Position numbers and translations under genes: made by a program. 64,000 bases of DNA from Candidatus Microsaccharimonas sp. (GTDB lineage: Bacteria > Patescibacteriota > Saccharimonadia > Saccharimonadales > Saccharimonadaceae), in assembly GCA_049276535.1 (NCBI GenBank), contig JBASWP010000001.1, positions 168,241 to 232,240 on the forward strand, in the 5' to 3' direction. The notes beneath the pieces were generated by a model. The model was not told the DNA's origin, made no database searches, and saw only the letters and a program-made list of their open reading frames with translations. Numbering within the stretch: position 1 is the stretch's first letter; every line of letters starts with the position of its first letter. Below are positions 1 to 64,000 of the stretch, in pieces.

Positions 1-26
1 TTGGAGCGCTATACTCCCCGAAACTA

Positions 27-2348
27 TTATTTATTCGTGTCGTTATTGTCTGAATCGTTGCTGTTGAACCACGGATTAGCAGGTTTTTCTTCGGTCGGTG
101 TCTCGGTAGCTTCTGGCTCAACGTGTGTCTGGGTCGGGGTAGGTACGACTGGCGCAACACTCTGAACATCTGGTGGCGAACCTGGGGTAACAGTGACGTG
201 TTGGGCAGGATCACCAGGACTTGCTGGAACGACAGTTCCTTGAGCGACACCAGCATTGTAGATAACATGGTGCTTACGATGACGAACAATCAGGAATACT
301 CCGACGCCGGCACCTATGAGGACGATGATTCCCCCGACAATTACAGGGATGAGTGGGAAGTCTTGGGTGTCTTCGCCGTTAGCAATTCGCTTCTGGGCTG
401 CTGCGATAAATTCGGCTGCCTTTGAGTGATTTGGATACAACGCTTGGACCTTTTCAAAGTTCTTGACTGCTTTTGAGTAGTAAGAGGTATAGAAGTAATT
501 GATACCTTGTTCCCATAGGGCTTGGGTTTCACTATTAACGTCTAATGTGATGCCGCTCTCGTTGGCTAAGTCAGTGAGATCCTTGATGTCACGGATATAG
601 TTGTATGTTCCATCACCCGCACCAGTGGCATCGATGCTATACGTAGCGATACCTACTACTGATCCATTATCTTCAAAGGCTGGACCGCCACTATTTCCAT
701 GGCCAACCGTCGCATCGGTTTCGATGAGCATCTTATCGCTACCCGATGCTTTCTTCTTCGAAGATACTTTACCAGTTGTCAGTGTTGCTTCTGCGGTTGT
801 TGATTCAACAATGCCGTTATCTGATGCGTTTCCTGGATAACCAAGGATTGAAAGGCTGGCACCCTGGGTAAGGTCTTCTATGCTTCCAATTTTCGTAATC
901 GGATAATTAGTACCGTCGATTTTGATGATCGCAACGTCAGATGACTTGTACCCATTAATACCATCAATCGCACGATAGTCAGCGGCTTTTAGGGTTGCTT
1001 TGACCGTGTTCTCTTCGCTGTATTCTTGACGCTTACCCGTTGCTTCAAGCAGCTTGGCAGTGTCGATTTCGGCCTTGCTTAGTACGACTAATATATTACT
1101 CACATCATTAGTTTTTGCAATGCGCGAATCGCTAATGTTATACATAGCGTCGATCATGATACTGATCGCTTCTTCCTGGGTTGAGTTAGCAGGAATGTCA
1201 CTCGTCTTTAGTGTTGTTAGTGACAGCAAGTAGTTAACATATTTCGGGTCACCCTTTGATGCATAGTAGTTAAAGGCATCACGAATCACGACGTCTTTTG
1301 GCGTTACCGATGCGACGTGTCCGTTGGTGGCGAGGTAGCCGTCTTGGCTAACGAAAAATCCTGAACCTGATGATGCTTTACAAGCGTTGGTCAGATATAG
1401 TTTTGAATCGATCGTGATATCCATACAGTAGGCATGGTAGATCTTTGCCACTGCCGGTGCGTACAAGGCCGCAATTTTTTCAGAACTTCCAATAGCTGGC
1501 GCATCGGTGGCCGCTGATGCTAATTGTGAACCGGTAATGACATCCAGTAGATCACGAGATTCTTTGATCTTTGTCGCAATTTCGTTAGATGGCGCTGCAA
1601 TGTAGCCGACTCTATCACCAAAGCTGATTGACGAGGTGACTTTTTCAAAGAAACTCTCGTCAGTACTACCGATTCCCAGTGATATGACAATCGTCACTAC
1701 GTTATTCTGGACCAATCCAGTATAGGTTAGGAAACGAGCGTTGATATTCGAAGGAAGCGTACCGCTAGCTTTTGATTCCCACACACTGCGGATGAAATCT
1801 TGGCCACCTACCTTAACATTATCAAAACTAAGCTTACTTAGATTAGCAGCATCCAATCCGCCGTCTTGCAAAGCAATCGCTTCGAGGGGATCGTTAGCAC
1901 TGGCATTACCAGGATGGATAGTAAAGGTAAAGGCAGTTCCGTCAGTACTGTCTTTTGAGGTAAAGTTAGGAGCAATCCGTACAATGTTATAGCCGCGTTC
2001 TTTGTTCAGTTCGGTTCCTAAGTAAAGGTCACCCGTCGTACCTTCAACTGCGCTAGCGTAAAACGCCCGTTGGTCATATGACAAATTAAATCCATATGAC
2101 GAAGAAATTTTTACATCATAGGCTTTGTTTTGATCGAATAGGTCACTAACAAAACTGTTACTGCTCGCAAAGCCGCTAATCAGACGATCGCGGTATTGAA
2201 TAAGAAAAATAGCCAGTAACACGAGGGCAACGATAGATACCGTTACTAATCCAACGTGCCTTTTTCGATACGGTTTGGCGTGGTGAGCCCTTAATTTAAC
2301 CTGTTTATGAACAGTAGCTTTGCGATGACTCGTTTTTTTCCCAACCAT
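27..2348 (-). CDS. Membrane-anchored trypsin-like (S1/HtrA-like) serine protease with C-terminal TM and Pro/Thr-rich tail
   Basis: Translation shows an N-terminal TM segment, a 'TNGHVASV' His region and the 'GHGNSGGP' catalytic Ser motif typical of chymotrypsin-fold proteases. A second TM and a P/T-rich acidic tail sit at the C-terminus. Confidence 0.6.
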   Translation of the reverse strand: MVGKKTSHRKATVHKQVKLRAHHAKPYRKRHVGLVTVSIVALVLLAIFLIQYRDRLISGFASSNSFVSDLFDQNKAYDVKISSSYGFNLSYDQRAFYASAVEGTTGDLYLGTELNKERGYNIVRIAPNFTSKDSTDGTAFTFTIHPGNASANDPLEAIALQDGGLDAANLSKLSFDNVKVGGQDFIRSVWESKASGTLPSNINARFLTYTGLVQNNVVTIVISLGIGSTDESFFEKVTSSISFGDRVGYIAAPSNEIATKIKESRDLLDVITGSQLASAATDAPAIGSSEKIAALYAPAVAKIYHAYCMDITIDSKLYLTNACKASSGSGFFVSQDGYLATNGHVASVTPKDVVIRDAFNYYASKGDPKYVNYLLSLTTLKTSDIPANSTQEEAISIMIDAMYNISDSRIAKTNDVSNILVVLSKAEIDTAKLLEATGKRQEYSEENTVKATLKAADYRAIDGINGYKSSDVAIIKIDGTNYPITKIGSIEDLTQGASLSILGYPGNASDNGIVESTTAEATLTTGKVSSKKKASGSDKMLIETDATVGHGNSGGPAFEDNGSVVGIATYSIDATGAGDGTYNYIRDIKDLTDLANESGITLDVNSETQALWEQGINYFYTSYYSKAVKNFEKVQALYPNHSKAAEFIAAAQKRIANGEDTQDFPLIPVIVGGIIVLIGAGVGVFLIVRHRKHHVIYNAGVAQGTVVPASPGDPAQHVTVTPGSPPDVQSVAPVVPTPTQTHVEPEATETPTEEKPANPWFNSNDSDNNDTNK

Positions 2349-2413
2349 GTTTCCCTCGGTTTAAATACTGACGCTATTCTACCATACCGCTTGTGTTTTT
2401 AAACCAGCGAAAT

Positions 2414-2938
2414 TTAAGCTGATGTGGACAACACCAACCCAATACGAATAATCAGAATAACTAGAGTGGCAATAATGGCTGAAACCACCAATCGCGGATA
2501 CCGCGTGATCCAGGCGAATAATGCGTAACACAGACCATACAGTAGAATCGACCAAGCAATCACCTCAAACCATGCCAAACCTGTTGTCCACGTTGCCAGT
2601 GACCACAAGATAGCTGCCGTACCGACGGTAATAATCACTGGTTGTGCTACACGTAGACGAACCAGAACTAATAGACCTAGTAGTGCCGACATAATGGCCG
2701 CTACATTCCCAGCTAGCCCAGTTGCATTCACACAGTTTGTGGCCGCGTTCGCAATTTGGCGACAGGCAAGCGGTTCAATGACATAGTTAGTTAATAGAAC
2801 GGTTAATATCCACGACACAAGTCCGAACGCCAGTCCGATCAGGACCGTCCTTAGCCAGATTTGCCACGGCCGAGCGACCGGATACTCAATCTCGGTTTGT
2901 ATTACTTTTGCCACGATGAACCCCTGTTTTCTGCCCAC
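2414..2938 (-). CDS. Polytopic membrane protein, function unknown
   Basis: 174-aa ORF that is hydrophobic throughout with several predicted TM helices. It overlaps the upstream ORF by about 50 nt, so the true start may be internal. Confidence 0.4.
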   Translation of the reverse strand: MGRKQGFIVAKVIQTEIEYPVARPWQIWLRTVLIGLAFGLVSWILTVLLTNYVIEPLACRQIANAATNCVNATGLAGNVAAIMSALLGLLVLVRLRVAQPVIITVGTAAILWSLATWTTGLAWFEVIAWSILLYGLCYALFAWITRYPRLVVSAIIATLVILIIRIGLVLSTSA

Positions 2939-3398
2939 CCGGTTTATTCATATACCATAGCGCCCCAACCAGCGCGATCATAATACCAGCGATCACGTCC
3001 AGCGGAGTATGAACCAGTGCCACTACCCTGCCAACAGCGATCAATAGTACTAGTATAACTAATACAGCGGTAGTTTTCTTCATTCTGGTTTCAAACCAGA
3101 CAGCAGCAGTGATTGCGGTGACGAACAAGGCATGATCAGACGGAAAGCCCGGATTGTTCAAATACAGCGCACCCGGTTCGACGCCCAGTAGTTCAAACGG
3201 GCGCTCTAATGATGGCTGATAAATGCTGGCAGCAAACTTTGCCAGCAGATAGGCCGTTAGGCCAGCCATCAGAATGCGACTGTACGATTCAAAGCGATGA
3301 CCCTTTGGAACTTTGAACAGCAGAACAAAAGCGCCAATCAGAATGACAGGGACAATAGCAGCGTCGGCGATGAGGCGGATGAGGACGTCGTAGGTCAT
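2886..3398 (-). CDS. PAP2-family (type 2 phosphatidic acid / undecaprenyl-PP) phosphatase
   Basis: Carries the 'PSDH' and 'GRVVALVHTPLDVIAG' motifs (PSGH / SRx5Hx3D of the PAP2 family) within a polytopic membrane protein. Confidence 0.55.
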   Translation of the reverse strand: MTYDVLIRLIADAAIVPVILIGAFVLLFKVPKGHRFESYSRILMAGLTAYLLAKFAASIYQPSLERPFELLGVEPGALYLNNPGFPSDHALFVTAITAAVWFETRMKKTTAVLVILVLLIAVGRVVALVHTPLDVIAGIMIALVGALWYMNKPGGQKTGVHRGKSNTNRD

Positions 3399-3507
3399 AT
3401 GTATTATGATACACCCGTGAGAAACTCGTTTGTTACATAAATGTTAAGATTTATTTAAAATATTTAGTATATTCTTAAGAAAACATTAGCAGAAAGTATA
3501 AAGAAAT

Positions 3508-4182
3508 ATGAAGCTTTTGGTTGTTGAAGATAATCCTAGACTTGCAGATAGAGTGAGACGTCGACTCGGAAAGAAATATTTTATAGACATTGCCGAGACT
3601 GGTAACGAAGCTCTGTATAAGGTTGATAAATACGAGTATGACATTATCATTCTCGATCTCGGTCTTCCAGATATGAACGGTAAAGATGTATGTAAGAAAT
3701 TTAGAGACTCGAATGTTAAGGTTCCGATATTAGTCCTCACTGGCATTGACGAAAAAACGTCTCGTATAGATTTGTTAGATTGTGGCGCAGACGATTACGT
3801 CGTGAAGCCATTTGATAGTGAAGAACTCAGAGCGCGAATCGATGCATTATTAAGAAGAAAGGTACAACGAGAGTTACGTAGAGTTGTTAAATACCAGGAT
3901 CTGATAATCAATCTTGATAATCGTACAGTATCCAGAGCTGGGTCTAACATTAGTTTACGACGAAAAGAATTTGACATCTTGGAATACCTTGTCAGTAACA
4001 ATGGTCGCATTCTCACAAGGGAAATGATAATAAATCACGCTTGGGATGACTACAAAATAAGCCTAAATAGTACAGTCGATGTTCATATAAAGCATCTGCG
4101 CGATAAGATCGATCGACCTTTTGATTTTCCAATAATAAAAACCGCCTATGGTATCGGTTATAAAGTTGAAGCCATAGAATAG
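3508..4182 (+). CDS. OmpR/PhoB-family response regulator
   Basis: Receiver domain ('LLVVEDN', 'IIILDLGLPDMNG', 'VKPF') followed by a winged-helix C-terminal domain. The gene is AT-rich. Confidence 0.85.
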   Translation: MKLLVVEDNPRLADRVRRRLGKKYFIDIAETGNEALYKVDKYEYDIIILDLGLPDMNGKDVCKKFRDSNVKVPILVLTGIDEKTSRIDLLDCGADDYVVKPFDSEELRARIDALLRRKVQRELRRVVKYQDLIINLDNRTVSRAGSNISLRRKEFDILEYLVSNNGRILTREMIINHAWDDYKISLNSTVDVHIKHLRDKIDRPFDFPIIKTAYGIGYKVEAIE

Positions 4183-4184
4183 TA

Positions 4185-5540
4185 ATGAAGATCCGCTCTA
4201 TTTTTTCTACGTTACTCAATACGCCCAACTATTACGGATTTGTAGAAAACTCAAAAAGAATCACAATCGTAATACTCGCAGCAACATTTTTTGTTTCAAT
4301 AGCCTTGACTGTATTACTCATAGTAAGCGTCGTCCTGTTTCATAATTATCACGTTGCCGGCAGAATAGTCATCGGTCTAGTAACAATTTTTTATTTATCA
4401 ATTGCCGGCTATTTAATTACAGTAGGGCATCATCGGATTTCATCATGGATGTTAATTGTACTTTACTCGATCATCGCTAGTGCAATTCTATTGCTTTGGA
4501 GTATCAACGCTCCTATCGGAATACTATTAATGGCCTTCATCATATTTTTAGCAGGAATAATGCTAGGAGCAAACCGAATAATTCCTGTAACTCTTGGCGT
4601 CGTGATACTTATCTCACTTTTACAATTTTTAGATACTGCCAACATATTCAAACCTGATAGAGAACCTCTTTATACCCCTTCTAATTTCGGTGACGTTGCT
4701 AGCTACGGTGTTATATTAGCCATTTTCGCATTGATAGCATGGTTAGCAGGACGTGAGATGGAAGATGCTATAAAAAACGCAAAAGACGCGCAAACATCGC
4801 TTGCCAAGCAAAAACAAATACTCATCGAGAAACTTGATGAACGTACTCGGTTTTTACGAAAAGTTCAGCTCGATGAAATGAAACAGCTGTACCATTTTGC
4901 CGAGTTAGGTCAACTGACTACTGTCATCCTTCACGATCTGGCAAATTACTTAAGCGTACTGACTCTCGATATTGATGACCTAAAAGAATATAAAAAACGT
5001 GATAGCGCTATTATGCGCGCCGAGGAAAGTATTCAATACATCGACAAGATGATAACGTCCGTCCGAATTCGACTAAGGAATGATGACAGATACGAAATAT
5101 TTAACGCTACAAAAACAATCTTACAATCCACCAAAGAATTCGAAATAAAATGCGCGAGGTTTGGTATAAAACTCACACACTCAGGCAATAGAAACAAGTC
5201 TGTTAAAATTTTCGGAGATTCATTGAGATTATCTCAATGTTTAAATATATTAATTAACAATGCCTTAGATGCATCGATCGAATCAAAGACAGATATCATC
5301 ATAAGCTCTGAAATTTCAAAAAAATATCTCCGCATATCCGTGACGGACTTTGGAACAGGAATAAGTAAGCCTGCTAGAAAAGACCTATTCAGTCCTTTGA
5401 TAAGTGGTAAGAAGAATGGAATGGGAATAGGACTTTATATAACCAAGCAGATCATTGAAACCCACTTCAAAGGGCAGATATCATTAAATCCCGATGACAC
5501 AAAAACCGAGTTTTCAATACTTATCCCGCGAAGCAAGTGA
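4185..5540 (+). CDS. Membrane sensor histidine kinase
   Basis: Multiple N-terminal TM helices. H-box 'LHDLANYLSVL', N-box 'INNALDAS', G1 'TDFGTGIS' and G2 'GMGIGLYI'. Lies immediately downstream of the response regulator. Confidence 0.8.
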   Translation: MKIRSIFSTLLNTPNYYGFVENSKRITIVILAATFFVSIALTVLLIVSVVLFHNYHVAGRIVIGLVTIFYLSIAGYLITVGHHRISSWMLIVLYSIIASAILLLWSINAPIGILLMAFIIFLAGIMLGANRIIPVTLGVVILISLLQFLDTANIFKPDREPLYTPSNFGDVASYGVILAIFALIAWLAGREMEDAIKNAKDAQTSLAKQKQILIEKLDERTRFLRKVQLDEMKQLYHFAELGQLTTVILHDLANYLSVLTLDIDDLKEYKKRDSAIMRAEESIQYIDKMITSVRIRLRNDDRYEIFNATKTILQSTKEFEIKCARFGIKLTHSGNRNKSVKIFGDSLRLSQCLNILINNALDASIESKTDIIISSEISKKYLRISVTDFGTGISKPARKDLFSPLISGKKNGMGIGLYITKQIIETHFKGQISLNPDDTKTEFSILIPRSK

Positions 5541-5541
5541 C

Positions 5542-7338
5542 TTACAACTGCGACTCAAACATCCTATAAAAAGCACCCTTATTCCCCACTAGCTCTTCGT
5601 ACGTTCCCTGCTCTACCAGCTTGCCGTCTTTCATCATGAATATCACGTCGGCTTTTTTCACCGTGCTTAGGCGGTGGCTAATGGTAATAATCGTTTTGTC
5701 TTTTTCTGCGAATAGGTGTTTAAAGATGCGTGATTCAGCCAGTGCGTCGATGGCGCTAGTCGGTTCGTCCAGAATAATAATCGGGCTGTTGCGGTAGAAG
5801 TTACGTGCTAAGGCTAGTCGTTGCCACTGCCCGCCGGATAGGTCAACGCCTTTGTTGCCGTCGTCGTCTTCCATCCAAGTGTGAACGTAGTTGTTAATGC
5901 CGTTTGGCAGCTTTTCCAGGAACTTGCGGGCTTCGGCCATGTCCAGCGCGTTATCAAAACGCTCTTGGTCGAATGGTTTACTGACGTCACCGTAGTACAC
6001 ATTGTCCTTCGCATTAGCAAAGCCAAACGCCAAATAATCCTGGCGCAGCACGGCCAAATGTTTATGCCAGCTGTTCACGTCGTATTCAGACAGAGGTGTG
6101 CCGTCTAGTAGCACGCTCCCTTCGCTGGGGTGATACAAACCAGTGATAATCTTTACTAACGTCGATTTACCGGCGCCGTTCTCGCCCACGATCGCAACGT
6201 GTTGACCTTGTTTAATGTCAAAGGTGACGCCGTTTAGCACCTTGTTCTTTGATTGCGGATAGTTAAATGTCACGTTATCTATCTGGATTAGGTTCACCTT
6301 GCCACGGAAACGCTTAGTCGCTGGTTCTTTTTCAGGCATATCGGTAAAGCGCTGGTATTCCACCAGATTCGCCAGGTCTTCGTCGATATTATTCAGGGTT
6401 GAAATGAAACTGCCGGCCGCACCGAGGGCGCGCGATGTCACCTGTTGCACGTAAATAAAGTGTCCGATCGGCAGTGCTTGGTTGATGATCTGCAGCACCG
6501 TCCAGATCAGAGCAGTCACTTCAGCGGCGGCTTCCAGTCCATTCGCGCCTAAGCGTTTCAAGATATACTGACGTTCGAATTCAATCCGGACCTTTTCGTC
6601 CTTGTCGCGCAGTTTAGCGCGTAGATCTAGCAGGTAGCGACCCATACTATACAGGCGCAGTTCCGCCATGTGCTGTGGCTGCAGCAGATTCCATTCGATA
6701 ATACTAATCGAACGACGCGTATCGATGTTGCTATTCCAATGCTTAATTTGCGCCCGTGACAGGCGGAACTGAATAATGACGCCCGGAATTACCGCCGCTA
6801 ACAGAATCAAGCCCAGCCACCAACTGACCAGCGCCATCGCGACTAGTCCAGCGACTAACGTAAAGAACTGGCTAAGGATGTCAGCCAGCCGGCTAAAGAC
6901 ATATGGGAAGAACCGTGCGAACTGCGACGCCTTGTCGAAGGTATCAATCGTGTCTTTATCGTCGTAGAATGCAAAATCTAGGCGCAGGAAATGTTCATAC
7001 AAATTATCCGCGATGGCCGTTTCTATTCGGTAGCGCAGCATTTGTCCGATATAATTTTCAATCGTTGACCAGGCCGTCGATAGAATACCGAGGATAGCCG
7101 TGATAATGACGTACAGCAATACTCGCCCACCAGCTGTTTCATCGCCGTTAAACGCCTCGGCCAGTGCCGTCGTCGTCGTCGCGGCGAAAAAGGTAGTCAC
7201 AATTGGCAACACCGCATTAAAGATCGAGGTAAACAACTGAACAAAGACCGCAAGCGGCGCAGTTCTATACGTCATGACAGCGACTTTGCCAATCGCTTTG
7301 AAACGCTCTTTATGTGACAATTTTATTGGTTCGGCCAT
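5542..7338 (-). CDS. ABC exporter, fused permease/ATPase (MsbA-like)
   Basis: N-terminal six-TM domain. Walker A 'GENGAGKST', signature 'LSGGQWQRLALAR', Walker B 'IIILDEPTSAID'. Confidence 0.85.
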   Translation of the reverse strand: MAEPIKLSHKERFKAIGKVAVMTYRTAPLAVFVQLFTSIFNAVLPIVTTFFAATTTTALAEAFNGDETAGGRVLLYVIITAILGILSTAWSTIENYIGQMLRYRIETAIADNLYEHFLRLDFAFYDDKDTIDTFDKASQFARFFPYVFSRLADILSQFFTLVAGLVAMALVSWWLGLILLAAVIPGVIIQFRLSRAQIKHWNSNIDTRRSISIIEWNLLQPQHMAELRLYSMGRYLLDLRAKLRDKDEKVRIEFERQYILKRLGANGLEAAAEVTALIWTVLQIINQALPIGHFIYVQQVTSRALGAAGSFISTLNNIDEDLANLVEYQRFTDMPEKEPATKRFRGKVNLIQIDNVTFNYPQSKNKVLNGVTFDIKQGQHVAIVGENGAGKSTLVKIITGLYHPSEGSVLLDGTPLSEYDVNSWHKHLAVLRQDYLAFGFANAKDNVYYGDVSKPFDQERFDNALDMAEARKFLEKLPNGINNYVHTWMEDDDGNKGVDLSGGQWQRLALARNFYRNSPIIILDEPTSAIDALAESRIFKHLFAEKDKTIITISHRLSTVKKADVIFMMKDGKLVEQGTYEELVGNKGAFYRMFESQL

Positions 7339-7384
7339 CTAGAAAATCATAGCATAAAAGCCCCCTACATTAAGGGGCTTTTAT

Positions 7385-9829
7385 TTAGATACGAGCCAGT
7401 TCGGCGTCTGATGTCAGATAGATTTTTAATGGCGGCTTGGCTTCGCTGTCATTCTCGATTGCTTTGACATAAGTACTCACACGAGTCGTCTCTTTTTCTT
7501 GTTGATTCATTACACTTAGTACCTCGAGGTCCAGACCTTCTGCCTCTAGACAGGTCGACCATGCATCGTAGGTATGTTTGCTGCCTTCGGGCAGTAATCG
7601 TAGATGGGCGATACGTTCGGTGATCGCACTTTTACCATCACCTATAATTCCTTCTTCAGTTTCAACGACTTGCTGACACATGAATGTTTGTAGAACGGTC
7701 AGGGCTGCAGCATTGAGGTGCTGTAGGCGCTCTTTATTTACGACACGTTTCTTGCCAGTCAGAATATTCATATCAGGGTCGATGAGGAATCGAACCGGTT
7801 TTACGCCATTTAATTTTACCGTTCCAATGAATGCCTGTGGATTCTTCGGATGTTTGCGTAGTTCTAATCGAACAGCCGCTTGCTCGTTATCGGTACCTGT
7901 TAGCTCGGCAGCAATACCGCGAATATTCATGAATCGGCGTCGGTTTTTCAAAATGTCGTCACGCAGTCCATCAATAATTTCGCGAGGGTCATATTCACCG
8001 CTAAACAATTGCTCCATACGCGCATCGCTTAGTACCGTTTCAAGATCATGTAATCCATGACTGTCTTCTTCGGTTTTGTGGCGCATCATGCCACTAAAGC
8101 CTGATTCATCATCGAAGAAAAGGTGGTTACGTGAATACATACCGCCACTTCGTTCGCCGAATCGCTTTTTCGCGGCCTCGAGAACGTCTGGGTTAACCTG
8201 TTTCAGTCGTTCCTCTTCCTCGGCCAGATCCTCTTCGTTTTGTCCGAATATACCGATAATGTATCCGTCGCCCATGTCGACTTCTCGTTTCAGTTTTAAG
8301 TAGTCACGTGCCATGTCTATCAGTGGCGCGTTACCAAACAATGTCGAGTTTGTCTTGGCCAAGTGTTCGTTCATTTTAAGCGTCGCTTCGAGTGTACGAT
8401 CCGTCAGGTATACATCACTGTCGCTACGAACTAAAGAATCAGACGACAGGACTGCACGAATAAATGCTTCTTGTGAAGGGCTTTTCGCGACTGCATAGTG
8501 GATTAAGTAGTCATTCATACGGCCTTCGCCGAATTCACTATCGAACAGAAAGTCAGTATATTCAGTCATGTCGACAGGTAGATCATGGATCGCCTCTTGA
8601 ATACTTTGCATCGCAAAATGTCGTGCCTTATATTCCTCCGCACCGATTTCACCGACAGCCTCACGTTGAATTGCGAAAATTGCCGATTCATTCCCCTTCA
8701 ATGATCCTTGTTGAAAACGCTGAACAAAACTAGCGGTTTGTTCGACGACACCAGCATTTTCATGACTGTAAGGATTGAGATTCTTACGTTTGAATTCTTT
8801 AGCTGATCCTTCAATCATTGCGTCGGTTAATTCAACCATAACGTCATCATTAACACCCATTTTTATATCCGTAACAGCACGTCCAGCGGTCAGCAAACGT
8901 GCCATCAAGTCAGGGCGATGAAAGCCCGCGCCGCCAAACGACTGCAAATACACGTTGTACATTGCATTGTTCGGAATGACCGATTTGTCTTTGAACTCAA
9001 TAATATTCAGCCCGTACCGAGCCGCTATAGGTTCATCAGCAACACGCAGGATACCGCGTATAAAATTCTCGTAATGAACGATGGTCTGCTCGGACGTCAC
9101 GCCCAAAAAGGGTTTGAAATAGCTACCGATGAGGGTTTTACGCACATCTTGCTGGGCAATGCTTGGTCTGTTAGCCATACGAAGCCAGTTGGCAATATCA
9201 TCGGGGTCAGTATCACGAGCATTCGCTTCGATAAACTTTCCGACACGTTCGGAAATCAGTCCTTTTACTTCACTACGTGCTTGTTCGGATACGTCATCCT
9301 TGGCGATGATACTCTCTAACATGACCGCCAGTCGATGCGGCTCGGCCATAAGTTCTGCCGCCTTTACTGACTGAAGATCCTGCTTTAAGGCACGCTCTGC
9401 GGCTTCTTTCTGTTTTCGGGTGGGGATTTTGTCCATTCCAGCTAGACGCTCGGCGTGGTTTGCTAATACATCATGTACCAGTTGGATGTCCCTTTGACGA
9501 CCTTCGTAGTATTCAGCCTGTGTTTCGGTATCTTCAATAGAATCAAGTAGTGACTCGTAATCTTGTTCAGGTGCCGTCGAGACGGTATCATCATCGAGTG
9601 TCGAGACGTTTCCCTCGGCCCTTCGCAGTACTTTACCAAACGCTGATGCAGCATTTTGGAGTTCACTGTGAATATCGTGGGCTTCGTCATACCTCGAGTC
9701 AGTTTCGATCTCCTCTAACACACTCTCCTGTTCTTCAGGTGATTCGTTTTCGTATACATCTAACAATTCCCGCTCTTCTTTATAGAGGCGAGAGGCTTCG
9801 GATACCTTCATTGACTCCGGCATATCCAT
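7385..9829 (-). CDS. Large acidic hypothetical protein (814 aa)
   Basis: Long ORF in the background composition. No motif recognised by eye. Very acidic N-terminus. Confidence 0.4.
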   Translation of the reverse strand: MDMPESMKVSEASRLYKEERELLDVYENESPEEQESVLEEIETDSRYDEAHDIHSELQNAASAFGKVLRRAEGNVSTLDDDTVSTAPEQDYESLLDSIEDTETQAEYYEGRQRDIQLVHDVLANHAERLAGMDKIPTRKQKEAAERALKQDLQSVKAAELMAEPHRLAVMLESIIAKDDVSEQARSEVKGLISERVGKFIEANARDTDPDDIANWLRMANRPSIAQQDVRKTLIGSYFKPFLGVTSEQTIVHYENFIRGILRVADEPIAARYGLNIIEFKDKSVIPNNAMYNVYLQSFGGAGFHRPDLMARLLTAGRAVTDIKMGVNDDVMVELTDAMIEGSAKEFKRKNLNPYSHENAGVVEQTASFVQRFQQGSLKGNESAIFAIQREAVGEIGAEEYKARHFAMQSIQEAIHDLPVDMTEYTDFLFDSEFGEGRMNDYLIHYAVAKSPSQEAFIRAVLSSDSLVRSDSDVYLTDRTLEATLKMNEHLAKTNSTLFGNAPLIDMARDYLKLKREVDMGDGYIIGIFGQNEEDLAEEEERLKQVNPDVLEAAKKRFGERSGGMYSRNHLFFDDESGFSGMMRHKTEEDSHGLHDLETVLSDARMEQLFSGEYDPREIIDGLRDDILKNRRRFMNIRGIAAELTGTDNEQAAVRLELRKHPKNPQAFIGTVKLNGVKPVRFLIDPDMNILTGKKRVVNKERLQHLNAAALTVLQTFMCQQVVETEEGIIGDGKSAITERIAHLRLLPEGSKHTYDAWSTCLEAEGLDLEVLSVMNQQEKETTRVSTYVKAIENDSEAKPPLKIYLTSDAELARI

Positions 9830-9880
9830 ATTCGGTAAATGATACCATAAATACGAATAAAAGTCAATGTGTATAAAGGG

Positions 9881-10165
9881 TTACGGCTGTAAAACGGCGA
9901 GGATATTCCCTGCCGGGTCCTTGAACCAAGCGATATCTGGCCCTTGATTAGCTGCTTTGCCACGCAATATCCCTTTTTCGTCTTGTTCACCCGGCATATT
10001 ATCGTAGCGTTCAAACGTCAGGCCGTGATGACCGGCGCCTAAATGATCGACGGTCGCATCGATATCTTCGACAACTTTTAAATCGAGTGTCCCGACGTAG
10101 AATTCGCGGGCTTTTTCCAGATTATCAACCGATAATCCGCTAAATGATGATAACGCAGTGAGCAT
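9881..10165 (-). CDS. Small VOC/glyoxalase-like domain protein
   Basis: 94-aa ORF whose 'LSVDNLEKAREFYVGTLDL...FKDPAGNILAV' pattern resembles the glyoxalase/bleomycin-resistance fold. Confidence 0.4.
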   Translation of the reverse strand: MLTALSSFSGLSVDNLEKAREFYVGTLDLKVVEDIDATVDHLGAGHHGLTFERYDNMPGEQDEKGILRGKAANQGPDIAWFKDPAGNILAVLQP

Positions 10166-10197
10166 GAATCCTCCTTTGTTATGTACGATGGTTGAAA

Positions 10198-10563
10198 TTA
10201 ATTGCCAGCGCTAGCATCGAGTGTTTCAAGTTTGCGGGCATACTCCTCAATGGTAGTGACGTCAGGAAAGAGTAAGTAATAATCAAGTAAGAATGCCTTT
10301 TGGACACTGGCTGGTTCACTACCGTCTATGTCTTTGTGCGCGTCTTTTTTCCAATATAGCTCGGCAAACCGTGCATAATCAAATGCTTCCTTGTTTGGGT
10401 TTGAGGCAATAGCCGCCTGCAGGGCGGCATCGGTTGCTGCGTCCTTCTCGGTCCATGCCTCACTCTCTACAAGATCATCGACGCTGACGCCGAATTTTAA
10501 TTCGCTCTCTCCGGACGGAGTAGCAGTGTCGGTATGGGGGGTAGTGTGTTCATCAAATGTCAT
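10198..10563 (-). CDS. Hypothetical protein
   Basis: 121-aa ORF in an operon-like array with its neighbours. Acidic. Confidence 0.35.
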   Translation of the reverse strand: MTFDEHTTPHTDTATPSGESELKFGVSVDDLVESEAWTEKDAATDAALQAAIASNPNKEAFDYARFAELYWKKDAHKDIDGSEPASVQKAFLLDYYLLFPDVTTIEEYARKLETLDASAGN

Positions 10564-10599
10564 AATTGCGTGTCTCCTAATAAGTTAATTATACCATAA

Positions 10600-11193
10600 T
10601 TACGATGCGTTTTGAACCGTAGCGGCTTCGCTATCTAAACGGTCAGAAAGTAACGTGATTGCCATCCGCGCCGACGCATTCAACAACTTTGCTGTCTCTG
10701 CAAAGGTAGTGAATTCAGTTGCCTCGAGCGTCTTTATGGTATTTTCCATAATCGGTCGAAAGAATCCGTTGCCCCACTCCAGACCCAAGGCGTGCAGGTT
10801 ATATAGAACACTAGTCGTGTTATCAATCAAATCAGCATATTTTACGATCCGTACTTCTTCGGGTGCTGAAAAAATTTGTTGCATATATTCAGACGTATGT
10901 TGATCGTCCTGATGATTCGTCAGTTGTTCGATGTAATCAAGGACTCTGTCACCAAACTTCTCTCGCAATTCGTCTCTGGTAACTTCAGTGTCTTCGAGTA
11001 GGTCGTGCCCTAATCCCGCTAGATAAATGTCTTCTAATAAACTTTCATCTAACGATGAATGAGTTGTTCGAAGGGCATAGGTCGCTATCTCGGCAACGTT
11101 ATGACAGTGGAACGTTACAGGAACATCACCCCTAAACTGGCCATCATGCCATTTAGTTATCGTTGCAAACATCAAATCTTTTCGTTGGGTCAT
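10600..11193 (-). CDS. HD-domain phosphohydrolase
   Basis: 'AGLGHDLLEDT' matches the HD motif (H...HD...D) as in the (p)ppGpp-hydrolase/YfbR-like family. Its start overlaps the stop of the upstream large ORF. Confidence 0.55.
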   Translation of the reverse strand: MTQRKDLMFATITKWHDGQFRGDVPVTFHCHNVAEIATYALRTTHSSLDESLLEDIYLAGLGHDLLEDTEVTRDELREKFGDRVLDYIEQLTNHQDDQHTSEYMQQIFSAPEEVRIVKYADLIDNTTSVLYNLHALGLEWGNGFFRPIMENTIKTLEATEFTTFAETAKLLNASARMAITLLSDRLDSEAATVQNAS

Positions 11194-13391
11194 GTCTTAG
11201 CTCCTGCTATTCTTTTGTAGTATCCTAGGAAGTTCTGCCAGGCAGCCTGATCGGCGGCAGGGTCTTGTCCGGCAATAGTACCAGGTGAATGTTTATAATA
11301 CTCTTCTCGCCCGCCCTCATATTTAGGTAGTGGTAGTCCTGCACGCATCAGTATGAACGACGACATCGCCTTGGCAGATTTACCACAGCCATCAGCAAAG
11401 AAGTGGTCAACCATATCAATACGATACTCACAAAACGCGGCAGTTTCTACTGGGTCACTGTCCGGATTTGCCATGCGTTGTTGCAGCTCTTGATAAAACT
11501 GCTGCATCGCAGCCGGTAAATCCTCTAGTCGGGTATAAGGATACTTGTCTGAATCTTCACCACTCCTAATCAGCGCACCTTCCTTGACGATACCTTCATT
11601 GATCTGGGCGGCGATACCTTCAACAAGTTGTCGAACATCTTCAGGCGATGAAAATTCTTTATCGCGTTGTTCAAATGCGCTCATAATTGCCGTGTCAAAA
11701 TTGCGCTTTGCCTTTTCGGCGGCTTCGTCTCCGTCAATTGCTTCCATACTCTCCGCCTTTGTGCCACTCGCCGACACATCAACGGTACCGTTAGCTGTTC
11801 GCGATGTGGCAAGGAGGTTCTGATTTGCATCAGTCAAATATTGAACGGATTCTTCAGCGGACGACGCGTCAGCCATCGTATCGACGGCACGTCGTAAGGT
11901 CTTACCTTTGAACTCACCTAGTTTAGCTCGTACTTTCTGGGCGTACGCTTGCACGTTTTCTGCGTCTCCTATGTAGGTAGCGACGTATTCTTCGATATAC
12001 TCATCAGTAATAACGCGATCACCAATCGCTTCAGCTTCTGCTTGTAGTACCGAGGGGTCAGTCTCGACACTTACCGACATAGCAAGTTCTTCTCGACCTT
12101 CGACAACCCTAATTTCATCGCCATCAAGCTGTGCAACCGTCACTGATTTCTTTTCTGCGTAGTCGAATGCAGTTAACATGTATCCGTCGACACGAGTACC
12201 GCTATACTCTTTGACACTAGCGAATAATTCCCGCCGACTGGCCCGAATACCGACATACCCTTTTACGATAGCCTCGAAAGGAACATTTGGGTCCGCGCCG
12301 CCACGCTGACGTAAAAGGACACCCACCAAAGACGTCTCTACCGGCGCGTCAACGTCAAGAATACGAACCGCTCGATCGGTCTCGGCTGCATTTGCCAGAA
12401 TATCTGCGATATCTTCCGGTGTCTCGTTACGTTTGTCGAGAACCATTGAGGTATCTGGGTTAGTTAACTCTCTATCTACCCTGCGGCCCAACATCGAGCC
12501 TTCATCGTGAACCTGCCCCGCACTAATGTCAACATGTCCTTCACGAAGTTCGTATTTATACGAATCGGGATTCAATGCTCCTGATGGTTCACCTTCCTCA
12601 TCTAAAATTCCGGCAAACATTTCATTGCCTGCAGCGAGTGCGCGTGTTTTACCCGACGCGGTATTTCCACGCAAGGCGTAGATAGTTGGTTTTGGGTTAT
12701 GCTGCTTCAGTCGTTCTGATAATGCTTGCGCCGCTTCTAACGCACCGCTGACAATTGTTTCATGTAACTGCTGTCTTTGAGCTTCCCAATTTTCGGGATT
12801 ATCGTAGACACTTTTTCGTTCTGACTTTGTCATACCTTGGGTCTCGACCGCCACAAATGATTCCACTGTACTTAGCTTTGTCCGTTTTAACTCACCGACC
12901 TTTCCTTCGTATGACCCGTCGGGGGCGACTTCGGCCGAACCTTCTAGCCCGTCCAACCTATCGATCTCGTCAGCAATTTGTTCTGCGAGGGGACGGTCCG
13001 TTTCGGCAATAGCAACGGTAGCCTCGATAACTTCAGAACTGTATCCATCTTGTTTCAGCTCGGCCAACGGATTACCATCGTGCCCAGCTAGTTCACCCTC
13101 CACGGTTTGCCCAGCAGCTGCACTGACTGCTTCAATAATTTCACTGCTTTGATCGTGAGTTCGCTCACCTGTCTGATCGGCCTGCTGAATCGTCTGTTCA
13201 GCAACATAGGTCAGTGCCTCACCTGTTTTTTCTTCTAATTCAACGCGACTAGTGGGTCGGAATGTTTCGGCTACACGGTCTTTAACAGAGATAATTCGAT
13301 CGCGCATCCGCTCAATGAGCGGCTTTTTAACATCGGTTTCTGGACCCTTGTAGCTTTCGGTAGAATCAGACTGCATGTTTGGGTTTGTCAT
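11190..13391 (-). CDS. Large P-loop NTPase protein with C-terminal divergent Fic/Doc-like motif
   Basis: Walker-A-like 'RGNTASGKTRA' mid-protein. The C-terminus has 'HFFADGCGKSAKAMSSFILMRAGLP', which aligns with the Fic core HxFx(D/E)GNGRxxR followed by the LxxxGxP helix. Confidence 0.45.
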   Translation of the reverse strand: MTNPNMQSDSTESYKGPETDVKKPLIERMRDRIISVKDRVAETFRPTSRVELEEKTGEALTYVAEQTIQQADQTGERTHDQSSEIIEAVSAAAGQTVEGELAGHDGNPLAELKQDGYSSEVIEATVAIAETDRPLAEQIADEIDRLDGLEGSAEVAPDGSYEGKVGELKRTKLSTVESFVAVETQGMTKSERKSVYDNPENWEAQRQQLHETIVSGALEAAQALSERLKQHNPKPTIYALRGNTASGKTRALAAGNEMFAGILDEEGEPSGALNPDSYKYELREGHVDISAGQVHDEGSMLGRRVDRELTNPDTSMVLDKRNETPEDIADILANAAETDRAVRILDVDAPVETSLVGVLLRQRGGADPNVPFEAIVKGYVGIRASRRELFASVKEYSGTRVDGYMLTAFDYAEKKSVTVAQLDGDEIRVVEGREELAMSVSVETDPSVLQAEAEAIGDRVITDEYIEEYVATYIGDAENVQAYAQKVRAKLGEFKGKTLRRAVDTMADASSAEESVQYLTDANQNLLATSRTANGTVDVSASGTKAESMEAIDGDEAAEKAKRNFDTAIMSAFEQRDKEFSSPEDVRQLVEGIAAQINEGIVKEGALIRSGEDSDKYPYTRLEDLPAAMQQFYQELQQRMANPDSDPVETAAFCEYRIDMVDHFFADGCGKSAKAMSSFILMRAGLPLPKYEGGREEYYKHSPGTIAGQDPAADQAAWQNFLGYYKRIAGAKT

Positions 13392-13492
13392 TTAAAATCA
13401 TTATACAAAAGCATTAGGCTTAAGGCTAATAATACACACAAAATAGCGACCGATAGTGTCGAGTTAGTAAAAGCTATGTCATAATATTCCAA

Positions 13493-14098
13493 ATGTCCGA
13501 ATTTACCGATGCCGACTTTTCCGATCCGATCCGCCGAATGAGTGATGGCGCCTTAGCACGCCTACATGCCATTAATAACGGCGAGATTGAATCGATGCGC
13601 GTTGGAGACGAACATCTTTCTTTGATCACAGATCGCCACGAATCAGATATCTTTCAAGAAGTCTCGTATGAGGTCCTCACGCGAGCATTTATCTTTGATC
13701 GTGTCGGTGACCCAATTATGCAACAAGATAGACTTCCGCCTCACCTACAAGGAACGTTAAGTGGCATGCTGTTAACCCTGGCCGATTCACAGGATTCAAA
13801 ACAAAGTCGCAATATTACGCCGCTAGAGTTTGATGCGGAATACGCGGCAAAACTGGTTGCCGACAAGTGGCTTTTATCGACCACTGAACGCATGAATCAT
13901 CAGGATTTTAAGTTTTTTACCCTTGATTTAGGCCACGTTGCCTTCACTAGTATCTTCTTTGCCTACGATACTGATACGCAAGCATGGCGATTAGGATATG
14001 AGATGAAACGACCGTTTATTACCTATAGGGCTCATCCAGATTTTAAAGGCGAAATCGACATTGTCGATGACGAAGAAAGTGATCTCGTCGTTCTATAG
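13493..14098 (+). CDS. Hypothetical protein
   Basis: 201-aa ORF in the background composition. No recognisable motif. Confidence 0.4.
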   Translation: MSEFTDADFSDPIRRMSDGALARLHAINNGEIESMRVGDEHLSLITDRHESDIFQEVSYEVLTRAFIFDRVGDPIMQQDRLPPHLQGTLSGMLLTLADSQDSKQSRNITPLEFDAEYAAKLVADKWLLSTTERMNHQDFKFFTLDLGHVAFTSIFFAYDTDTQAWRLGYEMKRPFITYRAHPDFKGEIDIVDDEESDLVVL

Positions 14099-14127
14099 CT
14101 ATTTCCTACTCTTTCAGAGGTCAGCTA

Positions 14128-14156
14128 TTGAATTATCGTAGTTTTTATGCTATAAT
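14128..14156 (+). promoter_or_regulatory. Sigma70-like promoter (TTGAAT-17-TATAAT, extended TGcTATAAT) driving GC-rich island A
   Basis: TTGAAT at 14128-14133, a 17-bp spacer, TATAAT at 14151-14156 preceded by TGC. It sits in an AT-rich segment immediately 5' of the GC-rich genes. Confidence 0.55.
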
Positions 14157-14269
14157 AGGCTAGCTTGTGAGCCTGCTACCGAATCGGGAGCGAGAGCTCC
14201 AGGTTCGTTAACATGCTCACACACTACGAAAGACTTGTCCCTTGTTAGATCCGACCAAAGGAGAAACAC

Positions 14270-15814
14270 ATGCTTGTCATGGGAATCGCATCTCTGGTTA
14301 TCTGCGCGGTCGGCCTCTACGTGGGCTATCGCACAGGAATGCTGAAGATGCGTTATTGGGTTCGGTTGATTTGGGTCGCCTCGCTTGTCGTGGGGACCTT
14401 CGCCACCGGATTCACCGGCTACTACGCGGCGAACGCCGTGGCGTATCAGGCAGTCGTTGGCGGCTTTCACCAATTCCTTAACGGGACGGTGATCGCTGCT
14501 GACGTCGAAGAGACCAAGTGCGAAAAGGACGGCTCGTGCGTCTACGAGTACGACTGCGACCCCTACCAGGTGCCGCATTACAGTACCGACGAAGACGGCG
14601 AGGTCACCGTTACCTACACCACCGAGTACCACGACTGCCCGTACGCGACTTTCGAGTATCGCTACGAGACGACGGACTCGATCGGTAACACGCACGACTT
14701 TGGGAGCTACATCGCCGCCGAACCTGTCGTCTGGGAGGAAGGAGACCTCCTCGACTTGTTCAACATCGATGTCCCAGAGCTCTTCCCGACCACGATTCCG
14801 GACCACATCCCGCGAGGGGTGCCCGGCGATTGGCAGGCCGCAAGGACTGCCTTGGACAATGGTCGCGGACTGCCGATGACCGTCGAAGGAGAATACGAGA
14901 ACTACATTCTCGCCTCCGACGAGGAACTGCTGAAAGCGTCTTCCGACGATATCGATGCGCTGCTGGATGCGGGTCTGCTCCCCGAGCACACCCAAAACCT
15001 GCACAGCCCGATCTACGGAACGTTCAATGCCAACAAGGTCAACTTCGTCGGGTTCACGCCCGACAACGAGGCCGAGTGGCAAGAGTCAGTCATGCAGTTC
15101 AACGCGGCGCTCGGAAGCGAGCTCCGCGGAGATCTGCACGTGGTCGTCATCGAGGATTCGGCGCTTCCCAGCGACGTCTCCGCAGACGACTACGCCAACG
15201 CCCTCAAGGCGTACTGGCTCAACCATCTCGACAAGTACGCGTTCGGCAAAAACGGCATCATGGTGGTCATCGGAATCGACGACCGTCAGGACACCGTTGA
15301 GTGGGCGCGCGCATCCACAGGCATGCCTACCGGCAACGGAGTCATGCTGTCGTGGATCGAGACGTCCCTCCTGAACGAGTCATACGACCTGCCCACCCTC
15401 ATGGGCGAGACGTATGCGACCGTCGCGAACGGCGAGGCTTCCTACACCATCGGTGAGGGGCTGATTCCGCAAGCGATCATGGTCGACTTCCCGTTCGAAC
15501 GGGTATGCATGAGGTGCGATGAAGACGGCGAAGGCGAAGGTATCGGGTTTAGCGACCTGACCATCAATAGCGAGGTCGAATGGTGGGGCTACTTGGTGAC
15601 GATCATCCTGATGATCGTTATCTTGGCGCTCCCCTGGGGCCTGTTCTTCTACAACAACCTTCTTGCTACCGATCGATACGAAGAGATCGAGGAAGAATCC
15701 ACCCGTATGCGCGAACGCGGTTCCTGGAGAGACGAGTTGAGATACTTGGGTCCCCTGGAATTCGCCAGACGCATCAGACAATCCCGCAAGTCCAACCACA
15801 ACAGATGGAGTTAG
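14270..15814 (+). CDS. GC-rich island A gene 1: membrane protein, function unknown
   Basis: 514-aa ORF with strong third-position GC bias. Two N-terminal TM helices, a large Cys-containing central domain ('CEKDGSCVYEYDCDPY', 'YHDCPY') and a C-terminal TM helix. No recognisable motif. Confidence 0.5.
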   Translation: MLVMGIASLVICAVGLYVGYRTGMLKMRYWVRLIWVASLVVGTFATGFTGYYAANAVAYQAVVGGFHQFLNGTVIAADVEETKCEKDGSCVYEYDCDPYQVPHYSTDEDGEVTVTYTTEYHDCPYATFEYRYETTDSIGNTHDFGSYIAAEPVVWEEGDLLDLFNIDVPELFPTTIPDHIPRGVPGDWQAARTALDNGRGLPMTVEGEYENYILASDEELLKASSDDIDALLDAGLLPEHTQNLHSPIYGTFNANKVNFVGFTPDNEAEWQESVMQFNAALGSELRGDLHVVVIEDSALPSDVSADDYANALKAYWLNHLDKYAFGKNGIMVVIGIDDRQDTVEWARASTGMPTGNGVMLSWIETSLLNESYDLPTLMGETYATVANGEASYTIGEGLIPQAIMVDFPFERVCMRCDEDGEGEGIGFSDLTINSEVEWWGYLVTIILMIVILALPWGLFFYNNLLATDRYEEIEEESTRMRERGSWRDELRYLGPLEFARRIRQSRKSNHNRWS

Positions 15815-15819
15815 ATCCC

Positions 15820-16500
15820 ATGTCCGACAACGACACGTCCTACACGAAGACCCCGCCCCGACTCGTCCCCTGGCTCATCGCCGGTGGTGCGTTCGTCGTC
15901 GCGTTGGTCGTCGGCCTGTCAGTGTTCTTCACCTACCAGAACGTGATCAGCACCGGTAACCAGAAGGAGGCGAACATGAGTTCGCTGTACGCTCAGGGAG
16001 CCACCACGCTGTCCACGTGCCTGGTGCAGACGTCACAGGCGGCCAACGTCGCGCAGGCGGAGTCGGAGGCCTTGCAAGAGGTCTTCGCGTCCGCCATCGC
16101 GGCGCGCTACGACACCCCCGCCGGCCAGATCGACGAGGGCGCGCTGTTCTCGGCGATCGTCGAGGCCTACCCCGATGTGACCGGCCTGGAAGAGACTTTC
16201 CAGCAGGTCATCTCGGTCATCGTCGGCTGCCGCACGGACTACGCCAACGCACAGGCGCTCGTCCAGGTGGCCGTGAAGGACTTCAACAGCTGGCGAACTG
16301 GCAGCTGGGTGGTCCGCACCTTCGGTGGCTCGGAGTTCCCGAACGACAACCTCTACATCGCCATCGGCGACACCGAGGTATACGGTCAGGAGGCCTACGA
16401 GATCATGCGCAAGCCGATCGTCGACAACTCGACGATCACCGCCTACGAGGAAGGAGTCATCGAGATCGAGGACCCCTTCCCGTCGGGCGACGACGAGTAG
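15820..16500 (+). CDS. GC-rich island A gene 2: N-terminally membrane-anchored protein, function unknown
   Basis: Same frame as the track ORF 15580..16500. The likely start is ATG 15820, just after the upstream stop at 15812-15814, giving 'MSDNDTSYTKTPPRLVPWLIAGGAFVVALVV...'. It has one TM helix followed by a soluble domain. Confidence 0.5.
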   Translation: MSDNDTSYTKTPPRLVPWLIAGGAFVVALVVGLSVFFTYQNVISTGNQKEANMSSLYAQGATTLSTCLVQTSQAANVAQAESEALQEVFASAIAARYDTPAGQIDEGALFSAIVEAYPDVTGLEETFQQVISVIVGCRTDYANAQALVQVAVKDFNSWRTGSWVVRTFGGSEFPNDNLYIAIGDTEVYGQEAYEIMRKPIVDNSTITAYEEGVIEIEDPFPSGDDE

Positions 16501-16648
16501 GCATCCCTTCGGGGTAACAAGTAGTGACAGTCCTTCGGGAGTGTGAGCATCCGCCACGGCGTCCGATCACTCGGATGTCCGTGGCGGTATGTGTCCAGGA
16601 ATAGAATAATCCTGCTGATGAGTCGTAAACGACGAAACACATCTTGTA

Positions 16649-16677
16649 TTGAATAATTGTATATTTTATGCTATAAT
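16649..16677 (+). promoter_or_regulatory. Second copy of the TTGAAT-17-TATAAT promoter element
   Basis: Contains TTGAAT, a 17-bp spacer and TATAAT, sharing 'ttttatgctataata' with the 14.1 kb copy. It sits in a short AT-rich gap inside the GC-rich island. Confidence 0.5.
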
Positions 16678-16710
16678 ATACTTATTCCCTACTGAAAGGA
16701 AGTACCCGCG

Positions 16711-17133
16711 ATGAACGTCGCACGAATCCTCGAAATCCTGTTCGATTCACTCGGACAGGTCGACGAGAACCAGAACCCTCTCGAGGGTTCAGAAGTTGTG
16801 GATGTGTACATGCAGCCGATCGCGCTCAACGTCGCGAAGGTGCACGAGTACGCCGCCGAGATGATCGAACTCCTCAAGGAGTGGCCCAGCGAAAGCTGGG
16901 GTCAGTCGGTCCCGCCGCTGGGTGAAGAGATCAACTATCTCATCGCCGGCGCCGTTCTCGACAACCAGCGTCACGCCTTCATGCTGTTCGCCTTCGGCAA
17001 GCTGCTGGACTGGTGGGACATCATGGACCCACACACCATGCTCGGCCTCGCAAAGGACGACCCGTTGGGTCTCCAAATGGCCGGCAGCGGCTTCATCGCC
17101 ATCTTGGGCTACCGTCCGACGGTTCCGGCCTAG
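16711..17133 (+). CDS. GC-rich island A gene 3: hypothetical cytoplasmic protein
   Basis: 140-aa ORF with GC-rich codon usage. A GGAAG ribosome-binding site precedes it and an intrinsic terminator follows. Confidence 0.45.
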   Translation: MNVARILEILFDSLGQVDENQNPLEGSEVVDVYMQPIALNVAKVHEYAAEMIELLKEWPSESWGQSVPPLGEEINYLIAGAVLDNQRHAFMLFAFGKLLDWWDIMDPHTMLGLAKDDPLGLQMAGSGFIAILGYRPTVPA

Positions 17134-17148
17134 ATGGCACACTTGCAG

Positions 17149-17175
17149 TACGGGGATCGGGCGCACACATGTGCG
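17149..17175 (+). terminator. Intrinsic terminator ending island A
   Basis: Perfect hairpin 'gggcgcacacatgtgcgccc' followed by TTTTCTCATTT. Confidence 0.6.
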
Positions 17176-17214
17176 CCCTTTTCTCATTTCAGTATATATC
17201 TATACATGACATCT

Positions 17215-17799
17215 TTAAGACGCGGTCAGTATTGAAAACACTCGCTGACCTACCATGTCATCGAACGGTTCGCCTTGTTCGATTCGGCGACGGAGTTCGG
17301 TTGAGCTGAGGTCTAAGTGCGGAATAGTCAACGCCAGTGCCCGTACCGCCAATGGGTTGATCGTGCTTCCTGCCCGTTCGACAACCAACATGGCTAAATT
17401 CCGAAGCAACCAGTCACCGTGTTGCCATTCACCCATCGTCTCGGTTGAATCGGCGCCAAATACCCAGCGAAATTCGCGATCAGGATAGGTATCCGCCAGC
17501 TCAACGACAGTATCGTAGGTTTCAACCGCGACACTTCGATCGAGTTCGGCCGTATATACCGAAGTAGGAACCCCCGTTACGTCAGTGTCTTCAATCATGC
17601 CGGCAACATACGCCAGTCGCTGTTCACGTGTCGCAGGGATCGCCTTGTCTATTCGGTTACCACTAGGCATCACCCATACTTCAGCCCCGTGTGGCCGAGC
17701 GTAATTGACAGCTGCCTGCAAGATCTCTTGATGAGCCAGGGTAGGGGGGTTAAAAGCTCCGCCATAGATGACTGTTTCGATCTGTTCTGGGTTTCTCAT
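17215..17799 (-). CDS. nadD: Nicotinate-nucleotide adenylyltransferase
   Basis: N-terminal 'YGGAFNPPTLAH' nucleotidyltransferase (H/T)xGH motif. Size (194 aa) and NAD-gene context fit. Confidence 0.75.
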   Translation of the reverse strand: MRNPEQIETVIYGGAFNPPTLAHQEILQAAVNYARPHGAEVWVMPSGNRIDKAIPATREQRLAYVAGMIEDTDVTGVPTSVYTAELDRSVAVETYDTVVELADTYPDREFRWVFGADSTETMGEWQHGDWLLRNLAMLVVERAGSTINPLAVRALALTIPHLDLSSTELRRRIEQGEPFDDMVGQRVFSILTAS

Positions 17800-17885
17800 A
17801 GTTTTATTCCTTACTTATTGTTGACATTACACTAACTATGCTCTACGATAAGTATATACCAGTTAGTGTAAAAAAGGAAATAAGT

Positions 17886-19796
17886 ATGGAAATTATGAAA
17901 AAAGATGACGGATACGAACCAAAACGCAACTTTCTAAGGGTCGCGACAGCGACACCAGAAGTTGCCATTGCCGATGTTACCGAGAACCTTACCCGTATCT
18001 GCGAATTGTATGATCAAGCGGTCGACGCACACACTTCCCTCGTTGTCTTCCCCGAGCTATCTTTGACTGGCTATAGTATTCAGGACCTTGTCCAACAACC
18101 CGCCCTTTTACAGAATGCTCGTCAGGCACTTGCTGGTTTCGCTGAATACACTAAGGGTCGTAATACCGCGGCCATCGTCGGTCTTCCTTTTGTAGTTGGT
18201 AATGCGATTTATAACACCGCCGCTGTTGTTTCTGAAGGTAAAATTCGCGGCATCGTTCCAAAGCAAAACCTTCCTACCTATAACGAATTTTACGAAAAAC
18301 GCTGGTACCAGACATGGGACGATCGTCCAAATACCCAGGTCCTGATCGATGATACTGCGGTCACCTTCGGTCGTGACCAGTTATTCGCTATCGGCGATCA
18401 ATTAGTTGGTATCGAAATTTGCGAAGACCTGTGGGTACCGCAACAACCAAGTATTCGCTTAGCTGAAAACGGCGCAACGATCATCGCAAATCCTTCTGCT
18501 TCACCCGAAGCTGTCGCAAAACCACGCTACCGCCGTGAACTGGTTGCCCAAACCGCCGCAAGGAACATGGTTGGGTATGTTTACGCCAGTGCAGACCAAA
18601 GCGAGTCTACCGCCGAAATCGTCATGGGTGGCCACGCCATTATTAACGAACTAGGCACCGGTCTAGCTGAACGCGCACCCTTCACAAAACCTCAACCGCT
18701 GATGATTGCCGACATCGACATGCAACATATCGCCAGTGACCGTCGAAAAACCACCAATTTTCCTAACCGAATGGACATCACTCCTACTCCTACCTTTGTC
18801 ACGCCAGCGCAAAGTGACCTACTACGAGCAATTGACGCAGAACCATTCATTCCAAAAGGTTCAGCCGAAGAAATCGCTGAACGTCTGGAACACATCCTCA
18901 ATATCCAAGCAACGGGCCTAGCAATGCGACTCAAAAGCGCCAATATTAAAAAGGTAGTCTTGGGACTCTCTGGTGGGCTGGATTCAACACTCGCCTTCCT
19001 AGTCGCTACCCGTGCCGCAGATATACTCGATGTTCCAGCAAGTGAGCTCATCCACACACTAACAATGCCAGCAAACGCCAGTTCAGCTCGCACTCAAAAT
19101 AATGCAATGAAGTTAGCAGCCGCTATGGGAATTACTAACGATGAAATTGCCATCCAAAACCTAACCGACGCTCAACTGGCCGTCATTGATCACGAAGGTG
19201 GCCAAGATGTGACGTTCGAAAACACCCAGGCACGTATTCGCCAAGCATTGGTATTTAACAAAGCGAATCAAATCAACGGACTAGCCATGGGTACCGGTGA
19301 CCTTAGTGAAATAGCGCTCGGGTGGGCCACCTACAACGGCGACCACATGTCTCACTACAACGTGAACGCATCAATTCCAAAGACACTGGTCCGCTCACTC
19401 GTCAGGCATGCTAGTACAGCCCTGCCTGAAAAGGCACAGACAATCGTGGCCGATATATTAGATACTCCCGTCTCACCAGAACTGACCGGTGATGGAAACA
19501 CCATTAGCCAGGAAACCGAAGACCTAATTGGCCCTTACGAATTGCATGATTTCTACCTCTATCACTTCCTTCGCTGGATGGAACCAAAGGAAAAGATCGG
19601 CTACCTAGCAGTCAAAGCATTCGAAGGTCGACGCACCGCCGACGAAGTTACCAAATGGTTAGACGTGTTCATCGATCGCTTTTACAAAAACCAATGGAAA
19701 AGACAAGCAATGCCTGATGGCGCCAAAGTAGGCATCAGTTTAAGCCCTAAGGGCGACTGGCGTATGCCACCAGAAGCCCGAGCAGTGTTATACTAA
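17886..19796 (+). CDS. nadE: Glutamine-dependent NAD+ synthetase (CN-hydrolase + NAD synthetase domains)
   Basis: N-terminal nitrilase-like domain ('VVFPELSLTGY') and C-terminal PP-loop 'GLSGGLDS'. The preferred start is ATG 17886, which follows an AAGGAAA ribosome-binding site; the track ORF starts at 17838. Confidence 0.85.
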   Translation: MEIMKKDDGYEPKRNFLRVATATPEVAIADVTENLTRICELYDQAVDAHTSLVVFPELSLTGYSIQDLVQQPALLQNARQALAGFAEYTKGRNTAAIVGLPFVVGNAIYNTAAVVSEGKIRGIVPKQNLPTYNEFYEKRWYQTWDDRPNTQVLIDDTAVTFGRDQLFAIGDQLVGIEICEDLWVPQQPSIRLAENGATIIANPSASPEAVAKPRYRRELVAQTAARNMVGYVYASADQSESTAEIVMGGHAIINELGTGLAERAPFTKPQPLMIADIDMQHIASDRRKTTNFPNRMDITPTPTFVTPAQSDLLRAIDAEPFIPKGSAEEIAERLEHILNIQATGLAMRLKSANIKKVVLGLSGGLDSTLAFLVATRAADILDVPASELIHTLTMPANASSARTQNNAMKLAAAMGITNDEIAIQNLTDAQLAVIDHEGGQDVTFENTQARIRQALVFNKANQINGLAMGTGDLSEIALGWATYNGDHMSHYNVNASIPKTLVRSLVRHASTALPEKAQTIVADILDTPVSPELTGDGNTISQETEDLIGPYELHDFYLYHFLRWMEPKEKIGYLAVKAFEGRRTADEVTKWLDVFIDRFYKNQWKRQAMPDGAKVGISLSPKGDWRMPPEARAVLY

Positions 19797-19800
19797 CTGT

Positions 19801-20475
19801 ATGAAATACACTACACCGTATGTAGCACCGACACTCACTGTTGACGCAGTTATCTTCCAGCTGATCAATAACGAGCTTTCTGTTCTGTTAATACAGCGCC
19901 CGAACGACCCTTTCAAAGGATCATGGGCACTACCTGGTGGCTATAACCCCCAAGGTGAAACGACCATCGTAGCATTGGAACGAATCGTCCAAGAAAAAAC
20001 TGGGGTAAATATCAAAAAGAACCTTAGCTATATCGAACAGCTGTATACATTCGATACTGTCGCCCGCGATCCTCGTGGCCATGCCGTATCGGTCACGTAT
20101 ATGGGGTGTGGGCGCGACCTTGAATCGGATATTTCGACCGGCGTCGGCTTTTTTCCTGTAACGTCCCTTCCAGAACTTGCGTATGACCACGCCGATATTA
20201 TTCACTATGCTCATAAGCGGCTGATCGCGAAGTTGACCTACACCAATGCGGTGTATGCCTTCCTCCCCCCTCGATTTACCCTCGCCGAGTTACAGGCTGC
20301 CTATGAAGGAATCTTTGGCTACGCACTCGATAAACGAAACTTCCGTAAGAAATTCTTGAGTCTAGGCCTAACCGAAGAAACCGACGAAAAACGTCGTGAT
20401 GGTGCCCACCGTCCTGCAGCGTTACATAAATTCCGCTCACAAACCCTCGAAACACTGTCTCGTAGCTTCGATTGA
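19801..20475 (+). CDS. Nudix-domain protein, probably NrtR-like NAD-regulon regulator / ADP-ribose pyrophosphatase
   Basis: Nudix box 'GGYNPQGETTIVALERIVQEKTGV' plus a roughly 90-aa C-terminal domain. It is adjacent to nadD/nadE, as NrtR family members usually are. Confidence 0.55.
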   Translation: MKYTTPYVAPTLTVDAVIFQLINNELSVLLIQRPNDPFKGSWALPGGYNPQGETTIVALERIVQEKTGVNIKKNLSYIEQLYTFDTVARDPRGHAVSVTYMGCGRDLESDISTGVGFFPVTSLPELAYDHADIIHYAHKRLIAKLTYTNAVYAFLPPRFTLAELQAAYEGIFGYALDKRNFRKKFLSLGLTEETDEKRRDGAHRPAALHKFRSQTLETLSRSFD

Positions 20476-20659
20476 TCTTAATTCTTAATTTGTGACTTTC
20501 GTCCTTGGTTATATTCCTATAGCCTGGACTCATCAGCATATGTCTACATATGGAGTCGTGCAGACCTGCGAGGAGGCGAAGTGAATCGCGCTCTCTCGCA
20601 GGTCTGTTAGTGTACGGGCGTTGCGGCTCGCACGGGTGGAATTACACGACTCTTGCCGG

Positions 20660-21436
20660 CTACGGAGCGAAGAAGCCGTTCATCGCCGTCTGGCTGAACG
20701 ACGCCGACTGGCTGGCCCGCACCGCGGACTGGCTGACGACGGCGAACGCCTTGCGGATCTCGGACGGCGAGTTGCCCGGCGTCAGGACCCACTCATCGAG
20801 CAGGCCCATCTTCGAGAACACGTCGCGGAAGTCCGTGTGGCCATCCTCGATGCCGACGCCGGCGATGATGTGCTGCTCGGTCGCCAGCAGTCCCTTCACG
20901 ATCACGGCGACGTCACGAGCCTTCTTGACGGAACCGTAGTCCGCGCCGTCGGTCGTGACGAAGGTGATGGCTCGCGCCGTCACCCCGCCCTGTTCGAACT
21001 CTGCGATCTTTGCAGCCACGGCCGTGAGGACGAGGATCATCTGGTCGTAGAGCGGGGTGCTGCCGCCGGGGTTGTAGTTCGTCCCGTCCAGGCGGATGGC
21101 CTGGTCGAGCAGAACGTACGGCTGCAGCACTCCTCGGTTGAGCGTCCAGACACCGCAGAGAACCGCGGCCTGCTGCTTGGACGCTTTCAGCGAGTCGACC
21201 ACGAGGTTGTGACCATCGCGGGCGTGCTGGGCGTTGTCGTACATCGAGGTGCTGTCGTCGAGCACCTCGGTGACGATGATGACCTCCGAGGCGTCGATGT
21301 CATCGACGACGACCGTGCCGAGGCCGGCGTTGATAGCCGGCCCCAGCGTGTCGACGACCGTAGTCATCGCCGCGGTCGCGTCGTCATCGACCCCTGCTCC
21401 GGAGATCAGGCTGGACAGAGAGGTTGTGCTTGTCAT
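20660..21436 (-). CDS. vWA-domain protein with MIDAS motif (TerY-like), island B gene 4
   Basis: 'LDDSTSM' (DxSxS MIDAS) and 'VTTDGADYG'. GC-rich codon usage. Last gene of the minus-strand operon. Confidence 0.65.
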   Translation of the reverse strand: MTSTTSLSSLISGAGVDDDATAAMTTVVDTLGPAINAGLGTVVVDDIDASEVIIVTEVLDDSTSMYDNAQHARDGHNLVVDSLKASKQQAAVLCGVWTLNRGVLQPYVLLDQAIRLDGTNYNPGGSTPLYDQMILVLTAVAAKIAEFEQGGVTARAITFVTTDGADYGSVKKARDVAVIVKGLLATEQHIIAGVGIEDGHTDFRDVFSKMGLLDEWVLTPGNSPSEIRKAFAVVSQSAVRASQSASFSQTAMNGFFAP

Positions 21437-21457
21437 CTTGTTCGTTTCCTTTCAGGA

Positions 21458-22510
21458 TCAGACGAGATTGATGTCCGGCCAGGACTCGATCGGGTCGGTC
21501 GAGTTGACGACGTGCATGCCGGCGCTGCGGAACTCGTCGAACGCCTTGTCGGCGTCCGGCCCGTAGTCGACGATCACGTCACCGGTGGTGGGGTCCTTCA
21601 CGACGATCGACGTCGTGCAGTCCTCCATGATGTAGATCTTCTTCGCCAGGGCGATGTCGATCGCGGCGATCTCCCGCAGGAGATCCGAGATGGTCCAGGC
21701 CACGCAGTGGCTCTTCGCCTGTCCCGTGATGATCAGCACGTCGTTCTCGATCAGTTCCTTCAGGAACTCGGTGTTGCGAGGGACGGGCTGTCCGTCGAAC
21801 AGCGAGTTAACCTCGGGTCCCAGGATCGAGTAGTTCTCGACGAAGGGGTGAGTCCCCTTGATCTGGATGCCCGGCTGGACTCCACGGACCAGGCCGTGGT
21901 AGTTGACCGCCTCGGCGATGCCGCTGACGAGGGCGTGGCCCTTGTCACCGATCATGCCGTGGTACGGCCACATCGTCAGAGCGTAGCGCCCCGCCGACTC
22001 CAGCTTCGCGGTGTAGTCCATCAGGTGCTGCCGCAGGAACATCACCGATACCTTCAGCGCCGCCGCTGTGAAGGGATCCGGAACCCAGACCCCACCAGCG
22101 ATGTCTGCGTGGGTGATGGTGGTGAACGGCGCCGGGTGGTTGCCGTTCGCATCGATGACGAACGAGGTGTGGAACACCGCGAACGCTCGGTGCGTGTCCA
22201 GCGTGCAGTCGATGCTGGACAGCGTCGCCAGGTTGCGGTAGATGAACTCCGCGGTCCGGATGCTGTCCTGCACCGCGCCATCTCCGCTCATGCCGGCGAC
22301 GAACAGCTCCCCGTTGGGGTCGCAGAACGTCCGCTGAGTGTCGATGAGCAGCAGGCCGACCTTACGAGCGTCGTCCTTCGCCGGCTTGATCCCGAGGGAC
22401 CGCCGGGTGTCGAGTGCCGCCGACTGCAGCGCGCTGAAATCGATCCAGCGCGTGTCATCGACGACGTTCTCCGGCTTGTAAAACGCCGGTAGTGCCAATG
22501 TGTTCTTCAT
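21458..22510 (-). CDS. Isochorismatase/nicotinamidase-family cysteine hydrolase (long form), island B gene 3
   Basis: 'LLLIDTQRTFCDP' (vDmQndF-like) and 'VLIITGQAKSHCVAWTISD' (catalytic Cys segment) with a roughly 130-aa insertion between them. Lies 21 nt from both neighbouring genes. Confidence 0.55.
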   Translation of the reverse strand: MKNTLALPAFYKPENVVDDTRWIDFSALQSAALDTRRSLGIKPAKDDARKVGLLLIDTQRTFCDPNGELFVAGMSGDGAVQDSIRTAEFIYRNLATLSSIDCTLDTHRAFAVFHTSFVIDANGNHPAPFTTITHADIAGGVWVPDPFTAAALKVSVMFLRQHLMDYTAKLESAGRYALTMWPYHGMIGDKGHALVSGIAEAVNYHGLVRGVQPGIQIKGTHPFVENYSILGPEVNSLFDGQPVPRNTEFLKELIENDVLIITGQAKSHCVAWTISDLLREIAAIDIALAKKIYIMEDCTTSIVVKDPTTGDVIVDYGPDADKAFDEFRSAGMHVVNSTDPIESWPDINLV

Positions 22511-22531
22511 TGCCTTGCCTTTCCGTTTTTT

Positions 22532-24403
22532 CTAGTGGATTTTCAGAAGGACGATCTCGTTACCCAAGACCGCGTAGATCCCCTCTCGTCCTTGAACGAG
22601 CTGGGCGTGGGAGTTCACGAACGGCTCGGTGTCGGGGAAAACTTTCTCCACGAACACCGCACCGCCATTCACCCCAAGTCGAACGATGCCGTCGTCGGTG
22701 GCCACGCAGAGCAGCTTACCGATTGCCAGGTGACCCCGAATACCTCCGCCCAGCCATGAATCCTCACCATCCATGGCACTAGCTTCAGCGAGGAGCTTCC
22801 CTTGCTTGTCGACAACGTAACACTTGTGATACAGCGATCCTTGATCCTGCACCGTCGCGAAGAACCAGATCTGGTCGTTCCCGAAAACGGCAGTGGCGTC
22901 GACCAGCTGGCCGGGAATCGAGGGAATCTCGACCCGGTCATTGAACGACTGACCATTGGCGTTAAAGATGAACGAACGGACGATCTTGCCCGCTTGGAAG
23001 AACCCGAAACCGAGTGATTCCCCTACCCAGACCAGTGTCTGATCTGACAGGATGTCACCGATGCGTTCCGGTCCAAACTTGCCGTCCTTGACCAGCTCGT
23101 TGCCGCTCAGCCAGTAGCTGTGCTGCTGGTTCGCGTCGAACACTGGAAGGATCTGACGATAGAGCCCTGTCGTATAGCTCTGGTTCGCACCGTCGCCATC
23201 GATCTCAAAGACCCTGCCTTCTTTTCCAATCAGCGTCGAGTCGCCCTTGATCCTGAACCGAAGTTCGTGATCCAGTTCGCCCGTGAGGACCTTGCGGCCC
23301 CCCTCGCGGTAGTACGCGCCGTTCTCGTGGTACAGATATCGCAGCTCGTGGTCCTGATTCACGACGTACAGCAGGCGCCCGGTTGTACGGAACACTCGCT
23401 CGGACGTGACGGTACCGCGAACGGTGACGACCGTCTTCACATACCCCGACGTGGCCGCGCAGGTCGGACAGATGTTACGCGCATGGGTTTCCCCACACTG
23501 CGTGCATACCGTCCAGCGCAGATTGTCGAAATAGCGAAGCGGAAACTCACCACGCAGATCTTTCTCGTACACCTGGTGCAGGTAGTCCAGAAAGTCGTCC
23601 GGCAAGACACCGAGGGGGAGGGCCGGCTTCGGGTAGATGACACTCGGGTCAAATACCGTCACTCGTCCCAGCACCCTTTCGTCGTGCTGAAGGCGTCTGC
23701 CGGTTTTGGGCCGGTGAACACCTCCGTACGGACCAACCGCCAGTTGCGACTGCATCAGCATCGTAAGAAATGCGTACCAGTCGGACTCTTGGTTGTGTGG
23801 CCGCGCAAGCACAAGGTGATCGGGAGCACACCGAAGCGGGTCGACGAATCGACTCGTGAAGGTGTGGGTCTCGAACCCTGCGAATTGCATACTGTCGGCG
23901 TCGACCACCTTCACGCCACCGTTATTCACGATGACATTCAGGTCATTGACGTCGCCCAGCACCACAGACTGTGCGTGGATCTGCTTGAACACTCGATGGA
24001 GTTCTCGGAAGATCTTGACGACCTGATTACCGTCGATACCGCTTGCTTCGCGGTACTGACGGCTAGTCAGCTTCATCAAAACATCCCCTCCACTGATGAA
24101 AGGCATGGTGTACCCCACCACCTTGTCGTTCCCGGACTTGTCAAAAGCCAGGGCAAGGGGTGCGACGACTTCCGCAGGGAGACCCTTTGGAAAGACGCGC
24201 AGCTTCTTCTGTTGTTCGGCGATGCGAACGACTGCGCCTTGCTGTGCCGCCGAGTCACCCGTGTAGTCGGGATCCTTCGGTGTCTTGAACAGCTTCAGCA
24301 CGGTGTTGTTGTCGACCTTGAAGACGTCTGCTTCGCCACCTTTACCGATCAAGGCGCCCGGTTGCAAACGGACGACCTGACCATTCAGCATGACTGAAGG
24401 CAT
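22532..24403 (-). CDS. Atypical Ser/Thr protein kinase-like protein with CxxC...CxxC zinc ribbon and C-terminal beta-rich domain, island B gene 2
   Basis: Gly-rich loop 'GKGGEADVF', Lys 'VLKLF', catalytic-loop-like 'VLGDVNDLNVIV', 'VVDADS' in place of DFG. Then 'CTQCGETHARNICPTC' and about 300 further residues. It follows the PP2C gene with a 2-nt gap. Confidence 0.55.
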   Translation of the reverse strand: MPSVMLNGQVVRLQPGALIGKGGEADVFKVDNNTVLKLFKTPKDPDYTGDSAAQQGAVVRIAEQQKKLRVFPKGLPAEVVAPLALAFDKSGNDKVVGYTMPFISGGDVLMKLTSRQYREASGIDGNQVVKIFRELHRVFKQIHAQSVVLGDVNDLNVIVNNGGVKVVDADSMQFAGFETHTFTSRFVDPLRCAPDHLVLARPHNQESDWYAFLTMLMQSQLAVGPYGGVHRPKTGRRLQHDERVLGRVTVFDPSVIYPKPALPLGVLPDDFLDYLHQVYEKDLRGEFPLRYFDNLRWTVCTQCGETHARNICPTCAATSGYVKTVVTVRGTVTSERVFRTTGRLLYVVNQDHELRYLYHENGAYYREGGRKVLTGELDHELRFRIKGDSTLIGKEGRVFEIDGDGANQSYTTGLYRQILPVFDANQQHSYWLSGNELVKDGKFGPERIGDILSDQTLVWVGESLGFGFFQAGKIVRSFIFNANGQSFNDRVEIPSIPGQLVDATAVFGNDQIWFFATVQDQGSLYHKCYVVDKQGKLLAEASAMDGEDSWLGGGIRGHLAIGKLLCVATDDGIVRLGVNGGAVFVEKVFPDTEPFVNSHAQLVQGREGIYAVLGNEIVLLKIH

Positions 24404-24405
24404 GG

Positions 24406-25218
24406 TTACTCCGTTTCTGTGGGTTGGGGAACGCGGCGTCCGACGATCATCGTGGTGTCATCCCGCAGGTACCCGAATTCCGGGTCCTTTTGGGGGTAGT
24501 CACGACCGATCAGCTTCAGCTCGCGCTCGATGGCAATGTGGAGGGCGTAGTACTTGTCGTCTTGCCAGAACTGCTCGATCGGTCCGACGATGCCGGACAG
24601 GCCGGGCTTTTTCTTGCCCTCGCTTGCGACCAGGTAGTCTATCCCGTCCGTCGCCAACATGAACGAATTCACGTCGGTGACATCAAACGGGGCAAACACC
24701 GGGTGCAAACGCAACAGGTCGGAATCGACCGTGGCATCCTCGCCCATCAAGCAGTACCCGATATAGGGTGGCTCGTTGTTCGGGAACGGTCCAAGGTTCG
24801 TCACGACTCCGTTGATGACGATGGTGCCGTCGCCTAGCGCAAAGAACGTGATGGTGTGGCCGTCGGTGACAAAACCGAGAAGCGTAAACAGGAAATACTG
24901 CTTGATCACTTCACGATAGTTGCCGCCCATGGCACGCACCAGCACGTCCAACTGCGAGACGACTTGCTGTTGTACGCGGCTCCACTTGATCTGGTGTTTC
25001 GGACCACTGTATGCGGCGCGGATGCTCTCGGCGAGGATCTTGACGCCCAACTGGGCGCCCACCTCGCTGTGAGCATGACTTCCGCAGCCATCAGCCACGA
25101 CTCCGACGGTCAGGTCTCCAGCCGTAAGGATAGTCCAGCTATCCTGACTGTTTAACCCGGCCCAGCGATGATCGCGACCGATCCAGCTTCCGCCAGCGAA
25201 TTGAAATTCGGCTGACAT
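24406..25218 (-). CDS. PP2C-family Ser/Thr phosphatase, island B gene 1
   Basis: 'NSQDS', 'GVVADGCGSH', 'FALGDG', 'ATDGIDYL' and 'DDTTMIV' match PPM/PP2C metal-binding motifs. A GAGGTGA ribosome-binding site precedes the start, which follows a long AT-rich leader. Confidence 0.65.
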   Translation of the reverse strand: MSAEFQFAGGSWIGRDHRWAGLNSQDSWTILTAGDLTVGVVADGCGSHAHSEVGAQLGVKILAESIRAAYSGPKHQIKWSRVQQQVVSQLDVLVRAMGGNYREVIKQYFLFTLLGFVTDGHTITFFALGDGTIVINGVVTNLGPFPNNEPPYIGYCLMGEDATVDSDLLRLHPVFAPFDVTDVNSFMLATDGIDYLVASEGKKKPGLSGIVGPIEQFWQDDKYYALHIAIERELKLIGRDYPQKDPEFGYLRDDTTMIVGRRVPQPTETE

Positions 25219-25635
25219 GGTTTCACCTCTCTCTTGTAGTGTGTAATTCCTAGTTATTAAGTTTCGAGCGAGATTAACTCTCCCGCTAAGCCCTTAATGC
25301 TCCTCTTCTTCCACTCGGGAAGGCGTCAGTAGCTGATGATCGTTAGTAGGTTATTGTCAACGATACACTAACTGATAGTGTAATAATAACACTTAGTATA
25401 AAGTCATACTATAGTTAATGTAAATTCTACAATAAGTGTCGGTCTTTAACAGATTACAGTTATACGACTATTTATTTATATGCAACTAATAAGACGTTGG
25501 TAATCGGCTGTTCGACGGGTACAAAATCGTCGCCATTTTTTGTAAAGACTTCAGCAGCCGTCGCAAAGCGATTTTCAATCAGCCATTGATTCTGCTTGGG
25601 TTCTGATCCCTTACCTACCGTAAATCCGACGTCGG

Positions 25636-27033
25636 TCAAGGCTTTAACCCAATCGCTATATTCCCAGAAACAAAATCGTTCGTGCATTTCACTGGTCCAA
25701 TATTGAAATAATCTTTTTTAGCTAAGAAATCACACAGGTCGGCATGTCGGAGGACCGCATACTCTTCACCCTCAATATTTTCAAATCGATACTCAATTTG
25801 ATCACCTTCCACCGCTCGAAAATCTTTGGCGAATCGTCGAAAACGCGCCTTTGATGACAGTGACCTTAGGAATTCAGGCAGTTCGCCTGTTTCGATATCA
25901 GGATGTACGTCGTCGGGGTTCTCGCCGTCGTCTTCATTGAGAAGTGCGTAAACGATCTTGTCTTTATTATTCGGACCCACGACATCGTAATTAATATAGA
26001 CGCCGCCCGGTGCTAAAATAGCGTGCATTCGTTCAATGAAGGCGACTAATTCACTTCTTCCTAAATACGATTCCACCTCGTGGGTAAGCGCCATTGTAAT
26101 GATCGTGTCGAGGGAATTGCGAGGAAACAACGAGCTGCGCATGATATTACGTTGGTAGAAGAACATATTAGTATCGCCAAATTCACCAGCATCTTTGCGC
26201 TGCTGACAAATCTGGTATAGCGGGCGAGCTGCTTCGACTCCGTAAAAATCAGATTCGAACATTTCAGGACGCTTTGATAAAATCTTTAGTGTTTCACCAG
26301 TCGCACAACCAACATCCAGGATACGCCCCGGCTTTACGTAGTCGACGAAGTCAGCCACTTTCCGGACCGCCCCGTCTTCAAACGCCTGACGATAGGTCGT
26401 ATAATCGCGCGTTGTCGTGATATCACCATCATCACTGTCGATTAACGGATCTTGAAAGATCTCGACGATGTCATCGCCTAAACCGTACCGTTCAAATTCT
26501 TCAAAACAGACAGGGTGCATTTCATCACGAACAATTGCATTTGATCGCCACTGTGCCCCGCTTTTGATAACTTCTTCAACAACATCCCACGGACGTGGTC
26601 CTCGCTGGTGTTCAAACGTTTCATCGAACTCGGCTGAATCAATCGCAAATCCCCGTGCCACATACTGTTCGGCGACTTCCTTGGTCGAACAGACAACTAA
26701 GGTGTTTTCAGGCGTCAGATCAACTCGCCCTTTACTTTGTAGGCGTACTTCTTCAATCAGATAGTGAGCAAAATCCTTCTTCTGCGTCATATTCGTAATG
26801 CGATACACCTGCGATGGCAAGTGCTCGGCCGCACTGACAGCTTCGATAATGCCCAGCCGACGACTCCCTGTTAGTGGATTTCGTTGGGTTCCCCCATGAT
26901 TTGCACTGGTCACTGCCCACACAACCTCGGCGCGGTGCTCGATATCAGGACGCTTTAAAAGCTTCTTTAGATTATCTATCTGGAAACGTGTAACCGCTTG
27001 ATGACGCCCAGGCACCAGCAGATAGCGGTACAT
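25636..27033 (-). CDS. Two-domain protein: N-terminal uncharacterised (nucleotidyltransferase-like?) domain fused to class I SAM-dependent methyltransferase
   Basis: Motif I 'ILDVGCATGETL' of Rossmann-fold methyltransferases in the C-terminal half. N-terminal half has 'VPGRHQAVTRFQ'. Its start overlaps the stop of the downstream phosphatase gene. Confidence 0.5.
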   Translation of the reverse strand: MYRYLLVPGRHQAVTRFQIDNLKKLLKRPDIEHRAEVVWAVTSANHGGTQRNPLTGSRRLGIIEAVSAAEHLPSQVYRITNMTQKKDFAHYLIEEVRLQSKGRVDLTPENTLVVCSTKEVAEQYVARGFAIDSAEFDETFEHQRGPRPWDVVEEVIKSGAQWRSNAIVRDEMHPVCFEEFERYGLGDDIVEIFQDPLIDSDDGDITTTRDYTTYRQAFEDGAVRKVADFVDYVKPGRILDVGCATGETLKILSKRPEMFESDFYGVEAARPLYQICQQRKDAGEFGDTNMFFYQRNIMRSSLFPRNSLDTIITMALTHEVESYLGRSELVAFIERMHAILAPGGVYINYDVVGPNNKDKIVYALLNEDDGENPDDVHPDIETGELPEFLRSLSSKARFRRFAKDFRAVEGDQIEYRFENIEGEEYAVLRHADLCDFLAKKDYFNIGPVKCTNDFVSGNIAIGLKP

Positions 27034-27860
27034 TATCGGTCTTCACCCAACAGCGGCGGTGCGAAATCAGCTTGTCGTAACAACTCTGCGCCGGTAAAAC
27101 GCTGCCGGTCAGGTAACTCTACCCATGTTCCACCGTCTGGTGATTCAGTTGGTGCATCAGGGTAGACCATTCGACGCCAGCGAATCTTTTCCCTAATATC
27201 ATCAGGATCATCAGGGTTCACTCGGGTGTAATGAGTGACGCTACAATTTCGAATGGTATAGGCAGGGTCACGATCAATCGCTTCCCACTGCTCTGGTAAC
27301 ATGCGTTCTATTCCATACCTCGCGACATTGATAAAGTCGCCATGCGATACCACAATGACTCGATTATTCGCCTGTTCACGGTGAAGGGTCCCCTGAAAAT
27401 CACGGAATCGGCTATAAACGTCCGGCATACTTTCACCCCCATCAAAGCGCACATACCATGGGGTCGTTTCGTGCAATCGTACGGTTAATGGAAAGTGTGA
27501 GCGTTGTTCGGCTTTCGGAACAATACCGTATACCCCCCAACTACGCTCAACGACGCGGTCGTCAACGGTCCATTCACCAAGCTCAATGCCACCAATATAC
27601 GCAGCCGTCTCGCGGGTTCGCAGGAACGGCGAAACGTATCGCCCTTGAAACGATTCAACCCCACCTAGATTTTCGTCGAGCCATATCTTTGCCAGTATTG
27701 CCTGCTCAATCCCAAGTTTTGACAAGCGTTGTTGCCAATCAGGCCGATCATTAATTTCGGCTTCCTTTTCGTGTTCACCACCTTTTTTCGTGATCCTATG
27801 AACGGTATTTGCCTCGGACATTCCGTGACGGACAAAAACAAGATCGTTTGGCATTGGCAT
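27033..27860 (-). CDS. Histidine phosphatase superfamily (phosphoglycerate-mutase-like) protein
   Basis: 'LVFVRHGMSEAN' RHG catalytic motif and a downstream 'SHG'. Confidence 0.6.
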   Translation of the reverse strand: MPMPNDLVFVRHGMSEANTVHRITKKGGEHEKEAEINDRPDWQQRLSKLGIEQAILAKIWLDENLGGVESFQGRYVSPFLRTRETAAYIGGIELGEWTVDDRVVERSWGVYGIVPKAEQRSHFPLTVRLHETTPWYVRFDGGESMPDVYSRFRDFQGTLHREQANNRVIVVSHGDFINVARYGIERMLPEQWEAIDRDPAYTIRNCSVTHYTRVNPDDPDDIREKIRWRRMVYPDAPTESPDGGTWVELPDRQRFTGAELLRQADFAPPLLGEDR

Positions 27861-27997
27861 GGTGGTGCTCCTTTTCTTACTAATGAAAGTATACAGTTAT
27901 CGAACATAAAATGCAATTAGTGTTGACTTTACAATAAGTAGGGGGTACTATGATACTAGATAGTGTATAAAGAACACTAATTAATAAAAGGATCATT

Positions 27998-29269
27998 ATG
28001 TCAGAACTGCTCACTCTCACACCAGAACGACCATTCAACCTAAGTGAAGGGCTTGATTTCTACAAGCCGACTATGGGACAGGTTGCCCTCGAGAACTACC
28101 CCGATGCCGAGGTCACCTTTACAATGAAGAACCGTTCTGAACGATTGTTGAGCGAATTTGTGAGTGTTGATGAGCTTAACGCGCGATTCGAGGCAATCCG
28201 AGACCAAGGATTTACTCCTGAAGAAATTGCCTACTATGCCGGTTTGACCGCCCAAGATGGTTCGGCGCGATTTGACGAACCCTACCTCGATTTCCTCGCT
28301 GACCTTCGCCTCCCCCCTGTCAATGTTGGTATTAACCCTGAAACCAAAGACCTCGCGATTTCAACGACTGGCCCTTGGGCAGCGGTCAGTCTGTGGGAAA
28401 CGGTGGTTATGAGTGAAGTTAACGAACAATACTACGCCAACCTGATTGAGGCACGTGGCCTTAGTATGGAAGAAGTATGGGCAGAGGGCGATCGTCGACT
28501 CGACGAAAAAATCGCTCGACTCAAAGAACGCCCTGATATTAAATTTGCCGACTTTGGTACTCGCCGTCGCTTTAGCGCTGCTTGGCATCAACACGTCGTT
28601 GAACGATTCGCGAATGAACTTCCTGATAACTTCGTTGGCACCAGCAACCCCTACTACGCTCACAAGTTTGGTCTAAAACCAATTGGTACCTACGCCCACG
28701 AAATGCCTATGGTATACGCGGCGATAGAAGACGCCAAAAGTGGTCAACCCCTACTGGGTCACCGCAAGATGATGAAAGACTGGTTTAATCGTTATGGTAA
28801 GGATCTCTCGATTGGCTTGACTGACACCTTCGGTAGTGACTTCTTCTTTGCGGACTTCTCACAACAAGACGCAGCAGAGTGGAATGGCCTCCGCCATGAT
28901 TCAGGTAATCCGATCGACTTTGGCGAAAAAACTATCGACTTTTATATCGACAATGACATCGACCCTGAAAAAAAGACGATCGTCTTTAGTGATGGACTTA
29001 ACGTCGATAAAATGATTATATTGGCTGATCAGTTCAACGGTCGTATCAACGTCCTTGACGGTGTGGGCACTGACTTTACAAACGACATGGGACTTCCCGT
29101 TAATAATTTCGTCATGAAAGCGACTCACGCTGGCGAAAAAGACACGGTGAAGATCAGTGACGACGAAGGCAAACACACCGGTCCGATTGATATCGTTAAA
29201 CGATACCAGACCGATGCTGCCCGAGTTGTCATGCTAGCCGAAGCAATGAAAGACGGAGCCTACGTATGA
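27998..29269 (+). CDS. pncB: Nicotinate phosphoribosyltransferase
   Basis: 'LDFYKPTMGQV' (DxYKxTM hallmark). Length 423 aa and conserved 'FGTRRR' / 'HEMP' regions. Confidence 0.7.
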   Translation: MSELLTLTPERPFNLSEGLDFYKPTMGQVALENYPDAEVTFTMKNRSERLLSEFVSVDELNARFEAIRDQGFTPEEIAYYAGLTAQDGSARFDEPYLDFLADLRLPPVNVGINPETKDLAISTTGPWAAVSLWETVVMSEVNEQYYANLIEARGLSMEEVWAEGDRRLDEKIARLKERPDIKFADFGTRRRFSAAWHQHVVERFANELPDNFVGTSNPYYAHKFGLKPIGTYAHEMPMVYAAIEDAKSGQPLLGHRKMMKDWFNRYGKDLSIGLTDTFGSDFFFADFSQQDAAEWNGLRHDSGNPIDFGEKTIDFYIDNDIDPEKKTIVFSDGLNVDKMIILADQFNGRINVLDGVGTDFTNDMGLPVNNFVMKATHAGEKDTVKISDDEGKHTGPIDIVKRYQTDAARVVMLAEAMKDGAYV

Positions 29270-30933
29270 ACACGCAACTATTTGAAGCAACCCGCCGCGT
29301 TATAACCAGCGGTGAAGTCTACCGCGGTTATCCTACGACGCGCCTGACGCTCGACAAGGATAGCTTTTCCAGCGATACCCTACCAGAACTACCAAACGGG
29401 CCGTGGACAATGAATAACACTCCCCTCCCTACTGTCGAGGAATCAAAAAAATTTCTGGATGCAGGCTACAAGATTGATTCAGATGGCCGACCGCTTCATC
29501 CTTGGATTAATAGCATGATCACCGATCCTGAAGTAGGAATGGTCACCGGCAAGGGTACATACTATTTCTGGGGCCCAAATTATACGGCTGATCCTATCGT
29601 TATTACCAGCGAAGCCGTCCCCCGCGTGCTACTTATCCAACGAAGCGATACACCTCTAGGTCCTGACGGCAAACCAGTTGAACCCGTCTGGGCAATCCCT
29701 GGAGGATTTGTCGACGACGGCGAAGACCCCGAAGACAGTGCTCGTCGCGAACTGGGTGAAGAAACCGGACGCAACATAACCGAACCAGCAACGCTTCTTT
29801 ATCGAGGCGTAGTGGCCGACCTACGAACTACCGCGAACTCTTGGGCTGAAACATCTGCGTATACGTTTGTTGTTGATAAACCCTTCCCTGTCGTTGCTGG
29901 TGATGACGCCGACGACGCCTGCTGGTTTACCGAAGAAGAGTTAGCAGGAATAAAAATGCATGGATCACATGAGGTACTTGTTCGTATGGCATTTCATCCC
30001 GAGGGCGATACCACTATTCGTGATATCCTCGCCCTTCCGAAAGAATCTTTAGAAACCACCGTTATTGATGCGGGGCACATGGCCTATGATCATCGTTATG
30101 TTTCCGACGGTTCGACCCGTCTATTTGTCAAAGCACATGATGCATCTCGATTCACCGATCCAGAACGCGAAAAGCACTCTCGTCGCTATCTAAGAAAAGA
30201 ATTCTTCCTGTTCGGTCATGCCGCAAAGCAAGGGTTTACTGCCATCCCAAAACGTGTCGACTTGATTGATGACTCTATCCTAGCAATGGATGCATTTCAT
30301 CCTGATGATGGTTACTTATGGGATGCTCCTTACGACGAGCGCTTTAAACAATATTGCGAAGACATTATTGCTAAACTTGACCACCTGCAATCAATCGAAG
30401 CACCCGTTAATCCTGAATATCATGAAGATATAAAAGATACCTATACCACCTTCTGGGAAGAAGGCTGGGATGCCATTGATAATGCTTCGATGACGGCTAT
30501 TACTGATAAAATCCACCTATTATCAGCGAACTGGACAAATGACCAGAAATCCCTCGCCAGCGACCTTGCGAATTTCTTGCCACAGCTTCGAGGCACCGCG
30601 TCTCAACTTGATCGAGATGTTCCGTTATACATGGCACATAACGACGCACGTCAATCAAACATTGCTTGGCATCCCGACCAAGGAGTTAAATTGGTTGACT
30701 GGAGCTGGGGTGACGTTGCGCCAAAAGACGCTGATATCACTATGTTCCTAATTGACCTGGCAAAGTCTGGCCATGACGTATCGAAATATGCCGATCGCAT
30801 TAATCGCGATCAAGCCCTCGTCTACCTCGGTTTCTTGGTAGCACATAGCATCTGGGAAACCCGTGACGGTAGCCAAACAGTTCGTGAACACCAAGTCGCG
30901 GCCGCGGCGGCAGCGTTTTCGTTGATTCGATAA
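29266..30933 (+). CDS. Fusion protein: Nudix hydrolase + aminoglycoside-phosphotransferase-like (APH/ChoK-fold) kinase domain
   Basis: Nudix box 'GGFVDDGEDPEDSARRELGEETG' in the N-terminal half. C-terminal half has 'HNDARQSNIAWH...VDWSWGD' (Brenner HxDxxxxN ... D motif). Overlaps pncB by 4 nt. Confidence 0.55.
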   Translation: MNTQLFEATRRVITSGEVYRGYPTTRLTLDKDSFSSDTLPELPNGPWTMNNTPLPTVEESKKFLDAGYKIDSDGRPLHPWINSMITDPEVGMVTGKGTYYFWGPNYTADPIVITSEAVPRVLLIQRSDTPLGPDGKPVEPVWAIPGGFVDDGEDPEDSARRELGEETGRNITEPATLLYRGVVADLRTTANSWAETSAYTFVVDKPFPVVAGDDADDACWFTEEELAGIKMHGSHEVLVRMAFHPEGDTTIRDILALPKESLETTVIDAGHMAYDHRYVSDGSTRLFVKAHDASRFTDPEREKHSRRYLRKEFFLFGHAAKQGFTAIPKRVDLIDDSILAMDAFHPDDGYLWDAPYDERFKQYCEDIIAKLDHLQSIEAPVNPEYHEDIKDTYTTFWEEGWDAIDNASMTAITDKIHLLSANWTNDQKSLASDLANFLPQLRGTASQLDRDVPLYMAHNDARQSNIAWHPDQGVKLVDWSWGDVAPKDADITMFLIDLAKSGHDVSKYADRINRDQALVYLGFLVAHSIWETRDGSQTVREHQVAAAAAAFSLIR

Positions 30934-30949
30934 ATTCATTTATATTTTG

Positions 30950-30986
30950 GGAATTGAAAAGCCCCAGGGCTTATCAGATGCCTGGG
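30950..30986 (-). terminator. Intrinsic terminator for the flotillin-like gene
   Basis: Hairpin gccccagg/cctggggc followed on the minus strand by TTTTCAATT. A second hairpin ggggtacgt/acgtacccc at about 31033-31066 sits right after the stop. Confidence 0.5.
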
Positions 30987-31081
30987 GCGATTCGCGTACG
31001 TGACCATCGTCTCAATACAATTGTAGAGACGGTGCCGGGGTACGTCAGCGCGAGCCAACGTACCCCAGCCTCATCATGCGA

Positions 31082-32920
31082 CTACTTCTTGTCCCGCTTG
31101 CCCGGACGGACCGCGTCCCGGATGTCCCGGGCGTGGCCGAGGATCTCCGGTGCGGCCTCGGCGGCAGCCTGCAGGCCCGCGATGGCGTCATCCGCGAACG
31201 ATCCCTCGGAACCGGGCTCGACGACAGAGTCGACGGCCGGAACCACGGGTTCGGCGGGCTCCGCCAGAGCGGCAGCGGTTGCAGCGGCCGCGACGGCCGC
31301 AGTTCCCACTCTGGAGCTGGGGGACTTGGCCGAAGCCGCATCTCCCGACACCACCGGAGCCGGAACCTGCGACTGGGTCGCGGGCTCGGGCTCATCCGCA
31401 GCCGGCTTGGAAGCCGGCTGGTTGCGCAGACCGAGAGGAACGCCTCCACCTGCCTGCTCACCGCGGAGTCCCGCGACGAGCGAACCGAGCATGGCCCCCA
31501 GAGGGGCACCGCCGAGCAGCTGAGACTGCAGGTCACCCTGCTGCATCAGCTTGGGCAGGTCGCCGAGGAAGTCGGACAGCACGTTGCCGCCGCCTTCCCG
31601 AGAACCCGCACCCATGTCGACGATCGTGACCTTCTCGCCGATGTTGCCGACGACCTTGGCGGTCTCGGTGGCGATGGTGACACGCATGTTGCTCTCGATC
31701 TCGGCGATGCGGACCTGGAGGTTCGCACCGTCGTTGGCCGCGAGCGCTTCCGCCATCAGGCGTTCGCGCTCGGCCTCGGCCTTACCGAGTGCGAGGATCG
31801 CAGCGGCTTCGGCCTCACCCTTCGCCTGAGTGGCGTCGGCTTCGGCACGACCACGCGCACGGACCTGCTCGGCCTCGGCGTTGGTGGTGATACCGATGGC
31901 GTCAGCCTTACCCTTCGCCTCGATCGTCACCGCCTCGGCCGCAGCCGACGCTTGGGTCCTGGCGACCGTACCGGCCGCCTGTGCGTCGATCTCGCTCTTG
32001 CGAGCCGAGGACTCCGCCTCGATCTCGAGCGTCTTGCGAGCGGTCTCGGCCTGAGTAACCGCCACCTCCTGTTGGGCGGTGGCGGCGGCCTTCTCCTGCT
32101 GCGCACGAACGACAGTGACCTGGCCCTGTGCAGCTGCGGTCTCCTGGTCGAACTCCGCCTGGCGGAGCGCGACATCGCGATCCTTCTCGGCGACGACCAG
32201 CTTCTTGTCGAGCATGGCCGTCTCCGAGACCTGCTCGGATTCGGCCTTCGCCACGTTGATCGCCTTCTCGGCCGCAGCCGTGAGGACCGCGGCACTGCGC
32301 CGCTTCTCCTCGCGGTCTTCGGCCGCCGAGTTGCTGTAGTACTCGTTCCGGTCGCTGACCTCGGCGATGTTCAGCGAGACCAGCTGGAAGCCCAGGTCCA
32401 GCATCTTCGGCGCGACGTTCGTCGTGACCTGGCTGCTGAACTCGTCCTTCTTGGTGAGCACGTCATCCGGCGTCATCGTCGCGACGACCTGACGAATCTC
32501 TCCGTCAAGCGTCAGCTTGAGCGACTTGACGGTGTCGTCGAAGCCGCCACCGATGTAGCCGACGATGGCCTTCTCGAGCGCGCCGTCGGTCTTCGTGTCG
32601 GGACGGATCTGGGCGGTCCACTTGACGACGATCGGCACCTTGGTGCTGGTCTGCGTCTCGTAGTCGTCCGACTGGATCGTCATGTTGCCCAGCGGGAACC
32701 GCTCGCTCTTGCGAAGGAACGAGACGTAGGCGCCGCCGGACTTGATGATCCGAGGGCCCTTCTTCCCGCCGGTAATCACCAGCGCCTCGTCGGCATCGGT
32801 GATCCGATAGCCGATCTTGAAGACGATGAATCCGACGGCGACGACCACGAGGACGCCGATGACACCCACGATGATCGCGGGTCCTTCGAGCAGGCTCTGC
32901 AGCCACGCGAAGATGTCCAT
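31082..32920 (-). CDS. Flotillin-like SPFH/band-7 protein with long Ala/Glu-rich coiled coil, island C
   Basis: N-terminal TM then an SPFH-like region ('VITGGKKGPRIIKSGGAYVSF', 'VPIVVKWTAQIRP'). Followed by an EA-rich coiled coil ('AEAEQVRARGRAEADATQAKGEAEAAAILALGKAEAERERL') and a flexible Ala/Pro tail. GC-rich. Confidence 0.65.
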   Translation of the reverse strand: MDIFAWLQSLLEGPAIIVGVIGVLVVVAVGFIVFKIGYRITDADEALVITGGKKGPRIIKSGGAYVSFLRKSERFPLGNMTIQSDDYETQTSTKVPIVVKWTAQIRPDTKTDGALEKAIVGYIGGGFDDTVKSLKLTLDGEIRQVVATMTPDDVLTKKDEFSSQVTTNVAPKMLDLGFQLVSLNIAEVSDRNEYYSNSAAEDREEKRRSAAVLTAAAEKAINVAKAESEQVSETAMLDKKLVVAEKDRDVALRQAEFDQETAAAQGQVTVVRAQQEKAAATAQQEVAVTQAETARKTLEIEAESSARKSEIDAQAAGTVARTQASAAAEAVTIEAKGKADAIGITTNAEAEQVRARGRAEADATQAKGEAEAAAILALGKAEAERERLMAEALAANDGANLQVRIAEIESNMRVTIATETAKVVGNIGEKVTIVDMGAGSREGGGNVLSDFLGDLPKLMQQGDLQSQLLGGAPLGAMLGSLVAGLRGEQAGGGVPLGLRNQPASKPAADEPEPATQSQVPAPVVSGDAASAKSPSSRVGTAAVAAAATAAALAEPAEPVVPAVDSVVEPGSEGSFADDAIAGLQAAAEAAPEILGHARDIRDAVRPGKRDKK

Positions 32921-33177
32921 GTATTTCTCCTTGGGATAGGTGTTGCATGAATGGTGGGATGAACGTAACTAGTTACGTATGTAGTTTCATGATGAATTGT
33001 GATGATCGTTCGTCGCCCACCAGCGAATTTTGCAATTTTACATCTTTTTTCATAAAAAGTCAAGGGTTGAGAGGTGTTAATTTGATAATAACGCGATGTT
33101 AATTAACTTGCAAAAAATACATAAATATGATATATTACCTCTGTTGTTTTACTGGACACTACCGGAAGGCGTAAGAC

Positions 33178-34182
33178 ATGGACCTGTTCATCGGAATTGT
33201 CATCGGCCTCGCCCTCGCGGGCGGCGTCTTTGGCATTGTTGTTCTCATCAAGCGGCGCAACGCTGCCTGGGAGAACAGCTCCACCAGTTCGTCGCGAGAC
33301 GAGCGAGAAGATCGACGTGACACCTCCCGCGAGGATGCCGAGCGGTCGCTCGCCACGCGCGAGGCGGAAGCGAAGAATGCCGCGTATCGTCAGATGCGCG
33401 ACAAGTACGACGCTGCCACCACGCGCGAGGAGTACGTCGCTCTGCAGACCGAGCTCGAGGCCGGACGATCGAAGCTCGCCGAGGCGGACTATGACTCGCT
33501 GGTCAGCCAGATCGAGAGCGAGATCGAAGCGCTGGACGAGGAAGCTCGAGCCCGCGCCGAGATCGAGCCCAAGCTGGCGGCCTTCGCGGCACTGAAGAAC
33601 GTCACGGACAAGGAGGAGCTCTTCACTAAGCTTCACCCCATGTTCGCGACCGACGAAACGCCGGTGATCACCTACGACGAGCTGGAAGAGCACGCCGAAG
33701 AAGGCGACCTCGACTGGCTCGACACCGCCTACGACGAGGCGCTCATCGAGCACCTCAAGGCGTTGTTGATCGCCGCTCGCGAGGGCACGGTCGCCGACTA
33801 CAAGGCGGTCACCAAGCTGTGGGACGAGCTCGAGGACTACAGCAGCAACACGTACGACGACAGGGATGACCTGGTCAGCCAGAACCTCGCAACCGAGTGG
33901 AACGAGATGATCGTCCGCTTCAAGCGCGAGCCTGACTACGACGAGGACCTGTACGGGCTCGACGACCTCGACGAGGACGGTTACAAGGCGATCATCAAGA
34001 AGGCCCGTGAAGACCACGACCTTCTCAGCCTGCGGCTGCTGTTCATCATCGTGAACGAATGGCAGGATTCGGATTTCACGGACCTGCTGGTCGCCAGCTT
34101 CACCGAAGAGCTTCAGGCCCAGCTGGACGCCCAGTACCTCGCCCTCGGGTTCACGCCCAACGAGCAGGAACGAAGCGTTTAG
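33178..34182 (+). CDS. Membrane-anchored, highly acidic coiled-coil protein, function unknown (island C)
   Basis: TM helix 'MDLFIGIVIGLALAGGVFGIVVLI' followed by an acidic region. It diverges from the flotillin gene across an AT-rich promoter region at 32930-33175. Confidence 0.45.
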   Translation: MDLFIGIVIGLALAGGVFGIVVLIKRRNAAWENSSTSSSRDEREDRRDTSREDAERSLATREAEAKNAAYRQMRDKYDAATTREEYVALQTELEAGRSKLAEADYDSLVSQIESEIEALDEEARARAEIEPKLAAFAALKNVTDKEELFTKLHPMFATDETPVITYDELEEHAEEGDLDWLDTAYDEALIEHLKALLIAAREGTVADYKAVTKLWDELEDYSSNTYDDRDDLVSQNLATEWNEMIVRFKREPDYDEDLYGLDDLDEDGYKAIIKKAREDHDLLSLRLLFIIVNEWQDSDFTDLLVASFTEELQAQLDAQYLALGFTPNEQERSV

Positions 34183-34302
34183 CCACGCCGGCTCGAAAAC
34201 AGCAACAACTCGTCGCTAATACCGGCGATACGGAGGGCGGCTCGGGATTTCCCCGGGCTGCCCTCCAGCAACACCCACGCGGGTGTTATTTTATTTCAAA
34301 AA

Positions 34303-34331
34303 TTGACAATAGTATAGATAATTGTTATAAT
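34303..34331 (+). promoter_or_regulatory. Perfect-consensus sigma70 promoter TTGACA-17-TATAAT
   Basis: TTGACA at 34303-34308, a 17-bp spacer, TATAAT at 34326-34331. A GAGGA ribosome-binding site and a GTG start at 34368 follow. Confidence 0.6.
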
Positions 34332-34367
34332 ATACATACTGTTCACGAGACGAGATGAGGAATAATC

Positions 34368-34754
34368 GTGTTGATCCCCAAAGGAGACGGAACGTTCACG
34401 AGCGGACCGTTAGACATCATCCTGATTTACCACAACGTCGAAGCGGACACCTTCCATCCCGCCTTCTACCGCGAGCACGGCATGCCGGGCCCGCCGGAAC
34501 TGGCGAGTGAGCAGGACTTCGTCCGGCTCATGAGTGACAAGCACCACACCGATGGGCTCCCCACCCTCGAAGAGGCTCAGGAGTTCGTTCGAACGACCAT
34601 GCAACCCACGTTCGGGGTGCCTGACCGCAACATCGTCCTCGACCCGCCCTATCCATGGCACGGTCAGATCGGTGATGTGATGATCGTGCAGAACTGGCTG
34701 AAGGTCGGACCTGATGCCACGTTCCGCGAGGTCAACGTCAACGTCACTACATGA
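34368..34754 (+). CDS. Hypothetical protein (island C), GTG start
   Basis: 128-aa GC-rich ORF downstream of a consensus promoter and ribosome-binding site. No recognisable motif. Confidence 0.4.
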   Translation: MLIPKGDGTFTSGPLDIILIYHNVEADTFHPAFYREHGMPGPPELASEQDFVRLMSDKHHTDGLPTLEEAQEFVRTTMQPTFGVPDRNIVLDPPYPWHGQIGDVMIVQNWLKVGPDATFREVNVNVTT

Positions 34755-34832
34755 TCGAAGGTCCACCCTTCGCACCTGGGACACTCTCCCGTGCGGGGGG
34801 TGTTTCAGTTTTTGGCGAAGAAATTATTCTAT

Positions 34833-35813
34833 TTAGGCGTCAATTGCTTGACCAAATAAACTCACTAATTCAGCTCGAACCTCACGGGCACGTCGCTCAA
34901 GATCGTGTTCGGCTTCACTGCCAATAACAAGTGGTGAGCGACAGTAACCGATCGCTTTTTCACCCAAAATAGTGCGCATCATTGCTTTTGTTGGAAGTGG
35001 GTTTGGAGTATCGGCTGATGTCTCGAAGTTATATGAACCTTGCAGAGCAGCATTAATCGATTCTGCCATTTGTCCATCGCCAGTATTGTATGCATCATAC
35101 ATTGCAGCCATTTCACGAGCTGCCCAATGTCCCGCAACCGATATCGCTCCAACTGACCCAACCCGTGCAAGTGCGAGGTTCTTTTCGTCATCACCGCTAT
35201 ACACGACAAAGTCAGACGGTAAATCAGAACGTCGTAGTAATGTCGCAGTCCTGGTTGGATCACCTGCCGCATCTTTCAACCCACGAATATGTGGGAATTT
35301 CTGTGCTAGCTCAACCATCGTATCGTGCTCAATACCACGACCTGTACGAACAGGGATGTCATACATAACAATCGGCAAATCGGTCGCATCAGCAACCTGA
35401 CTGAAATAGTCAATGATGCCACTCTGCGGTGGACGGTTATAGTACGGTGACACGACGAGTAGACCGTTCGCTAACTGATTATCAGTGGCGTATTTCGCTA
35501 ACTCGACCGCTTCCCTTGTGTCATTTGAGCCAGTTCCAGCGAGAATTGGGACATCCACCGCTTCGCGTACAGTCCAAAACAATTCATGTTGTTCTTCGTG
35601 GGTAATAGTAGGGCTTTCACCGGTCGTGCCGGCAACAACCAGACCTTCCGAACCAGTCTGAACCAGATACTGCGCCAGCTTCCCTGCTGCACGCAGATCT
35701 ATGCGGCCATTTTCGGCAAACGGCGTCACCATAGCAGTCATTACCCGACCAAAAGGAGCCTCTTTCATCCGAGGTGCTGCAGGATAACTTTCTGGACTTG
35801 GTCGAAGCGTCAT
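34833..35813 (-). CDS. dapA: 4-hydroxy-tetrahydrodipicolinate synthase
   Basis: 'MVTPFAENGRIDL' ... 'VVAGTTGES' and DapA/NAL-family TIM-barrel motifs. 326 aa, which includes an N-terminal extension. Confidence 0.75.
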   Translation of the reverse strand: MTLRPSPESYPAAPRMKEAPFGRVMTAMVTPFAENGRIDLRAAGKLAQYLVQTGSEGLVVAGTTGESPTITHEEQHELFWTVREAVDVPILAGTGSNDTREAVELAKYATDNQLANGLLVVSPYYNRPPQSGIIDYFSQVADATDLPIVMYDIPVRTGRGIEHDTMVELAQKFPHIRGLKDAAGDPTRTATLLRRSDLPSDFVVYSGDDEKNLALARVGSVGAISVAGHWAAREMAAMYDAYNTGDGQMAESINAALQGSYNFETSADTPNPLPTKAMMRTILGEKAIGYCRSPLVIGSEAEHDLERRAREVRAELVSLFGQAIDA

Positions 35814-35897
35814 TATGGGGGTTTATTATATCTTTAGATAGCTAATTTGCAAGCATAAGCAAATGATGTTCCAATAAGAAATGCTATAATAAACACA

Positions 35898-36374
35898 GTG
35901 AATAAAAAGATATTATTTATTGTCATTGGTCTGCTCGTTTTAATCTCTGCCGCAGTCGCCTATATTCTAATTACCCCGAATAAGGGTACGGTTGCCGAAG
36001 AAATGACTAAAGAGACATCAACCTCGTCGGAAGAAACCACGCCACCTGCACAGACGAACACTCAACCAGGTGTGTATACCGACTACTCCGAAGAAGCTAT
36101 CGCAACTACAAAAGGCACTAAACTGCTCTTTTTCCATGCTTCTTGGTGCCCACAGTGTCGACAGATCGAGGCAAGCATAAAGGCTGACGGAATCCCGACT
36201 GGCGTTACTGTATTCAAGATCGACTACGATTCAAACCAGAAACTTCGGGAACGATATGGTGTTACCTTACAAACAACTTTCGTAAAAATAGATGATGCCG
36301 GTAATAAAATCGCCAGCTATGTCGCTTACGAAGAACCTCAATTCAGCTCGGTTGAACGCGAGCTGCTGCGATGA
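35898..36374 (+). CDS. Membrane-anchored thioredoxin-like protein (WCPQC)
   Basis: N-terminal TM. 'FFHASWCPQCRQ' is a CxxC thioredoxin-fold motif. Forms an operon with ccdA. Confidence 0.65.
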   Translation: MNKKILFIVIGLLVLISAAVAYILITPNKGTVAEEMTKETSTSSEETTPPAQTNTQPGVYTDYSEEAIATTKGTKLLFFHASWCPQCRQIEASIKADGIPTGVTVFKIDYDSNQKLRERYGVTLQTTFVKIDDAGNKIASYVAYEEPQFSSVERELLR

Positions 36375-37114
36375 TTGAGTTATTCATCGTTTCATTCGTC
36401 GCCGGAATTCTGACCGTGCTTGCCCCTTGTATTCTACCCCTGCTCCCGGTGATCATTGGCGGAAGTTCATTGCATCAAAATAACGACAAAAAAGTATCGC
36501 TGAAACACCCATTAGTTATTATCGCCAGTCTTATCGTCTCGATCATCCTTTTTACACTACTTCTTAAAGCGACGACCGCGCTTCTCGGTGTTCCGACAAC
36601 GGTATGGGCGGTCATTTCTGGCGGCATCGTACTATTGTTTGGTATAACCCTGCTCTTCCCTGTCCTATGGGAAAAATTCATGGTCGCCACACGGTTAAAC
36701 CTCCTCGCTAACCGTTTCATGGGTCAATCGCAAGGAAAAAGTGGGATAAAAAAAGACATCCTTCTTGGTGCTGCGCTTGGACCGATTTTTAATAGCTGCA
36801 GCCCAACCTACGCCCTGATCGTTGCTGTTATTCTCCCTGCTTCCTTCGTATCAGGCGTTGGGTACCTGATCGCGTATTGTATTGGCCTGGGCACGATTCT
36901 TTTCTTGATTAGTATCTTTGGTCGCGTGCTGGTAAATAAAATGAAGTGGATGAGCAACCCTCGCGGAGTATTTCAGAAAGTTATCGGCAGCCTATTTATC
37001 ATCGTAGGTATAGCGGTGATCTTCGGGCTGGAAAAGCAAGTGCAGACCTATGTTTTGGAAAACGGCTGGTACGATCCGATTATGCGGATCGAAGAATCTT
37101 TCCAACTGAAGTAG
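36371..37114 (+). CDS. ccdA: Cytochrome-c-biogenesis/DsbD-like thiol-disulfide transporter CcdA
   Basis: 'LAPCILPLLPVIIGG' and a second conserved Cys region 'NSCSPTY'. Polytopic. Overlaps the thioredoxin-like gene by 4 nt. Confidence 0.7.
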   Translation: MIELFIVSFVAGILTVLAPCILPLLPVIIGGSSLHQNNDKKVSLKHPLVIIASLIVSIILFTLLLKATTALLGVPTTVWAVISGGIVLLFGITLLFPVLWEKFMVATRLNLLANRFMGQSQGKSGIKKDILLGAALGPIFNSCSPTYALIVAVILPASFVSGVGYLIAYCIGLGTILFLISIFGRVLVNKMKWMSNPRGVFQKVIGSLFIIVGIAVIFGLEKQVQTYVLENGWYDPIMRIEESFQLK

Positions 37115-37246
37115 AGGTAATATCGAGCGTTACTACCCAAGAAGCATTCAAAAGTTATATGAAATACGCACTCTATCAAGGAACTAAGTTTGAAAAGGCA
37201 CAACTAGTACGGAATGTCACTTTGGGCCTAAAGTTGCACGACAGGA

Positions 37247-38914
37247 CTATAGTTGTCCAAGCCTATTTTCAAAAGTAGCATTCAGAGCTTGTAACATAAC
37301 AGGCATCTCAGTCTCGAACTGCTCTTTGGTGATTGCGTCACCAACGCGTCTTGCTACGCTTACTTTACGGCCGCTACTAAATGCCGCGACGTCACTAGCG
37401 CTAAATGTCCAGGTCTCCATATATGTTCTGCTGTCCGACGCATCACTACATTGATCATCATGTTTATTCGGATAATACTCCTCTAGTGAGCCTACCCCTA
37501 GTTCATGAAGCTGATCATCTTTTGAAAAACTAGGTAACCTTGCGATCAGCGCAGCAAACTGCTCTGGAGACACCTTATTAGAATCGACTACTACTTGGTA
37601 TCTTTTATCATAAATAGTTGCCGAAAGGGGTGTGAATATCTTTTCAAGAGCACTGATTAACTGCACAGCTTCGTGCATATCTCCTTTCGCCGGGAGAAGC
37701 TTTACGCTTGCCCATTCTGGATAGTGGCGAGCTATTACACGCGTAAGAAACTCAACCTCCGAAGCGCCTTCAACTATTAAGAAGTTCGTGGGCAAAAGTA
37801 GGTCAGAAGGGCTCCCACCAAGCAAGTCGTAAATAACATTCTGCTTAGCCAACTTATCTTGTGGCTCGACGGTTGTGATACCATCCTCATACTTTTGGAC
37901 CTTCAATGTAACTTGTTTGTCTCCTAAATTCTCTTCCGCAATGAGCACAGACGAATGTGTGGTAAGAAAAATTTGATCACCATTCTGCGCCAAGTCTTCA
38001 AGTGCACGCTTCAAATGTCGCTGTGCTCTCGGATGAAGGTGCAATTCGCCCTCGTCAATTAAGAAAATGAAATTCTTTATGTCGGCGTTATTGCGCCTAT
38101 AATCCGCGAAGGTCTGTATGATAGCAAGCATTAAGGCTCGCTGCATACCATCGCCTTTTTCGTATGCTTCCGTGACTACGCCATCATCAACTTTTGCAGA
38201 GAAGTTCTTGAATAGGTCATTCAGATCGGGATTCTTTACCTCAAACTCCACATTCGTAGTTTCAGGAAACTGTTTCTGGAGATAAAGCTGCACACTTTGT
38301 GCAAGCTTATTTAATTCATCATAAATTTTGGAGTCTTTCGAACCAAAGAGCTCATAAAATTCATCGATGAATTTTTTATACTTCTCGTCTCCACTCGCGA
38401 GTATTTCGCTTAGGACACCCGACAACATTGTGCCGATCTGTGTGGTTTTGCCGTACTTTAAAACTTCCCTTAGATTATTCTCCGTTTGTACGAATTCGAT
38501 TGAAGGAAGAAAGTCATTTAGAGCTCTATCAAACCCAACCCCTGGATCATCGTATGTACCGTCAGGTTTGAGAATTTTTCTATAGGTCTTTCCTGCCTCA
38601 TCGACAGTACGAACAAGAGTAACGGTATCTAGTTCACCTATCTTGCTATCGAGTGTTTTCTGATTCTTTTCATTTTTCATCTTTGACAGGGCAGTCTTGA
38701 TGTCATCAAATTCAACTTCGATGTAAGGTGCTCTTGAAGTGCCTTTACGTTTATGTTGATCGACCGAGCCACCAAAATAGAACCAATTGATTGCATTTAA
38801 GAAATTTGTTTTACCGTGGTTGTTTTGTCCAACAAGTACGTTCAAGCTTGAGACACTAATCTCTATATCTTCTATAGAACGGAAATCTCTTACCAACACT
38901 CTTGTTATATTCAT
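37247..38914 (-). CDS. OLD-family nuclease (N-terminal ABC-type ATPase + C-terminal Toprim)
   Basis: 'LNVLVGQNNHGKTNFLNAI' Walker A right after 'VRDFRSIEDIEI'. 'LIDEGELHLHP' (Walker B/D-loop), 'FLTTHSSVLI' (H-loop). C-terminal 'FLIVEGASEVEF' and 'VVVDSN' are Toprim-like acidic motifs. AT-rich gene. Confidence 0.65.
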   Translation of the reverse strand: MNITRVLVRDFRSIEDIEISVSSLNVLVGQNNHGKTNFLNAINWFYFGGSVDQHKRKGTSRAPYIEVEFDDIKTALSKMKNEKNQKTLDSKIGELDTVTLVRTVDEAGKTYRKILKPDGTYDDPGVGFDRALNDFLPSIEFVQTENNLREVLKYGKTTQIGTMLSGVLSEILASGDEKYKKFIDEFYELFGSKDSKIYDELNKLAQSVQLYLQKQFPETTNVEFEVKNPDLNDLFKNFSAKVDDGVVTEAYEKGDGMQRALMLAIIQTFADYRRNNADIKNFIFLIDEGELHLHPRAQRHLKRALEDLAQNGDQIFLTTHSSVLIAEENLGDKQVTLKVQKYEDGITTVEPQDKLAKQNVIYDLLGGSPSDLLLPTNFLIVEGASEVEFLTRVIARHYPEWASVKLLPAKGDMHEAVQLISALEKIFTPLSATIYDKRYQVVVDSNKVSPEQFAALIARLPSFSKDDQLHELGVGSLEEYYPNKHDDQCSDASDSRTYMETWTFSASDVAAFSSGRKVSVARRVGDAITKEQFETEMPVMLQALNATFENRLGQL

Positions 38915-39003
38915 AAGTACAGTATAACAAACCCAATAGCATGACTTTAAGGAGTTCTAGACCCACTTACCCTATAGAGGTCGAGGGCACATGGGATTCG
39001 AAC

Positions 39004-39032
39004 TAAAAAACGACCAAAATCGGTCGTTTTTT
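39004..39032. terminator. Bidirectional intrinsic terminator
   Basis: AAAAAA-acgacc-aaaat-cggtcgt-TTTTTTATT. The hairpin is flanked by A and T runs. Confidence 0.5.
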
Positions 39033-39270
39033 ATTACTTTGATTTGCACCAACACTTTAGACCTATTCGGGTCACGCTTGGTGTAAATCGTGGCTGGGGA
39101 TGAGGGATATCGCAGTAAACTGCTCCTCCGTTCATTCGCTCAAAAATGTAAACACTTTTTCGCTTCATTCACTTCACCGAACCCTCCGTCGTTTTGCTTC
39201 GCAAAACCGGGGGTTCAAATCATACGTCCTAAATCAAGAAAATTGACCCGCAAAAGCAGGTCAATTTTCT

Positions 39271-39345
39271 TGGCTGGGGATGAGGGATTCGAACCCCCGA
39301 ATGTCGGCACCAAAAGCCGATGCCTTACCACTTGGCGAATCCCCA
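39271..39345 (-). tRNA. tRNA-Gln (anticodon UUG)
   Basis: Reverse complement reads 'TGGGGATTCGCCAAGTGGTAAGGCATCGGCTTTTGGTGCCGACATTCGGGGGTTCGAATCCCTCATCCCCAGCCA'. It has U1-A72, anticodon loop tTTTGgt, a canonical T-loop and an encoded CCA, and is close to E. coli tRNA-Gln. Confidence 0.8.
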
Positions 39346-39455
39346 GTAAGTGCACCTAAGGATTGTACACTAACCGAGGTGATCTCTCAAGTGTTAGGTG
39401 CTGACTAGATATAAAAATAAGCCCCGGTCGGGGCTTATTTAAGAATGTATCTAGA

Positions 39456-39974
39456 CTACGCTTTTTTCGCTTTGTGTTTAACGGTATGTACAAATTGTCC
39501 GTGAATTTCGAACAAGAAGTACCCGCTAATAGCGATACCGATAGCACCGAATAGAATACCGGTGATAAAGCCAAAGACGCTAAAGCTAAGTACTGCACCC
39601 AGTACCACTGACACTACGTTTAGTAGCCAGCTAGCGAATAGGATCACCCAACCCTTTTTCTGACCTGCTTTGAGGGGTTTTACTGCCATCGCCATCAACA
39701 ATACCTGTAGAACGAGGAAGACGACGCCCACAATTGCACCAACCAAGCTACTCACCGTCGCAGTCGGTGCGTAGATTGCGTAGGCGCTCATGAGGGCAAG
39801 AAGCGTAAAGATTCCGCCAATTGCTACCAGTCCACCGATCGCTGACAAGATTGTTCCGATCAGGACAATCCACCATACGTTCTGACCCAACCATTTCTGC
39901 CCAGCCACAGGAAGGTGCGGGACACTCTTCACCCAACCATGAATGGTCGACTCAAGTTTATTTAAGATATCCAT
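39456..39974 (-). CDS. Polytopic membrane protein, function unknown
   Basis: 172-aa hydrophobic ORF with several TM helices. Confidence 0.4.
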   Translation of the reverse strand: MDILNKLESTIHGWVKSVPHLPVAGQKWLGQNVWWIVLIGTILSAIGGLVAIGGIFTLLALMSAYAIYAPTATVSSLVGAIVGVVFLVLQVLLMAMAVKPLKAGQKKGWVILFASWLLNVVSVVLGAVLSFSVFGFITGILFGAIGIAISGYFLFEIHGQFVHTVKHKAKKA

Positions 39975-40015
39975 GTCATAACTCCTTAATTACTTAGTTT
40001 AATCATACGACCGAA

Positions 40016-40615
40016 CTAGCGTTTCGACAACTGTTTTTTTGCTGAAGTCTTAACAGATCCAGGCCACATTCCCCAACTACTCCAAGCAGCAATGATCGCC
40101 AAGCCAATACTGACGAATACCGCCCACCAGCCAGGCATCACCGCTACGGCCGTACCCAGGAAACCAATATTGTCAGTGATTCCGTCCTGCAGTGCCAGAT
40201 TCGTCGTGATAAACAGCCATATGCCCGCCACTAACCATCCGCAGCCCATACTGAAATAGCGAAAGGCTGGACTGAGGGGCATGCGCAGCAAGAATGGCAA
40301 TGCAAACACCTCTACAGATACCAGCAGCGCCGCTAAAAAGACCGAGAATTGCTCGCCGCCAGGCAATCCAAAGCCGATGATCAACGCGGGGAATTCATCG
40401 TAGGTAAACAGTTGAGCCACGACGAATATGACAATTACGATGGCGTAGAAAAGAGCGATTCGTTTCGCGTCCTTTGTTTTTGGTGTTGGTGCTTTCGTAA
40501 CAGTAGGGAAGATACTCATGCTTGCAGTATAATACCCCACTCTCCTTCTTAGCAAATTGTTGTTATTTTTATCAATATGCTTGCGCTTTACTGGTTCGTC
40601 CTTTACAGTAAACAC
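40016..40615 (-). CDS. Polytopic membrane protein, function unknown
   Basis: 199-aa ORF with several TM helices and a basic N-terminus. Confidence 0.4.
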   Translation of the reverse strand: MFTVKDEPVKRKHIDKNNNNLLRRRVGYYTASMSIFPTVTKAPTPKTKDAKRIALFYAIVIVIFVVAQLFTYDEFPALIIGFGLPGGEQFSVFLAALLVSVEVFALPFLLRMPLSPAFRYFSMGCGWLVAGIWLFITTNLALQDGITDNIGFLGTAVAVMPGWWAVFVSIGLAIIAAWSSWGMWPGSVKTSAKKQLSKR

Positions 40616-40737
40616 AAGCGAAAGTTACAAAAATAAACATAACTCCAAAAAAACATATGTTGTGACTGACTCGCTCTACGATATCCACCACAACGCAGTA
40701 CGTCCCCTCTAGGGGGCGTTTCTGTTTCTTGATATAT

Positions 40738-41391
40738 TTATTCAGCTTTTAGAGATTGTTCGTCGCGCCACTTTGCGATTGCCGCGTGATTTCCACTCAG
40801 TAGAACGTCGGGAACTTTCAAACCGTTAAATTCGGCTGGTTTCGTGTATTGAGGGAACTCAAGTGTCTCACCATCTGAAAAACTCTCGATCTCGGCACTG
40901 GATTCACCCCCAAGGACATTTGGCAACAAACGAACGATCGAATCAATAATAGTCATTGCCGGCAGCTCCCCACCCGTCAACACATAGTCGCCCACGCTAA
41001 CCTGTTCGTCGACTAGGCTGACTATACGCTCGTCATAGCCCTCGTAGCGCCCGCAGACAAAGATATAGCCTGTTTCTGCATCAGCCCACTCACTAGCCAG
41101 TGATTGCTTCCAGCGCTGCCCACGAGGGGTCATCAGGACGACTTTAGCCGTAGGGTCAGCTTTTTTAGCGGCTTTGACCGCCGCAAACAGCGGTTCAGGC
41201 TTCAACAGCATACCGTCGCCACCCCCATACGGGGTATCATCGACTTGCTGACGTGGCCCCACGCCATAGTCACGCAGGTTGATCAACGCAAATTCGGCAG
41301 CATTCTGTTGCTGCGCCTTCCACATCATGGAACTATTCAGAACGCCGTCGAACATTTCTGGAAACAGCGTGATTACCTGTAGCTTTTTCAT
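40738..41391 (-). CDS. trmD: tRNA (guanine37-N1)-methyltransferase
   Basis: 'LQVITLFPEMF' at the N-terminus, 'GRYEGYDER' and a SPOUT-fold pattern. Lies downstream of rpsP and the KH-protein gene as in the conserved operon. Confidence 0.85.
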   Translation of the reverse strand: MKKLQVITLFPEMFDGVLNSSMMWKAQQQNAAEFALINLRDYGVGPRQQVDDTPYGGGDGMLLKPEPLFAAVKAAKKADPTAKVVLMTPRGQRWKQSLASEWADAETGYIFVCGRYEGYDERIVSLVDEQVSVGDYVLTGGELPAMTIIDSIVRLLPNVLGGESSAEIESFSDGETLEFPQYTKPAEFNGLKVPDVLLSGNHAAIAKWRDEQSLKAE

Positions 41392-41503
41392 TCTCCATAA
41401 GTGTACGGTACATTGACGGTATTATCAATATGTGATAATGTAAGGATTGACCTAAACACAAATGGAGTTTAGTCAATTCGCCTAGCTTTTTGGAGTAACC
41501 GCA

Positions 41504-41752
41504 ATGAAGACCACCCCGCTCTTGCAGTCACCCGTCACCGACGTGGCGGCCGCAACAGAGGAGGCTTCGGCCGCCTCCAACCGTGAAGGGCTGCAGCAGG
41601 ACCTGATCGCACTCATGGTGTCGCCCGAGTCCGCTCGCTCTACTCCCTCGTCGGCAGTCGACCCCATCAGCGCCCTGCGCATGTCGACTCCGGTCGACTT
41701 CGACTCCGCCTTCAAGCGGTACCACGGCAAGCCGATGGCCACACACGCCTGA
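41504..41752 (+). CDS. Small GC-rich hypothetical ORF (island D), antisense to the ribosomal operon
   Basis: 82-aa ORF with a TTGACG promoter-like element about 60 nt upstream and a strong terminator at 41896-41922. It could equally be a non-coding insert. Confidence 0.3.
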   Translation: MKTTPLLQSPVTDVAAATEEASAASNREGLQQDLIALMVSPESARSTPSSAVDPISALRMSTPVDFDSAFKRYHGKPMATHA

Positions 41753-41895
41753 GGTTCCCCTCACCCACCATACGTCGTCCGTCGTGGCTCACCCCACGAC
41801 AACACATCGTGCGGCCTTGGGGGTAGAACCTCAGGCCAATCGACCTTTATATGAACGCGTTTCATATCGGGGCAGATTGGCCTAAAATAACAAAT

Positions 41896-41922
41896 AACCG
41901 CCCTAATACTAGGCGGTTTTTT
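41896..41922 (+). terminator. Intrinsic terminator after island D
   Basis: 'aaccgccctaatactaggcgg' hairpin followed by TTTTTT. Confidence 0.6.
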
Positions 41923-42009
41923 GTACACATAAGCTCTCAACAAATGTGGTGATTTGTCGCTCGCATGAGCCATTTCTCGCAGTCCAAGAGTTTCTGAACT
42001 TAAGCGTTA

Positions 42010-42441
42010 TTATATATCAAGGTCGTCGAGTTCTGCAAGCTCTGCACGGGTCTTTTTTGAGTAGGCTGAACCGTTGTCCACAGACTCATCTGTCGAGGTT
42101 TCCACAGGTGCATCGGTCGCATCATCAGAAGTTGTATCAGAAACAGGCGTTTCATCACGATCATCAGATGAGATCGTATGAGTTGGCCCATCGCCATCAT
42201 TGTTAACAATCTTCAAGTTATAGCGAGCGTCGTTCTTTGTTCCTAAGGCACGTAACAGCGTACGCAAACTTTGGGCAGTCACGCCACGCTTACCAATAAC
42301 GCGACCGAGATCTTCTGGATTGACGGTCAAACTAAGTAACACACCTTTTTCATCAATAATACGATCGACAATAACGTCGTCCGGGTGTCCGACAACGGAT
42401 TTTACGATATATTCTATGAATTGCTGGTCAATGGTCGACAT
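42010..42441 (-). CDS. KH-domain RNA-binding protein (YlqC/UPF0109-like)
   Basis: 'LGRVIGKRGVTAQSLRTL' GxxG KH motif with an acidic C-terminal extension. Lies between rpsP and trmD. Confidence 0.7.
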   Translation of the reverse strand: MSTIDQQFIEYIVKSVVGHPDDVIVDRIIDEKGVLLSLTVNPEDLGRVIGKRGVTAQSLRTLLRALGTKNDARYNLKIVNNDGDGPTHTISSDDRDETPVSDTTSDDATDAPVETSTDESVDNGSAYSKKTRAELAELDDLDI

Positions 42442-42522
42442 AATTCCCCCTTATAGTGACGTTGGTCGTGCATCTGATATCGTAATTTAATTGTAGCACG
42501 AATCCGCTTGTGCTCTCCTACA

Positions 42523-42551
42523 TTGACTTTTATAAGCATTAGTGATATAAT
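42523..42551 (+). promoter_or_regulatory. Consensus sigma70 promoter TTGACT-17-TATAAT driving island E
   Basis: TTGACT at 42523-42528, a 17-bp spacer, TATAAT at 42546-42551. A GGAG ribosome-binding site precedes ATG 42604. Confidence 0.55.
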
Positions 42552-42603
42552 ATATAGCGTTGTTATAGAGATACTATAGCCACAGCACCTGAAGGAGCAC
42601 CCA

Positions 42604-42801
42604 TTGGACATCGTCGAAGGCGAGCTGAACCTCCACGCCCACTACAACGGCTGGACTCAGCACCAGCTGGAAGCTGCACAGGACTACCTGCGCGCCCTCC
42701 ACTCCGACCCCAACGCGACACCGCCGCCCACCAAGGTCTTGTCCATAAACAAGGCCAACGTCGTCAAGACGCTGATGGAGCGGTACGCCGGCGTCAGCTA
42801 G
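42604..42801 (+). CDS. Small GC-rich hypothetical ORF (island E)
   Basis: 65-aa ORF with a consensus promoter, a ribosome-binding site and two downstream hairpins. No motif recognised. Confidence 0.3.
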   Translation: MDIVEGELNLHAHYNGWTQHQLEAAQDYLRALHSDPNATPPPTKVLSINKANVVKTLMERYAGVS

Positions 42802-42829
42802 GCTTCTACGTGAGCCCCTCGGTGTTGAT

Positions 42830-42914
42830 CCCCGTCCGTCGCCTCCCCTGGCTACGGACGGGGATCGCCCCAACTTTTTGAAATCAAAAACCCGCCGAGT
42901 TGGCGGGCTTTTTT
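42830..42914 (+). terminator. Tandem intrinsic terminators after island E
   Basis: Hairpin ccccgtccgt...acggacgggg followed by CAACTTTTTG. Then 'cccgccgagttggcgggc' followed by TTTTTTATT. Confidence 0.6.
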
Positions 42915-42927
42915 ATTGGGCTGGTAA

Positions 42928-43347
42928 TTATTCAGCTTTTTCTTCAGTTGCTTCTTCGACAGGAGTTTCTTCGACGGCAACTTCTTCCGCAGGTGCTTCA
43001 GGAGTTTCGATAACTTCTTCAACTTCCTCTGCGGGACGGTTCTTGCGAAGTTTGTCGGAGTGGCGAATTGTTTTTACCTTGTCAGTAGTGAAATCTTTGA
43101 CCCACTTTGGCATAACAACACCGGCATCTTTCAAAAGCTTTACCACTCGTGGTGTTGGTTGTGCACCGTTATTAAGGAACTTTTGTGCCTGTTCAACTTG
43201 AATATTAACTTCTTTGGTGTGTGGGTTGTAGCTACCTACATAGGCAACAACACGACCACTTGATGGGTGGCGTTGAGATTCTTGGACCGCGAGGCGATAC
43301 GTTGCGTATCCCTTACGTCCGAGGCGTTGCAATCGGATTGCGAGCAT
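42928..43347 (-). CDS. rpsP: 30S ribosomal protein S16 (with C-terminal extension)
   Basis: 'MLAIRLQRLGRKGYATYRLAVQESQRHPSSGRVVAYVGSYNP'. Confidence 0.85.
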   Translation of the reverse strand: MLAIRLQRLGRKGYATYRLAVQESQRHPSSGRVVAYVGSYNPHTKEVNIQVEQAQKFLNNGAQPTPRVVKLLKDAGVVMPKWVKDFTTDKVKTIRHSDKLRKNRPAEEVEEVIETPEAPAEEVAVEETPVEEATEEKAE

Positions 43348-43443
43348 AAAACAGAAACTTCCTTTAACTCTATAAAATTATTTTTAACTCTCGGATGATT
43401 TTACACTGTTTCAATCTGTAAGTCAACCTAGTACTGGTGGTGC

Positions 43444-44154
43444 TTATTTACCGTCGCCGTAATACTCTAACGCGGCTTTGGCGGCCACCTGTTGGGCATG
43501 TTGCTTACTAGGGCCAGTACCTTGACTGACCAAACGATCGCCTGAATAGACGCCCAAGGTAAACATTTTGTCGTGGTCAGGCCCGACTTCTTCCAACACA
43601 ACGTAGCGTGGCGTCACTCCGTCAGTTCGTTGCATAACTTCTTGCAGGTGTGACTTTGGATCACGCCAGCTGCCGCTGACCAAGATAGCGTCAAGCTTTG
43701 AGGTAATGTGCTTTTTGATGAATACTTCCGCGTCGGCGTAGCCTCGCTCCAAGTAAATCGCCCCGATCAGCGCTTCAAAGGCATTTGCCAGAATCTGCTG
43801 ACGGGCTCGATCACCGCCTTGTTTTTCACCACGGCTCATACGGATCAATGATTCATACCCCAGTTTTGTCCCAGCCTCGCCAATACTCTCGGTACGCACC
43901 AGCGATGCGCGCCAACTGGTCAAAATACCTTCTGGTTCGCTGTAGTTATTAAACAAGAAATCGGTCACGACTAGCTCTAAAACAGCATCGCCCAAAAACT
44001 CGAGGCGTTCGTTGTGTTCGTGAACGCTTTTGCGGTGTTCGTTCACGTAGCTACGGTGGGTAAAGGCAGTGATCAGTAGATCGATTTTCTCAAACTCAAA
44101 GCCCAGTATTTCTCGAGCAAATTCTTGGTATGGTGCCACCTGCATCCCCGTCAT
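43444..44154 (-). CDS. rnc: Ribonuclease III
   Basis: 'ERLEFLGDAVLELVV' RNase III signature plus a C-terminal dsRBD. Confidence 0.9.
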   Translation of the reverse strand: MTGMQVAPYQEFAREILGFEFEKIDLLITAFTHRSYVNEHRKSVHEHNERLEFLGDAVLELVVTDFLFNNYSEPEGILTSWRASLVRTESIGEAGTKLGYESLIRMSRGEKQGGDRARQQILANAFEALIGAIYLERGYADAEVFIKKHITSKLDAILVSGSWRDPKSHLQEVMQRTDGVTPRYVVLEEVGPDHDKMFTLGVYSGDRLVSQGTGPSKQHAQQVAAKAALEYYGDGK

Positions 44155-44649
44155 TTATAAATTCTCCTGCCTTATACGTTTCATACCTAGTAGCATCAGT
44201 TTGCCGATATCTTCGTATTCAATGGCGTCGAGGGCATCGTGGAACGAGAACCACTTGATACCATTCATCCATTCTTCTTTTTTGATGGCATTCGTATCAC
44301 CCATGGCTCGGACCAAATATATCTGGGTGGTCATCAGAACTAGTTTGTCGATACGACGATAACGAAAATGAATCTTACCTAACCAGCCGAGGATTTCGAC
44401 GTTAGCTAGCCCTGCTTCTTCACCAATTTCACGCTTAGCGGTTTGCTGCGCGGTTTCACCTTCTTCGATGTGACCTTTTGGAATCGTCCAGCGGTCTTTG
44501 GCGTCTTGGATCAGCAGGATTTCGATAGCACCCTCTTTGCCATGGCGAAATACAATACCTCCCGCGGTTGGTTCGCGGACGATTTCTTGAATAGCTGGTT
44601 TTTTACGAGAAAAATATTTCTTGAATTTATCAAACTGTGGTGCGGCCAT
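44155..44649 (-). CDS. Nudix hydrolase
   Basis: '[22 protein letters not shown]' Nudix box. Confidence 0.65.
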
Positions 44650-45088
44650 CAGTGGCTCCCTCTATAAGTGTGCGGTAGGCTGTTCCCAGCACTCCATTCA
44701 CAAACTTACTCGAGTTATCAGAACCAAACGCTTTTGCGAGTTCGACGGCTTCATTGATTGCTACCTTCGGAGGGACGACATCAGCTTGATGCAGTAGCTC
44801 ATAGATACCAATACGAAGGATATTGCGGTCAATTCGGGCAATCTGTTCAAGTGGCCAATCGGGTGCGATCGGCGTGATCTTTGCGTCAATGTCGCTCTGT
44901 TCTTTTAGAACGCCAGCGACGAGGTTTTCGACGAACTTCGTGTCTTGGATAGCCTCTTCGTACCTCGAAATGTTGCGCTCAAGGACTTCCTTGATCTCAA
45001 CCGAAGTGTCTCCAGACTCGGTACGAAATTCGTACTCGTAGAGTGTCTGGAGGGCGACGATGCGACCGAGATGACGATTAGATGCCAT
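44630..45088 (-). CDS. nusB: Transcription antitermination factor NusB
   Basis: 'LQTLYEYEF' ... 'RIGIYELL' NusB-fold pattern. 152 aa. Confidence 0.75.
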
Positions 45089-45132
45089 AATGCGTTTGTT
45101 TCTCTTGTTAATTAAATGTACAGATTAAAAGC

Positions 45133-45282
45133 TTATACGGCTTTTTTCTTGCCCGTTTCCTTACGGGTAGTGGTGACTTTGACCGGTGAACTTCCATTCA
45201 CACGGCGAGCAAGCACCAGTCGCAGGTGGCTGCGACGTAGGCCGGTTTTACGCGGGCTACTTTGCTTTTTTGGTTGTCCCAT
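45133..45282 (-). CDS. rpmF: 50S ribosomal protein L32 (short form)
   Basis: Minus-strand ORF not in the track: 'MGQPKKQSSPRKTGLRRSHLRLVLARRVNGSSPVKVTTTRKETGKKKAV'. It has the RRSH motif and is preceded by a GGAG ribosome-binding site. Confidence 0.55.
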   Translation of the reverse strand: MGQPKKQSSPRKTGLRRSHLRLVLARRVNGSSPVKVTTTRKETGKKKAV

Positions 45283-45394
45283 TGAAAGTACTCCTTTAAT
45301 AGGTGATTGTTAAACTTGTTGTTATTATACTATTTACCTCTCAAGTACTCAAGTGGTTATGCTTATTCTGATTTTGTGGTATGGTAGGAATAAC

Positions 45395-45943
45395 ATGGCT
45401 GAAACACAAAAATCTGAATTCAATTGGAAAAAAGCTGGCTTGATTGCCGGAGGAATTATCGCTGGAGCTGCCGTCGCTGGTCCAACGGTAACAAATGCTA
45501 TCCAAGATGGTGAACGACAAGCACGCGCCGACGAAAAAGAAGCAGCCGCAGAAGCCTACAAGGACGCTGTTAACGAAGCAGTTAACGCGGCGTACGATCG
45601 TAAAGAGGTTGTTGATGAAATACACGTCACACAGGGTGGTCCGTTTCTTATAGATGCCGCCGAAGATATCCTGAAAGCAAGTCTAGGCGAAGATGTCTAC
45701 AAAGAAAATCGTGGCCGACTATACGACCTACTTCAGGACACGGCTCAAGTATATACCTCAACTGGTGATCCTCAACCAGGCTCGACATTTTACGTCGTTG
45801 AAACCGACTTCGATCACAACCCAGAAAATGGTAAAGAATATATTGTCACCGACGGAAAGGGCGGCATCATCGAAGAACCTACTGATACTATTCCTTCACC
45901 TCAACAAATCGACGACACTCAACTACCGACACTCGATCAATAA
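45395..45943 (+). CDS. Membrane-anchored hypothetical protein
   Basis: The likely start is ATG 45395 after an AGGAA ribosome-binding site; the track ORF starts at 45353. 'MAETQKSEFNWKKAGLIAGGIIAGAAVAG' is a TM helix followed by a soluble acidic domain. Confidence 0.4.
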   Translation: MAETQKSEFNWKKAGLIAGGIIAGAAVAGPTVTNAIQDGERQARADEKEAAAEAYKDAVNEAVNAAYDRKEVVDEIHVTQGGPFLIDAAEDILKASLGEDVYKENRGRLYDLLQDTAQVYTSTGDPQPGSTFYVVETDFDHNPENGKEYIVTDGKGGIIEEPTDTIPSPQQIDDTQLPTLDQ

Positions 45944-45944
45944 A

Positions 45945-48848
45945 CTAAAGAACAATACTCACTAATCGGCCAGGGACATAAATCACCTTGGTCGGTTTTT
46001 TATTCTCAACAAATTTAGCGACATTTTCTTGCCCAAGTGCAGCTGTCTTGATCGCTTCAGCGTCAAGATCCTTAGCAACTTCAATTTCACCGCGAAGCTT
46101 ACCATTTACCTGAACGGCAATCGTCATAATATCTTCAACGATCAGTGATTCGTCCCAAGTCGGCCATGTGGCATTTTGGACCAGACCTTCATTGCCTAGT
46201 TGCTGCCATAACTCGTCGGCCATGTGCGGTGCAAACGGCGCAAGTAATTGGGTCAGAGCGGTCAAGGCTTCTTTCCAAACCTCATCGCTGAATCCATCAA
46301 TCTTGAATTTGTAGAGGTCGTTCGTGTATTCCATCAGTCCCGCGATTGCAGTGTTAAAACTAAGCCGACGAATATCGTCAGTGACTTTACGAATCGTTTT
46401 ATGCATAGCGACGCGAACAGCCGCATCATTTTTGGTGACAGTTTTTTTAGCATCAAAGTACTGCTGGCTAAGTGTCCACACTCGTCCTAGGAAGCGGTAG
46501 ATTCCTGCGATCCCCTTCGAACTCCAGGCCGCGTCTAGTTCAATCGGTCCCATGAACAGCATGTAGGTACGTAGTGAGTCAGCGCCATAGCCTTGGTCGA
46601 TAATATCGAGTGGATCAACCACGTTGCCAAGGCTCTTGCTCATCTTGCGACCGTCTTCGGCATTCACGTAGCCATGGTAGATCAATTTCTTAACTGGTTC
46701 TTTAAAGTTAACCAGTTTCATATCGTAAAAGACGTGCGTCCAGAAACGAACGTACAGCAAGTGCGCGACGGCATGATCGCCACCGACGTAGAAATCGAGT
46801 GGATTCCAATAGTTAGCCGTTTCCGGGTCCCATGCCTGTTCGTTGTTGTGCGGGTCGGTATAACGCAGTAAGTACCAGCTACTACAAGCATAGCCGTCCA
46901 TGGTGTCGGTTTCACGCTTGGCAGGCTTGCCACAATCAGGACAGGTAGTATTTACCCAATCTTCCGCACGAGCGAGTGCCGACAGACCGTCGCCCTTTGG
47001 CGCGTAATCTTCGATTTCAGGGAGTACTACTGGCAGTTGGTCCTCGGGGACCGCGACTGCACCGTGTTCTGGACAGTGAATAATAGGGATCGGCGCACCC
47101 CAATAGCGCTGACGGCTGATCAGCCAATCGCGCATTTTGTAGGTGGTTTTCGCTTGGCCGAGTTTCTGTTCTTCTAACCACGCGACAATTTGTTCGCGGG
47201 CTTCGCTACTTGGCAAGCCATCGAACGCTCCCGAGTTAAACAACACGCCTTCACCGTGGAAAATAGGAAGGTTTGCTGACGTGTTGGCTTCATACGCCTC
47301 GAGTACAGCCGGAATACGGTTCAATGTTTCGATCCAGTGGCCGCGGCCTTCTGGTTCAGCATGTAGGTCGGCCATAATTTCGTCTAGACTTGACCAGACG
47401 ACTTTGTAATCTTCGTGTGATTCTTGGTGTTGGTCACCTTGATCGTCGCGGTTAATAATTGCTAGGAATGTATAGCTGAACGAACGACGATTACTGTCTT
47501 TGTTGCTGTTGTAGTAATACGAATACGTCGGGCCGCCCAGCGGAATGATCGCTTCGGCCGTTGCAAAGCCGGCTTCTTCTTCCAATTCACGGCGTGCTGC
47601 TGATTCGTAGGTCTCGCCTTCATCTATTCCACCGCCTACCAGCCAACGCTTGTTGGCTTTTTGGTTAATCAGACTCATAAATTCTTTGGTTCGTGGGTCA
47701 TAACCAATGACAACAGGGCCAGTAACATCAACGGCATCTTGTAATGGTTCACCAAAATCAGGCGCAACAACTGCCACAATCGGTAGATTATATTTCGTCG
47801 CAAAGGCATTGTCGCGCTCGTCGTGTGCAGGCACTGCCATGATCGCGCCAGTTCCATAGCCGCCAAGTACATAGTCAGCCACCCAGACCGGTACCTTCTC
47901 ACCGTTCGCTGGATTAATTGCGTAACTGCCCGTAAATACGCCTGTTTTTTCTTTCGTATCATTGGTTCGTTCGATCTCGGATTTCTTGACGGCATCCTTA
48001 ACGTATTGCTTTAACGAGTCAGTAAATTCACCCGTTCCTAATTCCAGCGCCAAAGGATGTTCTGGTGCCAATACGAGGAAGGTTGCCCCGAAAATAGTAT
48101 CGGGTCGGGTCGTAAAGACCGTAATAGTCTCATTGCGGCCATCGAGGGCAAATTGTACTTCGGCGCCCTGTGATTTTCCGATCCAGTTCGTCTGCGCTGT
48201 CTTAATTTTCTGTGGCCAATCCAGATCTTCGATTTCATCCAGCAATGCATCGGCGTATTCTGTGATCTTGAAAAACCACTGCTTCATCGATTTCTTTTCA
48301 ACTAAACTACCACAGCGCCAACAATGGCCACCTTCGACTTGTTCGTTAGCAAGGACCGTCTTATCTACCGGACACCACCACTGCAATGATTCTTTTTGAT
48401 ACGCTAAGCCACGTTCGAATAATTTCGTAAATACCCACTGGGTCCAGCGATAGTATTCAGGGTCACTGGTATTAATCTCGCGTGACCAATCGATACTGAC
48501 ACCCATGCGCTTGAATTGATTCTTAAAGTTCGCGATGTTTTCCAGCGTTACTTCGGCTGGTGCGCGACCGGTTTTAATAGCAAAGTTTTCAGCCGGCAAC
48601 CCAAACGTATCCCACCCCATCGGGTTCAGTACATTATGGCCGTGTTGTTTTTGAAAGCGTGCAATCGCATCAACAATCGCCCAGCTAAAGGCATGTCCGG
48701 TGTGCATCCCGGCGCCGCTTGGGTACGGGAACATGCCCGAGACGTAGGTTTTCACCTTACTCGGGTCGATCACTACTTCGTTGGCTTTTTGATCTTCCCA
48801 GACCTTCTGCCACTTCGGTTCGATTTCAGACGGGTTGTAGCGTTGCAT
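45945..48848 (-). CDS. leuS: Leucyl-tRNA synthetase carrying an inserted Nudix domain
   Basis: 'PYPSGAGMHTGHAF' HIGH-type motif, 'KMSKS', a CP1 editing domain and 'RDWLISRQRYWGAPIP'. Plus 'GGGIDEGETYESAARRELEEEAGF', a perfect Nudix box, inserted after the editing domain at about aa 375-505. Confidence 0.9.
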   Translation of the reverse strand: MQRYNPSEIEPKWQKVWEDQKANEVVIDPSKVKTYVSGMFPYPSGAGMHTGHAFSWAIVDAIARFQKQHGHNVLNPMGWDTFGLPAENFAIKTGRAPAEVTLENIANFKNQFKRMGVSIDWSREINTSDPEYYRWTQWVFTKLFERGLAYQKESLQWWCPVDKTVLANEQVEGGHCWRCGSLVEKKSMKQWFFKITEYADALLDEIEDLDWPQKIKTAQTNWIGKSQGAEVQFALDGRNETITVFTTRPDTIFGATFLVLAPEHPLALELGTGEFTDSLKQYVKDAVKKSEIERTNDTKEKTGVFTGSYAINPANGEKVPVWVADYVLGGYGTGAIMAVPAHDERDNAFATKYNLPIVAVVAPDFGEPLQDAVDVTGPVVIGYDPRTKEFMSLINQKANKRWLVGGGIDEGETYESAARRELEEEAGFATAEAIIPLGGPTYSYYYNSNKDSNRRSFSYTFLAIINRDDQGDQHQESHEDYKVVWSSLDEIMADLHAEPEGRGHWIETLNRIPAVLEAYEANTSANLPIFHGEGVLFNSGAFDGLPSSEAREQIVAWLEEQKLGQAKTTYKMRDWLISRQRYWGAPIPIIHCPEHGAVAVPEDQLPVVLPEIEDYAPKGDGLSALARAEDWVNTTCPDCGKPAKRETDTMDGYACSSWYLLRYTDPHNNEQAWDPETANYWNPLDFYVGGDHAVAHLLYVRFWTHVFYDMKLVNFKEPVKKLIYHGYVNAEDGRKMSKSLGNVVDPLDIIDQGYGADSLRTYMLFMGPIELDAAWSSKGIAGIYRFLGRVWTLSQQYFDAKKTVTKNDAAVRVAMHKTIRKVTDDIRRLSFNTAIAGLMEYTNDLYKFKIDGFSDEVWKEALTALTQLLAPFAPHMADELWQQLGNEGLVQNATWPTWDESLIVEDIMTIAVQVNGKLRGEIEVAKDLDAEAIKTAALGQENVAKFVENKKPTKVIYVPGRLVSIVL

Positions 48849-48882
48849 AACCGCTCAATTATAACAGAGGCTACGAAGAACG

Positions 48883-50394
48883 TTAAGGCATAGTGACGGC
48901 GGTAGGCACATACGAGTCAATCGTCGTACCGTTGCCGAGTTTACCATTGGCGTTGTATCCCCAGCAATACGCTTCGTCGGCGGCGATGACGCAACTGAAA
49001 TTACTCCCGGCAGAAATGGCAGTCACCGTCTTTCCAGCCAGAACACCGCTAGTTGAAACGGCTACTGGTACATATGAATTCGCAGTACTGTTATTACCGA
49101 GCTTTCCTATAGCCCCACTGCCCCAGCAGAACGCTTCTCCGTCCGCAATAGCACAGGTGTGGGCGTTTCCAGCGGAAATGGCAGTCACCGTCTTTCCAGC
49201 CAAAACACCGCTGGTTGAAACGGCTACTGGAGCAGCTGCGTTCGTCGTAGTGTTATCACCAACTTGGCCAGTGCTGTTATAGCCCCAGCAGTAGGCGGCA
49301 CCGTCGGCGATGGCGCACGTATGCCCATAGCTCGATGAAATGGCGGTCACTGTTTTTCCTGCAAGTACGCCGCTAGTAGAAACCGCGACAGGAACGGATG
49401 AGGACGTAAGTAAATTATCGCCGAGCCTTCCTAGGCTTCCGGCTCCCCAGCAGTAGGCGGCACCGTCGGCGATGGCGCAGGAATGATGCTCGCCAGCCGC
49501 TAAGGCGGTCACTGTTTTTCCTGCAAGTACGCCGCTAGTAGAAACAGGTGTCGGCACTAACGAGTTAGTCGTTCCACCATTTCCAAAACGCGAGTTCGCG
49601 TTATCTCCCCAACAGTAGGCGGCACCATCGGCAACGGCACAGCTGTGGTAGACATTGACGGTAATCTGCGTTACTGTTTTTCCTGCAAGTACGCCGCTAG
49701 TAGAAACGGCTACTGGGACGTTCGAGTTCGCAGTGCTGTTGTTTCCTAGTTTGCCAGCTAGGGTCGCATTCCCCCAACAGTACGCTTCTCCGTCCGCAAT
49801 AGCACAGGTATGATAGCCTCCCGAGCCATTAGATGCGACTGCCGTGATTGTCTTGCCCGAGAGAACGCCCGTCGTTAGAACCGGAACTGCCACTATCGAG
49901 CTTCCAGAACCGCCATCACCAAGCTGCCCGTACGTACTATCTCCCCAGCAGTACAGCTGTGAGGAAATAAGGCTACACCCCGTATTGGTTGCCGTTTGAA
50001 TCTGAGACGCAACGACCGACACGGTTGGGCATGCGCCTGCCTGCACCGTCTTAGTCTCTGAATCTATATGATATACAGGCACGCCGTTCTGACTGCTCGT
50101 CGCCGTTAAACAGTAGGAGTTAGTGCCTGCGTCGTAGCTATAGGAAAATGTAGTCGTGGAACTTTTCTTAACATCATCAGCCGAACTCGGGTACCTGTCG
50201 GAGTTGGTGGTCTTCGCATTTTCAAGTTGGGTGGCGGCGCTTTGTAAGTCGGACTGTATCACAGCGTCGCCCGCACGTTGTTGAATACCTCCATACCCAA
50301 CCACCGCTAACGTAGCTAGAATTCCGATGACGACAATCACGATGAGCAACTCAACAATCGTAAAGCCTCGAAAGGTTGTATGGGTATGTTTCAT
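48883..50394 (-). CDS. Type-IV-pilin-like (N-terminal methylation motif) protein with RCC1-repeat beta-propeller domain
   Basis: 'FRGFTIVELLIVIVVIGILA' prepilin class-III signal. Followed by about seven repeats of '...HTCAIADGAAYCWGxNxxGxLG...SxxxVPVAVSTSGVLAGKTVTAI...' (RCC1/BLIP-II-like). Confidence 0.65.
   Translation of the reverse strand: MKHTHTTFRGFTIVELLIVIVVIGILATLAVVGYGGIQQRAGDAVIQSDLQSAATQLENAKTTNSDRYPSSADDVKKSSTTTFSYSYDAGTNSYCLTATSSQNGVPVYHIDSETKTVQAGACPTVSVVASQIQTATNTGCSLISSQLYCWGDSTYGQLGDGGSGSSIVAVPVLTTGVLSGKTITAVASNGSGGYHTCAIADGEAYCWGNATLAGKLGNNSTANSNVPVAVSTSGVLAGKTVTQITVNVYHSCAVADGAAYCWGDNANSRFGNGGTTNSLVPTPVSTSGVLAGKTVTALAAGEHHSCAIADGAAYCWGAGSLGRLGDNLLTSSSVPVAVSTSGVLAGKTVTAISSSYGHTCAIADGAAYCWGYNSTGQVGDNTTTNAAAPVAVSTSGVLAGKTVTAISAGNAHTCAIADGEAFCWGSGAIGKLGNNSTANSYVPVAVSTSGVLAGKTVTAISAGSNFSCVIAADEAYCWGYNANGKLGNGTTIDSYVPTAVTMP
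48950..50000 (-). repeat. About 150-nt tandem coding repeats (RCC1-like blades) inside the pilin-like gene
   Basis: Near-identical nucleotide blocks recur in tandem, for example 'gtcaccgtctttccagcca(g/a)aacaccgct(a/g)gttgaaacggctactgg'. The protein shows matching repeats. Confidence 0.6.
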
Positions 50395-50462
50395 TATGCT
50401 TATGATACCACTCTATAAAATGTTCGGGAAGTATGCCATCACATAGGGAATAGATCAATACG

Positions 50463-50539
50463 TGGTGGAGCATATCGGATTCGAACCGATGACCTCTTCC
50501 ATGCCATGGAAGCGCGCTAGCCAACTGTGCCAATGCCCC
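50463..50539 (-). tRNA. tRNA-Ala (anticodon GGC)
   Basis: Reverse complement 'GGGGCATTGGCACAGTTGGCTAGCGCGCTTCCATGGCATGGAAGAGGTCATCGGTTCGAATCCGATATGCTCCACCA'. It has a G3:U70 pair, anticodon loop atGGCat, a canonical T-arm and an encoded CCA. Confidence 0.7.
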
Positions 50540-50910
50540 GTGCACACATGATTTTAACAAAAACTCGCCCCTGTTTCTAGAAGCGAGTTAGTCTGCTGCT
50601 GCGCGCCCACCCGGGGCGCCGCCTTTTGTGGTGGTGTTTGTTTTGCCGCGCTAAGAGGGGTAGCCCCTAGCGCATCAGCATAGATTTATTATCACTCGCG
50701 GGCGCGAAAAGCACAAGTACTTTACATCCTTTAACACTAGTATTTAGTATAAGAATATGCTTAACTGAAGAAGTTCAGAAACACGCGCGTACCAAGAGCT
50801 GGATGCCGAGTGTTTATCTTCACCAAGATAATCTCTCTTCACCGCTTAAAATACTAGTCGCCAGGTCGATCTGACAACAAGTAAAGAAGAAGAGAAGATA
50901 ATCCAAATAT

Positions 50911-51213
50911 ATGTCACAAAATCTATTTATCGGTAGCCTAGCTTACGCTACTACTGATGACAGCTTGAAGGCTTTCTTTGAGGAAATCGGCGAAGTGACC
51001 AGTGCACGAGTCGTTATGGACCGCGAAAGCGGCCGCTCAAAGGGATTTGGTTTCGTCGAATTTGCAGACGAAGCTAATAACCAAAAAGCAGTTGACCAGT
51101 TAAATGGTAAAGAACTTGACGGACGCCCTATCAACGTTAGCCTTGCACGACCTAAAGAAGATCGTCCACGTGGCGGCGATGGTGGTGGTTCATTCCGCCA
51201 ACGTAGCTGGTAA
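50911..51213 (+). CDS. RRM-type RNA-binding protein with Gly-rich tail
   Basis: RNP-2 'LFIGSL' and RNP-1 'KGFGFVEF'. C-terminal 'RGGDGGG'. Confidence 0.75.
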   Translation: MSQNLFIGSLAYATTDDSLKAFFEEIGEVTSARVVMDRESGRSKGFGFVEFADEANNQKAVDQLNGKELDGRPINVSLARPKEDRPRGGDGGGSFRQRSW

Positions 51214-51232
51214 TCAGTTACCCCATTTAAAA

Positions 51233-51261
51233 ATACTCCCTTTACTGGGAGTATTTTTTTA
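51233..51261 (+). terminator. Intrinsic terminator after the RRM gene
   Basis: 'atactccc-tttact-gggagtat' followed by TTTTTTTATT. Confidence 0.65.
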
Positions 51262-51274
51262 TTCAAACTACTGG

Positions 51275-51637
51275 CTAGTTGCTAGCTGTAGATGCGGGAC
51301 AGGTGTAGGTTACACCATCGACAACGTGTGAGCCTGGGCCAAGTTCTTTACACTTTTCAAGCAACACCCCTGCAGCACCTACCATAACGATAACGAAGAT
51401 AATCGTTGCGATAATGTTCAGAATTCCGAGGATAATACCCGCTATAGCAAAGCCGTTTCCTTGTCCGGCTGCTTTCGATTTGTTTATACCTATGATACCA
51501 AGGATCAGACCAACGAGGCCGATTCCTAAGAACGAAACAATAAGACTGGCGATACCAATTCCTTTACCTGGGTTTGCAACGACCGATCCGGTGACTGGTG
51601 CTGCCGGTGGAAGTGTAGTTGGTTGATTTGGATCCAT
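51275..51637 (-). CDS. Small membrane protein (two TM helices), function unknown
   Basis: 120-aa hydrophobic ORF with a Pro/Thr-rich N-terminus. Confidence 0.35.
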   Translation of the reverse strand: MDPNQPTTLPPAAPVTGSVVANPGKGIGIASLIVSFLGIGLVGLILGIIGINKSKAAGQGNGFAIAGIILGILNIIATIIFVIVMVGAAGVLLEKCKELGPGSHVVDGVTYTCPASTASN

Positions 51638-51694
51638 AGATTCTCCTTATGCTAATGTCTATCATTGTAGTTGTATGCCCTCATGAAAGCAAGC

Positions 51695-52066
51695 TTAACG
51701 AAACAGTGGTGAATACAGCCAATCCAGACCTAGGTTCAGGAATGTATTAATCAGACCAAAAGTATTAAGCAGCCACGCTGTCGTGATTAACACTAAACCG
51801 GTTAAACACAGCACTAAGATTCTCACTGCAATATGCTGACGCTTTAGCCAATCAGTCCACTGATCGTAGCGCACCCTTAGTCTGTCGAGTACTTTTGAGG
51901 CAAATTCAAACTCAGTAGCCAGGATAGCCAGACCAGCAAATACAATCAGCCAGCCCGGCCCTGGGTAAGGAATCAACACGATACCAATCAGGACAATCAA
52001 CCCACCAACGATGCCGATTAGCACGCGTCGACTATGACGTCTAATTCTTTCCCTGTGACTACTCAT
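51695..52066 (-). CDS. Small membrane protein, function unknown
   Basis: 123-aa ORF with three TM helices and a basic N-terminus. Overlaps the upstream gene by 8 nt. Confidence 0.35.
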   Translation of the reverse strand: MSSHRERIRRHSRRVLIGIVGGLIVLIGIVLIPYPGPGWLIVFAGLAILATEFEFASKVLDRLRVRYDQWTDWLKRQHIAVRILVLCLTGLVLITTAWLLNTFGLINTFLNLGLDWLYSPLFR

Positions 52067-52457
52067 CGCTCACTTCTTTAAACACGTCAGGTGACTTGCG
52101 ATAATAGTCTACCCATTTATCACCATCTTGCAGGCGAAGTGTCGTCACATAATGAGCGCCCGTAAAACCGCCCTTTTTATTAAATGTCTCGATACGCTTT
52201 GCTTCCACTTCATCAGCACTCACGTGTTCATGGTCCATCAAATCTTGGACTACCTGTTGAATATCGGCAAGCTCACTCACAAGATCCTCACGAGAATCCG
52301 ATACTACCAGCTCTTTCACTTCTTCGAGAAGTTTTTGCTTTAACGCTTTAGTGAATTCTTCGGATGTCAGATCTTTATACTCGGCGTCTTGGTTTAGCTC
52401 AACATATAGACCCTTGAGTTTGTCACGGATCAGTTTATTGAAAATAAATGTCGGCAT
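52059..52457 (-). CDS. MazG-like / all-alpha NTP-pyrophosphohydrolase-family protein (tentative)
   Basis: 'EEVKELV...ELADIQQVVQDLM' resembles the EExxE/ExxD helix pair of MazG/HisE-type pyrophosphohydrolases. This is a weak call. Confidence 0.35.
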   Translation of the reverse strand: MPTFIFNKLIRDKLKGLYVELNQDAEYKDLTSEEFTKALKQKLLEEVKELVVSDSREDLVSELADIQQVVQDLMDHEHVSADEVEAKRIETFNKKGGFTGAHYVTTLRLQDGDKWVDYYRKSPDVFKEVSDE

Positions 52458-52460
52458 ACT

Positions 52461-55522
<3,062 letters not shown>

Positions 55523-55539
<17 letters not shown>

Positions 55540-56395
55540 GAGTTTTCAATCGTTTAATACGGTCTTCGAGTGGAGGATGAGTGCTAAACAATTTTGATAG
55601 ACCACCAGATTTCAGTGGATTGTTAAAGAACAAATGAGCCGTAGTAGTGCTTTGGCGCTTCATTGGCTTGCCGTATTGTCGCAATTTTTCGAGAGCGCTC
55701 GCTAGTCCGTCAGAATCACGAGTAGTCATAACGCCTGATGCATCGGCGAGGTATTCACGCTGTCGGCTAATCGCCAGTTGGACAATCGTAGCGACAATCG
55801 GAGCAAGGATCACGACGACCAAGCCCACCACCAAAACGATCGGGTGAACATCTCGGCGATCACCACCAAAAAACAGTAGGCGAGCGACTAGGTCAGATAA
55901 TAATCCGATCGCACTGACTAAACCAAAGGCGATCATGCTGACACGAATGTCATAGTTTTGGACATGTCCCATCTCGTGTGCCATAACTGCTTCCAGTTCA
56001 CGGTCGTCCATAATATCCATCAGGCCTGTCGTTGCTGCCACGACCGCATGTTTCGGGTCACGTCCAGTCGCAAAGGCATTTGGCGCTGGGTCGTCAATAA
56101 TATAAATCTTTGGTGTCGGCATACCCAGGGTGATTGCTAGGTTTTCAACGATGCGATACAGACGAGGGTTTTGTTTCTTTTCAATCTCATGCGCGCCCGA
56201 TACAGCTAGCGCTAGCTTGCTGGCAATGAAGTATTGAATAAACGCGTACACTGCAGCACCACCGATGATCCAATACGTAAACGAGGTATTGCCCATATAG
56301 GCGCTCACCAGCCAGCCGATACCCCCTATCAAGCCAATAAAAACCGCCATGATCAGCAGTGTATTTCGTTTATTCGCAGCGATTGCTTTGTACAT
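55523..56395 (-). CDS. htpX: M48 zinc metalloprotease HtpX
   Basis: 'HEMGHVQNYD' HExxH motif. Four TM helices. Downstream 'ExxxD'. Confidence 0.8.
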
Positions 56396-56433
56396 AATCT
56401 GTGTATAATTATAGCGTTTTTACAGAGAAAAAA

Positions 56434-57669
56434 CTACATCTTCATCTCTTTAAATGCTGCCTTTAGAATCTCGAGCATCGTGGCGTAGTTACTACTACTT
56501 ACTACTATCTGTTCCGGAGCATACAGGTAAATAAGGTTATCGACAACCTCGATGTTTACTTCGAACGGAAGTGCCTGCAGTTGTTCCATGAATTTTGGAT
56601 TGAGGAGTTCAAAACTTGTGGCAAGTTCTGGCACTGTGGCAAAGACTTCGTATTTTATATTAAAGTCATTCCACTCCATCTTCACTTTTTCCAGCCCCGA
56701 GATACCCCCGCCAAAGACGCCTTTGTTTCGACGGACCACAATATTGCCATAGCTTTTTGGAATTGCCGTTTGGGCAATCAAATACGAACGTGTCGATTGT
56801 TGTGGATTTTCAACGTAGGTATACAGCTGAATAATAATGTCGTTGTACAAGCCTATAACGTGATTATTAATATCAGATCGGCCAAATGCCCCGCGGCTGA
56901 ATAATTCCCCTCTGCGTGGCAATAATAAGTACCCCCAGTCGAGTGAATAGAAATAGCCTTCTTGGCGCGAGAACGCTTCTAATCCGGGGTTGCGCATTCC
57001 TGGATTGGCCGTTGCTTGATCAATACCATCAAATAACCATGTGTGTTGGTGACGCTTAAATTTATAGTATTCAGTAACCGACAGTGGTTGCTGGAAAATG
57101 ATGACGTTTTCTTTCAGATCTTTTAATACGTCGTGTACAGTGACCGTCATCCGCATGGTGTGCGCGTCGACAGCGTCGTCTACGTTATCACGCATTTCAT
57201 ATACCTCTGACGATATGACAGTTGGGTTTTGAACATCATTCTGTCGATTCGCCTGTTTCAGCGCACCCATCATCAACAGGTTATGCTGATAGTACTGCGC
57301 GCTCATGTAGGTTTTCATCGAGTCGACATTAAACGACGACCAATCTTTTTGATACTGCACAAACGTATCTCTGGCATGAGTTTCAATCGTGCCCGGTTCC
57401 CAAATCTTGTCAGTAGCAGCTGCGGTTTCAAGAGCCAGCTTCATCCGTGCCCGACGTTCTTTGAGCAGTTTTGCCGCTTTGGCACTAGAAATCGCTACGA
57501 AGATAAATATAACGATAAATAGGATGACCATGAACAAAAGCGAGAGCGGGCTGGAACCACCGCCACCTCCACCGCCCCCGCCCCCGCCGCCGCCGCCTCC
57601 CGAGCCGCCACCGCCGCCAATAGCAAACAGATCAACGACGAATGATAAGAGGCTGAAGAACCCTTCCAT
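56434..57669 (-). CDS. Hypothetical membrane-anchored protein with N-terminal poly-Gly tract
   Basis: 'GGGGGSGGGGGGGGGGGGGGGSS' then a TM helix and a roughly 330-aa soluble domain. Adjacent to lemA. Confidence 0.4.
   Translation of the reverse strand: MEGFFSLLSFVVDLFAIGGGGGSGGGGGGGGGGGGGGGSSPLSLLFMVILFIVIFIFVAISSAKAAKLLKERRARMKLALETAAATDKIWEPGTIETHARDTFVQYQKDWSSFNVDSMKTYMSAQYYQHNLLMMGALKQANRQNDVQNPTVISSEVYEMRDNVDDAVDAHTMRMTVTVHDVLKDLKENVIIFQQPLSVTEYYKFKRHQHTWLFDGIDQATANPGMRNPGLEAFSRQEGYFYSLDWGYLLLPRRGELFSRGAFGRSDINNHVIGLYNDIIIQLYTYVENPQQSTRSYLIAQTAIPKSYGNIVVRRNKGVFGGGISGLEKVKMEWNDFNIKYEVFATVPELATSFELLNPKFMEQLQALPFEVNIEVVDNLIYLYAPEQIVVSSSNYATMLEILKAAFKEMKM
57538..57622 (-). repeat. (GGN)n simple-sequence tract encoding poly-Gly
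   Basis: On the plus strand the tract reads 'ccaccgccacctccaccgcccccgcccccgccgccgccgcctcccgagccgccaccgccgcc'. Confidence 0.7.
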
Positions 57670-57687
57670 AGCGAGGTGCTAAAGGAA

Positions 57688-58251
57688 TTAGAACTTTACT
57701 TCAGTTGGCTGACTAGCTGCTTCGCGTTCAGTTTCGTCAACATCAAAGAACTCACGGTTCTTAAAGCCGAACATACCGGCAACAGCGTTGGCTGGGAATG
57801 TTTGAATCTTGGTGTTTAGGTCACGGACGCCACTGTTATAGAAACGACGAGATGCTTGAATCTTGTCTTCGGTGTCGACAAGTTCTTGTTGCAATTCGAC
57901 GAAGTTCTGACTAGCCTTCAGGTCTGGATAGGCTTCAGCAACTGCAAACAGGCTTTTTAATGTTGCTTCGAATTGATTCTCAGCAGCAGCGGTCTCTTTA
58001 ACACCCTTAGCACTCATGACGTTTGCACGAGCTTCGGTTACTGCCTCAAAGACACCTTTTTCGTGCTTTGCATAACCCTTTACTGTTTCAACCAGATTAG
58101 GAATCAGGTCAAGACGACGCTTAAGCTGAACATTGATATCGCTCCATGCTTCATCAACGCGAACGCGTAACGTAACTAAACCGTTGTAGGTTACCCATAC
58201 GAACAGTGCTATTAAAACGACTACTCCAATAATTATCCAAAGCGCGATCAT
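57688..58251 (-). CDS. lemA: LemA-family membrane protein
   Basis: '[51 protein letters not shown]' matches the LemA consensus. N-terminal TM. Confidence 0.8.
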
Positions 58252-58325
58252 GTGTTTATTCCTTCACATTAATTAGTGTTCTTATTATAACAAAAACTCG
58301 ATATAAAACCGAGTTAAATAAGTTC

Positions 58326-58412
58326 TGGTGCGCGGGGCGGGAATTGAACCCGCACGGCCTTGCGGCCAAGAGATTTTAAGTCTCTCATGTCTACCAATTC
58401 CATCACCCGCGC
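58326..58412 (-). tRNA. tRNA-Leu (anticodon UAA)
   Basis: Reverse complement 'GCGCGGGTGATGGAATTGGTAGACATGAGAGACTTAAAATCTCTTGGCCGCAAGGCCGTGCGGGTTCAATTCCCGCCCCGCGCACCA'. It has a long variable arm, anticodon loop ctTAAaa and an encoded CCA. Confidence 0.75.
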
Positions 58413-58429
58413 ATGGGATTAAACATATA

Positions 58430-58503
58430 TGGAGGCACGTACGGGAGTCGCACCCGTCTACGCGGTTTTGCAGACCGCTGCGTAACTGCTCCGCCAACGC
58501 GCC
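58430..58503 (-). tRNA. tRNA-Cys (anticodon GCA), T-loop non-canonical
   Basis: Reverse complement 'GGCGCGTTGGCGGAGCAGTTACGCAGCGGTCTGCAAAACCGCGTAGACGGGTGCGACTCCCGTACGTGCCTCCA'. It has a U73 discriminator, anticodon loop ctGCAaa, and acceptor/anticodon/T stems that pair, but T-loop TGCGACT instead of TTCGACT. Confidence 0.6.
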
Positions 58504-58572
58504 ATCTGGGGCTATTATAACAGAAGTAAGTTTGCAATCGTCATCGATTTCCATCTGCTATACTCAATTAAT

Positions 58573-59280
58573 ATGAGTTATAAACGAATATTATTGAAAC
58601 TTTCCGGTGAACAGTTAGCCGGTGAAGGTGGCTCGGGCATTGATCCTGTCTTTGTCGGGTGGCTAGCCGGTGAAATTAAAAAGGTAACAGAAACAGGAAT
58701 CCAAGTAGTCATTGTCGTGGGCGGAGGCAACTTCCTGCGTGGTGCGACCTTTGCAGGACATGGCATCGATCGTGCAACCGCTGATTATATGGGGATGCTC
58801 GCCACTGTCATGAACGGTCTGGCGTTAAAGGACATGCTTGAGTTTAACGGACAGCCAAGCCGTCTACAGACCAATCTACACATGAATCAGGTTGCTGAAC
58901 AATTCATCCGTCTGCGAGCTACCCGACACTTAGAAAAGGGACGCGTCGTGATCGTTGCAGGTGGACTGGGTAAACCATATCTCACGACCGATACAACATC
59001 AGCATCCGTAGCGCTGGAATTAAACTGTGACGTCATACTAAAGGCTACCAAAGTCGATGGTATCTACGACAAAGACCCTTTCGAAAATGTCGATGCCGTA
59101 AAGTTTGACGCCGTTACCTTCCAAGAAGCAGTTGAAAACGAGAACATCGTGGTTATGGACAAAGCCGCTCTGGGTCTAGCGATGGAACAGAATATGCCAG
59201 TTATCGTTTTCGAACTCGCCAAGGACGGCAATATTCTTCGTGCAGCACAAGGCGAGCCTATAGGAACAAAGGTTTCCTAG
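58573..59280 (+). CDS. pyrH: UMP kinase
   Basis: 'ILLKLSGEQLAGEGGSGID' ... 'VVIVVGGGNFLRG' amino-acid-kinase-fold signature. Confidence 0.9.
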   Translation: MSYKRILLKLSGEQLAGEGGSGIDPVFVGWLAGEIKKVTETGIQVVIVVGGGNFLRGATFAGHGIDRATADYMGMLATVMNGLALKDMLEFNGQPSRLQTNLHMNQVAEQFIRLRATRHLEKGRVVIVAGGLGKPYLTTDTTSASVALELNCDVILKATKVDGIYDKDPFENVDAVKFDAVTFQEAVENENIVVMDKAALGLAMEQNMPVIVFELAKDGNILRAAQGEPIGTKVS

Positions 59281-59292
59281 TTAGACAACACC

Positions 59293-60585
59293 GTGCGACA
59301 ATTTTATAACGTTCTTATAAACACCCTCATTGCAAACGTTACGACTAGCTTTTTGTGGTTCGCCCTTACGTTCTGGGTATACCTCGAGACACGATCAGTC
59401 ATGGCGACGGCAATTATTGGTGGGTCATACATGCTCTTCGTGGCCGTTTTCGGCATGATCTTTGGTTCAATCGTTGACCATAACCGTAAAAAGCGTGTCA
59501 TGTTGGCGTCGAGCGCCATTACCCTTGGCGCATACTTACTGGCTGGGCTTCTCTTTGTTATTTTTCCAAAGAGCGCCCTGATCGACTGGGGTTCACTCGC
59601 CTTTTGGCTATTCGGTGGAATCATTCTACTAGGTGGCGTAGTTGAAAATATGCGCAATATCGCACTTTCGACGACAGTTACATTACTAGTCGACAAAGAG
59701 AATCATGCCAAAGCCAATGGCCTGGTCGGTGCAGTCCAAGGCATCGCCTTTCTTGTGACGTCAGTATTTAGTGGTCTATCGATAGGATTCCTAGGAATGG
59801 GATGGACGTTGGCAATTGCGATCACCCTTACCGCGGTCGCACTCATTCACTTGTTATTCGTGCCTATTCCCGAAGAAAAGATTATTCATGATCCAGCCCT
59901 TGGTAAAAAAATCGACATAAAAGGCAGTATTGCGGCGATCAAATCAGTGCCGGGCCTCTTCTCATTAATCTTATTCTCGACCTTCAATAACTTAATCGGT
60001 GGTGTCTTCATGGCACTGATGGACCCGTATGGTTTGACTTTGTTCTCGGTTCAAATCTGGGGGCTAATCCTTGGTATCGCTAGTACTGGGTTTATTGTCG
60101 GTGGCGCGATTATAGCGAAAAAAGGCCTAGGCAAGAATCCGTTAAAGACGTTGCTTTGGGTCAACGTCGCCATCGGAATCTTGGGCATGACCTTTACCCT
60201 GCGTGAGTTCTGGTGGCTGTATGCTGTCGGTATATTTATCTTTATGTGTCTGATCCCTGCTGCAGAAGCCGCGGAACAAACTATTATTCAGCGCGTCGTT
60301 CCCTTTAAACGCCAAGGACGCGTCTTTGGGTTTGCACAGAGCATCGAATCAGCATCGATGCCAATCACCGCATTCCTTATCGGCCCTATCGCCCAATTCG
60401 GTATTATTCCATACATGAATAGCGATGCCGGCAAAGCACAGCTGGGCTGGTTACTGGGTAGCGGCGAAGCTCGTGGTATCGCGTTGATTTTCTTGATCAC
60501 TGGCGCAATCGCAATTATATTCGCCTCACTCGCATTCGGCTCGAAAGCGTACCGAAAGCTAAGCGAACACTACAAAAAAGCCTAG
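59293..60585 (+). CDS. MFS transporter
   Basis: 430 aa with about twelve TM helices and 'GSIVDHNRKKRVM' between TM2 and TM3 (MFS motif A-like). Confidence 0.75.
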   Translation: MRQFYNVLINTLIANVTTSFLWFALTFWVYLETRSVMATAIIGGSYMLFVAVFGMIFGSIVDHNRKKRVMLASSAITLGAYLLAGLLFVIFPKSALIDWGSLAFWLFGGIILLGGVVENMRNIALSTTVTLLVDKENHAKANGLVGAVQGIAFLVTSVFSGLSIGFLGMGWTLAIAITLTAVALIHLLFVPIPEEKIIHDPALGKKIDIKGSIAAIKSVPGLFSLILFSTFNNLIGGVFMALMDPYGLTLFSVQIWGLILGIASTGFIVGGAIIAKKGLGKNPLKTLLWVNVAIGILGMTFTLREFWWLYAVGIFIFMCLIPAAEAAEQTIIQRVVPFKRQGRVFGFAQSIESASMPITAFLIGPIAQFGIIPYMNSDAGKAQLGWLLGSGEARGIALIFLITGAIAIIFASLAFGSKAYRKLSEHYKKA

Positions 60586-63306
60586 CTATATAGCATTGAT
60601 TATTGCTTCGGATACTCTGTCTCTCGTCGCTTCAGATAGTTTCTTGTTGTATCGAAGCGTCTCGGGATTTCGTTTAATTACATCGATATTCCCTCGATCG
60701 AGTAATTGGTTCGTAAATGCATCAAGGTCAATCGTACCGTCACGGAATTTCTTAATATTTTTAACAATAATGTTTGGATTGTTTTCTTCCATGGCCTTTT
60801 CAAACAATTGGCGATGATCAACCAGTTTTCCAAAGTATTCCAGATTATCGATGACTATATGTGTTACGCCTTTTTCGACCAATCTAGCTGCAACGTATTT
60901 CAGAACAGGGTCGGGTAGTTCAAATTCAGGAATTGATTTCGCGAAATCCATCAGGTCTCTCACATTTGTTGTTGCTCGTTCAATAATTTCTACTTGCGTG
61001 TCAAAATCGAAGTAACGCATCGTCTTTTTCGAAATACTACTTGCTCCATTTGGAAGCATCGATAATAGCGTTTCGGTATCAAGGTGCTCGCTGAAAATTT
61101 TGGCATGCTTTTCGAATATTCTTAATCGGTTATACTGATCCATTCCAGCAATCTTTTTAGCAAGGTCGTTAAAATCAATATCTTCCGGGGAGAATGTATC
61201 TAGATTCTCAGTAATAAACGATATGTCTTCGGTCTCAAGCAATTGTTTCTTTAGACCAGCCATGTCGATGCCATCTTCACCAACTTTCTTCGCAAGGTCA
61301 AAGACCGTTCTATATTCATTGTGTTCCAGTAGTATCTGCACAATTGACGATTTGTCCATGTGTCTAACTAGCTTGTCGTAGTAAAGGCTCGTAAAATAGC
61401 CCACCTCACTACTTCTCTCTTCAAAGTATCTGTCCATAACACGACGGACATCAACAGTACCAGGCTTTAGCTGGTCCAGTGCATTGATCAACGACGAGGT
61501 ATGTACTTTAGGATCCTCTATCAACGACTCGAACACTGCTTTGTCATCGAGTTCGATTGGGAACGTATCACGGTTTTGTAGCGCAAATAATGGATCTTTC
61601 TTAGTGATGTCTCGCGCAACTTCGCTGATATTTACATATTGACCGGTAACTTCCCTCTTCGTGTAGGTCCAAACCGGATCATCTTGAGCAAACTTGCGTA
61701 CTACCCGTTGCACAGTGTCATCACTTGTATTCTTTGAAAAATATTCGATGTGATCACGAATAACCGACTCGTGATCATGGTGATACAGCAAGTCAGCGAC
61801 TTCAGTCGCATCCATGTGGGTAAATATCGTGTGTTTTCCCGCTTCGAGAATTTGCGAAATACTGTATGACGATTGCTCTGCGAATACCATACTTTTTATT
61901 ACCGGTGTAAAGTCCGCATCGCGAAATGCGGTGATTCGTTCTTCTATCATGTCAAATCTGTCATTTTCAGCTAATTTCATGAGGAATGTCGCACTGCCGT
62001 ACGCTTCAATCATCCTATTAAAGTCTTGGTCTTCGTTCCGGCCCTCGAGTAATTCTTCAACTCTGGGATCACCATCCCAGCCGAATCCTTCGATATCACC
62101 GTATCGCAGGAAGTATATTTCGTCGTAGGTCAATCTACCACCAGCTTTCACGCGCTCGTCGATTTCAGTTACCCGTTTCATATCTTCAGCATTCTTTAGG
62201 TATCGATCACCTCCAGGTAGTTCGGCTAATTTCGCTAGGGCAATATCAAGCATTTCTGGTTCTAGATTCTGAGACTCTTTGATGCCTCGTACCTCAGCCA
62301 CTTCTCCGTCTTCCATACGAATTGCAATACGCGGCGTAGTATCATCACCATCGTGGTCTTTTGTGTAGTAGACGTAGAAATCACCCTGCGAGAGTTGCAT
62401 TGCTGCTGTGCTATAGCCGGCCGTACACCAGCCCGTGCCGTGCCCCTGAAGTGATTCGGCTAGTTCTCGCGCTGTCTCGTCGTCGACAGTATCACCTGCT
62501 AAATATTCCCCGTCTTCAAAGTCATCAAAGGATGGGCTGTACTTACCTTCTATTCGGCCGTATTTCTTCCACGAGCCCTGCGTATCTTTCAGCGCTTCAA
62601 TGTCACTCGGCATAACTTCTATCAAAGCATTTGCATACAGCTTAGCAAAGTTCCCACTCTGCAGTTCCACGGCCAGATCTTGGCTAGACACACCTTTTTC
62701 TTTCAAGTGCTTGATTAGTGAATCGGCCACGTGTGCGAGCGCCTCTGGATTAAGGTCCACGAACGGAGCGACTGTGTTTGTACTTCGTCTACTAAAACTG
62801 TGTGTTTCTTTATTGAACGTACCTAGTTTCAACATGTTTTCAAAGGCATACTTCTTAAACCAATTCGGGTATGCATTGGCGTTTGTTGGGTCGGTTAAGT
62901 AATTTGCCCACCTCTCCAGGCTGTGGCGTTGATCTTGTTGAACCGCTTCAATCATTTGCGATCGCATCTCGCCAGTAATAGTGATTTCACCGCGGCCCTG
63001 CTCACGCGCGATTCTTCGCTGTAGATCAAAGTACGATACAGGAACTTCCGATGCACGAATAACCAAACCGTCCAATTGACGATCCATACTATCGCTATCA
63101 CCCGTCAACAGTCCATCATTTACGTACTCTGGGTGGGCTAGAAATGTAATGTATGAACCGATTTTAGCGACTGGTTCGTTTGGAATCTTCTCACCGTTTG
63201 ACTTAAGGTAACCGACAACATGATTCACTTCATCAGAGTGATGCAATTTAGGGTCCCTACTATGAAGGAACTTTGACCCTGCTTGTTCGGTTTGTTCGGT
63301 TGCCAT
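60586..63306 (-). CDS. Large hypothetical protein (906 aa)
   Basis: Long ORF in the background composition. No motif recognised. Mostly alpha-helical, acidic character. Confidence 0.4.
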   Translation of the reverse strand: MATEQTEQAGSKFLHSRDPKLHHSDEVNHVVGYLKSNGEKIPNEPVAKIGSYITFLAHPEYVNDGLLTGDSDSMDRQLDGLVIRASEVPVSYFDLQRRIAREQGRGEITITGEMRSQMIEAVQQDQRHSLERWANYLTDPTNANAYPNWFKKYAFENMLKLGTFNKETHSFSRRSTNTVAPFVDLNPEALAHVADSLIKHLKEKGVSSQDLAVELQSGNFAKLYANALIEVMPSDIEALKDTQGSWKKYGRIEGKYSPSFDDFEDGEYLAGDTVDDETARELAESLQGHGTGWCTAGYSTAAMQLSQGDFYVYYTKDHDGDDTTPRIAIRMEDGEVAEVRGIKESQNLEPEMLDIALAKLAELPGGDRYLKNAEDMKRVTEIDERVKAGGRLTYDEIYFLRYGDIEGFGWDGDPRVEELLEGRNEDQDFNRMIEAYGSATFLMKLAENDRFDMIEERITAFRDADFTPVIKSMVFAEQSSYSISQILEAGKHTIFTHMDATEVADLLYHHDHESVIRDHIEYFSKNTSDDTVQRVVRKFAQDDPVWTYTKREVTGQYVNISEVARDITKKDPLFALQNRDTFPIELDDKAVFESLIEDPKVHTSSLINALDQLKPGTVDVRRVMDRYFEERSSEVGYFTSLYYDKLVRHMDKSSIVQILLEHNEYRTVFDLAKKVGEDGIDMAGLKKQLLETEDISFITENLDTFSPEDIDFNDLAKKIAGMDQYNRLRIFEKHAKIFSEHLDTETLLSMLPNGASSISKKTMRYFDFDTQVEIIERATTNVRDLMDFAKSIPEFELPDPVLKYVAARLVEKGVTHIVIDNLEYFGKLVDHRQLFEKAMEENNPNIIVKNIKKFRDGTIDLDAFTNQLLDRGNIDVIKRNPETLRYNKKLSEATRDRVSEAIINAI

Positions 63307-63368
63307 GATATGTTTTTGTTGAGTGTTTTCTAACCATAATCATAGCAATTTACACATGATTAGTCGAG

Positions 63369-63956
63369 CTATGAGCGACTAGCGGTCACAAATGCACGAA
63401 CAAGAATTGCAGCACCGATGGCTAGCGGTGCAATCGCACCGGTTATCGAAACAAACAAGAGCGTCAACACGCCAAGGAATAACAAAATTCCACCGAATAT
63501 AAATAATGCGGTGGCACTCTTTTTGGCGCTTTTGTTAATGACCGTTCCTATCTGACTCTGCGTGATTGGCTGCGCAGGAGCTGGGACGCCCGGTACGACT
63601 GCAGGTGGCATACCAGGGACTGCTGTTGTCGGAACACCTGGCTGAACTGACGCCACGGGCGCGGTCAAGATTGGCATGTTTGATCCTGCCTTGAAATGAT
63701 CGATTGCTTCAAAGAACGTATTCAGGCTACTTACCGTTGCGACCAGACCAGCGACTTGTGGCATCCCCCCGATAGTCCCAACCGGATGCGCCGCACTGGG
63801 ATCGGCAGTGAAATAAAACTTCTCGCCGTTAATTATCACATCGAAGGTATTCGCAAGTAACAGGCCTTTCTTTTTATAGGTCAGATTAGCCGCGGTTGTC
63901 CGCATTGTTTCCTGTCCCATCTCGTTATAATTGACGATCGAGCCGTCAGTGAACAA
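63369..63956 (-). CDS. Hypothetical protein with Pro-rich linker and C-terminal TM anchor
   Basis: 195-aa ORF with 'PGVPTTAVPGMPPAVVPGVPAPAQP' then a C-terminal TM helix. Confidence 0.35.
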   Translation of the reverse strand: MFTDGSIVNYNEMGQETMRTTAANLTYKKKGLLLANTFDVIINGEKFYFTADPSAAHPVGTIGGMPQVAGLVATVSSLNTFFEAIDHFKAGSNMPILTAPVASVQPGVPTTAVPGMPPAVVPGVPAPAQPITQSQIGTVINKSAKKSATALFIFGGILLFLGVLTLLFVSITGAIAPLAIGAAILVRAFVTASRS

Positions 63957-64000
63957 AACAAAAAAAGATATCTTTGTTGTAATATTATTTGCGAATAGTT

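Follow-up and report, generated by a model that had tools for sequence, protein, structure and literature searches.

The operon considered here lies in a 64,000-nt stretch of the genome of Candidatus Microsaccharimonas sp. (GCA_049276535.1, JBASWP010000001.1:168241-232240), hereafter the window. Four minus-strand ORFs span positions 20660-25218 and are separated by intergenic gaps of only 2, 21 and 21 nt. In 5'-3' order on that strand, they are predicted to encode a PP2C-type Ser/Thr phosphatase (PP2C_2) of 270 aa (24406-25218), an atypical eukaryotic-type protein kinase of 623 aa with a zinc ribbon and a beta-propeller (22532-24403), a long homologue of the nicotinamidase PncA, of the isochorismatase superfamily and 350 aa in length (21458-22510), and a vWA-fold protein of 258 aa with a complete MIDAS motif (20660-21436). 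Two of the four proteins bear “hypothetical” as their sole annotation, and the operon is unannotated. The four-gene block has a GC content of 0.57-0.65, against ~0.47 outside it, and GC3 values of 0.71-0.90, against 0.44-0.52 for the flanking NAD genes; the GC3 excess of the cassette persists in Patescibacteria. Four tightly spaced minus-strand genes in a GC-rich segment had been described in an initial annotation of this DNA, and both parts of that description are reproduced.

The phosphatase is the most readily assigned by Pfam, with a PP2C_2 match of 70 bits (E 2.6e-19). Its metal-binding Asp motifs (D26, D43-G44, G129-D130, D191-G192 and D253-D254) are invariant among 76 orthologues, and the enzyme is predicted to be active. 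The 623-aa protein matches Pfam Pkinase at E 3.8e-6, with 26.9 bits, under the gathering score of 31.7. It divides into a kinase domain (residues 1-295), a zinc ribbon (~298-318) and a long C-terminal domain (~325-623), described earlier as beta-rich, that matches beta-propellers in structure-model comparison. The AlphaFold model (pLDDT 91) resembles eukaryotic-type protein kinases including IRAK4, FGFR2, Aurora and PknG, as well as the LRRK2 kinase-WD40 arrangement and beta-propellers. Judged by sequence, the protein carries the hallmarks of a Hanks kinase: a Gly-rich loop, a catalytic Lys, a catalytic-loop Asp/Asn and a Mg-binding Asp. The Gly-rich loop GxGGEA (GKGGEA), K37, D151/N156 and D168/D170 are invariant across the family, in which the catalytic loop GD(F/V)NDLN and the Mg-binding DADS are kept throughout, as are the ribbon cysteines C300-x2-C303...C312-x2-C315.

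The 350-aa hydrolase is far harder to place by standard searches. Pfam Isochorismatase gave no match at E<0.1, the NCBIfam model PRK11609 (PncA) gave 23 bits where 174 are required, and a sequence search of the PDB returned no match. Nevertheless, the structure model (pLDDT 90) retrieved nicotinamidases at all of ranks 1-9 when compared with the PDB using Foldseek, and an hhalign comparison of the family with E. coli PncA gave 97% probability (E 9e-11). The catalytic triad D57, K218 and C269 is invariant and aligns with the triad motifs of E. coli PncA, and the equally invariant metal ligands D105, H107 and H184 align with its QDWH and WPDH motifs. The fold, the Asp-Lys-Cys triad and the Asp/His/His site are thus common to this enzyme and to PncA/Pnc1 nicotinamidases (E. 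coli b1768; A. baumannii, PDB 2wta). The long enzyme differs from PncA in ~140 extra residues, with ~50 aa added at the N terminus and an insert following the metal motif; it is <20% identical to solved structures, and, unlike that of PncA, its gene is nearly always tied to the signalling triad. We infer that it converts nicotinamide to nicotinate. While these data are consistent with nicotinamidase activity, interpretation is complicated by seven loci, including that of the close relative L087, in which a short canonical isochorismatase/PncA gene sits beside pncB in addition to the long enzyme. Since these loci also keep a short PncA, the long enzyme may not be a plain nicotinamidase.

The 258-aa protein encoded by the last gene had no match in a Pfam search. 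The MIDAS residues D60-x-S62-x-S64, T127 and D163 are invariant in its family, and hhalign paired it at 98% probability with a Natrinema protein that itself meets the Pfam VWA threshold. Its first 50 aa are conserved, and its C-terminal tail is rich in Ser and Gln. The initial annotation had named these products as a PP2C phosphatase, an atypical Ser/Thr kinase with a CxxC..CxxC ribbon, an isochorismatase-family cysteine hydrolase and a vWA protein with a complete MIDAS. All four assignments hold up: the first by the PP2C_2 match, the second by the fold matches and invariant motifs, the third by the fold and the hhalign comparison with PncA despite the lack of a Pfam match, and the fourth by the invariant residues and hhalign.

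The promoter region gives an indication of how the operon is regulated. A promoter-like site on the minus strand (25395-25424), recognised by consensus match only (10/12), consists of a -35 hexamer TTTACA (25424-25419), an 18-nt spacer and a -10 hexamer TATACT. It is followed by an AT-rich 5' leader (25219-25394, minus strand) that extends to the PP2C start codon and matched no family in an Rfam search; the AT-rich promoter/leader proposed earlier is therefore borne out, with the promoter-like site found there. Three palindromes resembling NrtR operators were found in this region by searching the window for TAGTGT-N7-ACACTA with ≤2 mismatches. Palindrome 3, TAATGTAAATTCTACAATA (25416-25434, 2 mismatches), covers the -35 hexamer; palindrome 2, TAGTGTAATAATAACACTT (25376-25394), abuts the -10 hexamer and spans the expected transcription start; palindrome 1, TATTGTCAACGATACACTA, lies at 25352-25370. 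The window holds seven matches against 1.6 expected, a number reached in 0/100 shuffles, and all seven fall at nadD/nadE, nrtR, pncB or upstream of PP2C. They include one in the nadD<>nadE divergent region (17816-17834) and two in the divergent region between a His-phosphatase gene and pncB (27918-27936 and 27961-27979). A predicted repressor gene, nrtR (19801-20475, plus strand), is convergent with the operon, and its product combines a Nudix domain (NUDIX E 4e-14) with an NrtR winged helix (NrtR_WHD E 4.6e-22).

This arrangement is not peculiar to the window, and the tie to NAD metabolism holds across phyla. The operator motif occurs upstream of the cassette in 64/73 loci and is missing from the other 9/73. 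Its density across the 73 loci is 6.1/kb upstream of the cassette, 0.14/kb in other non-coding DNA (~45-fold less) and 0.019/kb in coding DNA; of the stray matches in non-coding DNA, half adjoin other NAD genes. A homologue of nrtR lies within 10 kb in 51/73 loci, with none in that range in 22; in 38/73 it is the gene directly upstream of PP2C, in divergent or co-directional orientation. The NrtR consensus is a palindrome of ~21 bp with a GT-N7-AC core (Rodionov 2008, PMC2330246), and the window operators share both the core and the palindrome. In the same study, ADP-ribose released NrtR in vitro, an effect shown only for the Synechocystis and Shewanella proteins. By analogy with that work, NrtR would bind at the operon and respond to ADP-ribose. 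Described NrtR regulons commonly take in pncA-pncB, and the operon resembles examples such as nrtR-pncA-pncB: nrtR is adjacent, a palindromic operator with the GT-N7-AC core lies across the promoter, and pncB, nadD and nadE accompany an enzyme of nicotinamidase type (PMC2330246). Two important differences are that the described regulons are without kinase, PP2C or vWA genes and that the nicotinamidase here is a 350-aa long form missed by Pfam.

Two predicted RNA structures lie at the 3' end of the operon. A stable 3'-UTR hairpin with a 12-bp perfect outer stem and no U-tract lies at 20561-20606 on the minus strand, almost exactly where the initial annotation had placed one (20560-20607). A 126-nt stretch around it (20540-20665) has a folding energy of -56.4 kcal/mol (z = -7.2), in support of that placement. 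The hairpin shows compensatory changes in L087; intrinsic-terminator prediction did not call it. Adjoining the hairpin is a candidate type III hammerhead ribozyme (20489-20561, minus strand), proposed from a match to Rfam RF00008 and from covariation. In common with RF00008, the candidate has a full catalytic core (CUGAUGA / GAAA / UC cleavage site), an NUH site and three stems. It scores 25.6 bits, under the gathering score of 48.5 because stem II has a long loop. The alignment of 15 pairs has 95.6% of cells paired and compensatory changes in 9/15, a result obtained in 0/500 shuffles, and a search with our own model placed the motif behind vWA in 10 Saccharibacteria loci.

Relatives of the kinase form 867 clusters at E≤1e-30 and were confirmed in 443 species-genome stretches, Saccharibacteria, other Patescibacteria and Cyanobacteria among them. 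Orthologues are 40-50% identical across phyla and uniform in length (~620 aa). The order PP2C>kinase>nicotinamidase>vWA is kept in nearly every sufficiently long locus among the ~80 examined, and only one full-length locus, L078, was seen without the partner genes. The commonest neighbours are pncB, nadD and nadE, often within 10 kb. The phyletic spread is patchy and the tree shows horizontal transfer; the window cassette itself groups in a Saccharibacteria clade, where several members share its synteny. One locus contains an inserted SIR2-like DUF4917 gene. The initial annotation had set its view of an imported accessory system against a conserved locus of ordinary composition: the cassette is indeed conserved in relatives, but its composition is atypical.

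Taken together, these observations suggest that the operon is an ADP-ribose-inducible, phosphorylation-gated nicotinamide-salvage module of the NrtR regulon, a reading to which we assign a probability of roughly 0.55. In the resting state, NrtR on the three promoter-region operators would keep the operon off. Cleavage of NAD+ yields ADP-ribose and nicotinamide; the ADP-ribose would free the operators of NrtR, and the operon would then be transcribed along with pncB, nadD and nadE. The 350-aa enzyme would convert nicotinamide to nicotinate, supplying the neighbouring Preiss-Handler route (PncB, NadD, NadE). The kinase, with its zinc ribbon and putative beta-propeller sensor, together with PP2C and the MIDAS vWA protein, would form a TerY-P-like phosphorylation switch that either gates the 350-aa enzyme or makes it responsive to a signal that the propeller senses; what the switch acts on, and in which direction, is speculative. 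In Saccharibacteria, the hairpin and a self-cleaving hammerhead would set the transcript 3' end.

The best-surviving alternative, although an improbable one, is that the operon serves a response to ADP-ribosylation rather than salvage. The substrate of the hydrolase would then be NMN, nicotinamide riboside or a protein- or nucleic acid-linked amide, and the kinase, PP2C and vWA protein would recognise modified proteins alongside ADP-ribosylglycohydrolases. One to three ADP-ribosylglycohydrolase genes lie between PP2C and the kinase gene in 10 cyanobacterial loci, and such genes are found nearby in several Saccharibacteria; the cluster of one Saccharibacteria relative includes ADP-ribosylglycohydrolase, PnuC and a NadR-like kinase. 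The cyanobacterial genes and this cluster equally support the ADP-ribose link of the salvage reading. The short PncA of the seven loci would make a second plain nicotinamidase redundant, and the ~140 additional residues of the long enzyme also fit another substrate. Moreover, Iyer et al. (2022, PMC9503650) predicted ADP-ribosylglycohydrolase-centred systems that, like the cassette, combine an NrtR-like Nudix transcription factor with a vWA protein (described there as a chaperone), with ADP-ribose the presumed inducer in both. The core components differ, however: those systems are built on ADP-ribosylglycohydrolase, rhodanese-type phosphatases and nucleases, with Nudix or WYL regulators, whereas the cassette is built around PP2C, kinase, nicotinamidase and vWA, with ADP-ribosylglycohydrolase occasional and optional. 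The window has no ADP-ribosylglycohydrolase gene, nor do most cassettes outside Cyanobacteria. The full conservation of the nicotinamidase-specific metal site and triad, and the prevalence of pncB, nadD and nadE as neighbours, likewise argue against an ADP-ribosylation response.

A role in defence is less probable still. Under this model, the cassette would be an anti-phage or abortive-infection system of TerY-P type, as the initial annotation had suggested; the kinase would sense infection and be reset by PP2C, the vWA protein would pass the signal on, and the hydrolase would be the effector. The TerY-P triad consists of vWA, PP2C and a kinase with a zinc ribbon (Anantharaman, Iyer & Aravind 2012, summarised in PMC11090510), and TerY-P-like modules confer phage defence (PMC11090510; Gao et al. 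2020 system). The cassette shares with the triad co-operonic MIDAS vWA, PP2C and Ser/Thr kinase genes, the position of the ribbon C-terminal to the kinase domain, and a presumed function as a phosphorylation switch. The patchy spread, the horizontal transfer, the atypical GC content in Patescibacteria and the SIR2-like insertion at one locus are also what a defence system might display. Similarity to the TerY-P proteins of plasmid R478 is nevertheless only remote. The two PP2C proteins are of the same PP2C_2-like type and align by BLASTP at E 5e-6 over 92 aa; hhalign gave 53% probability for the kinases, confined to a 98-column catalytic core, and 5% (E 0.007) for the vWA family profile against R478 TerY, which leaves the vWA protein outside the TerY-like group. 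No TerY-P model of PADLOC-DB 2.0 matched any of the four proteins. In that database, the kinase alone had matches, both weak (PD-T4-6, 2.4e-6; Stk2, 1.4e-4), the PP2C, hydrolase and vWA proteins had none, and no defined defence system was recognised. A screen of ~80 genomic loci and 10 viral ones, in which NAD-cluster and cassette proteins served as tblastn queries and Pfam was applied to only a selection of ORFs, brought no Ter, restriction/CoCoNuT, DNA-processing or nuclease partners to notice.

The cassette further differs from TerY-P in the ~300-aa beta-propeller after the ribbon, in always having a nicotinamidase gene between the kinase and vWA genes, and in a context of NrtR and NAD genes rather than Ter, restriction or CoCoNuT loci. 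As far as sequence comparison reaches, it shows TerY-P architecture without TerY-P membership. The earlier description of a TerY-P-like triad with extras is correct for the hydrolase and for the propeller; it is not correct for the ribbon, because a zinc ribbon belongs to the described triad (PMC11090510), which leaves only the propeller and the hydrolase as extras. Other points that count against defence are the strong, uniform conservation, unlike that of fast-evolving defence genes, the operator common to the cassette and the surrounding NAD-biosynthesis genes, the lack of an obvious way for a nicotinamidase to act as a toxic effector, and the phage-classed contigs on which the cassette sits beside NAD-salvage genes. 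The proposal of anti-phage or abortive-infection signalling finds no PADLOC match beyond the weak ones to the kinase. Nor does the view hold that the cassette is imported, self-contained and merely placed beside NAD genes: NrtR operators in 64/73 and nrtR in 51/73 loci contradict it, as do the three operators at the promoter, whose motif also marks nadD/nadE and pncB, and the position of this copy in a Saccharibacteria clade with several syntenic members. Finally, it is very hard to credit that an ordinary pncA is co-transcribed by chance with an unrelated signalling triad, in a linkage of no functional meaning, since, common as pncA-pncB is in NrtR regulons (PMC2330246), the enzyme belongs to a distinct long family found with the triad, and order and tight spacing are kept across phyla and on viral contigs, with L078 the sole full-length exception.

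The nicotinamide-salvage reading may extend to phages. The whole cassette is present on 10 IMG/VR contigs classed as viral (large phages), and the sampled flanks of two of these are phage-like. A NAPRT-like gene lies directly upstream of the cassette in two viral contigs and a NadD-like gene downstream in one; most viral copies are without operators, and in one contig (L091) the vWA gene is relocated upstream of PP2C. Phages are already known to carry NAD-rebuilding genes, as in NARP1, NARP2 and NARP3 (bioRxiv 10.1101/2024.02.11.579819; PMC13464706), although none of these pathways uses the nicotinamidase/NAPRT route or a kinase/PP2C/vWA switch. This leads to the tentative suggestion, itself rather doubtful, that a phosphorylation-gated nicotinamidase complex provides a fourth, previously undescribed route of NAD+ restoration, from nicotinamide through nicotinate and NaMN to NAD, which would be induced via NrtR in cells once ADP-ribose signals the cleavage of NAD+, and carried by large phages with their own NAPRT/NadD to outrun NAD-depleting immunity.

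Many bacteria control NAD chiefly through NrtR, to whose regulon the operon adds a conserved four-gene member, and depletion and reconstitution of NAD+ are a central current theme in conflicts between phages and bacteria. Within the literature searched, this would be the first link between Ser/Thr phosphorylation and nicotinamide salvage. Recruitment of a TerY-P-like architecture to core metabolism urges caution, as domain content alone does not make such triads “defence” systems. With this operon, post-translational control of NAD recycling gains a candidate that can be tested, and phage counter-defence perhaps a new route; retention of the cassette by minimal-genome Saccharibacteria argues for its importance in their host-dependent NAD economy.

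Four minus-strand genes at 20660–25218 form a tightly spaced cassette, encoding in order a PP2C phosphatase (24406–25218, 270 aa), a kinase (22532–24403, 623 aa), a hydrolase (21458–22510, 350 aa) and a vWA protein (20660–21436, 258 aa), with intergenic gaps of exactly 2, 21 and 21 nt. For every cassette protein searched, the best homologues were those of Candidatus Saccharibacteria, which makes the window a fragment of a Saccharibacteria genome. On one side lie nadD (17215–17799, minus strand), nadE (17838–19796, plus strand) and nrtR (19801–20475, plus strand), whose product combines NUDIX and NrtR winged-helix domains. The other side of this NAD cluster carries genes for a 465-aa methyltransferase protein (25472–27033, minus strand), a histidine phosphatase and PncB/NAPRT (27998–29269), followed directly by a Nudix–choline-kinase/APH-like fusion (29266–30933, plus strand) that is conserved in relatives. 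No homologue of short PncA, ADP-ribosylglycohydrolase or PnuC was found in the window. The methyltransferase gene is apparently frameshifted near its 3′ end, where a 71-aa ORF (25472–25687) continues in another frame; its orthologues in the related loci L085–L087 are single ORFs of 520–523 aa. The N-terminus of this protein has a putative degenerate nucleotidyltransferase-like motif, PGRHQ, recognized by eye.

The initial annotation, made from sequence alone, had assigned the cassette products to PP2C, kinase, isochorismatase-like hydrolase and MIDAS vWA families, and Pfam, fold, profile and motif data now bear out all four assignments. The phosphatase matched Pfam PP2C_2 with 70 bits, and its acidic metal-binding motifs (D26, D43-G44, G129-D130, D191-G192 and D253-D254) show no variation among 76 orthologues, from which it is predicted to be active. 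The kinase protein matched Pfam Pkinase with an E-value of 3.8e-6, under the gathering score. In its AlphaFold model (pLDDT 91.4), Foldseek matched residues 1–295 to the eukaryotic-type protein kinases IRAK4, FGFR2, Aurora and PknG, and residues 325–623 to the beta-propellers of tetrathionate hydrolase and virginiamycin B lyase; the best match of the protein was the kinase–WD40 half of LRRK2. The kinase motifs are variant (GKGGEA, K37, GD(F/V)NDLN and DADS) with the catalytic Asp, the Asn and the Mg-binding Asp retained, and these motifs and the four cysteines of the zinc ribbon are invariant in 45 sequences. This enzyme, too, is predicted to be active.

Neither the hydrolase nor the vWA protein matched Pfam, with only one of 21 vWA family members reaching VWA (E 0.009), and searches of PDB sequences with the family profiles gave nothing useful for either protein. 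Both were therefore assigned by structure prediction and transitive profile comparison. For the vWA protein, the family profile matched a Natrinema protein that itself passes Pfam VWA (98% probability, E 2e-13), and the MIDAS residues D60-x-S62-x-S64, T127 and D163 are invariant. For the hydrolase, the predicted model is of high quality (pLDDT 90.2, pTM 0.90), and its top nine PDB fold matches are nicotinamidases/pyrazinamidases, with other isochorismatase-family enzymes ranking below. The family profile aligned to E. coli PncA over 193 columns (97% probability, E 9e-11), matching the catalytic residues D57, K218 and C269 and the metal ligands D105, H107 and H184, all six of which are invariant in the family. 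Taken together, the fold ranking, the alignment and the invariant residues identify the predicted hydrolase as a long-form nicotinamidase homologue, a more specific description than “isochorismatase-like”. Whether it is simply “the” PncA is doubtful, mainly because a short isochorismatase recurs beside pncB, in seven loci.

The cassette had been compared with the TerY-P triad, in which a TerY-like vWA protein is combined with a PP2C and with a Ser/Thr kinase whose C-terminus bears a zinc ribbon (PMC11090510). The architecture is indeed the same, although the cassette adds the propeller and the nicotinamidase. Membership of the TerY-P family did not hold up. The comparison used the triad of plasmid R478, where two short VWA genes of the TerY type are accompanied by genes for a TerY-C-domain protein, a PP2C and a kinase. 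R478 TerY matched the cassette vWA profile with a probability of 5%, the R478 kinase matched the cassette kinase profile with a probability of 53% over 98 catalytic-core columns, and the two PP2C proteins aligned over 92 residues (E 5e-6). Scans of the four proteins with PADLOC, PHROGs and NCBIfam gave no system-level match; PADLOC, which models many known defence systems, returned weak kinase matches to PD-T4-6 and Stk2 and nothing more. A non-systematic screen of the loci noticed no Ter, restriction or nuclease partner genes. Judged from these sequence comparisons, the cassette looks to be organized like a TerY-P triad but does not belong to the TerY-P family.

A scan of one genome per species returned 496 pattern-matching stretches, and in 443 of them a kinase relative was confirmed. 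The best 80 loci were examined. Saccharibacteria, many other Patescibacteria and many Cyanobacteria are represented among them, as are Gammaproteobacteria MAGs, Myxococcota, Acidobacteriota, Planctomycetota, Gemmatimonadota, Desulfobacterota and one Aenigmatarchaeota MAG. Culturable carriers include Nodosilinea nodulosa PCC 7104, Leptolyngbya sp. FACHB-321, Pseudanabaena and Pyxidicoccus. Nearly every sufficiently long locus among these 80 retains the order PP2C, kinase, hydrolase, vWA on the same strand. The sole clear exception among genomic loci is Prochloron (L078), where the kinase gene stands alone (9995–11869) between polA and a prephenate dehydratase gene, with no PP2C, hydrolase or vWA gene within 10 kb. 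The kinase family comprises 867 clusters at 50% identity (E ≤ 1e-30), and nearly all of the best 150 have a length of ~600–680 aa. RefSeq names the kinase and vWA proteins “hypothetical protein” and the hydrolase “isochorismatase”. In six loci (L016, L037, L039, L041, L052 and L060) a ~250-aa protein is encoded between kinase and hydrolase (about 11900–12670), and in the viral contig L089 (9891–11669) it is fused to the hydrolase N-terminus; this protein had no PDB or Pfam match.

The GC-rich cassette had been suggested to be an imported unit. The atypical composition is real: GC is 0.57–0.65, versus ~0.47 for the window, and GC3 is 0.71–0.90 in the four genes, versus 0.44–0.52 in the NAD genes on either side. 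Recent import was rejected as its cause, since lineages whose synonymous sites are saturated have the excess in common. In most Patescibacteria loci (L001–L070) cassette GC exceeds that of the flanks by 0.06 to 0.14, even between copies ~50% identical; in cyanobacteria the excess is about zero. A neighbour-joining tree of the kinase also opposes recent import, as it places the window copy with 15 other sequences, all from Saccharibacteria except for two MAGs labelled otherwise, in one clade, and several members of the clade (L085–L087, L008 and L009) share the NAD-cluster synteny. Elsewhere in the tree, Cyanobacteria are nearly monophyletic, and sequences from other Patescibacteria, Gammaproteobacteria MAGs and viruses interleave. 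Horizontal transfer is thus part of the history of the family, and the window copy is an old, syntenic resident. Two further window blocks, 14270–17133 and 31076–34182, have a GC3 of 0.69–0.85 against a background of ~0.45, and the three ORFs tested in them (14270–15814, 15580–16500 and 31076–32950) matched no Pfam family.

The NAD genes had been regarded as unrelated native neighbours, a view contradicted by shared operators and by conserved linkage. Of 73 loci, 51 have an nrtR homologue within 10 kb. It is divergent from PP2C in 21 of these, lies just upstream in the same direction in 17, is on the vWA side of PP2C in seven, and is upstream but farther away in six. Other recurrent neighbours of the cassette are pncB, nadD and nadE, as well as the genes for the histidine phosphatase and for the methyltransferase protein. 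NrtR sites are 21-bp palindromes with a GT-N7-AC core, and NrtR is released from DNA by ADP-ribose (Rodionov et al. 2008, PMC2330246). The palindrome TAGTGT-N7-ACACTA, with up to two mismatches, occurs seven times in the window versus 1.6 expected, a count reached in none of 100 shuffles. All seven matches are at NAD genes: between nadD and nadE (17816), at the nrtR start (19795), upstream of PP2C (25352, 25376 and 25416) and upstream of pncB (27918 and 27961). The cassette has a promoter-like site on the minus strand (−35 TTTACA, 25424–25419; −10 TATACT, 25400–25395), and one operator overlaps the −35 hexamer while another begins straight after the −10 hexamer, which is a classic repressor arrangement.

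The motif is present in the cassette regulatory region of 64 of the 73 loci, and in many cyanobacterial loci the PP2C start is preceded by two tandem operators, at distances of ~50 and ~25 nt. Counting only non-coding DNA, operator density is 6.1 per kb at the cassette versus 0.14 per kb elsewhere, where 15 of the 29 stray matches are within 400 nt of another NAD gene; in coding DNA it is 0.019 per kb. The placement of the operators, their recurrence across loci and the density control all argue, at the level of sequence, that the cassette belongs to the NrtR regulon across phyla. Rfam returned no match in the 5′ leader, for which a riboswitch had also been considered.

Gene content ties the cassette further to NAD and ADP-ribose. 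Ten cyanobacterial loci (L003, L049, L050, L064, L074, L076, L077, L080, L082 and L083) have one to three tandem ADP-ribosylglycohydrolase genes between PP2C and kinase (about 7600–10000; Pfam E about 1e-35), and one of them, L077, has a DUF4917/SIR2-like gene between kinase and hydrolase. Some cyanobacterial operons are interrupted by Uma2-family genes. In a Microsaccharimonas relative whose kinase is 68% identical (L087), the cassette sits within a single 16-kb NAD cluster (2961–19448) with genes for a Nudix protein, PncB, a short isochorismatase, the histidine phosphatase, the methyltransferase protein, an ADP-ribosylglycohydrolase, an HD protein, a NadR-like AAA_28 kinase, PnuC and NrtR.

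The hairpin noted earlier downstream of the operon is real (20561–20606), and the 126-nt stretch enclosing it (20540–20665) folds with −56.4 kcal/mol (z = −7.2). The intergenic DNA past vWA is unusually conserved, with compensatory changes, even in comparison with L087, and contains CUGAUGA...GAAA. Directly 3′ of the terminal hairpin is a candidate type III hammerhead ribozyme (20489–20561, minus strand). Rfam missed it when scanning 5.4 or 64 kb and showed it only in a 241-nt scan, as a full-length type III hammerhead at 20491–20560 scoring 25.6 bits (gathering score 48.5; E 0.0015). The three stems are all retained in six Saccharibacteria copies, with 95.6% of cells paired and nine of 15 pairs changed on both sides; none of 500 shuffles matched these observations, and a slid register gave 21–40% pairing. 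A covariance model built from the six copies located three more Saccharibacteria loci with the ribozyme behind vWA, and none among the cyanobacterial, other-Patescibacteria or viral loci. The hammerhead is confined to ten Saccharibacteria loci: the window, L085, L086, L087, L001, L006, L007, L010, L013 and L014. The 5′ strand of its stem III could alternatively pair with 20645–20652. A second type III hammerhead (16588–16643, plus strand) scored 50.2 bits in Rfam, above the gathering score; the GC3-rich ORFs at 14270–16500 lie upstream of this copy, which is conserved in L085 and L086. Three further hammerheads occur within 22 kb in L001, and none was found behind the third GC-rich block. Given the operon copy, the second window copy and those of L001, hammerheads seem to be a recurrent intergenic feature of several of these Saccharibacteria loci, putatively marking the 3′ end of the operon here.

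A role in anti-phage defence or abortive infection had been proposed for the cassette. Ten IMG/VR contigs of 41–545 kb (L089–L098) encode full-length kinase homologues with 38–46% identity, their viral status resting on the IMG/VR classification and phage-like sampled flanks. Nine carry all four cassette genes, and the L092 contig stops before PP2C; in L091 the vWA gene is upstream of PP2C. Most of the ten have neither nrtR nor the operator. Immediately before PP2C, L094 (Pfam NAPRTase confirmed) and L098 have a NAPRT-like gene, and a NadD-like gene follows vWA in L096. The sampled L094 and L096 flanks encode a Phage_rep_O/DnaD-type loader, DUF5131, an RNA ligase (phrog_968, E 1e-65), a ParB–DNA methylase and a tRNA nucleotidyltransferase (phrog_2244), and no capsid or terminase gene was found in the 8-kb flanks. 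Megablast of 13 kb against GenBank phages gave no match, and kinase tblastn searches of phages and plasmids returned nothing closer than remote kinase domains; hence the cassette appears on no GenBank phage or PLSDB plasmid. Carriage on phage-classed contigs beside NAPRT or NadD genes fits NAD+ restoration better than host defence.

NAD+ restoration by the cassette would draw on a tightly spaced operon, a promoter-like site overlapped by NrtR-type operators, conserved linkage to Preiss-Handler genes, a nicotinamidase-type active site and a MIDAS vWA protein. Based on the literature, NrtR would repress the cassette until ADP-ribose, a co-product of NAD+ cleavage, builds up. The long enzyme would then remove nicotinamide, the other cleavage product, and the resulting nicotinate would pass to PncB, NadD and NadE, induced by the same signal. 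More speculatively, the kinase, PP2C and vWA proteins may form a phospho-switch acting on the enzyme or a partner, with the propeller as a possible sensor; the target of the switch might be the conserved Ser/Gln-rich tail of the vWA protein or the extra 140 residues of the enzyme. The searchable literature, including that on NrtR and Saccharibacteria, holds no description of the operon, of a nicotinamidase with a vWA protein, or of a kinase/PP2C/vWA set in an NrtR regulon; an earlier mention may exist in the original TerY-P paper or in the 2012 NAD comparative-genomics papers of that laboratory. The cassette would be an NAD+ restoration route separate from NARP1, NARP2 and NARP3. We propose that it represents a TerY-P-like switch that was recruited into the NrtR/NAD regulon along with a long nicotinamidase, the functional side of this proposal being a prediction.

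Follow-up and report, generated by a model that had tools for sequence, protein, structure and literature searches.

A GC-rich two-gene cassette of a divergent flotillin and a lineage-specific acidic membrane protein, apparently exchanged among soil Saccharibacteria

The DNA analysed here, a stretch of 64,000 nucleotides referred to as the window, belongs to a Candidatus Microsaccharimonas MAG (Saccharibacteria), whose proteins WAO28_01080 and WAO28_01085 are identical to products encoded here. The GC-rich island that an earlier note had described was confirmed: GC in the 1-kb bins covering 31001-35000 is 0.69, 0.62, 0.58 and 0.55, against about 0.47 in the surroundings, and three ORFs stand out at GC3 of 0.843 (the flotillin), 0.848 (its divergent neighbor, hereafter the partner) and 0.775 (a 128-aa orphan), or +3.8 to +4.7 robust SD from the window median of 0.474 (robust SD 0.079), while flanking genes lie between 0.39 and 0.53. 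The features are as follows, with relatives denoted by locus number (L001 and so on).

30952-34301, unstranded: flotillin-partner cassette, delimited by blastn, ~83% nucleotide identity to L001 5866-9107
30956-30993, minus: intrinsic-terminator-like hairpin, GCCCCAGG...CCUGGGGC and then UUUUC; the convergent Nudix-kinase gene stops ~20 nt away
31034-31069, minus: strong hairpin with a 16-bp stem directly after the flotillin stop codon (RNA fold)
31082-32920, minus: divergent p-flotillin of SPFH2 type, 612 aa (ORF calling; Pfam, NCBIfam, phmmer, composition)
32921-33177, unstranded: AT-rich divergent control region, 257 bp, 36% GC, with near-invariant blocks in five lineages
32986-33012, minus: leader block, in flotillin sense CGAACGATCATCACAATTCATCATGAA, a candidate operator or leader signal
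33035-33063, minus: flotillin promoter TTGACT-17-TAAAAT, both hexamers kept in the window, L001, L009, L011 and L086
33103-33136, plus: partner promoter candidates TTAACT-17-TATGAT or TTGCAA-17-TATATT with TG, in a region conserved in L001 and L011
33178-34182, plus: flotillin-associated acidic membrane protein (partner), 334 aa (ORF calling, AlphaFold2 model, composition)
34270-34287, plus: terminator-like hairpin and T-run 3′ of the partner gene (promoter/terminator scan)
34303-34331, plus: perfect TTGACA-17-TATAAT promoter with TG, 12/12 (promoter scan)
34368-34754, plus: GC-rich gene for an orphan 128-aa protein, GTG start, separate from the cassette (ORF calling)
34776-34808, plus: terminator-like hairpin and T-run after the 128-aa gene, conserved with the gene in L075
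39088-39108, unstranded: direct repeat of the tRNA-Gln 3′ end, TGGCTGGGGATGAGGGAT, 18 nt, bracketing only 180 bp to the tRNA
39271-39345, minus: tRNA-Gln(ttg), its 3′ end facing the cassette

Judged by its sequence, the 612-aa protein is a true p-flotillin, though a divergent one, with a hydrophobic anchor at about residues 3-42, a Band_7/SPFH domain at 40-219, an Ala/Glu coiled coil reaching as far as about residue 458, and a tail of variable Ala/Gly/Pro sequence. The profile searches called for earlier bear out this architecture and speak against the concern that the SPFH fold might be absent: Pfam Band_7 (PF01145) is matched over its entire profile by residues 40-219 (E 3.1e-17, 63.6 bits; cutoff 23.6), the NCBIfam FloT profile aligns with residues 18-455 (E 2e-38; profile positions 4-452 of 477), and phmmer against PDB recovers human flotillin-2 (9bq2_A; E 9e-26, residues 43-419) and flotillin-1 (E 8e-22, residues 43-458). 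Homology at the sequence level, both to the FloT profile and to the human proteins, is direct and covers about 415 residues. The predicted N-terminal anchor ahead of the SPFH domain lies in a segment rich in V/I/G/L (residues 1-40), where Kyte-Doolittle 19-residue windows above 1.6 begin at residues 3 to 24, peaking at 3.24 at residue 16; Ala makes up 23% and Glu 12% of residues 220-460, and the tail is rich in Ala/Gly/Pro. Anchor, SPFH/Band_7 domain and long Ala/Glu coiled coil are likewise found in prokaryotic flotillins (SPFH2: Bacillus subtilis FloT/YuaG, Escherichia coli YqiK) and in eukaryotic flotillin-1/-2, whereas the additional tail of about 150 aa sets the protein apart from the FloT type. 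Since its score with the FloT equivalog model NF058507, 132.7 bits, falls short of the 700-bit cutoff, and the Pfam Flot domain (PF15975) was not found in it at E ≤ 0.1, we regard it as a member of a divergent subfamily rather than a FloT orthologue. PF15975 is present in the more distant matches P0114-P0120.

SPFH2 genes usually form an operon with NfeD2, and those without NfeD2, in 17 genomes, represent a known minority state (PMC2636767). Unlike FloT/YqiK loci, the flotillin gene in the window lacks a co-transcribed NfeD2 (YuaF/YqiJ): it forms a monocistronic unit bounded by a promoter and terminators of its own, and its divergent neighbor is not NfeD. Among the neighboring genes scanned against Pfam (27033-30933 and 33178-41391) there was no NfeD match.

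The partner has a net charge of -43, a pI of 4.3 and a hydrophobic N-terminal segment, and its layout comprises an N-terminal TM helix, a KRR motif, a disordered Ser/Arg/Glu linker (about residues 32-48) and an all-alpha domain (residues 50-325, net charge -42). The earlier description of a TM-anchored, extremely acidic coiled-coil protein is thus right as to the hydrophobic segment and the charge but not as to the fold, as the AlphaFold2 model (pLDDT 85.8) is wholly helical and forms a compact domain of about 13 helices that is not mainly coiled coil; no fold match to this model was found. The family is tiny, with 33 clusters in 1.84 billion representatives, and, as had been supposed, neither the partner nor the 128-aa protein belongs to a recognizable family in Pfam, NCBIfam, PHROGs, PADLOC or PDB. 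NfeD proteins (YuaF/YqiJ), the canonical SPFH operon partners, are also small, membrane-anchored, encoded beside the SPFH gene and inherited or transferred jointly with it, but their C-terminal part is an OB-fold beta-barrel and their genes share a transcript with the SPFH gene (PMC2636767, PMC4208085), while the partner is all-alpha, very acidic and divergently transcribed. Membership of the NfeD family is not borne out by the entirely helical model or by searches of Pfam and NCBIfam, which gave no NfeD match at E ≤ 0.1. For the flotillin and the partner alike, a membrane anchor and a cytoplasmic domain are predicted.

The AT-rich divergent promoter region of about 250 bp that had been recognized between the two genes holds up as a control region with promoter candidates on both sides. 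Five lineages share its promoter and leader blocks almost without change, even though protein identity among them is no more than 57-84%. The promoter scan returned nine sigma-70-like sites, against 0.9 expected. Within the flotillin leader of about 105 nt, the block CGAACGATCATCACAATTCATCATGAA contains TCATCA twice, 11 nt apart; it occurs once in the window and, in the set of loci fetched by then, solely upstream of this soil flotillin clade, with a variant preceding the flotillin of L086, a locus fetched later. Searches for RNA structure support and an Rfam match gave nothing for this block. Both hairpins described past the flotillin stop are there, and the fold after the stop has an MFE of -62.6 kcal/mol (z = -5.2 versus shuffles).

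The earlier question of whether the acidic protein accompanies flotillins elsewhere can be answered in the affirmative. The divergent pair occurs in four lineages: the window, L001/L002/L003 (80% flotillin and 77% partner identity to the window), L011/L012 (58% and 45%) and L086 (57% and 45%), always head to head, 242-259 bp apart and sharing conserved blocks in the spacer, at flotillin identities of 57-84%. Five lineages (L004, L005/6, L007/8, L013, L087) carry the partner with no flotillin beside it, and L009 and all more distant relatives have the flotillin without the partner. The objection raised earlier, that the partner might be an ordinary neighbor in the donor lineage, is half borne out: the partner recurs beside this flotillin clade in soil Saccharibacteria, but was not found beside the outgroup flotillins L014, L074 and L077. 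By blastn, the conserved block runs from the terminator below the flotillin to about 120 nt beyond the partner stop; conservation of its left end extends to L009 and L011.

The 128-aa gene is unrelated to this cassette, and forms a second unit (34303-34808) with its own promoter and terminator. Its placement behind a perfect promoter and a GTG start was correctly read, as the site scores 12/12 and homologues share MLIP as their first residues, in one case from an ATG. In front of the L075 homologue the perfect promoter is not conserved. The idea that all three genes constitute one module, however, has to be abandoned: homologues of the 128-aa protein (L075/L076) lie in an unrelated context, and none of the three further flotillin-partner pairs has the gene.

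A gap of 148-175 nt separates the partner 3′ end from the tRNA-Gln in L001/L002 and L011, while in the window about 5 kb, comprising the 128-aa gene, DapA, Trx, DsbD and an Old nuclease, is inserted between them; L009 carries NERD and a 468-aa gene at the same slot, and L087 the partner alone. The pair, or one gene of it, is flanked by the block tRNA-Gln - 172 aa - 199 aa - TrmD in the window, L001/2, L009 and L087. Several traits are those of tRNA-associated genomic islands, namely the location 3′ of a tRNA, deviant composition, a duplicated tRNA 3′ end, a history conflicting with that of the host genome, and gene content that varies between relatives and includes defense genes (Old, NERD). 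On sequence grounds, the repeat of the tRNA-Gln 3′ end looks like the scar of an att-type integration site. In contrast to such islands, no integrase or mobility gene was detected among genes 27033-41391 scanned against Pfam, the repeat spans 180 bp, and the cassette consists of two genes with their terminators; its ends carry no repeat, and no complete att pair delimits it.

To compare the age of the cassette with that of its hosts, we used four-fold-degenerate sites. Between the window and L002, four housekeeping genes from a single syntenic block are 0.32 identical at such sites (288 sites; saturation, 0.26), as opposed to 0.69 for the flotillin (290 sites; Fisher p = 2e-18) and 0.61 for the partner (117 sites; p = 2e-7), corresponding to JC distances, as a proxy for dS, of at least 1.75, about 0.41 and about 0.56. 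Sites that are G/C in both genomes are 93% identical, and the low divergence is therefore not merely a matter of shared GC bias. Moreover, the flotillin tree, a simple NJ tree, joins the window with L001/2, while housekeeping synonymous sites join L002 with L009 and L087. The cassette alleles are thus much younger than the host genomes, which points to lateral exchange among soil Saccharibacteria, or to acquisition from a common unsampled GC-rich source, and the equally low divergence of both genes indicates that they were transferred together; the flotillin and the acidic protein do behave as the transferable unit that had been envisaged. The L002 copy shows 22 S>W versus 4 W>S changes, as polarized by parsimony with GC-rich outgroups, a procedure biased toward calling S>W, and this excess fits decay toward host composition.

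An alternative that we consider unlikely, though the best of those weighed, is that the cassette is an old vertical resident next to tRNA-Gln and TrmD, its high GC3 being kept gene-specifically, for example through GC-biased gene conversion (gBGC) at a recombination hot spot or through codon or mRNA selection. The shared flanks would agree with long residence, as would the absence of a visible GC-rich donor, the GC3 of 0.74-0.89 in all five flotillin alleles despite near-saturated mutual synonymous divergence of the deeper ones, and the flotillin synonymous divergence between L002 and L009, which resembles that of housekeeping genes. Against it stand the four-fold identities between the window and L002 and the S>W excess, which points to decay rather than maintenance. 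Ribosomal and ATP-synthase genes have low GC3 in these genomes, so that high GC3 is not expression-linked, and the gBGC effects known from bacteria are far too small to raise GC3 from about 0.45 to 0.85.

It appears improbable that all three genes arrived jointly and recently from a GC-rich donor, for instance an actinobacterium on which the epibiont lives. Saccharibacteria live on Actinomycetota, GC3 values of 0.78-0.85 against 0.47 would suit such an origin, and in simple NJ trees the soil-clade flotillins join Actinomycetaceae and Coriobacteriia, apart from gut and oral Saccharibacteria flotillins. The 128-aa gene, however, travels separately; the nearest actinobacterial flotillin is only 48% identical, with a GC3 of 0.50; and the control region, clade-conserved and 36% GC, does not have an actinobacterial intergenic signature. 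The proposed search for a compositional donor yielded none that could be assigned: the nearest flotillins outside the soil clade are no more than about 52% identical and not GC-richer, with GC3 in the outgroups lower than in the window flotillin, and neither a GC-rich donor nor a GC-rich cassette context was found among the fetched relatives. For the other two proteins, with 33 clusters (partner) and 4 (128-aa protein), relatives do not extend beyond a handful of Saccharibacteria-like contigs, all of moderate GC in the contexts fetched (eight lineages besides the window for the partner, a single one for the 128-aa protein), and import of either gene from Actinobacteria is not supported.

That the flotillin and the acidic protein are neighbors only by way of a shared tRNA-Gln integration hot spot, with no functional link, would accord with the variable slot (Old nuclease, DapA and Trx/DsbD in the window, NERD and the 468-aa gene in L009) and with the partner standing alone in five lineages, once at this very slot (L087), but is hardly to be expected given the layout, spacer and sequence blocks conserved in four lineages, the joint transfer, and the predicted anchoring of both proteins with cytoplasmic domains.

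We therefore favor, as the probable though by no means certain account, a composite island of two independent GC-rich units in one Candidatus Microsaccharimonas genome, the first (30952-34301) being a 3.35-kb cassette of a flotillin scaffold and a Saccharibacteria-restricted, single-pass acidic all-alpha protein with a cytoplasmic domain. The shared 257-bp AT-rich region would drive both genes divergently, through a near-consensus flotillin promoter, the leader block and a partner promoter, with terminators at both ends. Residing in a variable region 3′ of tRNA-Gln, the cassette may have been exchanged among soil Saccharibacteria or drawn from a common unsampled GC-rich source, and may now be decaying toward host composition. 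The hydrophobic N-terminal segment of the flotillin would insert into the membrane, and its Ala/Glu coiled coil would support oligomerization into a ring or cage at the cytoplasmic side of the membrane, like those solved for flotillin-1/2. The partner, co-regulated with the flotillin and tethered by its TM helix to the same membrane face, may interact with it physically as a client or adaptor in the place usually held by NfeD. A soil epibiont would thus harbor a mobile GC-rich cassette combining a flotillin scaffold with a lineage-specific acidic membrane protein, apparently exchanged between related lineages.

The flotillin subfamily is widespread in the phylum, as 29 of the 60 loci found have Saccharibacteria, Nanosynbacter or Nanosyncoccaceae titles. 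Flotillins from gut, rumen and oral Saccharibacteria (e.g. Nanosynbacter MAGs) are of the same subfamily but only 31-37% identical to that in the window, and form a separate clade which includes Clostridiales sequences. They have no adjacent partner gene, and their GC3 is mostly nearer the composition of their own genomes, yet reaches 0.58-0.69 in several.

The GC-rich island contains the following genes:

31082-32920, minus strand, flotillin, 612 aa
33178-34182, plus strand, acidic membrane protein (the partner), 334 aa
34368-34754, plus strand, gene for a 128-aa protein, GTG start

The layout that the earlier note had read from the sequence, with three ORFs, a GC anomaly, promoters, a GTG start and two hairpins, was confirmed. 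Consecutive 1-kb bins between 31001 and 35000 have a GC content of 0.69, 0.62, 0.58 and 0.55, compared with about 0.47 nearby, and GC at third codon positions (GC3) reaches 0.843 in the flotillin, 0.848 in the partner and 0.775 in the 128-aa gene, versus 0.39-0.53 in flanking genes, which places the three island genes 3.8 to 4.7 robust SD above the window median of 0.474. High GC is restricted to coding sequences, and the 257-bp spacer separating flotillin and partner is 36% GC. A consensus scan yielded 9 promoter-like sites against 0.9 expected; a 12/12 TTGACA-17-TATAAT match with a TG precedes the 128-aa gene, and the flotillin strand carries a promoter-like TTGACT-17-TAAAAT. Each gene has a terminator-like hairpin, with two hairpins past the flotillin stop (31034-31069 and 30956-30993; z = -5.2 versus shuffles), and the presence of individual promoter-like sites and terminators indicates three separate transcription units.

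WAO28_01080 and WAO28_01085 of a Candidatus Microsaccharimonas sp. MAG (Saccharibacteria, CPR) match the partner and the 128-aa protein, respectively, at 100% identity. The exact flotillin sequence was absent from the protein collection searched, perhaps because the gene was called differently there. Antisense shadow ORFs are found over GC-rich genes on the plus strand at 31076-32950 (624 aa) and 20621-22492 (623 aa); the former exceeds the real flotillin gene in length and could mislead gene callers, but it was rejected as a gene, since Band_7 homology lies on the minus strand. An assembly chimera was likewise rejected, as the same junctions are present in independent ENA, JGI and Logan assemblies. 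The neighbourhood (NAD salvage genes, DapA, Trx/DsbD, TrmD, KH, S16 and RNase III) is consistent with a small epibiont genome. NAD-related genes, comprising a NadE-type NAD synthase, an NrtR-like Nudix regulator and NAPRTase, are concentrated at 17838-20475 and 27998-30933, and within the latter interval a 555-aa Nudix and kinase-like fusion is directly convergent with the flotillin.

The flotillin assignment was borne out by HMM searches: Pfam Band_7 covers residues 40-219 (E 3e-17), and the NCBIfam FloT profile aligns end to end with residues 18-455 (E 2e-38), although its score of 132.7 bits is far below the equivalog cutoff of 700. In a phmmer search of PDB, residues 43-458 matched human flotillin-2 (E 9e-26) and flotillin-1 (E 8e-22). 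The N-terminus is strongly hydrophobic and is followed by a stretch with 23% Ala and 12% Glu and by an Ala/Gly/Pro tail. Profile, PDB and architectural evidence together identify the protein as a true p-flotillin, albeit a divergent one, of the SPFH2 type as classified in PMC2636767. Such genes normally form an operon with an NfeD2 homologue (PMC2636767); in contrast, none is present beside the window flotillin. The subfamily is common in MAGs of Saccharibacteria, Clostridia and Coriobacteriia, and the window protein belongs to a small soil clade represented on related contigs (L001/2/3, 80% identity; L009/10, 62%; L011/12, 58%; L086, 57%), which in a neighbor-joining tree groups with one Actinomycetaceae MAG sequence and one unassigned sequence, rather than with gut/oral Saccharibacteria flotillins.

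Pfam, NCBIfam, PHROG and PDB sequences contain no relative of the partner, and when 1.84 billion cluster representatives were screened with a profile, only 33 family members emerged, nearly all of 300-340 aa and with a common layout. An N-terminal TM helix is followed by KRR, which by the positive-inside rule suggests a cytoplasmic C-terminus, then by a variable, disordered Ser/Arg/Glu linker and a conserved domain with the motifs EWNEMIVRFKRE and LGF.P.E.ERSV. Phage or plasmid origin was rejected, as neither the partner nor the 128-aa protein has relatives in IMG/VR, a PHROG assignment or a plasmid match by protein or DNA. Membership in a defence system was also rejected on the PADLOC results, in which the flotillin and the 128-aa protein had no match and the partner produced solely a spurious JetC coiled-coil hit (E 0.0085).

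Partner gene contexts were recovered from nine lineages. In four of them (the window, L001/2/3, L011/12 and L086) the gene lies head-to-head with a soil-clade flotillin at a distance of 242-259 bp, and in the other five (L004, L005/6, L007/8, L013 and L087) it has no adjacent flotillin. In L009 the partner has been lost beside the flotillin, its position being filled by three other genes (468 aa, NERD and 63 aa), and the outgroup flotillins (L014, L074 and L077) have no partner nearby. In more distant soil Saccharibacteria (upstream regions of L004, L005 and L007), a partner homologue is found in a block of FMN_red, Zip and a 218-aa gene that is conserved among them; in L007 (L007/L008, 9013-9777), it adjoins a heliorhodopsin gene and is close to a cytochrome oxidase operon.

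Of the module of three genes proposed earlier, the flotillin-partner unit is real, while inclusion of the third gene is unsupported. The 128-aa protein has only four homologues, and those on contigs L075/L076, 77% identical and also GC3-rich (0.72 versus about 0.42), come after an adenine-glycosylase gene with neither flotillin nor partner nearby; this separate context makes the 128-aa gene an independent orphan outside the flotillin module. Conservation extends over the gene and its terminator but does not include the promoter.

The spacer between the paired genes is strongly conserved across five flotillin lineages, the proteins of which are only 57-84% identical. Its conserved elements are a TTAACAC block, a -35 TTGAC(T/A), a -10 TAAAAT, AAATTCGC at the predicted start, and a leader block, CGAACGATCATCACAATTCATCATG. 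These blocks belong to the flotillin gene, since they persist in L009, where the partner is missing. A structured RNA leader or riboswitch was rejected, since the RNAalifold consensus had just 4 pairs, none of them covarying, an MFE z-score of -0.74 was obtained, and no Rfam match was found. The leader motif has a single occurrence in the window, and in the loci collected up to that search it was confined to this flotillin clade; a metagenome scan found no wider regulon, yielding those contigs again and four matches attributable to chance. The block is more likely a putative protein-binding site or a sequence-level leader signal, and the strong conservation of the control region points to a dedicated regulator. 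The flotillin leader also contains a perfect 16-bp palindrome, ACGTAACTAGTTACGT (32961-32976), only partly conserved in other lineages.

The key test of whether the cassette, i.e. flotillin, partner and the spacer, is an imported unit was a comparison of four-fold sites between the window and L002.

Amino acid identity and four-fold sites, window versus L002
TrmD, KH, S16, RNase III: 81-86% aa identity; 288 sites; four-fold identity 0.32 (saturation 0.26); JC at least 1.75
Flotillin: 84% aa identity; 290 sites; four-fold identity 0.69; JC about 0.41
Partner: 78% aa identity; 117 sites; four-fold identity 0.61; JC about 0.56

The difference from the housekeeping set is significant for both genes (Fisher p = 2e-18 for flotillin and 2e-7 for partner), and shared GC bias does not explain it, because identity is 93% at the sites where both genomes have G/C. 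At synonymous sites of housekeeping genes the closest to L002 are L009 and L087, ahead of the window, whereas for flotillin the window and L002 are nearest to each other. This incongruence argues that the cassette alleles are much younger than their carrier genomes; it indicates lateral exchange or common recent acquisition. Parsimony polarisation assigned 22 S>W versus 4 W>S changes to the L002 copy and 7 versus 4 to the window copy, an excess that fits a drift of base composition toward that of the host, although polarising against GC-rich outgroups introduces a bias.

The cassette forms a discrete block (30952-34301), 83% identical in blastn to positions 5866-9107 of L001, extending from the terminator below the flotillin to about 120 nt beyond the partner stop. 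In L001/L002 and L011, 150-175 nt separate this block from a tRNA-Gln gene, on the 3′ side of the latter. We rejected the view that the pair occupies three unrelated chromosomal sites, since the window shares the tRNA-Gln - 172 aa - 199 aa - TrmD - KH - S16 - RNase III block; here, 5 kb comprising the 128-aa gene, DapA, Trx/DsbD and an Old-family nuclease are inserted between cassette and tRNA-Gln. An 18-nt direct repeat of the tRNA-Gln 3′ end (39088-39108 and 39268-39288, 180 nt apart) looks like an att-type scar of past integration, and no matching copy was found at the cassette ends. The shared tRNA-Gln block, the differing inserts and the copy of the tRNA 3′ end define the locus as a variable tRNA-linked slot. 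The two-gene cassette, younger than its genomes and beside a tRNA, is a clean case that gives direct evidence of gene flow among uncultured CPR lineages. The Old-family ATPase/nuclease (37247-38914, minus strand; PADLOC Old E 3e-65; Pfam AAA_15), a low-GC anti-phage defence gene, sits between cassette and tRNA-Gln, and the equivalent slot in L009 holds the NERD-domain gene. The syntenic tRNA-Gln genes (window 39271-39345; L001 9164-9238; L002 4975-5049; L087 4318-4392; L009 4813-4887; L011 6500-6574) show an anticodon switch, with TTG in the window, L009 and L011, and CTG in L001, L002 and L087.

Flotillins are conserved membrane scaffolds with poorly defined bacterial clients, and those of Saccharibacteria are barely mentioned, the two terms occurring together only in a preprint and its published version among the texts searched. 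Ultra-small Saccharibacteria epibionts depend on the membrane interface with their host. The window flotillin is probably anchored in the membrane by its N-terminal hydrophobic segment and, by analogy with solved flotillin-1/2 and QmcA assemblies, which it matches in sequence, is likely to use its Ala/Glu coiled coil to assemble into ring- or cage-shaped scaffolds at the cytoplasmic side. The partner, which probably moved together with the flotillin and is predicted to be read from the control region that the two genes share, would be tethered to the same face, making it the leading candidate client or adaptor in the place usually held by NfeD. To non-specialists a flotillin on its own is ordinary; the novelty is that in CPR bacteria a laterally exchanged cassette pairs it with a lineage-specific partner other than NfeD, a recurrent neighbour that offers a concrete candidate client or adaptor with a confidently predicted new all-alpha domain. 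That it is a dedicated partner replacing NfeD in soil Saccharibacteria, and constitutes with the flotillin and control region a self-contained membrane-organising cassette circulating horizontally among epibionts from an unsampled GC-rich reservoir, we regard as a tentative and rather doubtful proposition; if true, it would be the first mobile flotillin module and the first non-NfeD class of SPFH partner in CPR.

The cassette also raises the question of the origin of GC-rich orphan genes in CPR lineages. The compositional donor suggested earlier was unsupported: no GC-rich donor was found, outgroup flotillins are less GC-rich, and searches for relatives of the partner and the 128-aa protein outside their small families were negative. 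GC3 is 0.74-0.89 in the five clade flotillins, although the deeper alleles are near synonymous saturation with each other. We favour an unsampled GC-rich reservoir, either a lineage or an element, as the source; a gene-specific process behind the high GC3 is possible, and the reservoir is preferred to it because of the decay signal and synonymous incongruence. Expression-linked codon bias was rejected, as GC3 is low in the genes for S16, TrmD and ATP synthase. Two further GC3-rich clusters in the window (14270-17133 and 20660-25218; GC3 0.71-0.90) consist mostly of orphans without a Pfam family, except for a gene weakly resembling protein kinases (22532-24403) and one for a PP2C phosphatase (24406-25218), and may share the GC-rich source of the cassette. 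Other orphans with GC3 of 0.78-0.94 adjoin the flotillin-partner pair in L086 (40-411 and 5646-7118) and L011 (10378-11307), indicating that GC-rich orphans cluster in several lineages.

Follow-up and report, generated by a model that had tools for sequence, protein, structure and literature searches.

Two small plus-strand genes, ORF82 and ORF65, occupy the spacers between the minus-strand genes trmD, khpA and rpsP in a Candidatus Microsaccharimonas MAG. Both mini-cassettes are genuine genes for small proteins, inherited naturally in a Saccharibacteria lineage. From the sequence signals and their conservation, we consider it likely that they are two independent single-gene units, encoding small, soluble, lineage-restricted proteins and wedged between the native signals of hot-spot spacers.

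The window, i.e., the whole 64,000-nucleotide stretch of DNA that was analysed, carries at this locus the flanking housekeeping gene trmD, for tRNA (guanine-N1)-methyltransferase (40738..41391, minus strand; PF01746, E 2.4e-52), a KH-domain gene of the KhpA type (KhpA/KhpB-type), here khpA (42010..42441, minus strand; PF13083, E 2.3e-21), and rpsP, for ribosomal protein S16 (42928..43347, minus strand; PF00886, E 5.6e-13). In the two segments between them, GC content is about 0.61–0.67 against about 0.45 (0.61–0.67 over 41475–41850 and 0.62–0.64 over 42600–42900, with flanks at 0.38–0.47); genome GC is about 47%. Each segment has an ORF (of 82 aa or 65 aa) with a promoter and a GGAG site in front of it and strong hairpins on its 3′ side. 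The region holds 7 promoter-like sites, where 3.1 ± 1.8 are expected, and 7 terminator-like sites, where 3.3 ± 2.0 are expected. All the cassette features given in a preliminary description of this DNA are present, with the minor corrections noted below, and its picture of two compositionally aberrant segments, each with its own promoter and terminator, holds. The inserts are, as it proposed, extra DNA relative to the compact spacers of most Saccharimonadales, and the KH–trmD spacer of one close relative, L007, is empty, at 183 nt. A Pfam search of sense-strand ORFs inside the inserts revealed no rimM or other decayed gene, and ORF82 and ORF65 have no paralogues within the window.

ORF82 (41504..41752, plus strand; NCBI WAO28_01130, hypothetical protein) encodes a small, acidic and mostly disordered protein with two conserved motifs, PLLQSPVT at the N-terminus and MSTPVDFxxxFxRYxGxPMAxHA at the C-terminus; the latter is kept in L093 with synonymous changes. 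The structure model is poor (pLDDT 64, pTM 0.23). The predicted promoter, TTGACG-15-TGTGATAAT (41413..41439, plus strand), has an extended −10 at 41431..41439 and overlaps the trmD promoter, which faces in the opposite direction. It is kept in L008, L002 and L007, and L093 has the counterpart TTGAAT-17-TGCTATGAT at the same relative position. Promoters and terminators, here and below, are consensus matches supported by conservation. Of the two boxes that had been placed in front of ORF82, TTGACG is the better promoter element, and TTGACC (41448) more probably marks where the 5′ UTR begins. The GGAG ribosome-binding site (41492..41495, plus strand), 8 nt 5′ of the ATG, is kept in L008 and L002.

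Downstream, the plus strand would form two hairpins. The first, H1 (41747..41836), begins at the ORF82 stop codon and consists of a perfect outer stem of 11 bp with a hairpin inside it; L093 has a compensatory change, from GGTTC/GAACC to GGATC/GATCC. The second, H2 (41833..41883), corresponds to the 49-nt inverted repeat described earlier; the repeat is there, with arms of 23 nt that are 78% complementary, but its right arm reads ...CAGATTGGCC and not CGATTGGCC. In L008, L002 and L093, the stems persist although their sequences differ. The hairpins are followed by a bidirectional intrinsic terminator (41896..41918), common to khpA on the minus strand and ORF82 on the plus strand, which is present also in L007 with its empty site.

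ORF65 (42604..42801, plus strand; NCBI WAO28_01140, hypothetical protein) starts at a TTG, which is ATG at the same codon in L012, and its product is predicted to be a three-helix bundle (pLDDT 88.9, pTM 0.75). The promoter TTGACT-17-TATAAT with a TG extension (42523..42551, plus strand) scores 11/12 and stands back-to-back with the KH promoter; it is kept in L002, L007 and L012 (TTGACT-17-TATAAT) and in L013 (TTGACT-17-TATAGT). A 5′ UTR hairpin (42564..42578, plus strand) shows compensatory changes in L002 (TACAG..CTGTA), L012 and L013, and a GGAG ribosome-binding site lies 6 nt 5′ of the start (42594..42597, plus strand). The 3′ side had been described as tandem terminators. One canonical terminator is indeed present (42891..42914, with a terminator-like hairpin at 42891..42907); the other element is a 17-bp GC-rich hairpin of the mRNA (42827..42866, plus strand), kept with compensatory changes in L012. 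Since the stem of the canonical terminator is preceded by A5 and followed by T6, this terminator would serve rpsP on the minus strand as well as ORF65 on the plus strand. In L012 and L013, promoter, 5′ hairpin and 3′ hairpin are all retained, with compensatory changes, and within the Microsaccharimonas-like lineage, ORF65 has long occupied its spacer. The distribution of ORF82 is patchier. Peptide stretches from the small-gene products include ...MSTPVDFDSAFK and ...ANVVK.

Are these frames translated? The annotated frame is the sole one open in all relatives and scores best at the protein level across species; when the DNA is aligned without constraint, every indel is a multiple of 3; and in both cassettes, the ribosome-binding site and the start codon are conserved in relatives. 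These are the marks expected of protein-coding genes. One could instead suppose that the frames are open by chance in GC-rich DNA and that the functional products are structured non-coding RNAs, which act on neighbouring transcripts or by transcriptional interference. Such a reading could appeal to the strong structure of the 3′ regions (z = −8.7 and −6.4 against shuffles), with its compensatory changes, to the several alternative frames that are also open in the window, and to the weak codon-position bias: substitutions at the three positions number 7/5/12 and 24/20/30 in the small ORFs against 8/2/58 in trmD. That weak bias implies that protein-level constraint is modest outside the conserved motifs. 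Moreover, since the small-gene promoters share DNA with, or lie directly beside, those of trmD and khpA, they could plausibly compete for RNA polymerase. Nevertheless, the in-frame indels, the conserved start codon and peptide motifs, the confident fold of ORF65, the lack of an Rfam match and predicted transcripts that would not overlap flanking coding sequence make this reading decidedly improbable. The dN/dS of the small ORFs is 0.37–0.92, below 1 in most pairs, against 0.02–0.07 for the flanking genes.

The natural occurrence of the cassettes is clear. In independent assemblies (ENA PRJEB19935, two JGI metagenomes, Logan runs and GCA_049304275.1), each ORF has a counterpart at the corresponding position, with identities of 49–55% for ORF82 and 77–86% for ORF65. 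Because they occupy the same positions in independent metagenomes, a construct or an assembly artefact can be dismissed, and the suggestion that the insertions are construct-like is not borne out. A near-perfect promoter, strong terminators and foreign-looking composition might suggest an assembly chimera or an engineered construct, as might the independent Logan contig L001, whose two ends fall within ORF82 and 3 nt short of the ORF65 start codon. However, the same contig crosses both khpA junctions with a sequence identical to the window, and at least 6 unrelated samples contain diverged versions that retain the architecture, with compensatory changes in the hairpins, so that, unless one contamination affects all of these data sets, the probability of this origin is close to negligible. 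The preliminary description had held that the same intergenic content in related genomes would speak against insertions; close relatives do share that content.

Both families are tiny, with 4 (ORF82) and 7 (ORF65) proteins among billions. No homologue outside these Saccharibacteria loci was found among 5.8 billion clustered proteins, and a search of 1.84 billion representatives with an ORF82 profile HMM brought in one further true member, P0013, which is encoded on the opposite strand beside trmD at locus L093. Three repeat-protein matches to this profile were spurious on inspection. The same profile found no relative among viral contigs and, in metagenomes, an already known locus alone, and in blastn, neither spacer matched any of 50,697 phage records. 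Searches of Pfam, NCBIfam, PHROGs and PADLOC with both ORFs and distant family members returned nothing, except for a PADLOC match with E 0.027. Our searches of the literature turned up no account of the two genes, the hot spots or, in Saccharibacteria, any class of GC-rich genes.

What do the cassettes interrupt, if anything? In E. coli, the operon is rpsP-rimM-trmD-rplS, and the arrangement in Firmicutes is rpsP-ylqC(khpA)-rimM-trmD. The locus studied here resembles these in the order rpsP, KH protein, trmD; it differs in that rimM is missing, rplS is not downstream, and each gene has its own promoter signal, with a terminator after khpA. The predicted trmD promoter, TTGATA-17-TACACT (41400..41428, minus strand), matches the consensus at 9/12 positions, and its −10 box ends 8 nt before the ATG; a −10 box (TAnnnT) lies 6–9 nt upstream of the trmD ATG in 65/69 loci. 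The KH promoter has an extended −10, TGCTACAAT (42490..42498, minus strand), 48 nt upstream of the KH start, and an extended −10 (TGnTAnnnT) lies 36–60 nt upstream of khpA in 82/84 loci. A terminator stands 3′ of the khpA stop codon in 33/35 compact spacers. Hence, the conserved operon described earlier stands as a gene order, but these signals, with terminators and promoters inside it, are unlike those of a single rpsP-khpA-trmD operon, and in Saccharimonadales, rpsP, khpA and trmD seem to be transcribed as separate units. As a clear terminator follows rpsP in only 30/55 compact rpsP–KH spacers, co-transcription of rpsP and khpA is possible in some species. The inserts had been expected to interfere with read-through to trmD; given that rpsP, khpA and trmD carry their own predicted signals, little read-through would be left to interrupt. 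Nor do the signals favour a role of the inserts as antisense or regulatory RNAs, for the predicted small-gene transcripts (~41446–41925 and ~42558–42915) would overlap only the shared terminators and would share with their neighbours only the terminator hairpin and promoter DNA, with no trmD, khpA or rpsP coding sequence. The overlap with a target mRNA on the opposite strand that defines a cis-antisense RNA would thus be lacking.

The spacers were surveyed in 80 Saccharimonadales species. In the compact state, the rpsP–KH spacer has 54–140 nt and the KH–trmD spacer 132–180 nt; 26/81 rpsP–KH and 40/75 KH–trmD spacers are expanded. The longest spacer ORF with a ribosome-binding site is on the opposite strand in 52/60 cases, and of 10 spacer ORFs sampled, 8 lack a Pfam domain. 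In other species, the spacer genes are mutually unrelated, and L012 holds a different spacer gene. An antisense TTGAC inside the trmD promoter occurs in 31/36 expanded against 4/33 other spacers. On these sequence comparisons, both spacers appear to be order-wide hot spots that gather diverse opposite-strand genes, mostly domain-less.

Toxin, antitoxin and defence-related peptides are commonly encoded by small genes that evolve fast, have strong promoters and lie in variable hot spots, and by this resemblance, ORF82 and ORF65 might be taken for such peptides; a toxin/antitoxin-like nature had been suggested. Against this, each gene stands alone, with neither a partner gene nor an antisense RNA that overlaps it; there is no membrane helix in either product, both are hydrophilic (GRAVY −0.2 to −0.5, pI 5.5–6.0), and PADLOC, PHROGs, Pfam and NCBIfam gave no match; the lack of relationship among the spacer genes of other species also argues against it. 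They form neither a type II pair nor a type I pair, whose toxin is small and hydrophobic. We regard this reading as very unlikely.

It is appropriate to consider whether the cassettes arrived recently from a donor of high GC content, such as the actinobacterial host of the epibiont, as mobile or horizontally transferred DNA that integrated by site-specific or illegitimate recombination. Their composition is atypical, with a GC3 of 0.83–0.89 against 0.36–0.54 (around 0.45) in core genes. A 12-nt direct repeat flanks the ORF82 cassette, with the left copy, GATTGACCTAAA, at the start of the 5′ UTR (41445..41456, plus strand) and the right copy, GATTGGCCTAAA (41875..41886, plus strand), overlapped by the right arm of H2; the empty site of L007 reads GATTAGTCTAAA. 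The ORF82 family is also found in L093, whose trmD is nearer to that of L012 (80.6% nucleotide identity), with its different spacer gene, than to that of the window (75%). Finally, the dS of ORF65 is below that of its flanks (0.07–0.26 against 0.46–1.3).

Import nonetheless seems unlikely. The scans of proteins, phages, viral contigs and metagenomes yielded no outside homologue, and the AT-rich promoters and 5′ UTRs resemble native ones. The reading of the 12-nt repeat as a target-site duplication is weakened, as it is absent from L093, its copies are the conserved 5′ UTR start and a hairpin arm, and at least 2 matches arise in 9/100 shuffles. The ORF65 family is found in the same spacer across lineages with saturated dS. 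In addition, imported DNA should drift to the resident composition, whereas here GC-richness outlasts divergence: GC3 stays at 0.7–0.9 in these fast-evolving ORFs, as it does in about a fifth of the window. The high GC3 may be kept by selection, biased gene conversion or repeated re-import. A horizontal island would be marked by donor homologues, mobility genes or recent arrival; no homologue outside the lineage was found, and the genes are at the same site in diverged relatives. The empty site in L007 probably reflects loss of ORF82 by deletion between the 12-nt direct repeats.

The ORF82 cassette also invites comparison with integron cassettes, which it resembles in having a small ORF followed by an imperfect inverted repeat of about 50 nt, terminal direct repeats and presence/absence polymorphism. 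It differs in having its own promoter, in arms (GGCCAATC/GATTGGCC) that misfit the RYYYAAC/GTTRRRY cores, in the single cassette per site and in the absence of the repeat from L093. An integron cassette would call for an attC with R″/L″–L′/R′ cores and an integrase with attI nearby; there is no integrase among the ORFs scanned near the locus.

Returning to single-gene units wedged between native signals, we propose the following arrangement. A native spacer would hold the terminator of the upstream housekeeping gene and then the promoter of the downstream gene, and the small gene would sit between the two, facing the opposite way. Its transcription would start at a sigma-70-type promoter, back-to-back with the khpA promoter in the case of ORF65 or overlapping the trmD promoter in that of ORF82. 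The transcript would pass one or two long GC-rich hairpins and end at a bidirectional terminator held in common with rpsP or khpA. Divergent promoters and bidirectional terminators would thereby allow the inserts to be tolerated. Divergent (bidirectional) bacterial promoters, and convergent genes with a common bidirectional terminator, are known. The small genes are like them in promoters that abut or overlap those of khpA and trmD, and in A-tracts upstream and T-tracts downstream of the terminators, with no unusual difference. As for the products, we infer from the models a three-helix bundle for ORF65 and, for ORF82, a disordered protein with a conserved C-terminal motif of the docking type; most likely, both bind other proteins and are accessory factors rather than having a role in translation.

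It is tempting to go further and suppose that the khpA-flanking spacers are dedicated, order-wide capture or exchange sites, at which accessory genes on the opposite strand are swapped by natural transformation and homologous recombination with the highly conserved rpsP, khpA and trmD as arms, although we think this rather improbable. Frequent recombination, with GC-biased conversion, or selection would then hold GC3 at 0.7–0.9, and the GC3-rich fifth of the window would be a distinct, actively maintained accessory pool of epibiotic Saccharibacteria, not decaying foreign DNA.

The origins of taxonomically restricted (orphan) small bacterial genes have been discussed (PMC11293555). ORF82 and ORF65 are like such genes in being short and fast-evolving, in lacking homologues beyond a narrow lineage and in lying at variable spots between core genes. 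They are unlike them in that the same two spacers are reused order-wide, nearly always on the opposite strand, and in a GC3 far above that of the genome, kept over long divergence. For annotation, the two ORFs should be treated as genuine small genes. Because Saccharibacteria genomes are tiny and highly syntenic, the location of their variable genes matters, and the khpA-side spacers are recurrent homes of fast-evolving, mostly domain-less genes. If the small genes do mediate host interaction or defence, these spacers would be convenient places to search, and possibly neutral landing pads for genetic tools.

A further element lies outside the inserts. With Rfam 15, the top match over 40500–43600 was mraW, whose 28.9 bits fall short of the cut-off of 50, and the khpA 3′ UTR had no Rfam match. 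When each sequence was folded separately in an anchor-based comparison, this 3′ UTR (41920..42009, minus strand) displayed a conserved three-stem RNA motif.

The two small ORFs lie on a 700,895-bp contig of a Candidatus Microsaccharimonas sp. MAG (Saccharibacteria), where NCBI labels both as hypothetical proteins (ORF82, WAO28_01130; ORF65, WAO28_01140). ORF82 (41504..41752, plus strand) sits between trmD (40738..41391, minus) and khpA, a KhpA/KhpB-type KH-domain gene (42010..42441, minus), while ORF65 (42604..42801, plus) sits between the KH gene and rpsP (42928..43347, minus), beyond which comes rnc. The GC content is 0.61-0.67 in both inserts versus 0.38-0.47 in the surroundings. A consensus scan places a TG-extended promoter, TTGACT-17-TATAAT, at 42523..42551 (11/12) and terminator-like hairpins at 41896..41918 and 42891..42907; a repeat finder returns long inverted repeats at 41833..41883, 41747..41836 and 42827..42866. 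Since composition, scan and repeat finder agree, the preliminary description was right in reporting two GC-rich ORFs with promoter, terminators and an inverted repeat, except that minor details of the sequence it gave for the repeat at 41833..41883 were wrong.

It had also been suggested that the inserts may be construct-like. Neither this reading nor that of an artefact holds, because an independent Logan contig from run SRR28002555 (SRR28002555_178968, here L001) is identical to 41531..42601, covering both khpA junctions, and because homologues occupy the same site and strand in other assemblies. In L002-L006 and L008-L011, which come from ENA PRJEB19935 assemblies, two JGI metagenomes and other runs, homologues of ORF82 (76 aa, 49-55% identity) occupy the trmD-khpA spacer. 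ORF65 homologues have 77-86% identity; one is upstream of khpA in GCA_049304275.1 (L007), on a contig that stops short of rpsP, and an uncalled one was recovered by tblastn in L002-L004. Position and strand are identical for every homologue with retrievable context. L007, which has ORF65, carries a trmD-khpA spacer of only 183 nt, an empty site. The two ends of contig L001 coincide with the edges of the two GC-rich bodies, one lying 27 nt inside ORF82 and the other 3 nt short of the ORF65 start codon; the small ORFs could differ among strains, or coverage could fall in GC-rich DNA.

The ORF82 cassette is bordered by GATTGACCTAAA (41445) and GATTGGCCTAAA (41875), and the empty site in L007 reads GATTAGTCTAAA, which fits a history in which L007 would have lost the cassette through deletion between direct repeats. 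As evidence of insertion, the direct repeat is weak, since locus L093 is without the right copy, the two copies coincide with other elements (the left one with the conserved 5′ UTR start, the right one with a hairpin arm), and two matches arise in 9 of 100 shuffles.

Do the inserts disrupt an rpsP-KH-trmD operon and hinder read-through to trmD, as was first thought? The sequence signals argue against such an operon. In 82 of 84 loci, the KH start is preceded at 36-60 nt by an extended -10 (TGnTAnnnT, mostly TGCTACAAT), and in 65 of 69 the trmD ATG has a TAnnnT box whose end is 6-9 nt ahead of it. Among compact spacers, a hairpin and T-run follow the KH stop in 33/35 and the rpsP stop in 30/55. 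These signals suggest that rpsP, KH and trmD are separate transcription units. The trmD box is at 41400..41405 in the window and at the equivalent position in L012-L091; at 6-9 nt from the ATG it would leave a very short leader or none, which suggests that the trmD mRNA is leaderless or near-leaderless order-wide.

The native KH-trmD spacer of L007 runs from the KH 3′ UTR through a bidirectional terminator to the trmD promoter. The ORF82 cassette is positioned exactly between the KH-side terminator and the trmD promoter, and for ORF65 the flanking signals are the rpsP terminator and the KH promoter. TTGAC occurs in antisense within the trmD promoter region in 31/36 expanded KH-trmD spacers, versus 4/33 compact ones (Fisher p 3e-10, uncorrected for phylogeny), and thus the opposite-strand genes appear to be transcribed from a promoter that is interleaved with the trmD one. 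By these conserved sequence signals, the predicted transcripts of the small genes and their neighbours would overlap in promoter DNA and terminator hairpin only. Between the window and L002, over 38800-45200, identity is 95-100% in intergenic promoter and 5′ regions and about 80% in the intervening coding DNA (dS 0.5-1.3), the near-identical regulatory stretches including 40593-40700, 43329-43418, 44586-44735 and 45036-45125; constraint on regulatory DNA appears to exceed that on synonymous sites. In the same comparison, the segment at 38800-39250, by the tRNA gene at 39274..39345, is unalignable, with gaps of up to 60 columns, and may be another variable spot.

Both spacers were measured in 80 species-level Saccharimonadales loci retrieved via the KH protein. 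Compact spacers span 54-140 nt (rpsP-KH) and 132-180 nt (KH-trmD); in 26 of 81 and 40 of 75 loci, respectively, the spacer reaches 350 nt or more. Opposite-strand orientation prevails among the ORFs of expanded spacers, including, in 52 of 60 cases, the longest ORF with a preceding Shine-Dalgarno-like motif. Many have a GC3 of 0.7-0.9, and by BLASTP they fall into several small unrelated families and many singletons. Eight of ten scanned had no Pfam domain; the other two had a sigma-70 region 4 and a TM2 domain. The ORF65 family occupies the rpsP-KH spacer in L002, L012, L013, L027 and L060, with 46% identity to the L012 relative, whose KH is 81% identical. Given this spread, ORF65 is an old resident of its spacer and a quickly diverging gene. 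The two small genes themselves are largely ordinary, annotated hypotheticals in permissive spacers between transcription units; less ordinary is the order-wide reuse of both khpA-flanking spacers for fast-evolving opposite-strand genes.

The annotated frame is the sole one free of stops across all relatives and gives the top cross-species protein alignment score. Every indel in the ORF82 region is a multiple of three when the DNA is aligned without constraint. GGAG and the start codon are also kept, the window's TTG being ATG at the same codon in L012. ORF82 retains the blocks PLLQSPVT, EGxxQDLxxL and RMSTPVDFxxxFxRYxGxPMAxHA, and searching 1.84 billion representatives with its profile brought in one further true member, P0013 of L093, which shares the C-terminal motif and adjoins trmD on the opposite strand. 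The dN/dS values (ORF82, 0.48-0.55; ORF65, 0.37-0.92; trmD, KH and rpsP, 0.02-0.07) and the near-even spread of substitutions over the three codon positions count against strong protein-level constraint. We conclude that ORF82 and ORF65 are true protein genes under weak constraint. Both products are hydrophilic, mildly acidic and without a membrane segment. The ORF82 model is poor (pLDDT 64, pTM 0.23), showing a single long helix and, at the C terminus, a segment that is better defined. Neither ORF had a match in Pfam, NCBIfam, PHROGs or PADLOC, and no phage or viral relatives were found. A similar 14-nt string lies near the 3′ end of both ORFs (AGCGGTACCACGGC, KRYHG, 41715..41728; AGCGGTACGCCGGC, ERYAG, 42779..42792); it is absent from the distant ORF65 relatives L012 and L013, so the likeness is probably chance.

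Folding energies are -80 kcal/mol (z = -8.7) for the 3′ region of ORF82, which forms two long hairpins ahead of the terminator, and -57.5 kcal/mol (z = -6.4) for that of ORF65. The stems are kept in relatives despite changed sequence: GGTTC/GAACC becomes GGATC/GATCC in L093, GTCCGT/ACGGAC becomes GCTCG/CGAGC in L012, and an apical ATGAA-N4-TTCAT is retained within arms otherwise different. The ORF65 5′ UTR hairpin also covaries. We infer that these hairpins stabilise the mRNA and further insulate rpsP and khpA from antisense read-through.

The khpA 3′ UTR, from stop codon to terminator (41920..42009, minus strand), contains what may be the most interesting object within the flagged 41392-42915, a structured element some 85 nt long. 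It directly follows the KH stop; of 56 Saccharimonadales species, at least 54 retain it, with invariant blocks AACUGCGAGA, UGCGAGC and UUGAGAG. Hairpins P1 and P3 are retained with many differing stems (e.g., CGACAAAU/AUUUGUUG, CAAACC/GGUUUG, CAACUU/AAGAGUUG), P3 lying inside stem P2, AGCUC(U)/(A)GAGCU. Plus-strand A·C mismatches are G·U pairs on the minus strand, which places the RNA in sense orientation with khpA. Its single copy in the window has a folding z of -4.2. No Rfam family matches at E <= 5, and the motif has apparently not been described so far. Since KhpA is an RNA-binding protein (10.1101/2023.10.30.564711), one idea is that the element could serve as an autoregulatory KhpA binding site.

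Core genes of the window have a GC3 of 0.36-0.54 (those of the genome, around 0.45), and a second class has 0.71-0.89. Besides ORF82 and ORF65, the latter class includes 14270-15814, 16711-17133, 33178-34182, 34368-34754 and a kinase/PP2C pair at 22532-25218, with further probable blocks at 20.5-22.5 kb and 31-33 kb; the two small ORFs, sharing the GC3 of these larger genes, are the smallest members of a genome-wide class. Its promoters and 5′ UTRs are AT-rich and native-style, e.g., TTGAAT-17-TGCTATAAT ahead of the block at 14270. That the opposite-strand spacer genes keep such codon usage across long divergence is also less ordinary. In L093, the ORF82 family has a GC of 0.65 and a GC3 of 0.81, and trmD, 75% identical in nucleotides to that of the window, a GC3 of 0.43; such retention is not what one would predict if imported DNA simply decayed. 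GC3 in the ORF65 family ranges from 0.45 (L060) to 0.89 (window), and the dS of ORF65 is below that of its flanks, which is compatible with constrained synonymous sites or recent exchange. Selection, biased gene conversion or repeated import could each maintain the high GC3.

The large blocks of GC3 0.7-0.85 (14270-17133, 20550-25218 and 30954-34754) consist mostly of genes without a Pfam domain; in the kinase/PP2C pair, a protein-kinase-like gene under the Pfam cut-off stands beside the PP2C phosphatase. Within the GC-rich block 14251-17201, flanked by ORFs without Pfam domains, is a type III hammerhead ribozyme (16588..16643, plus strand; 50.2 bits versus an Rfam gathering threshold of 48.5, E 4e-8), whose core, CUGAUGAG and CGAAAC, and GUC cleavage site are intact.
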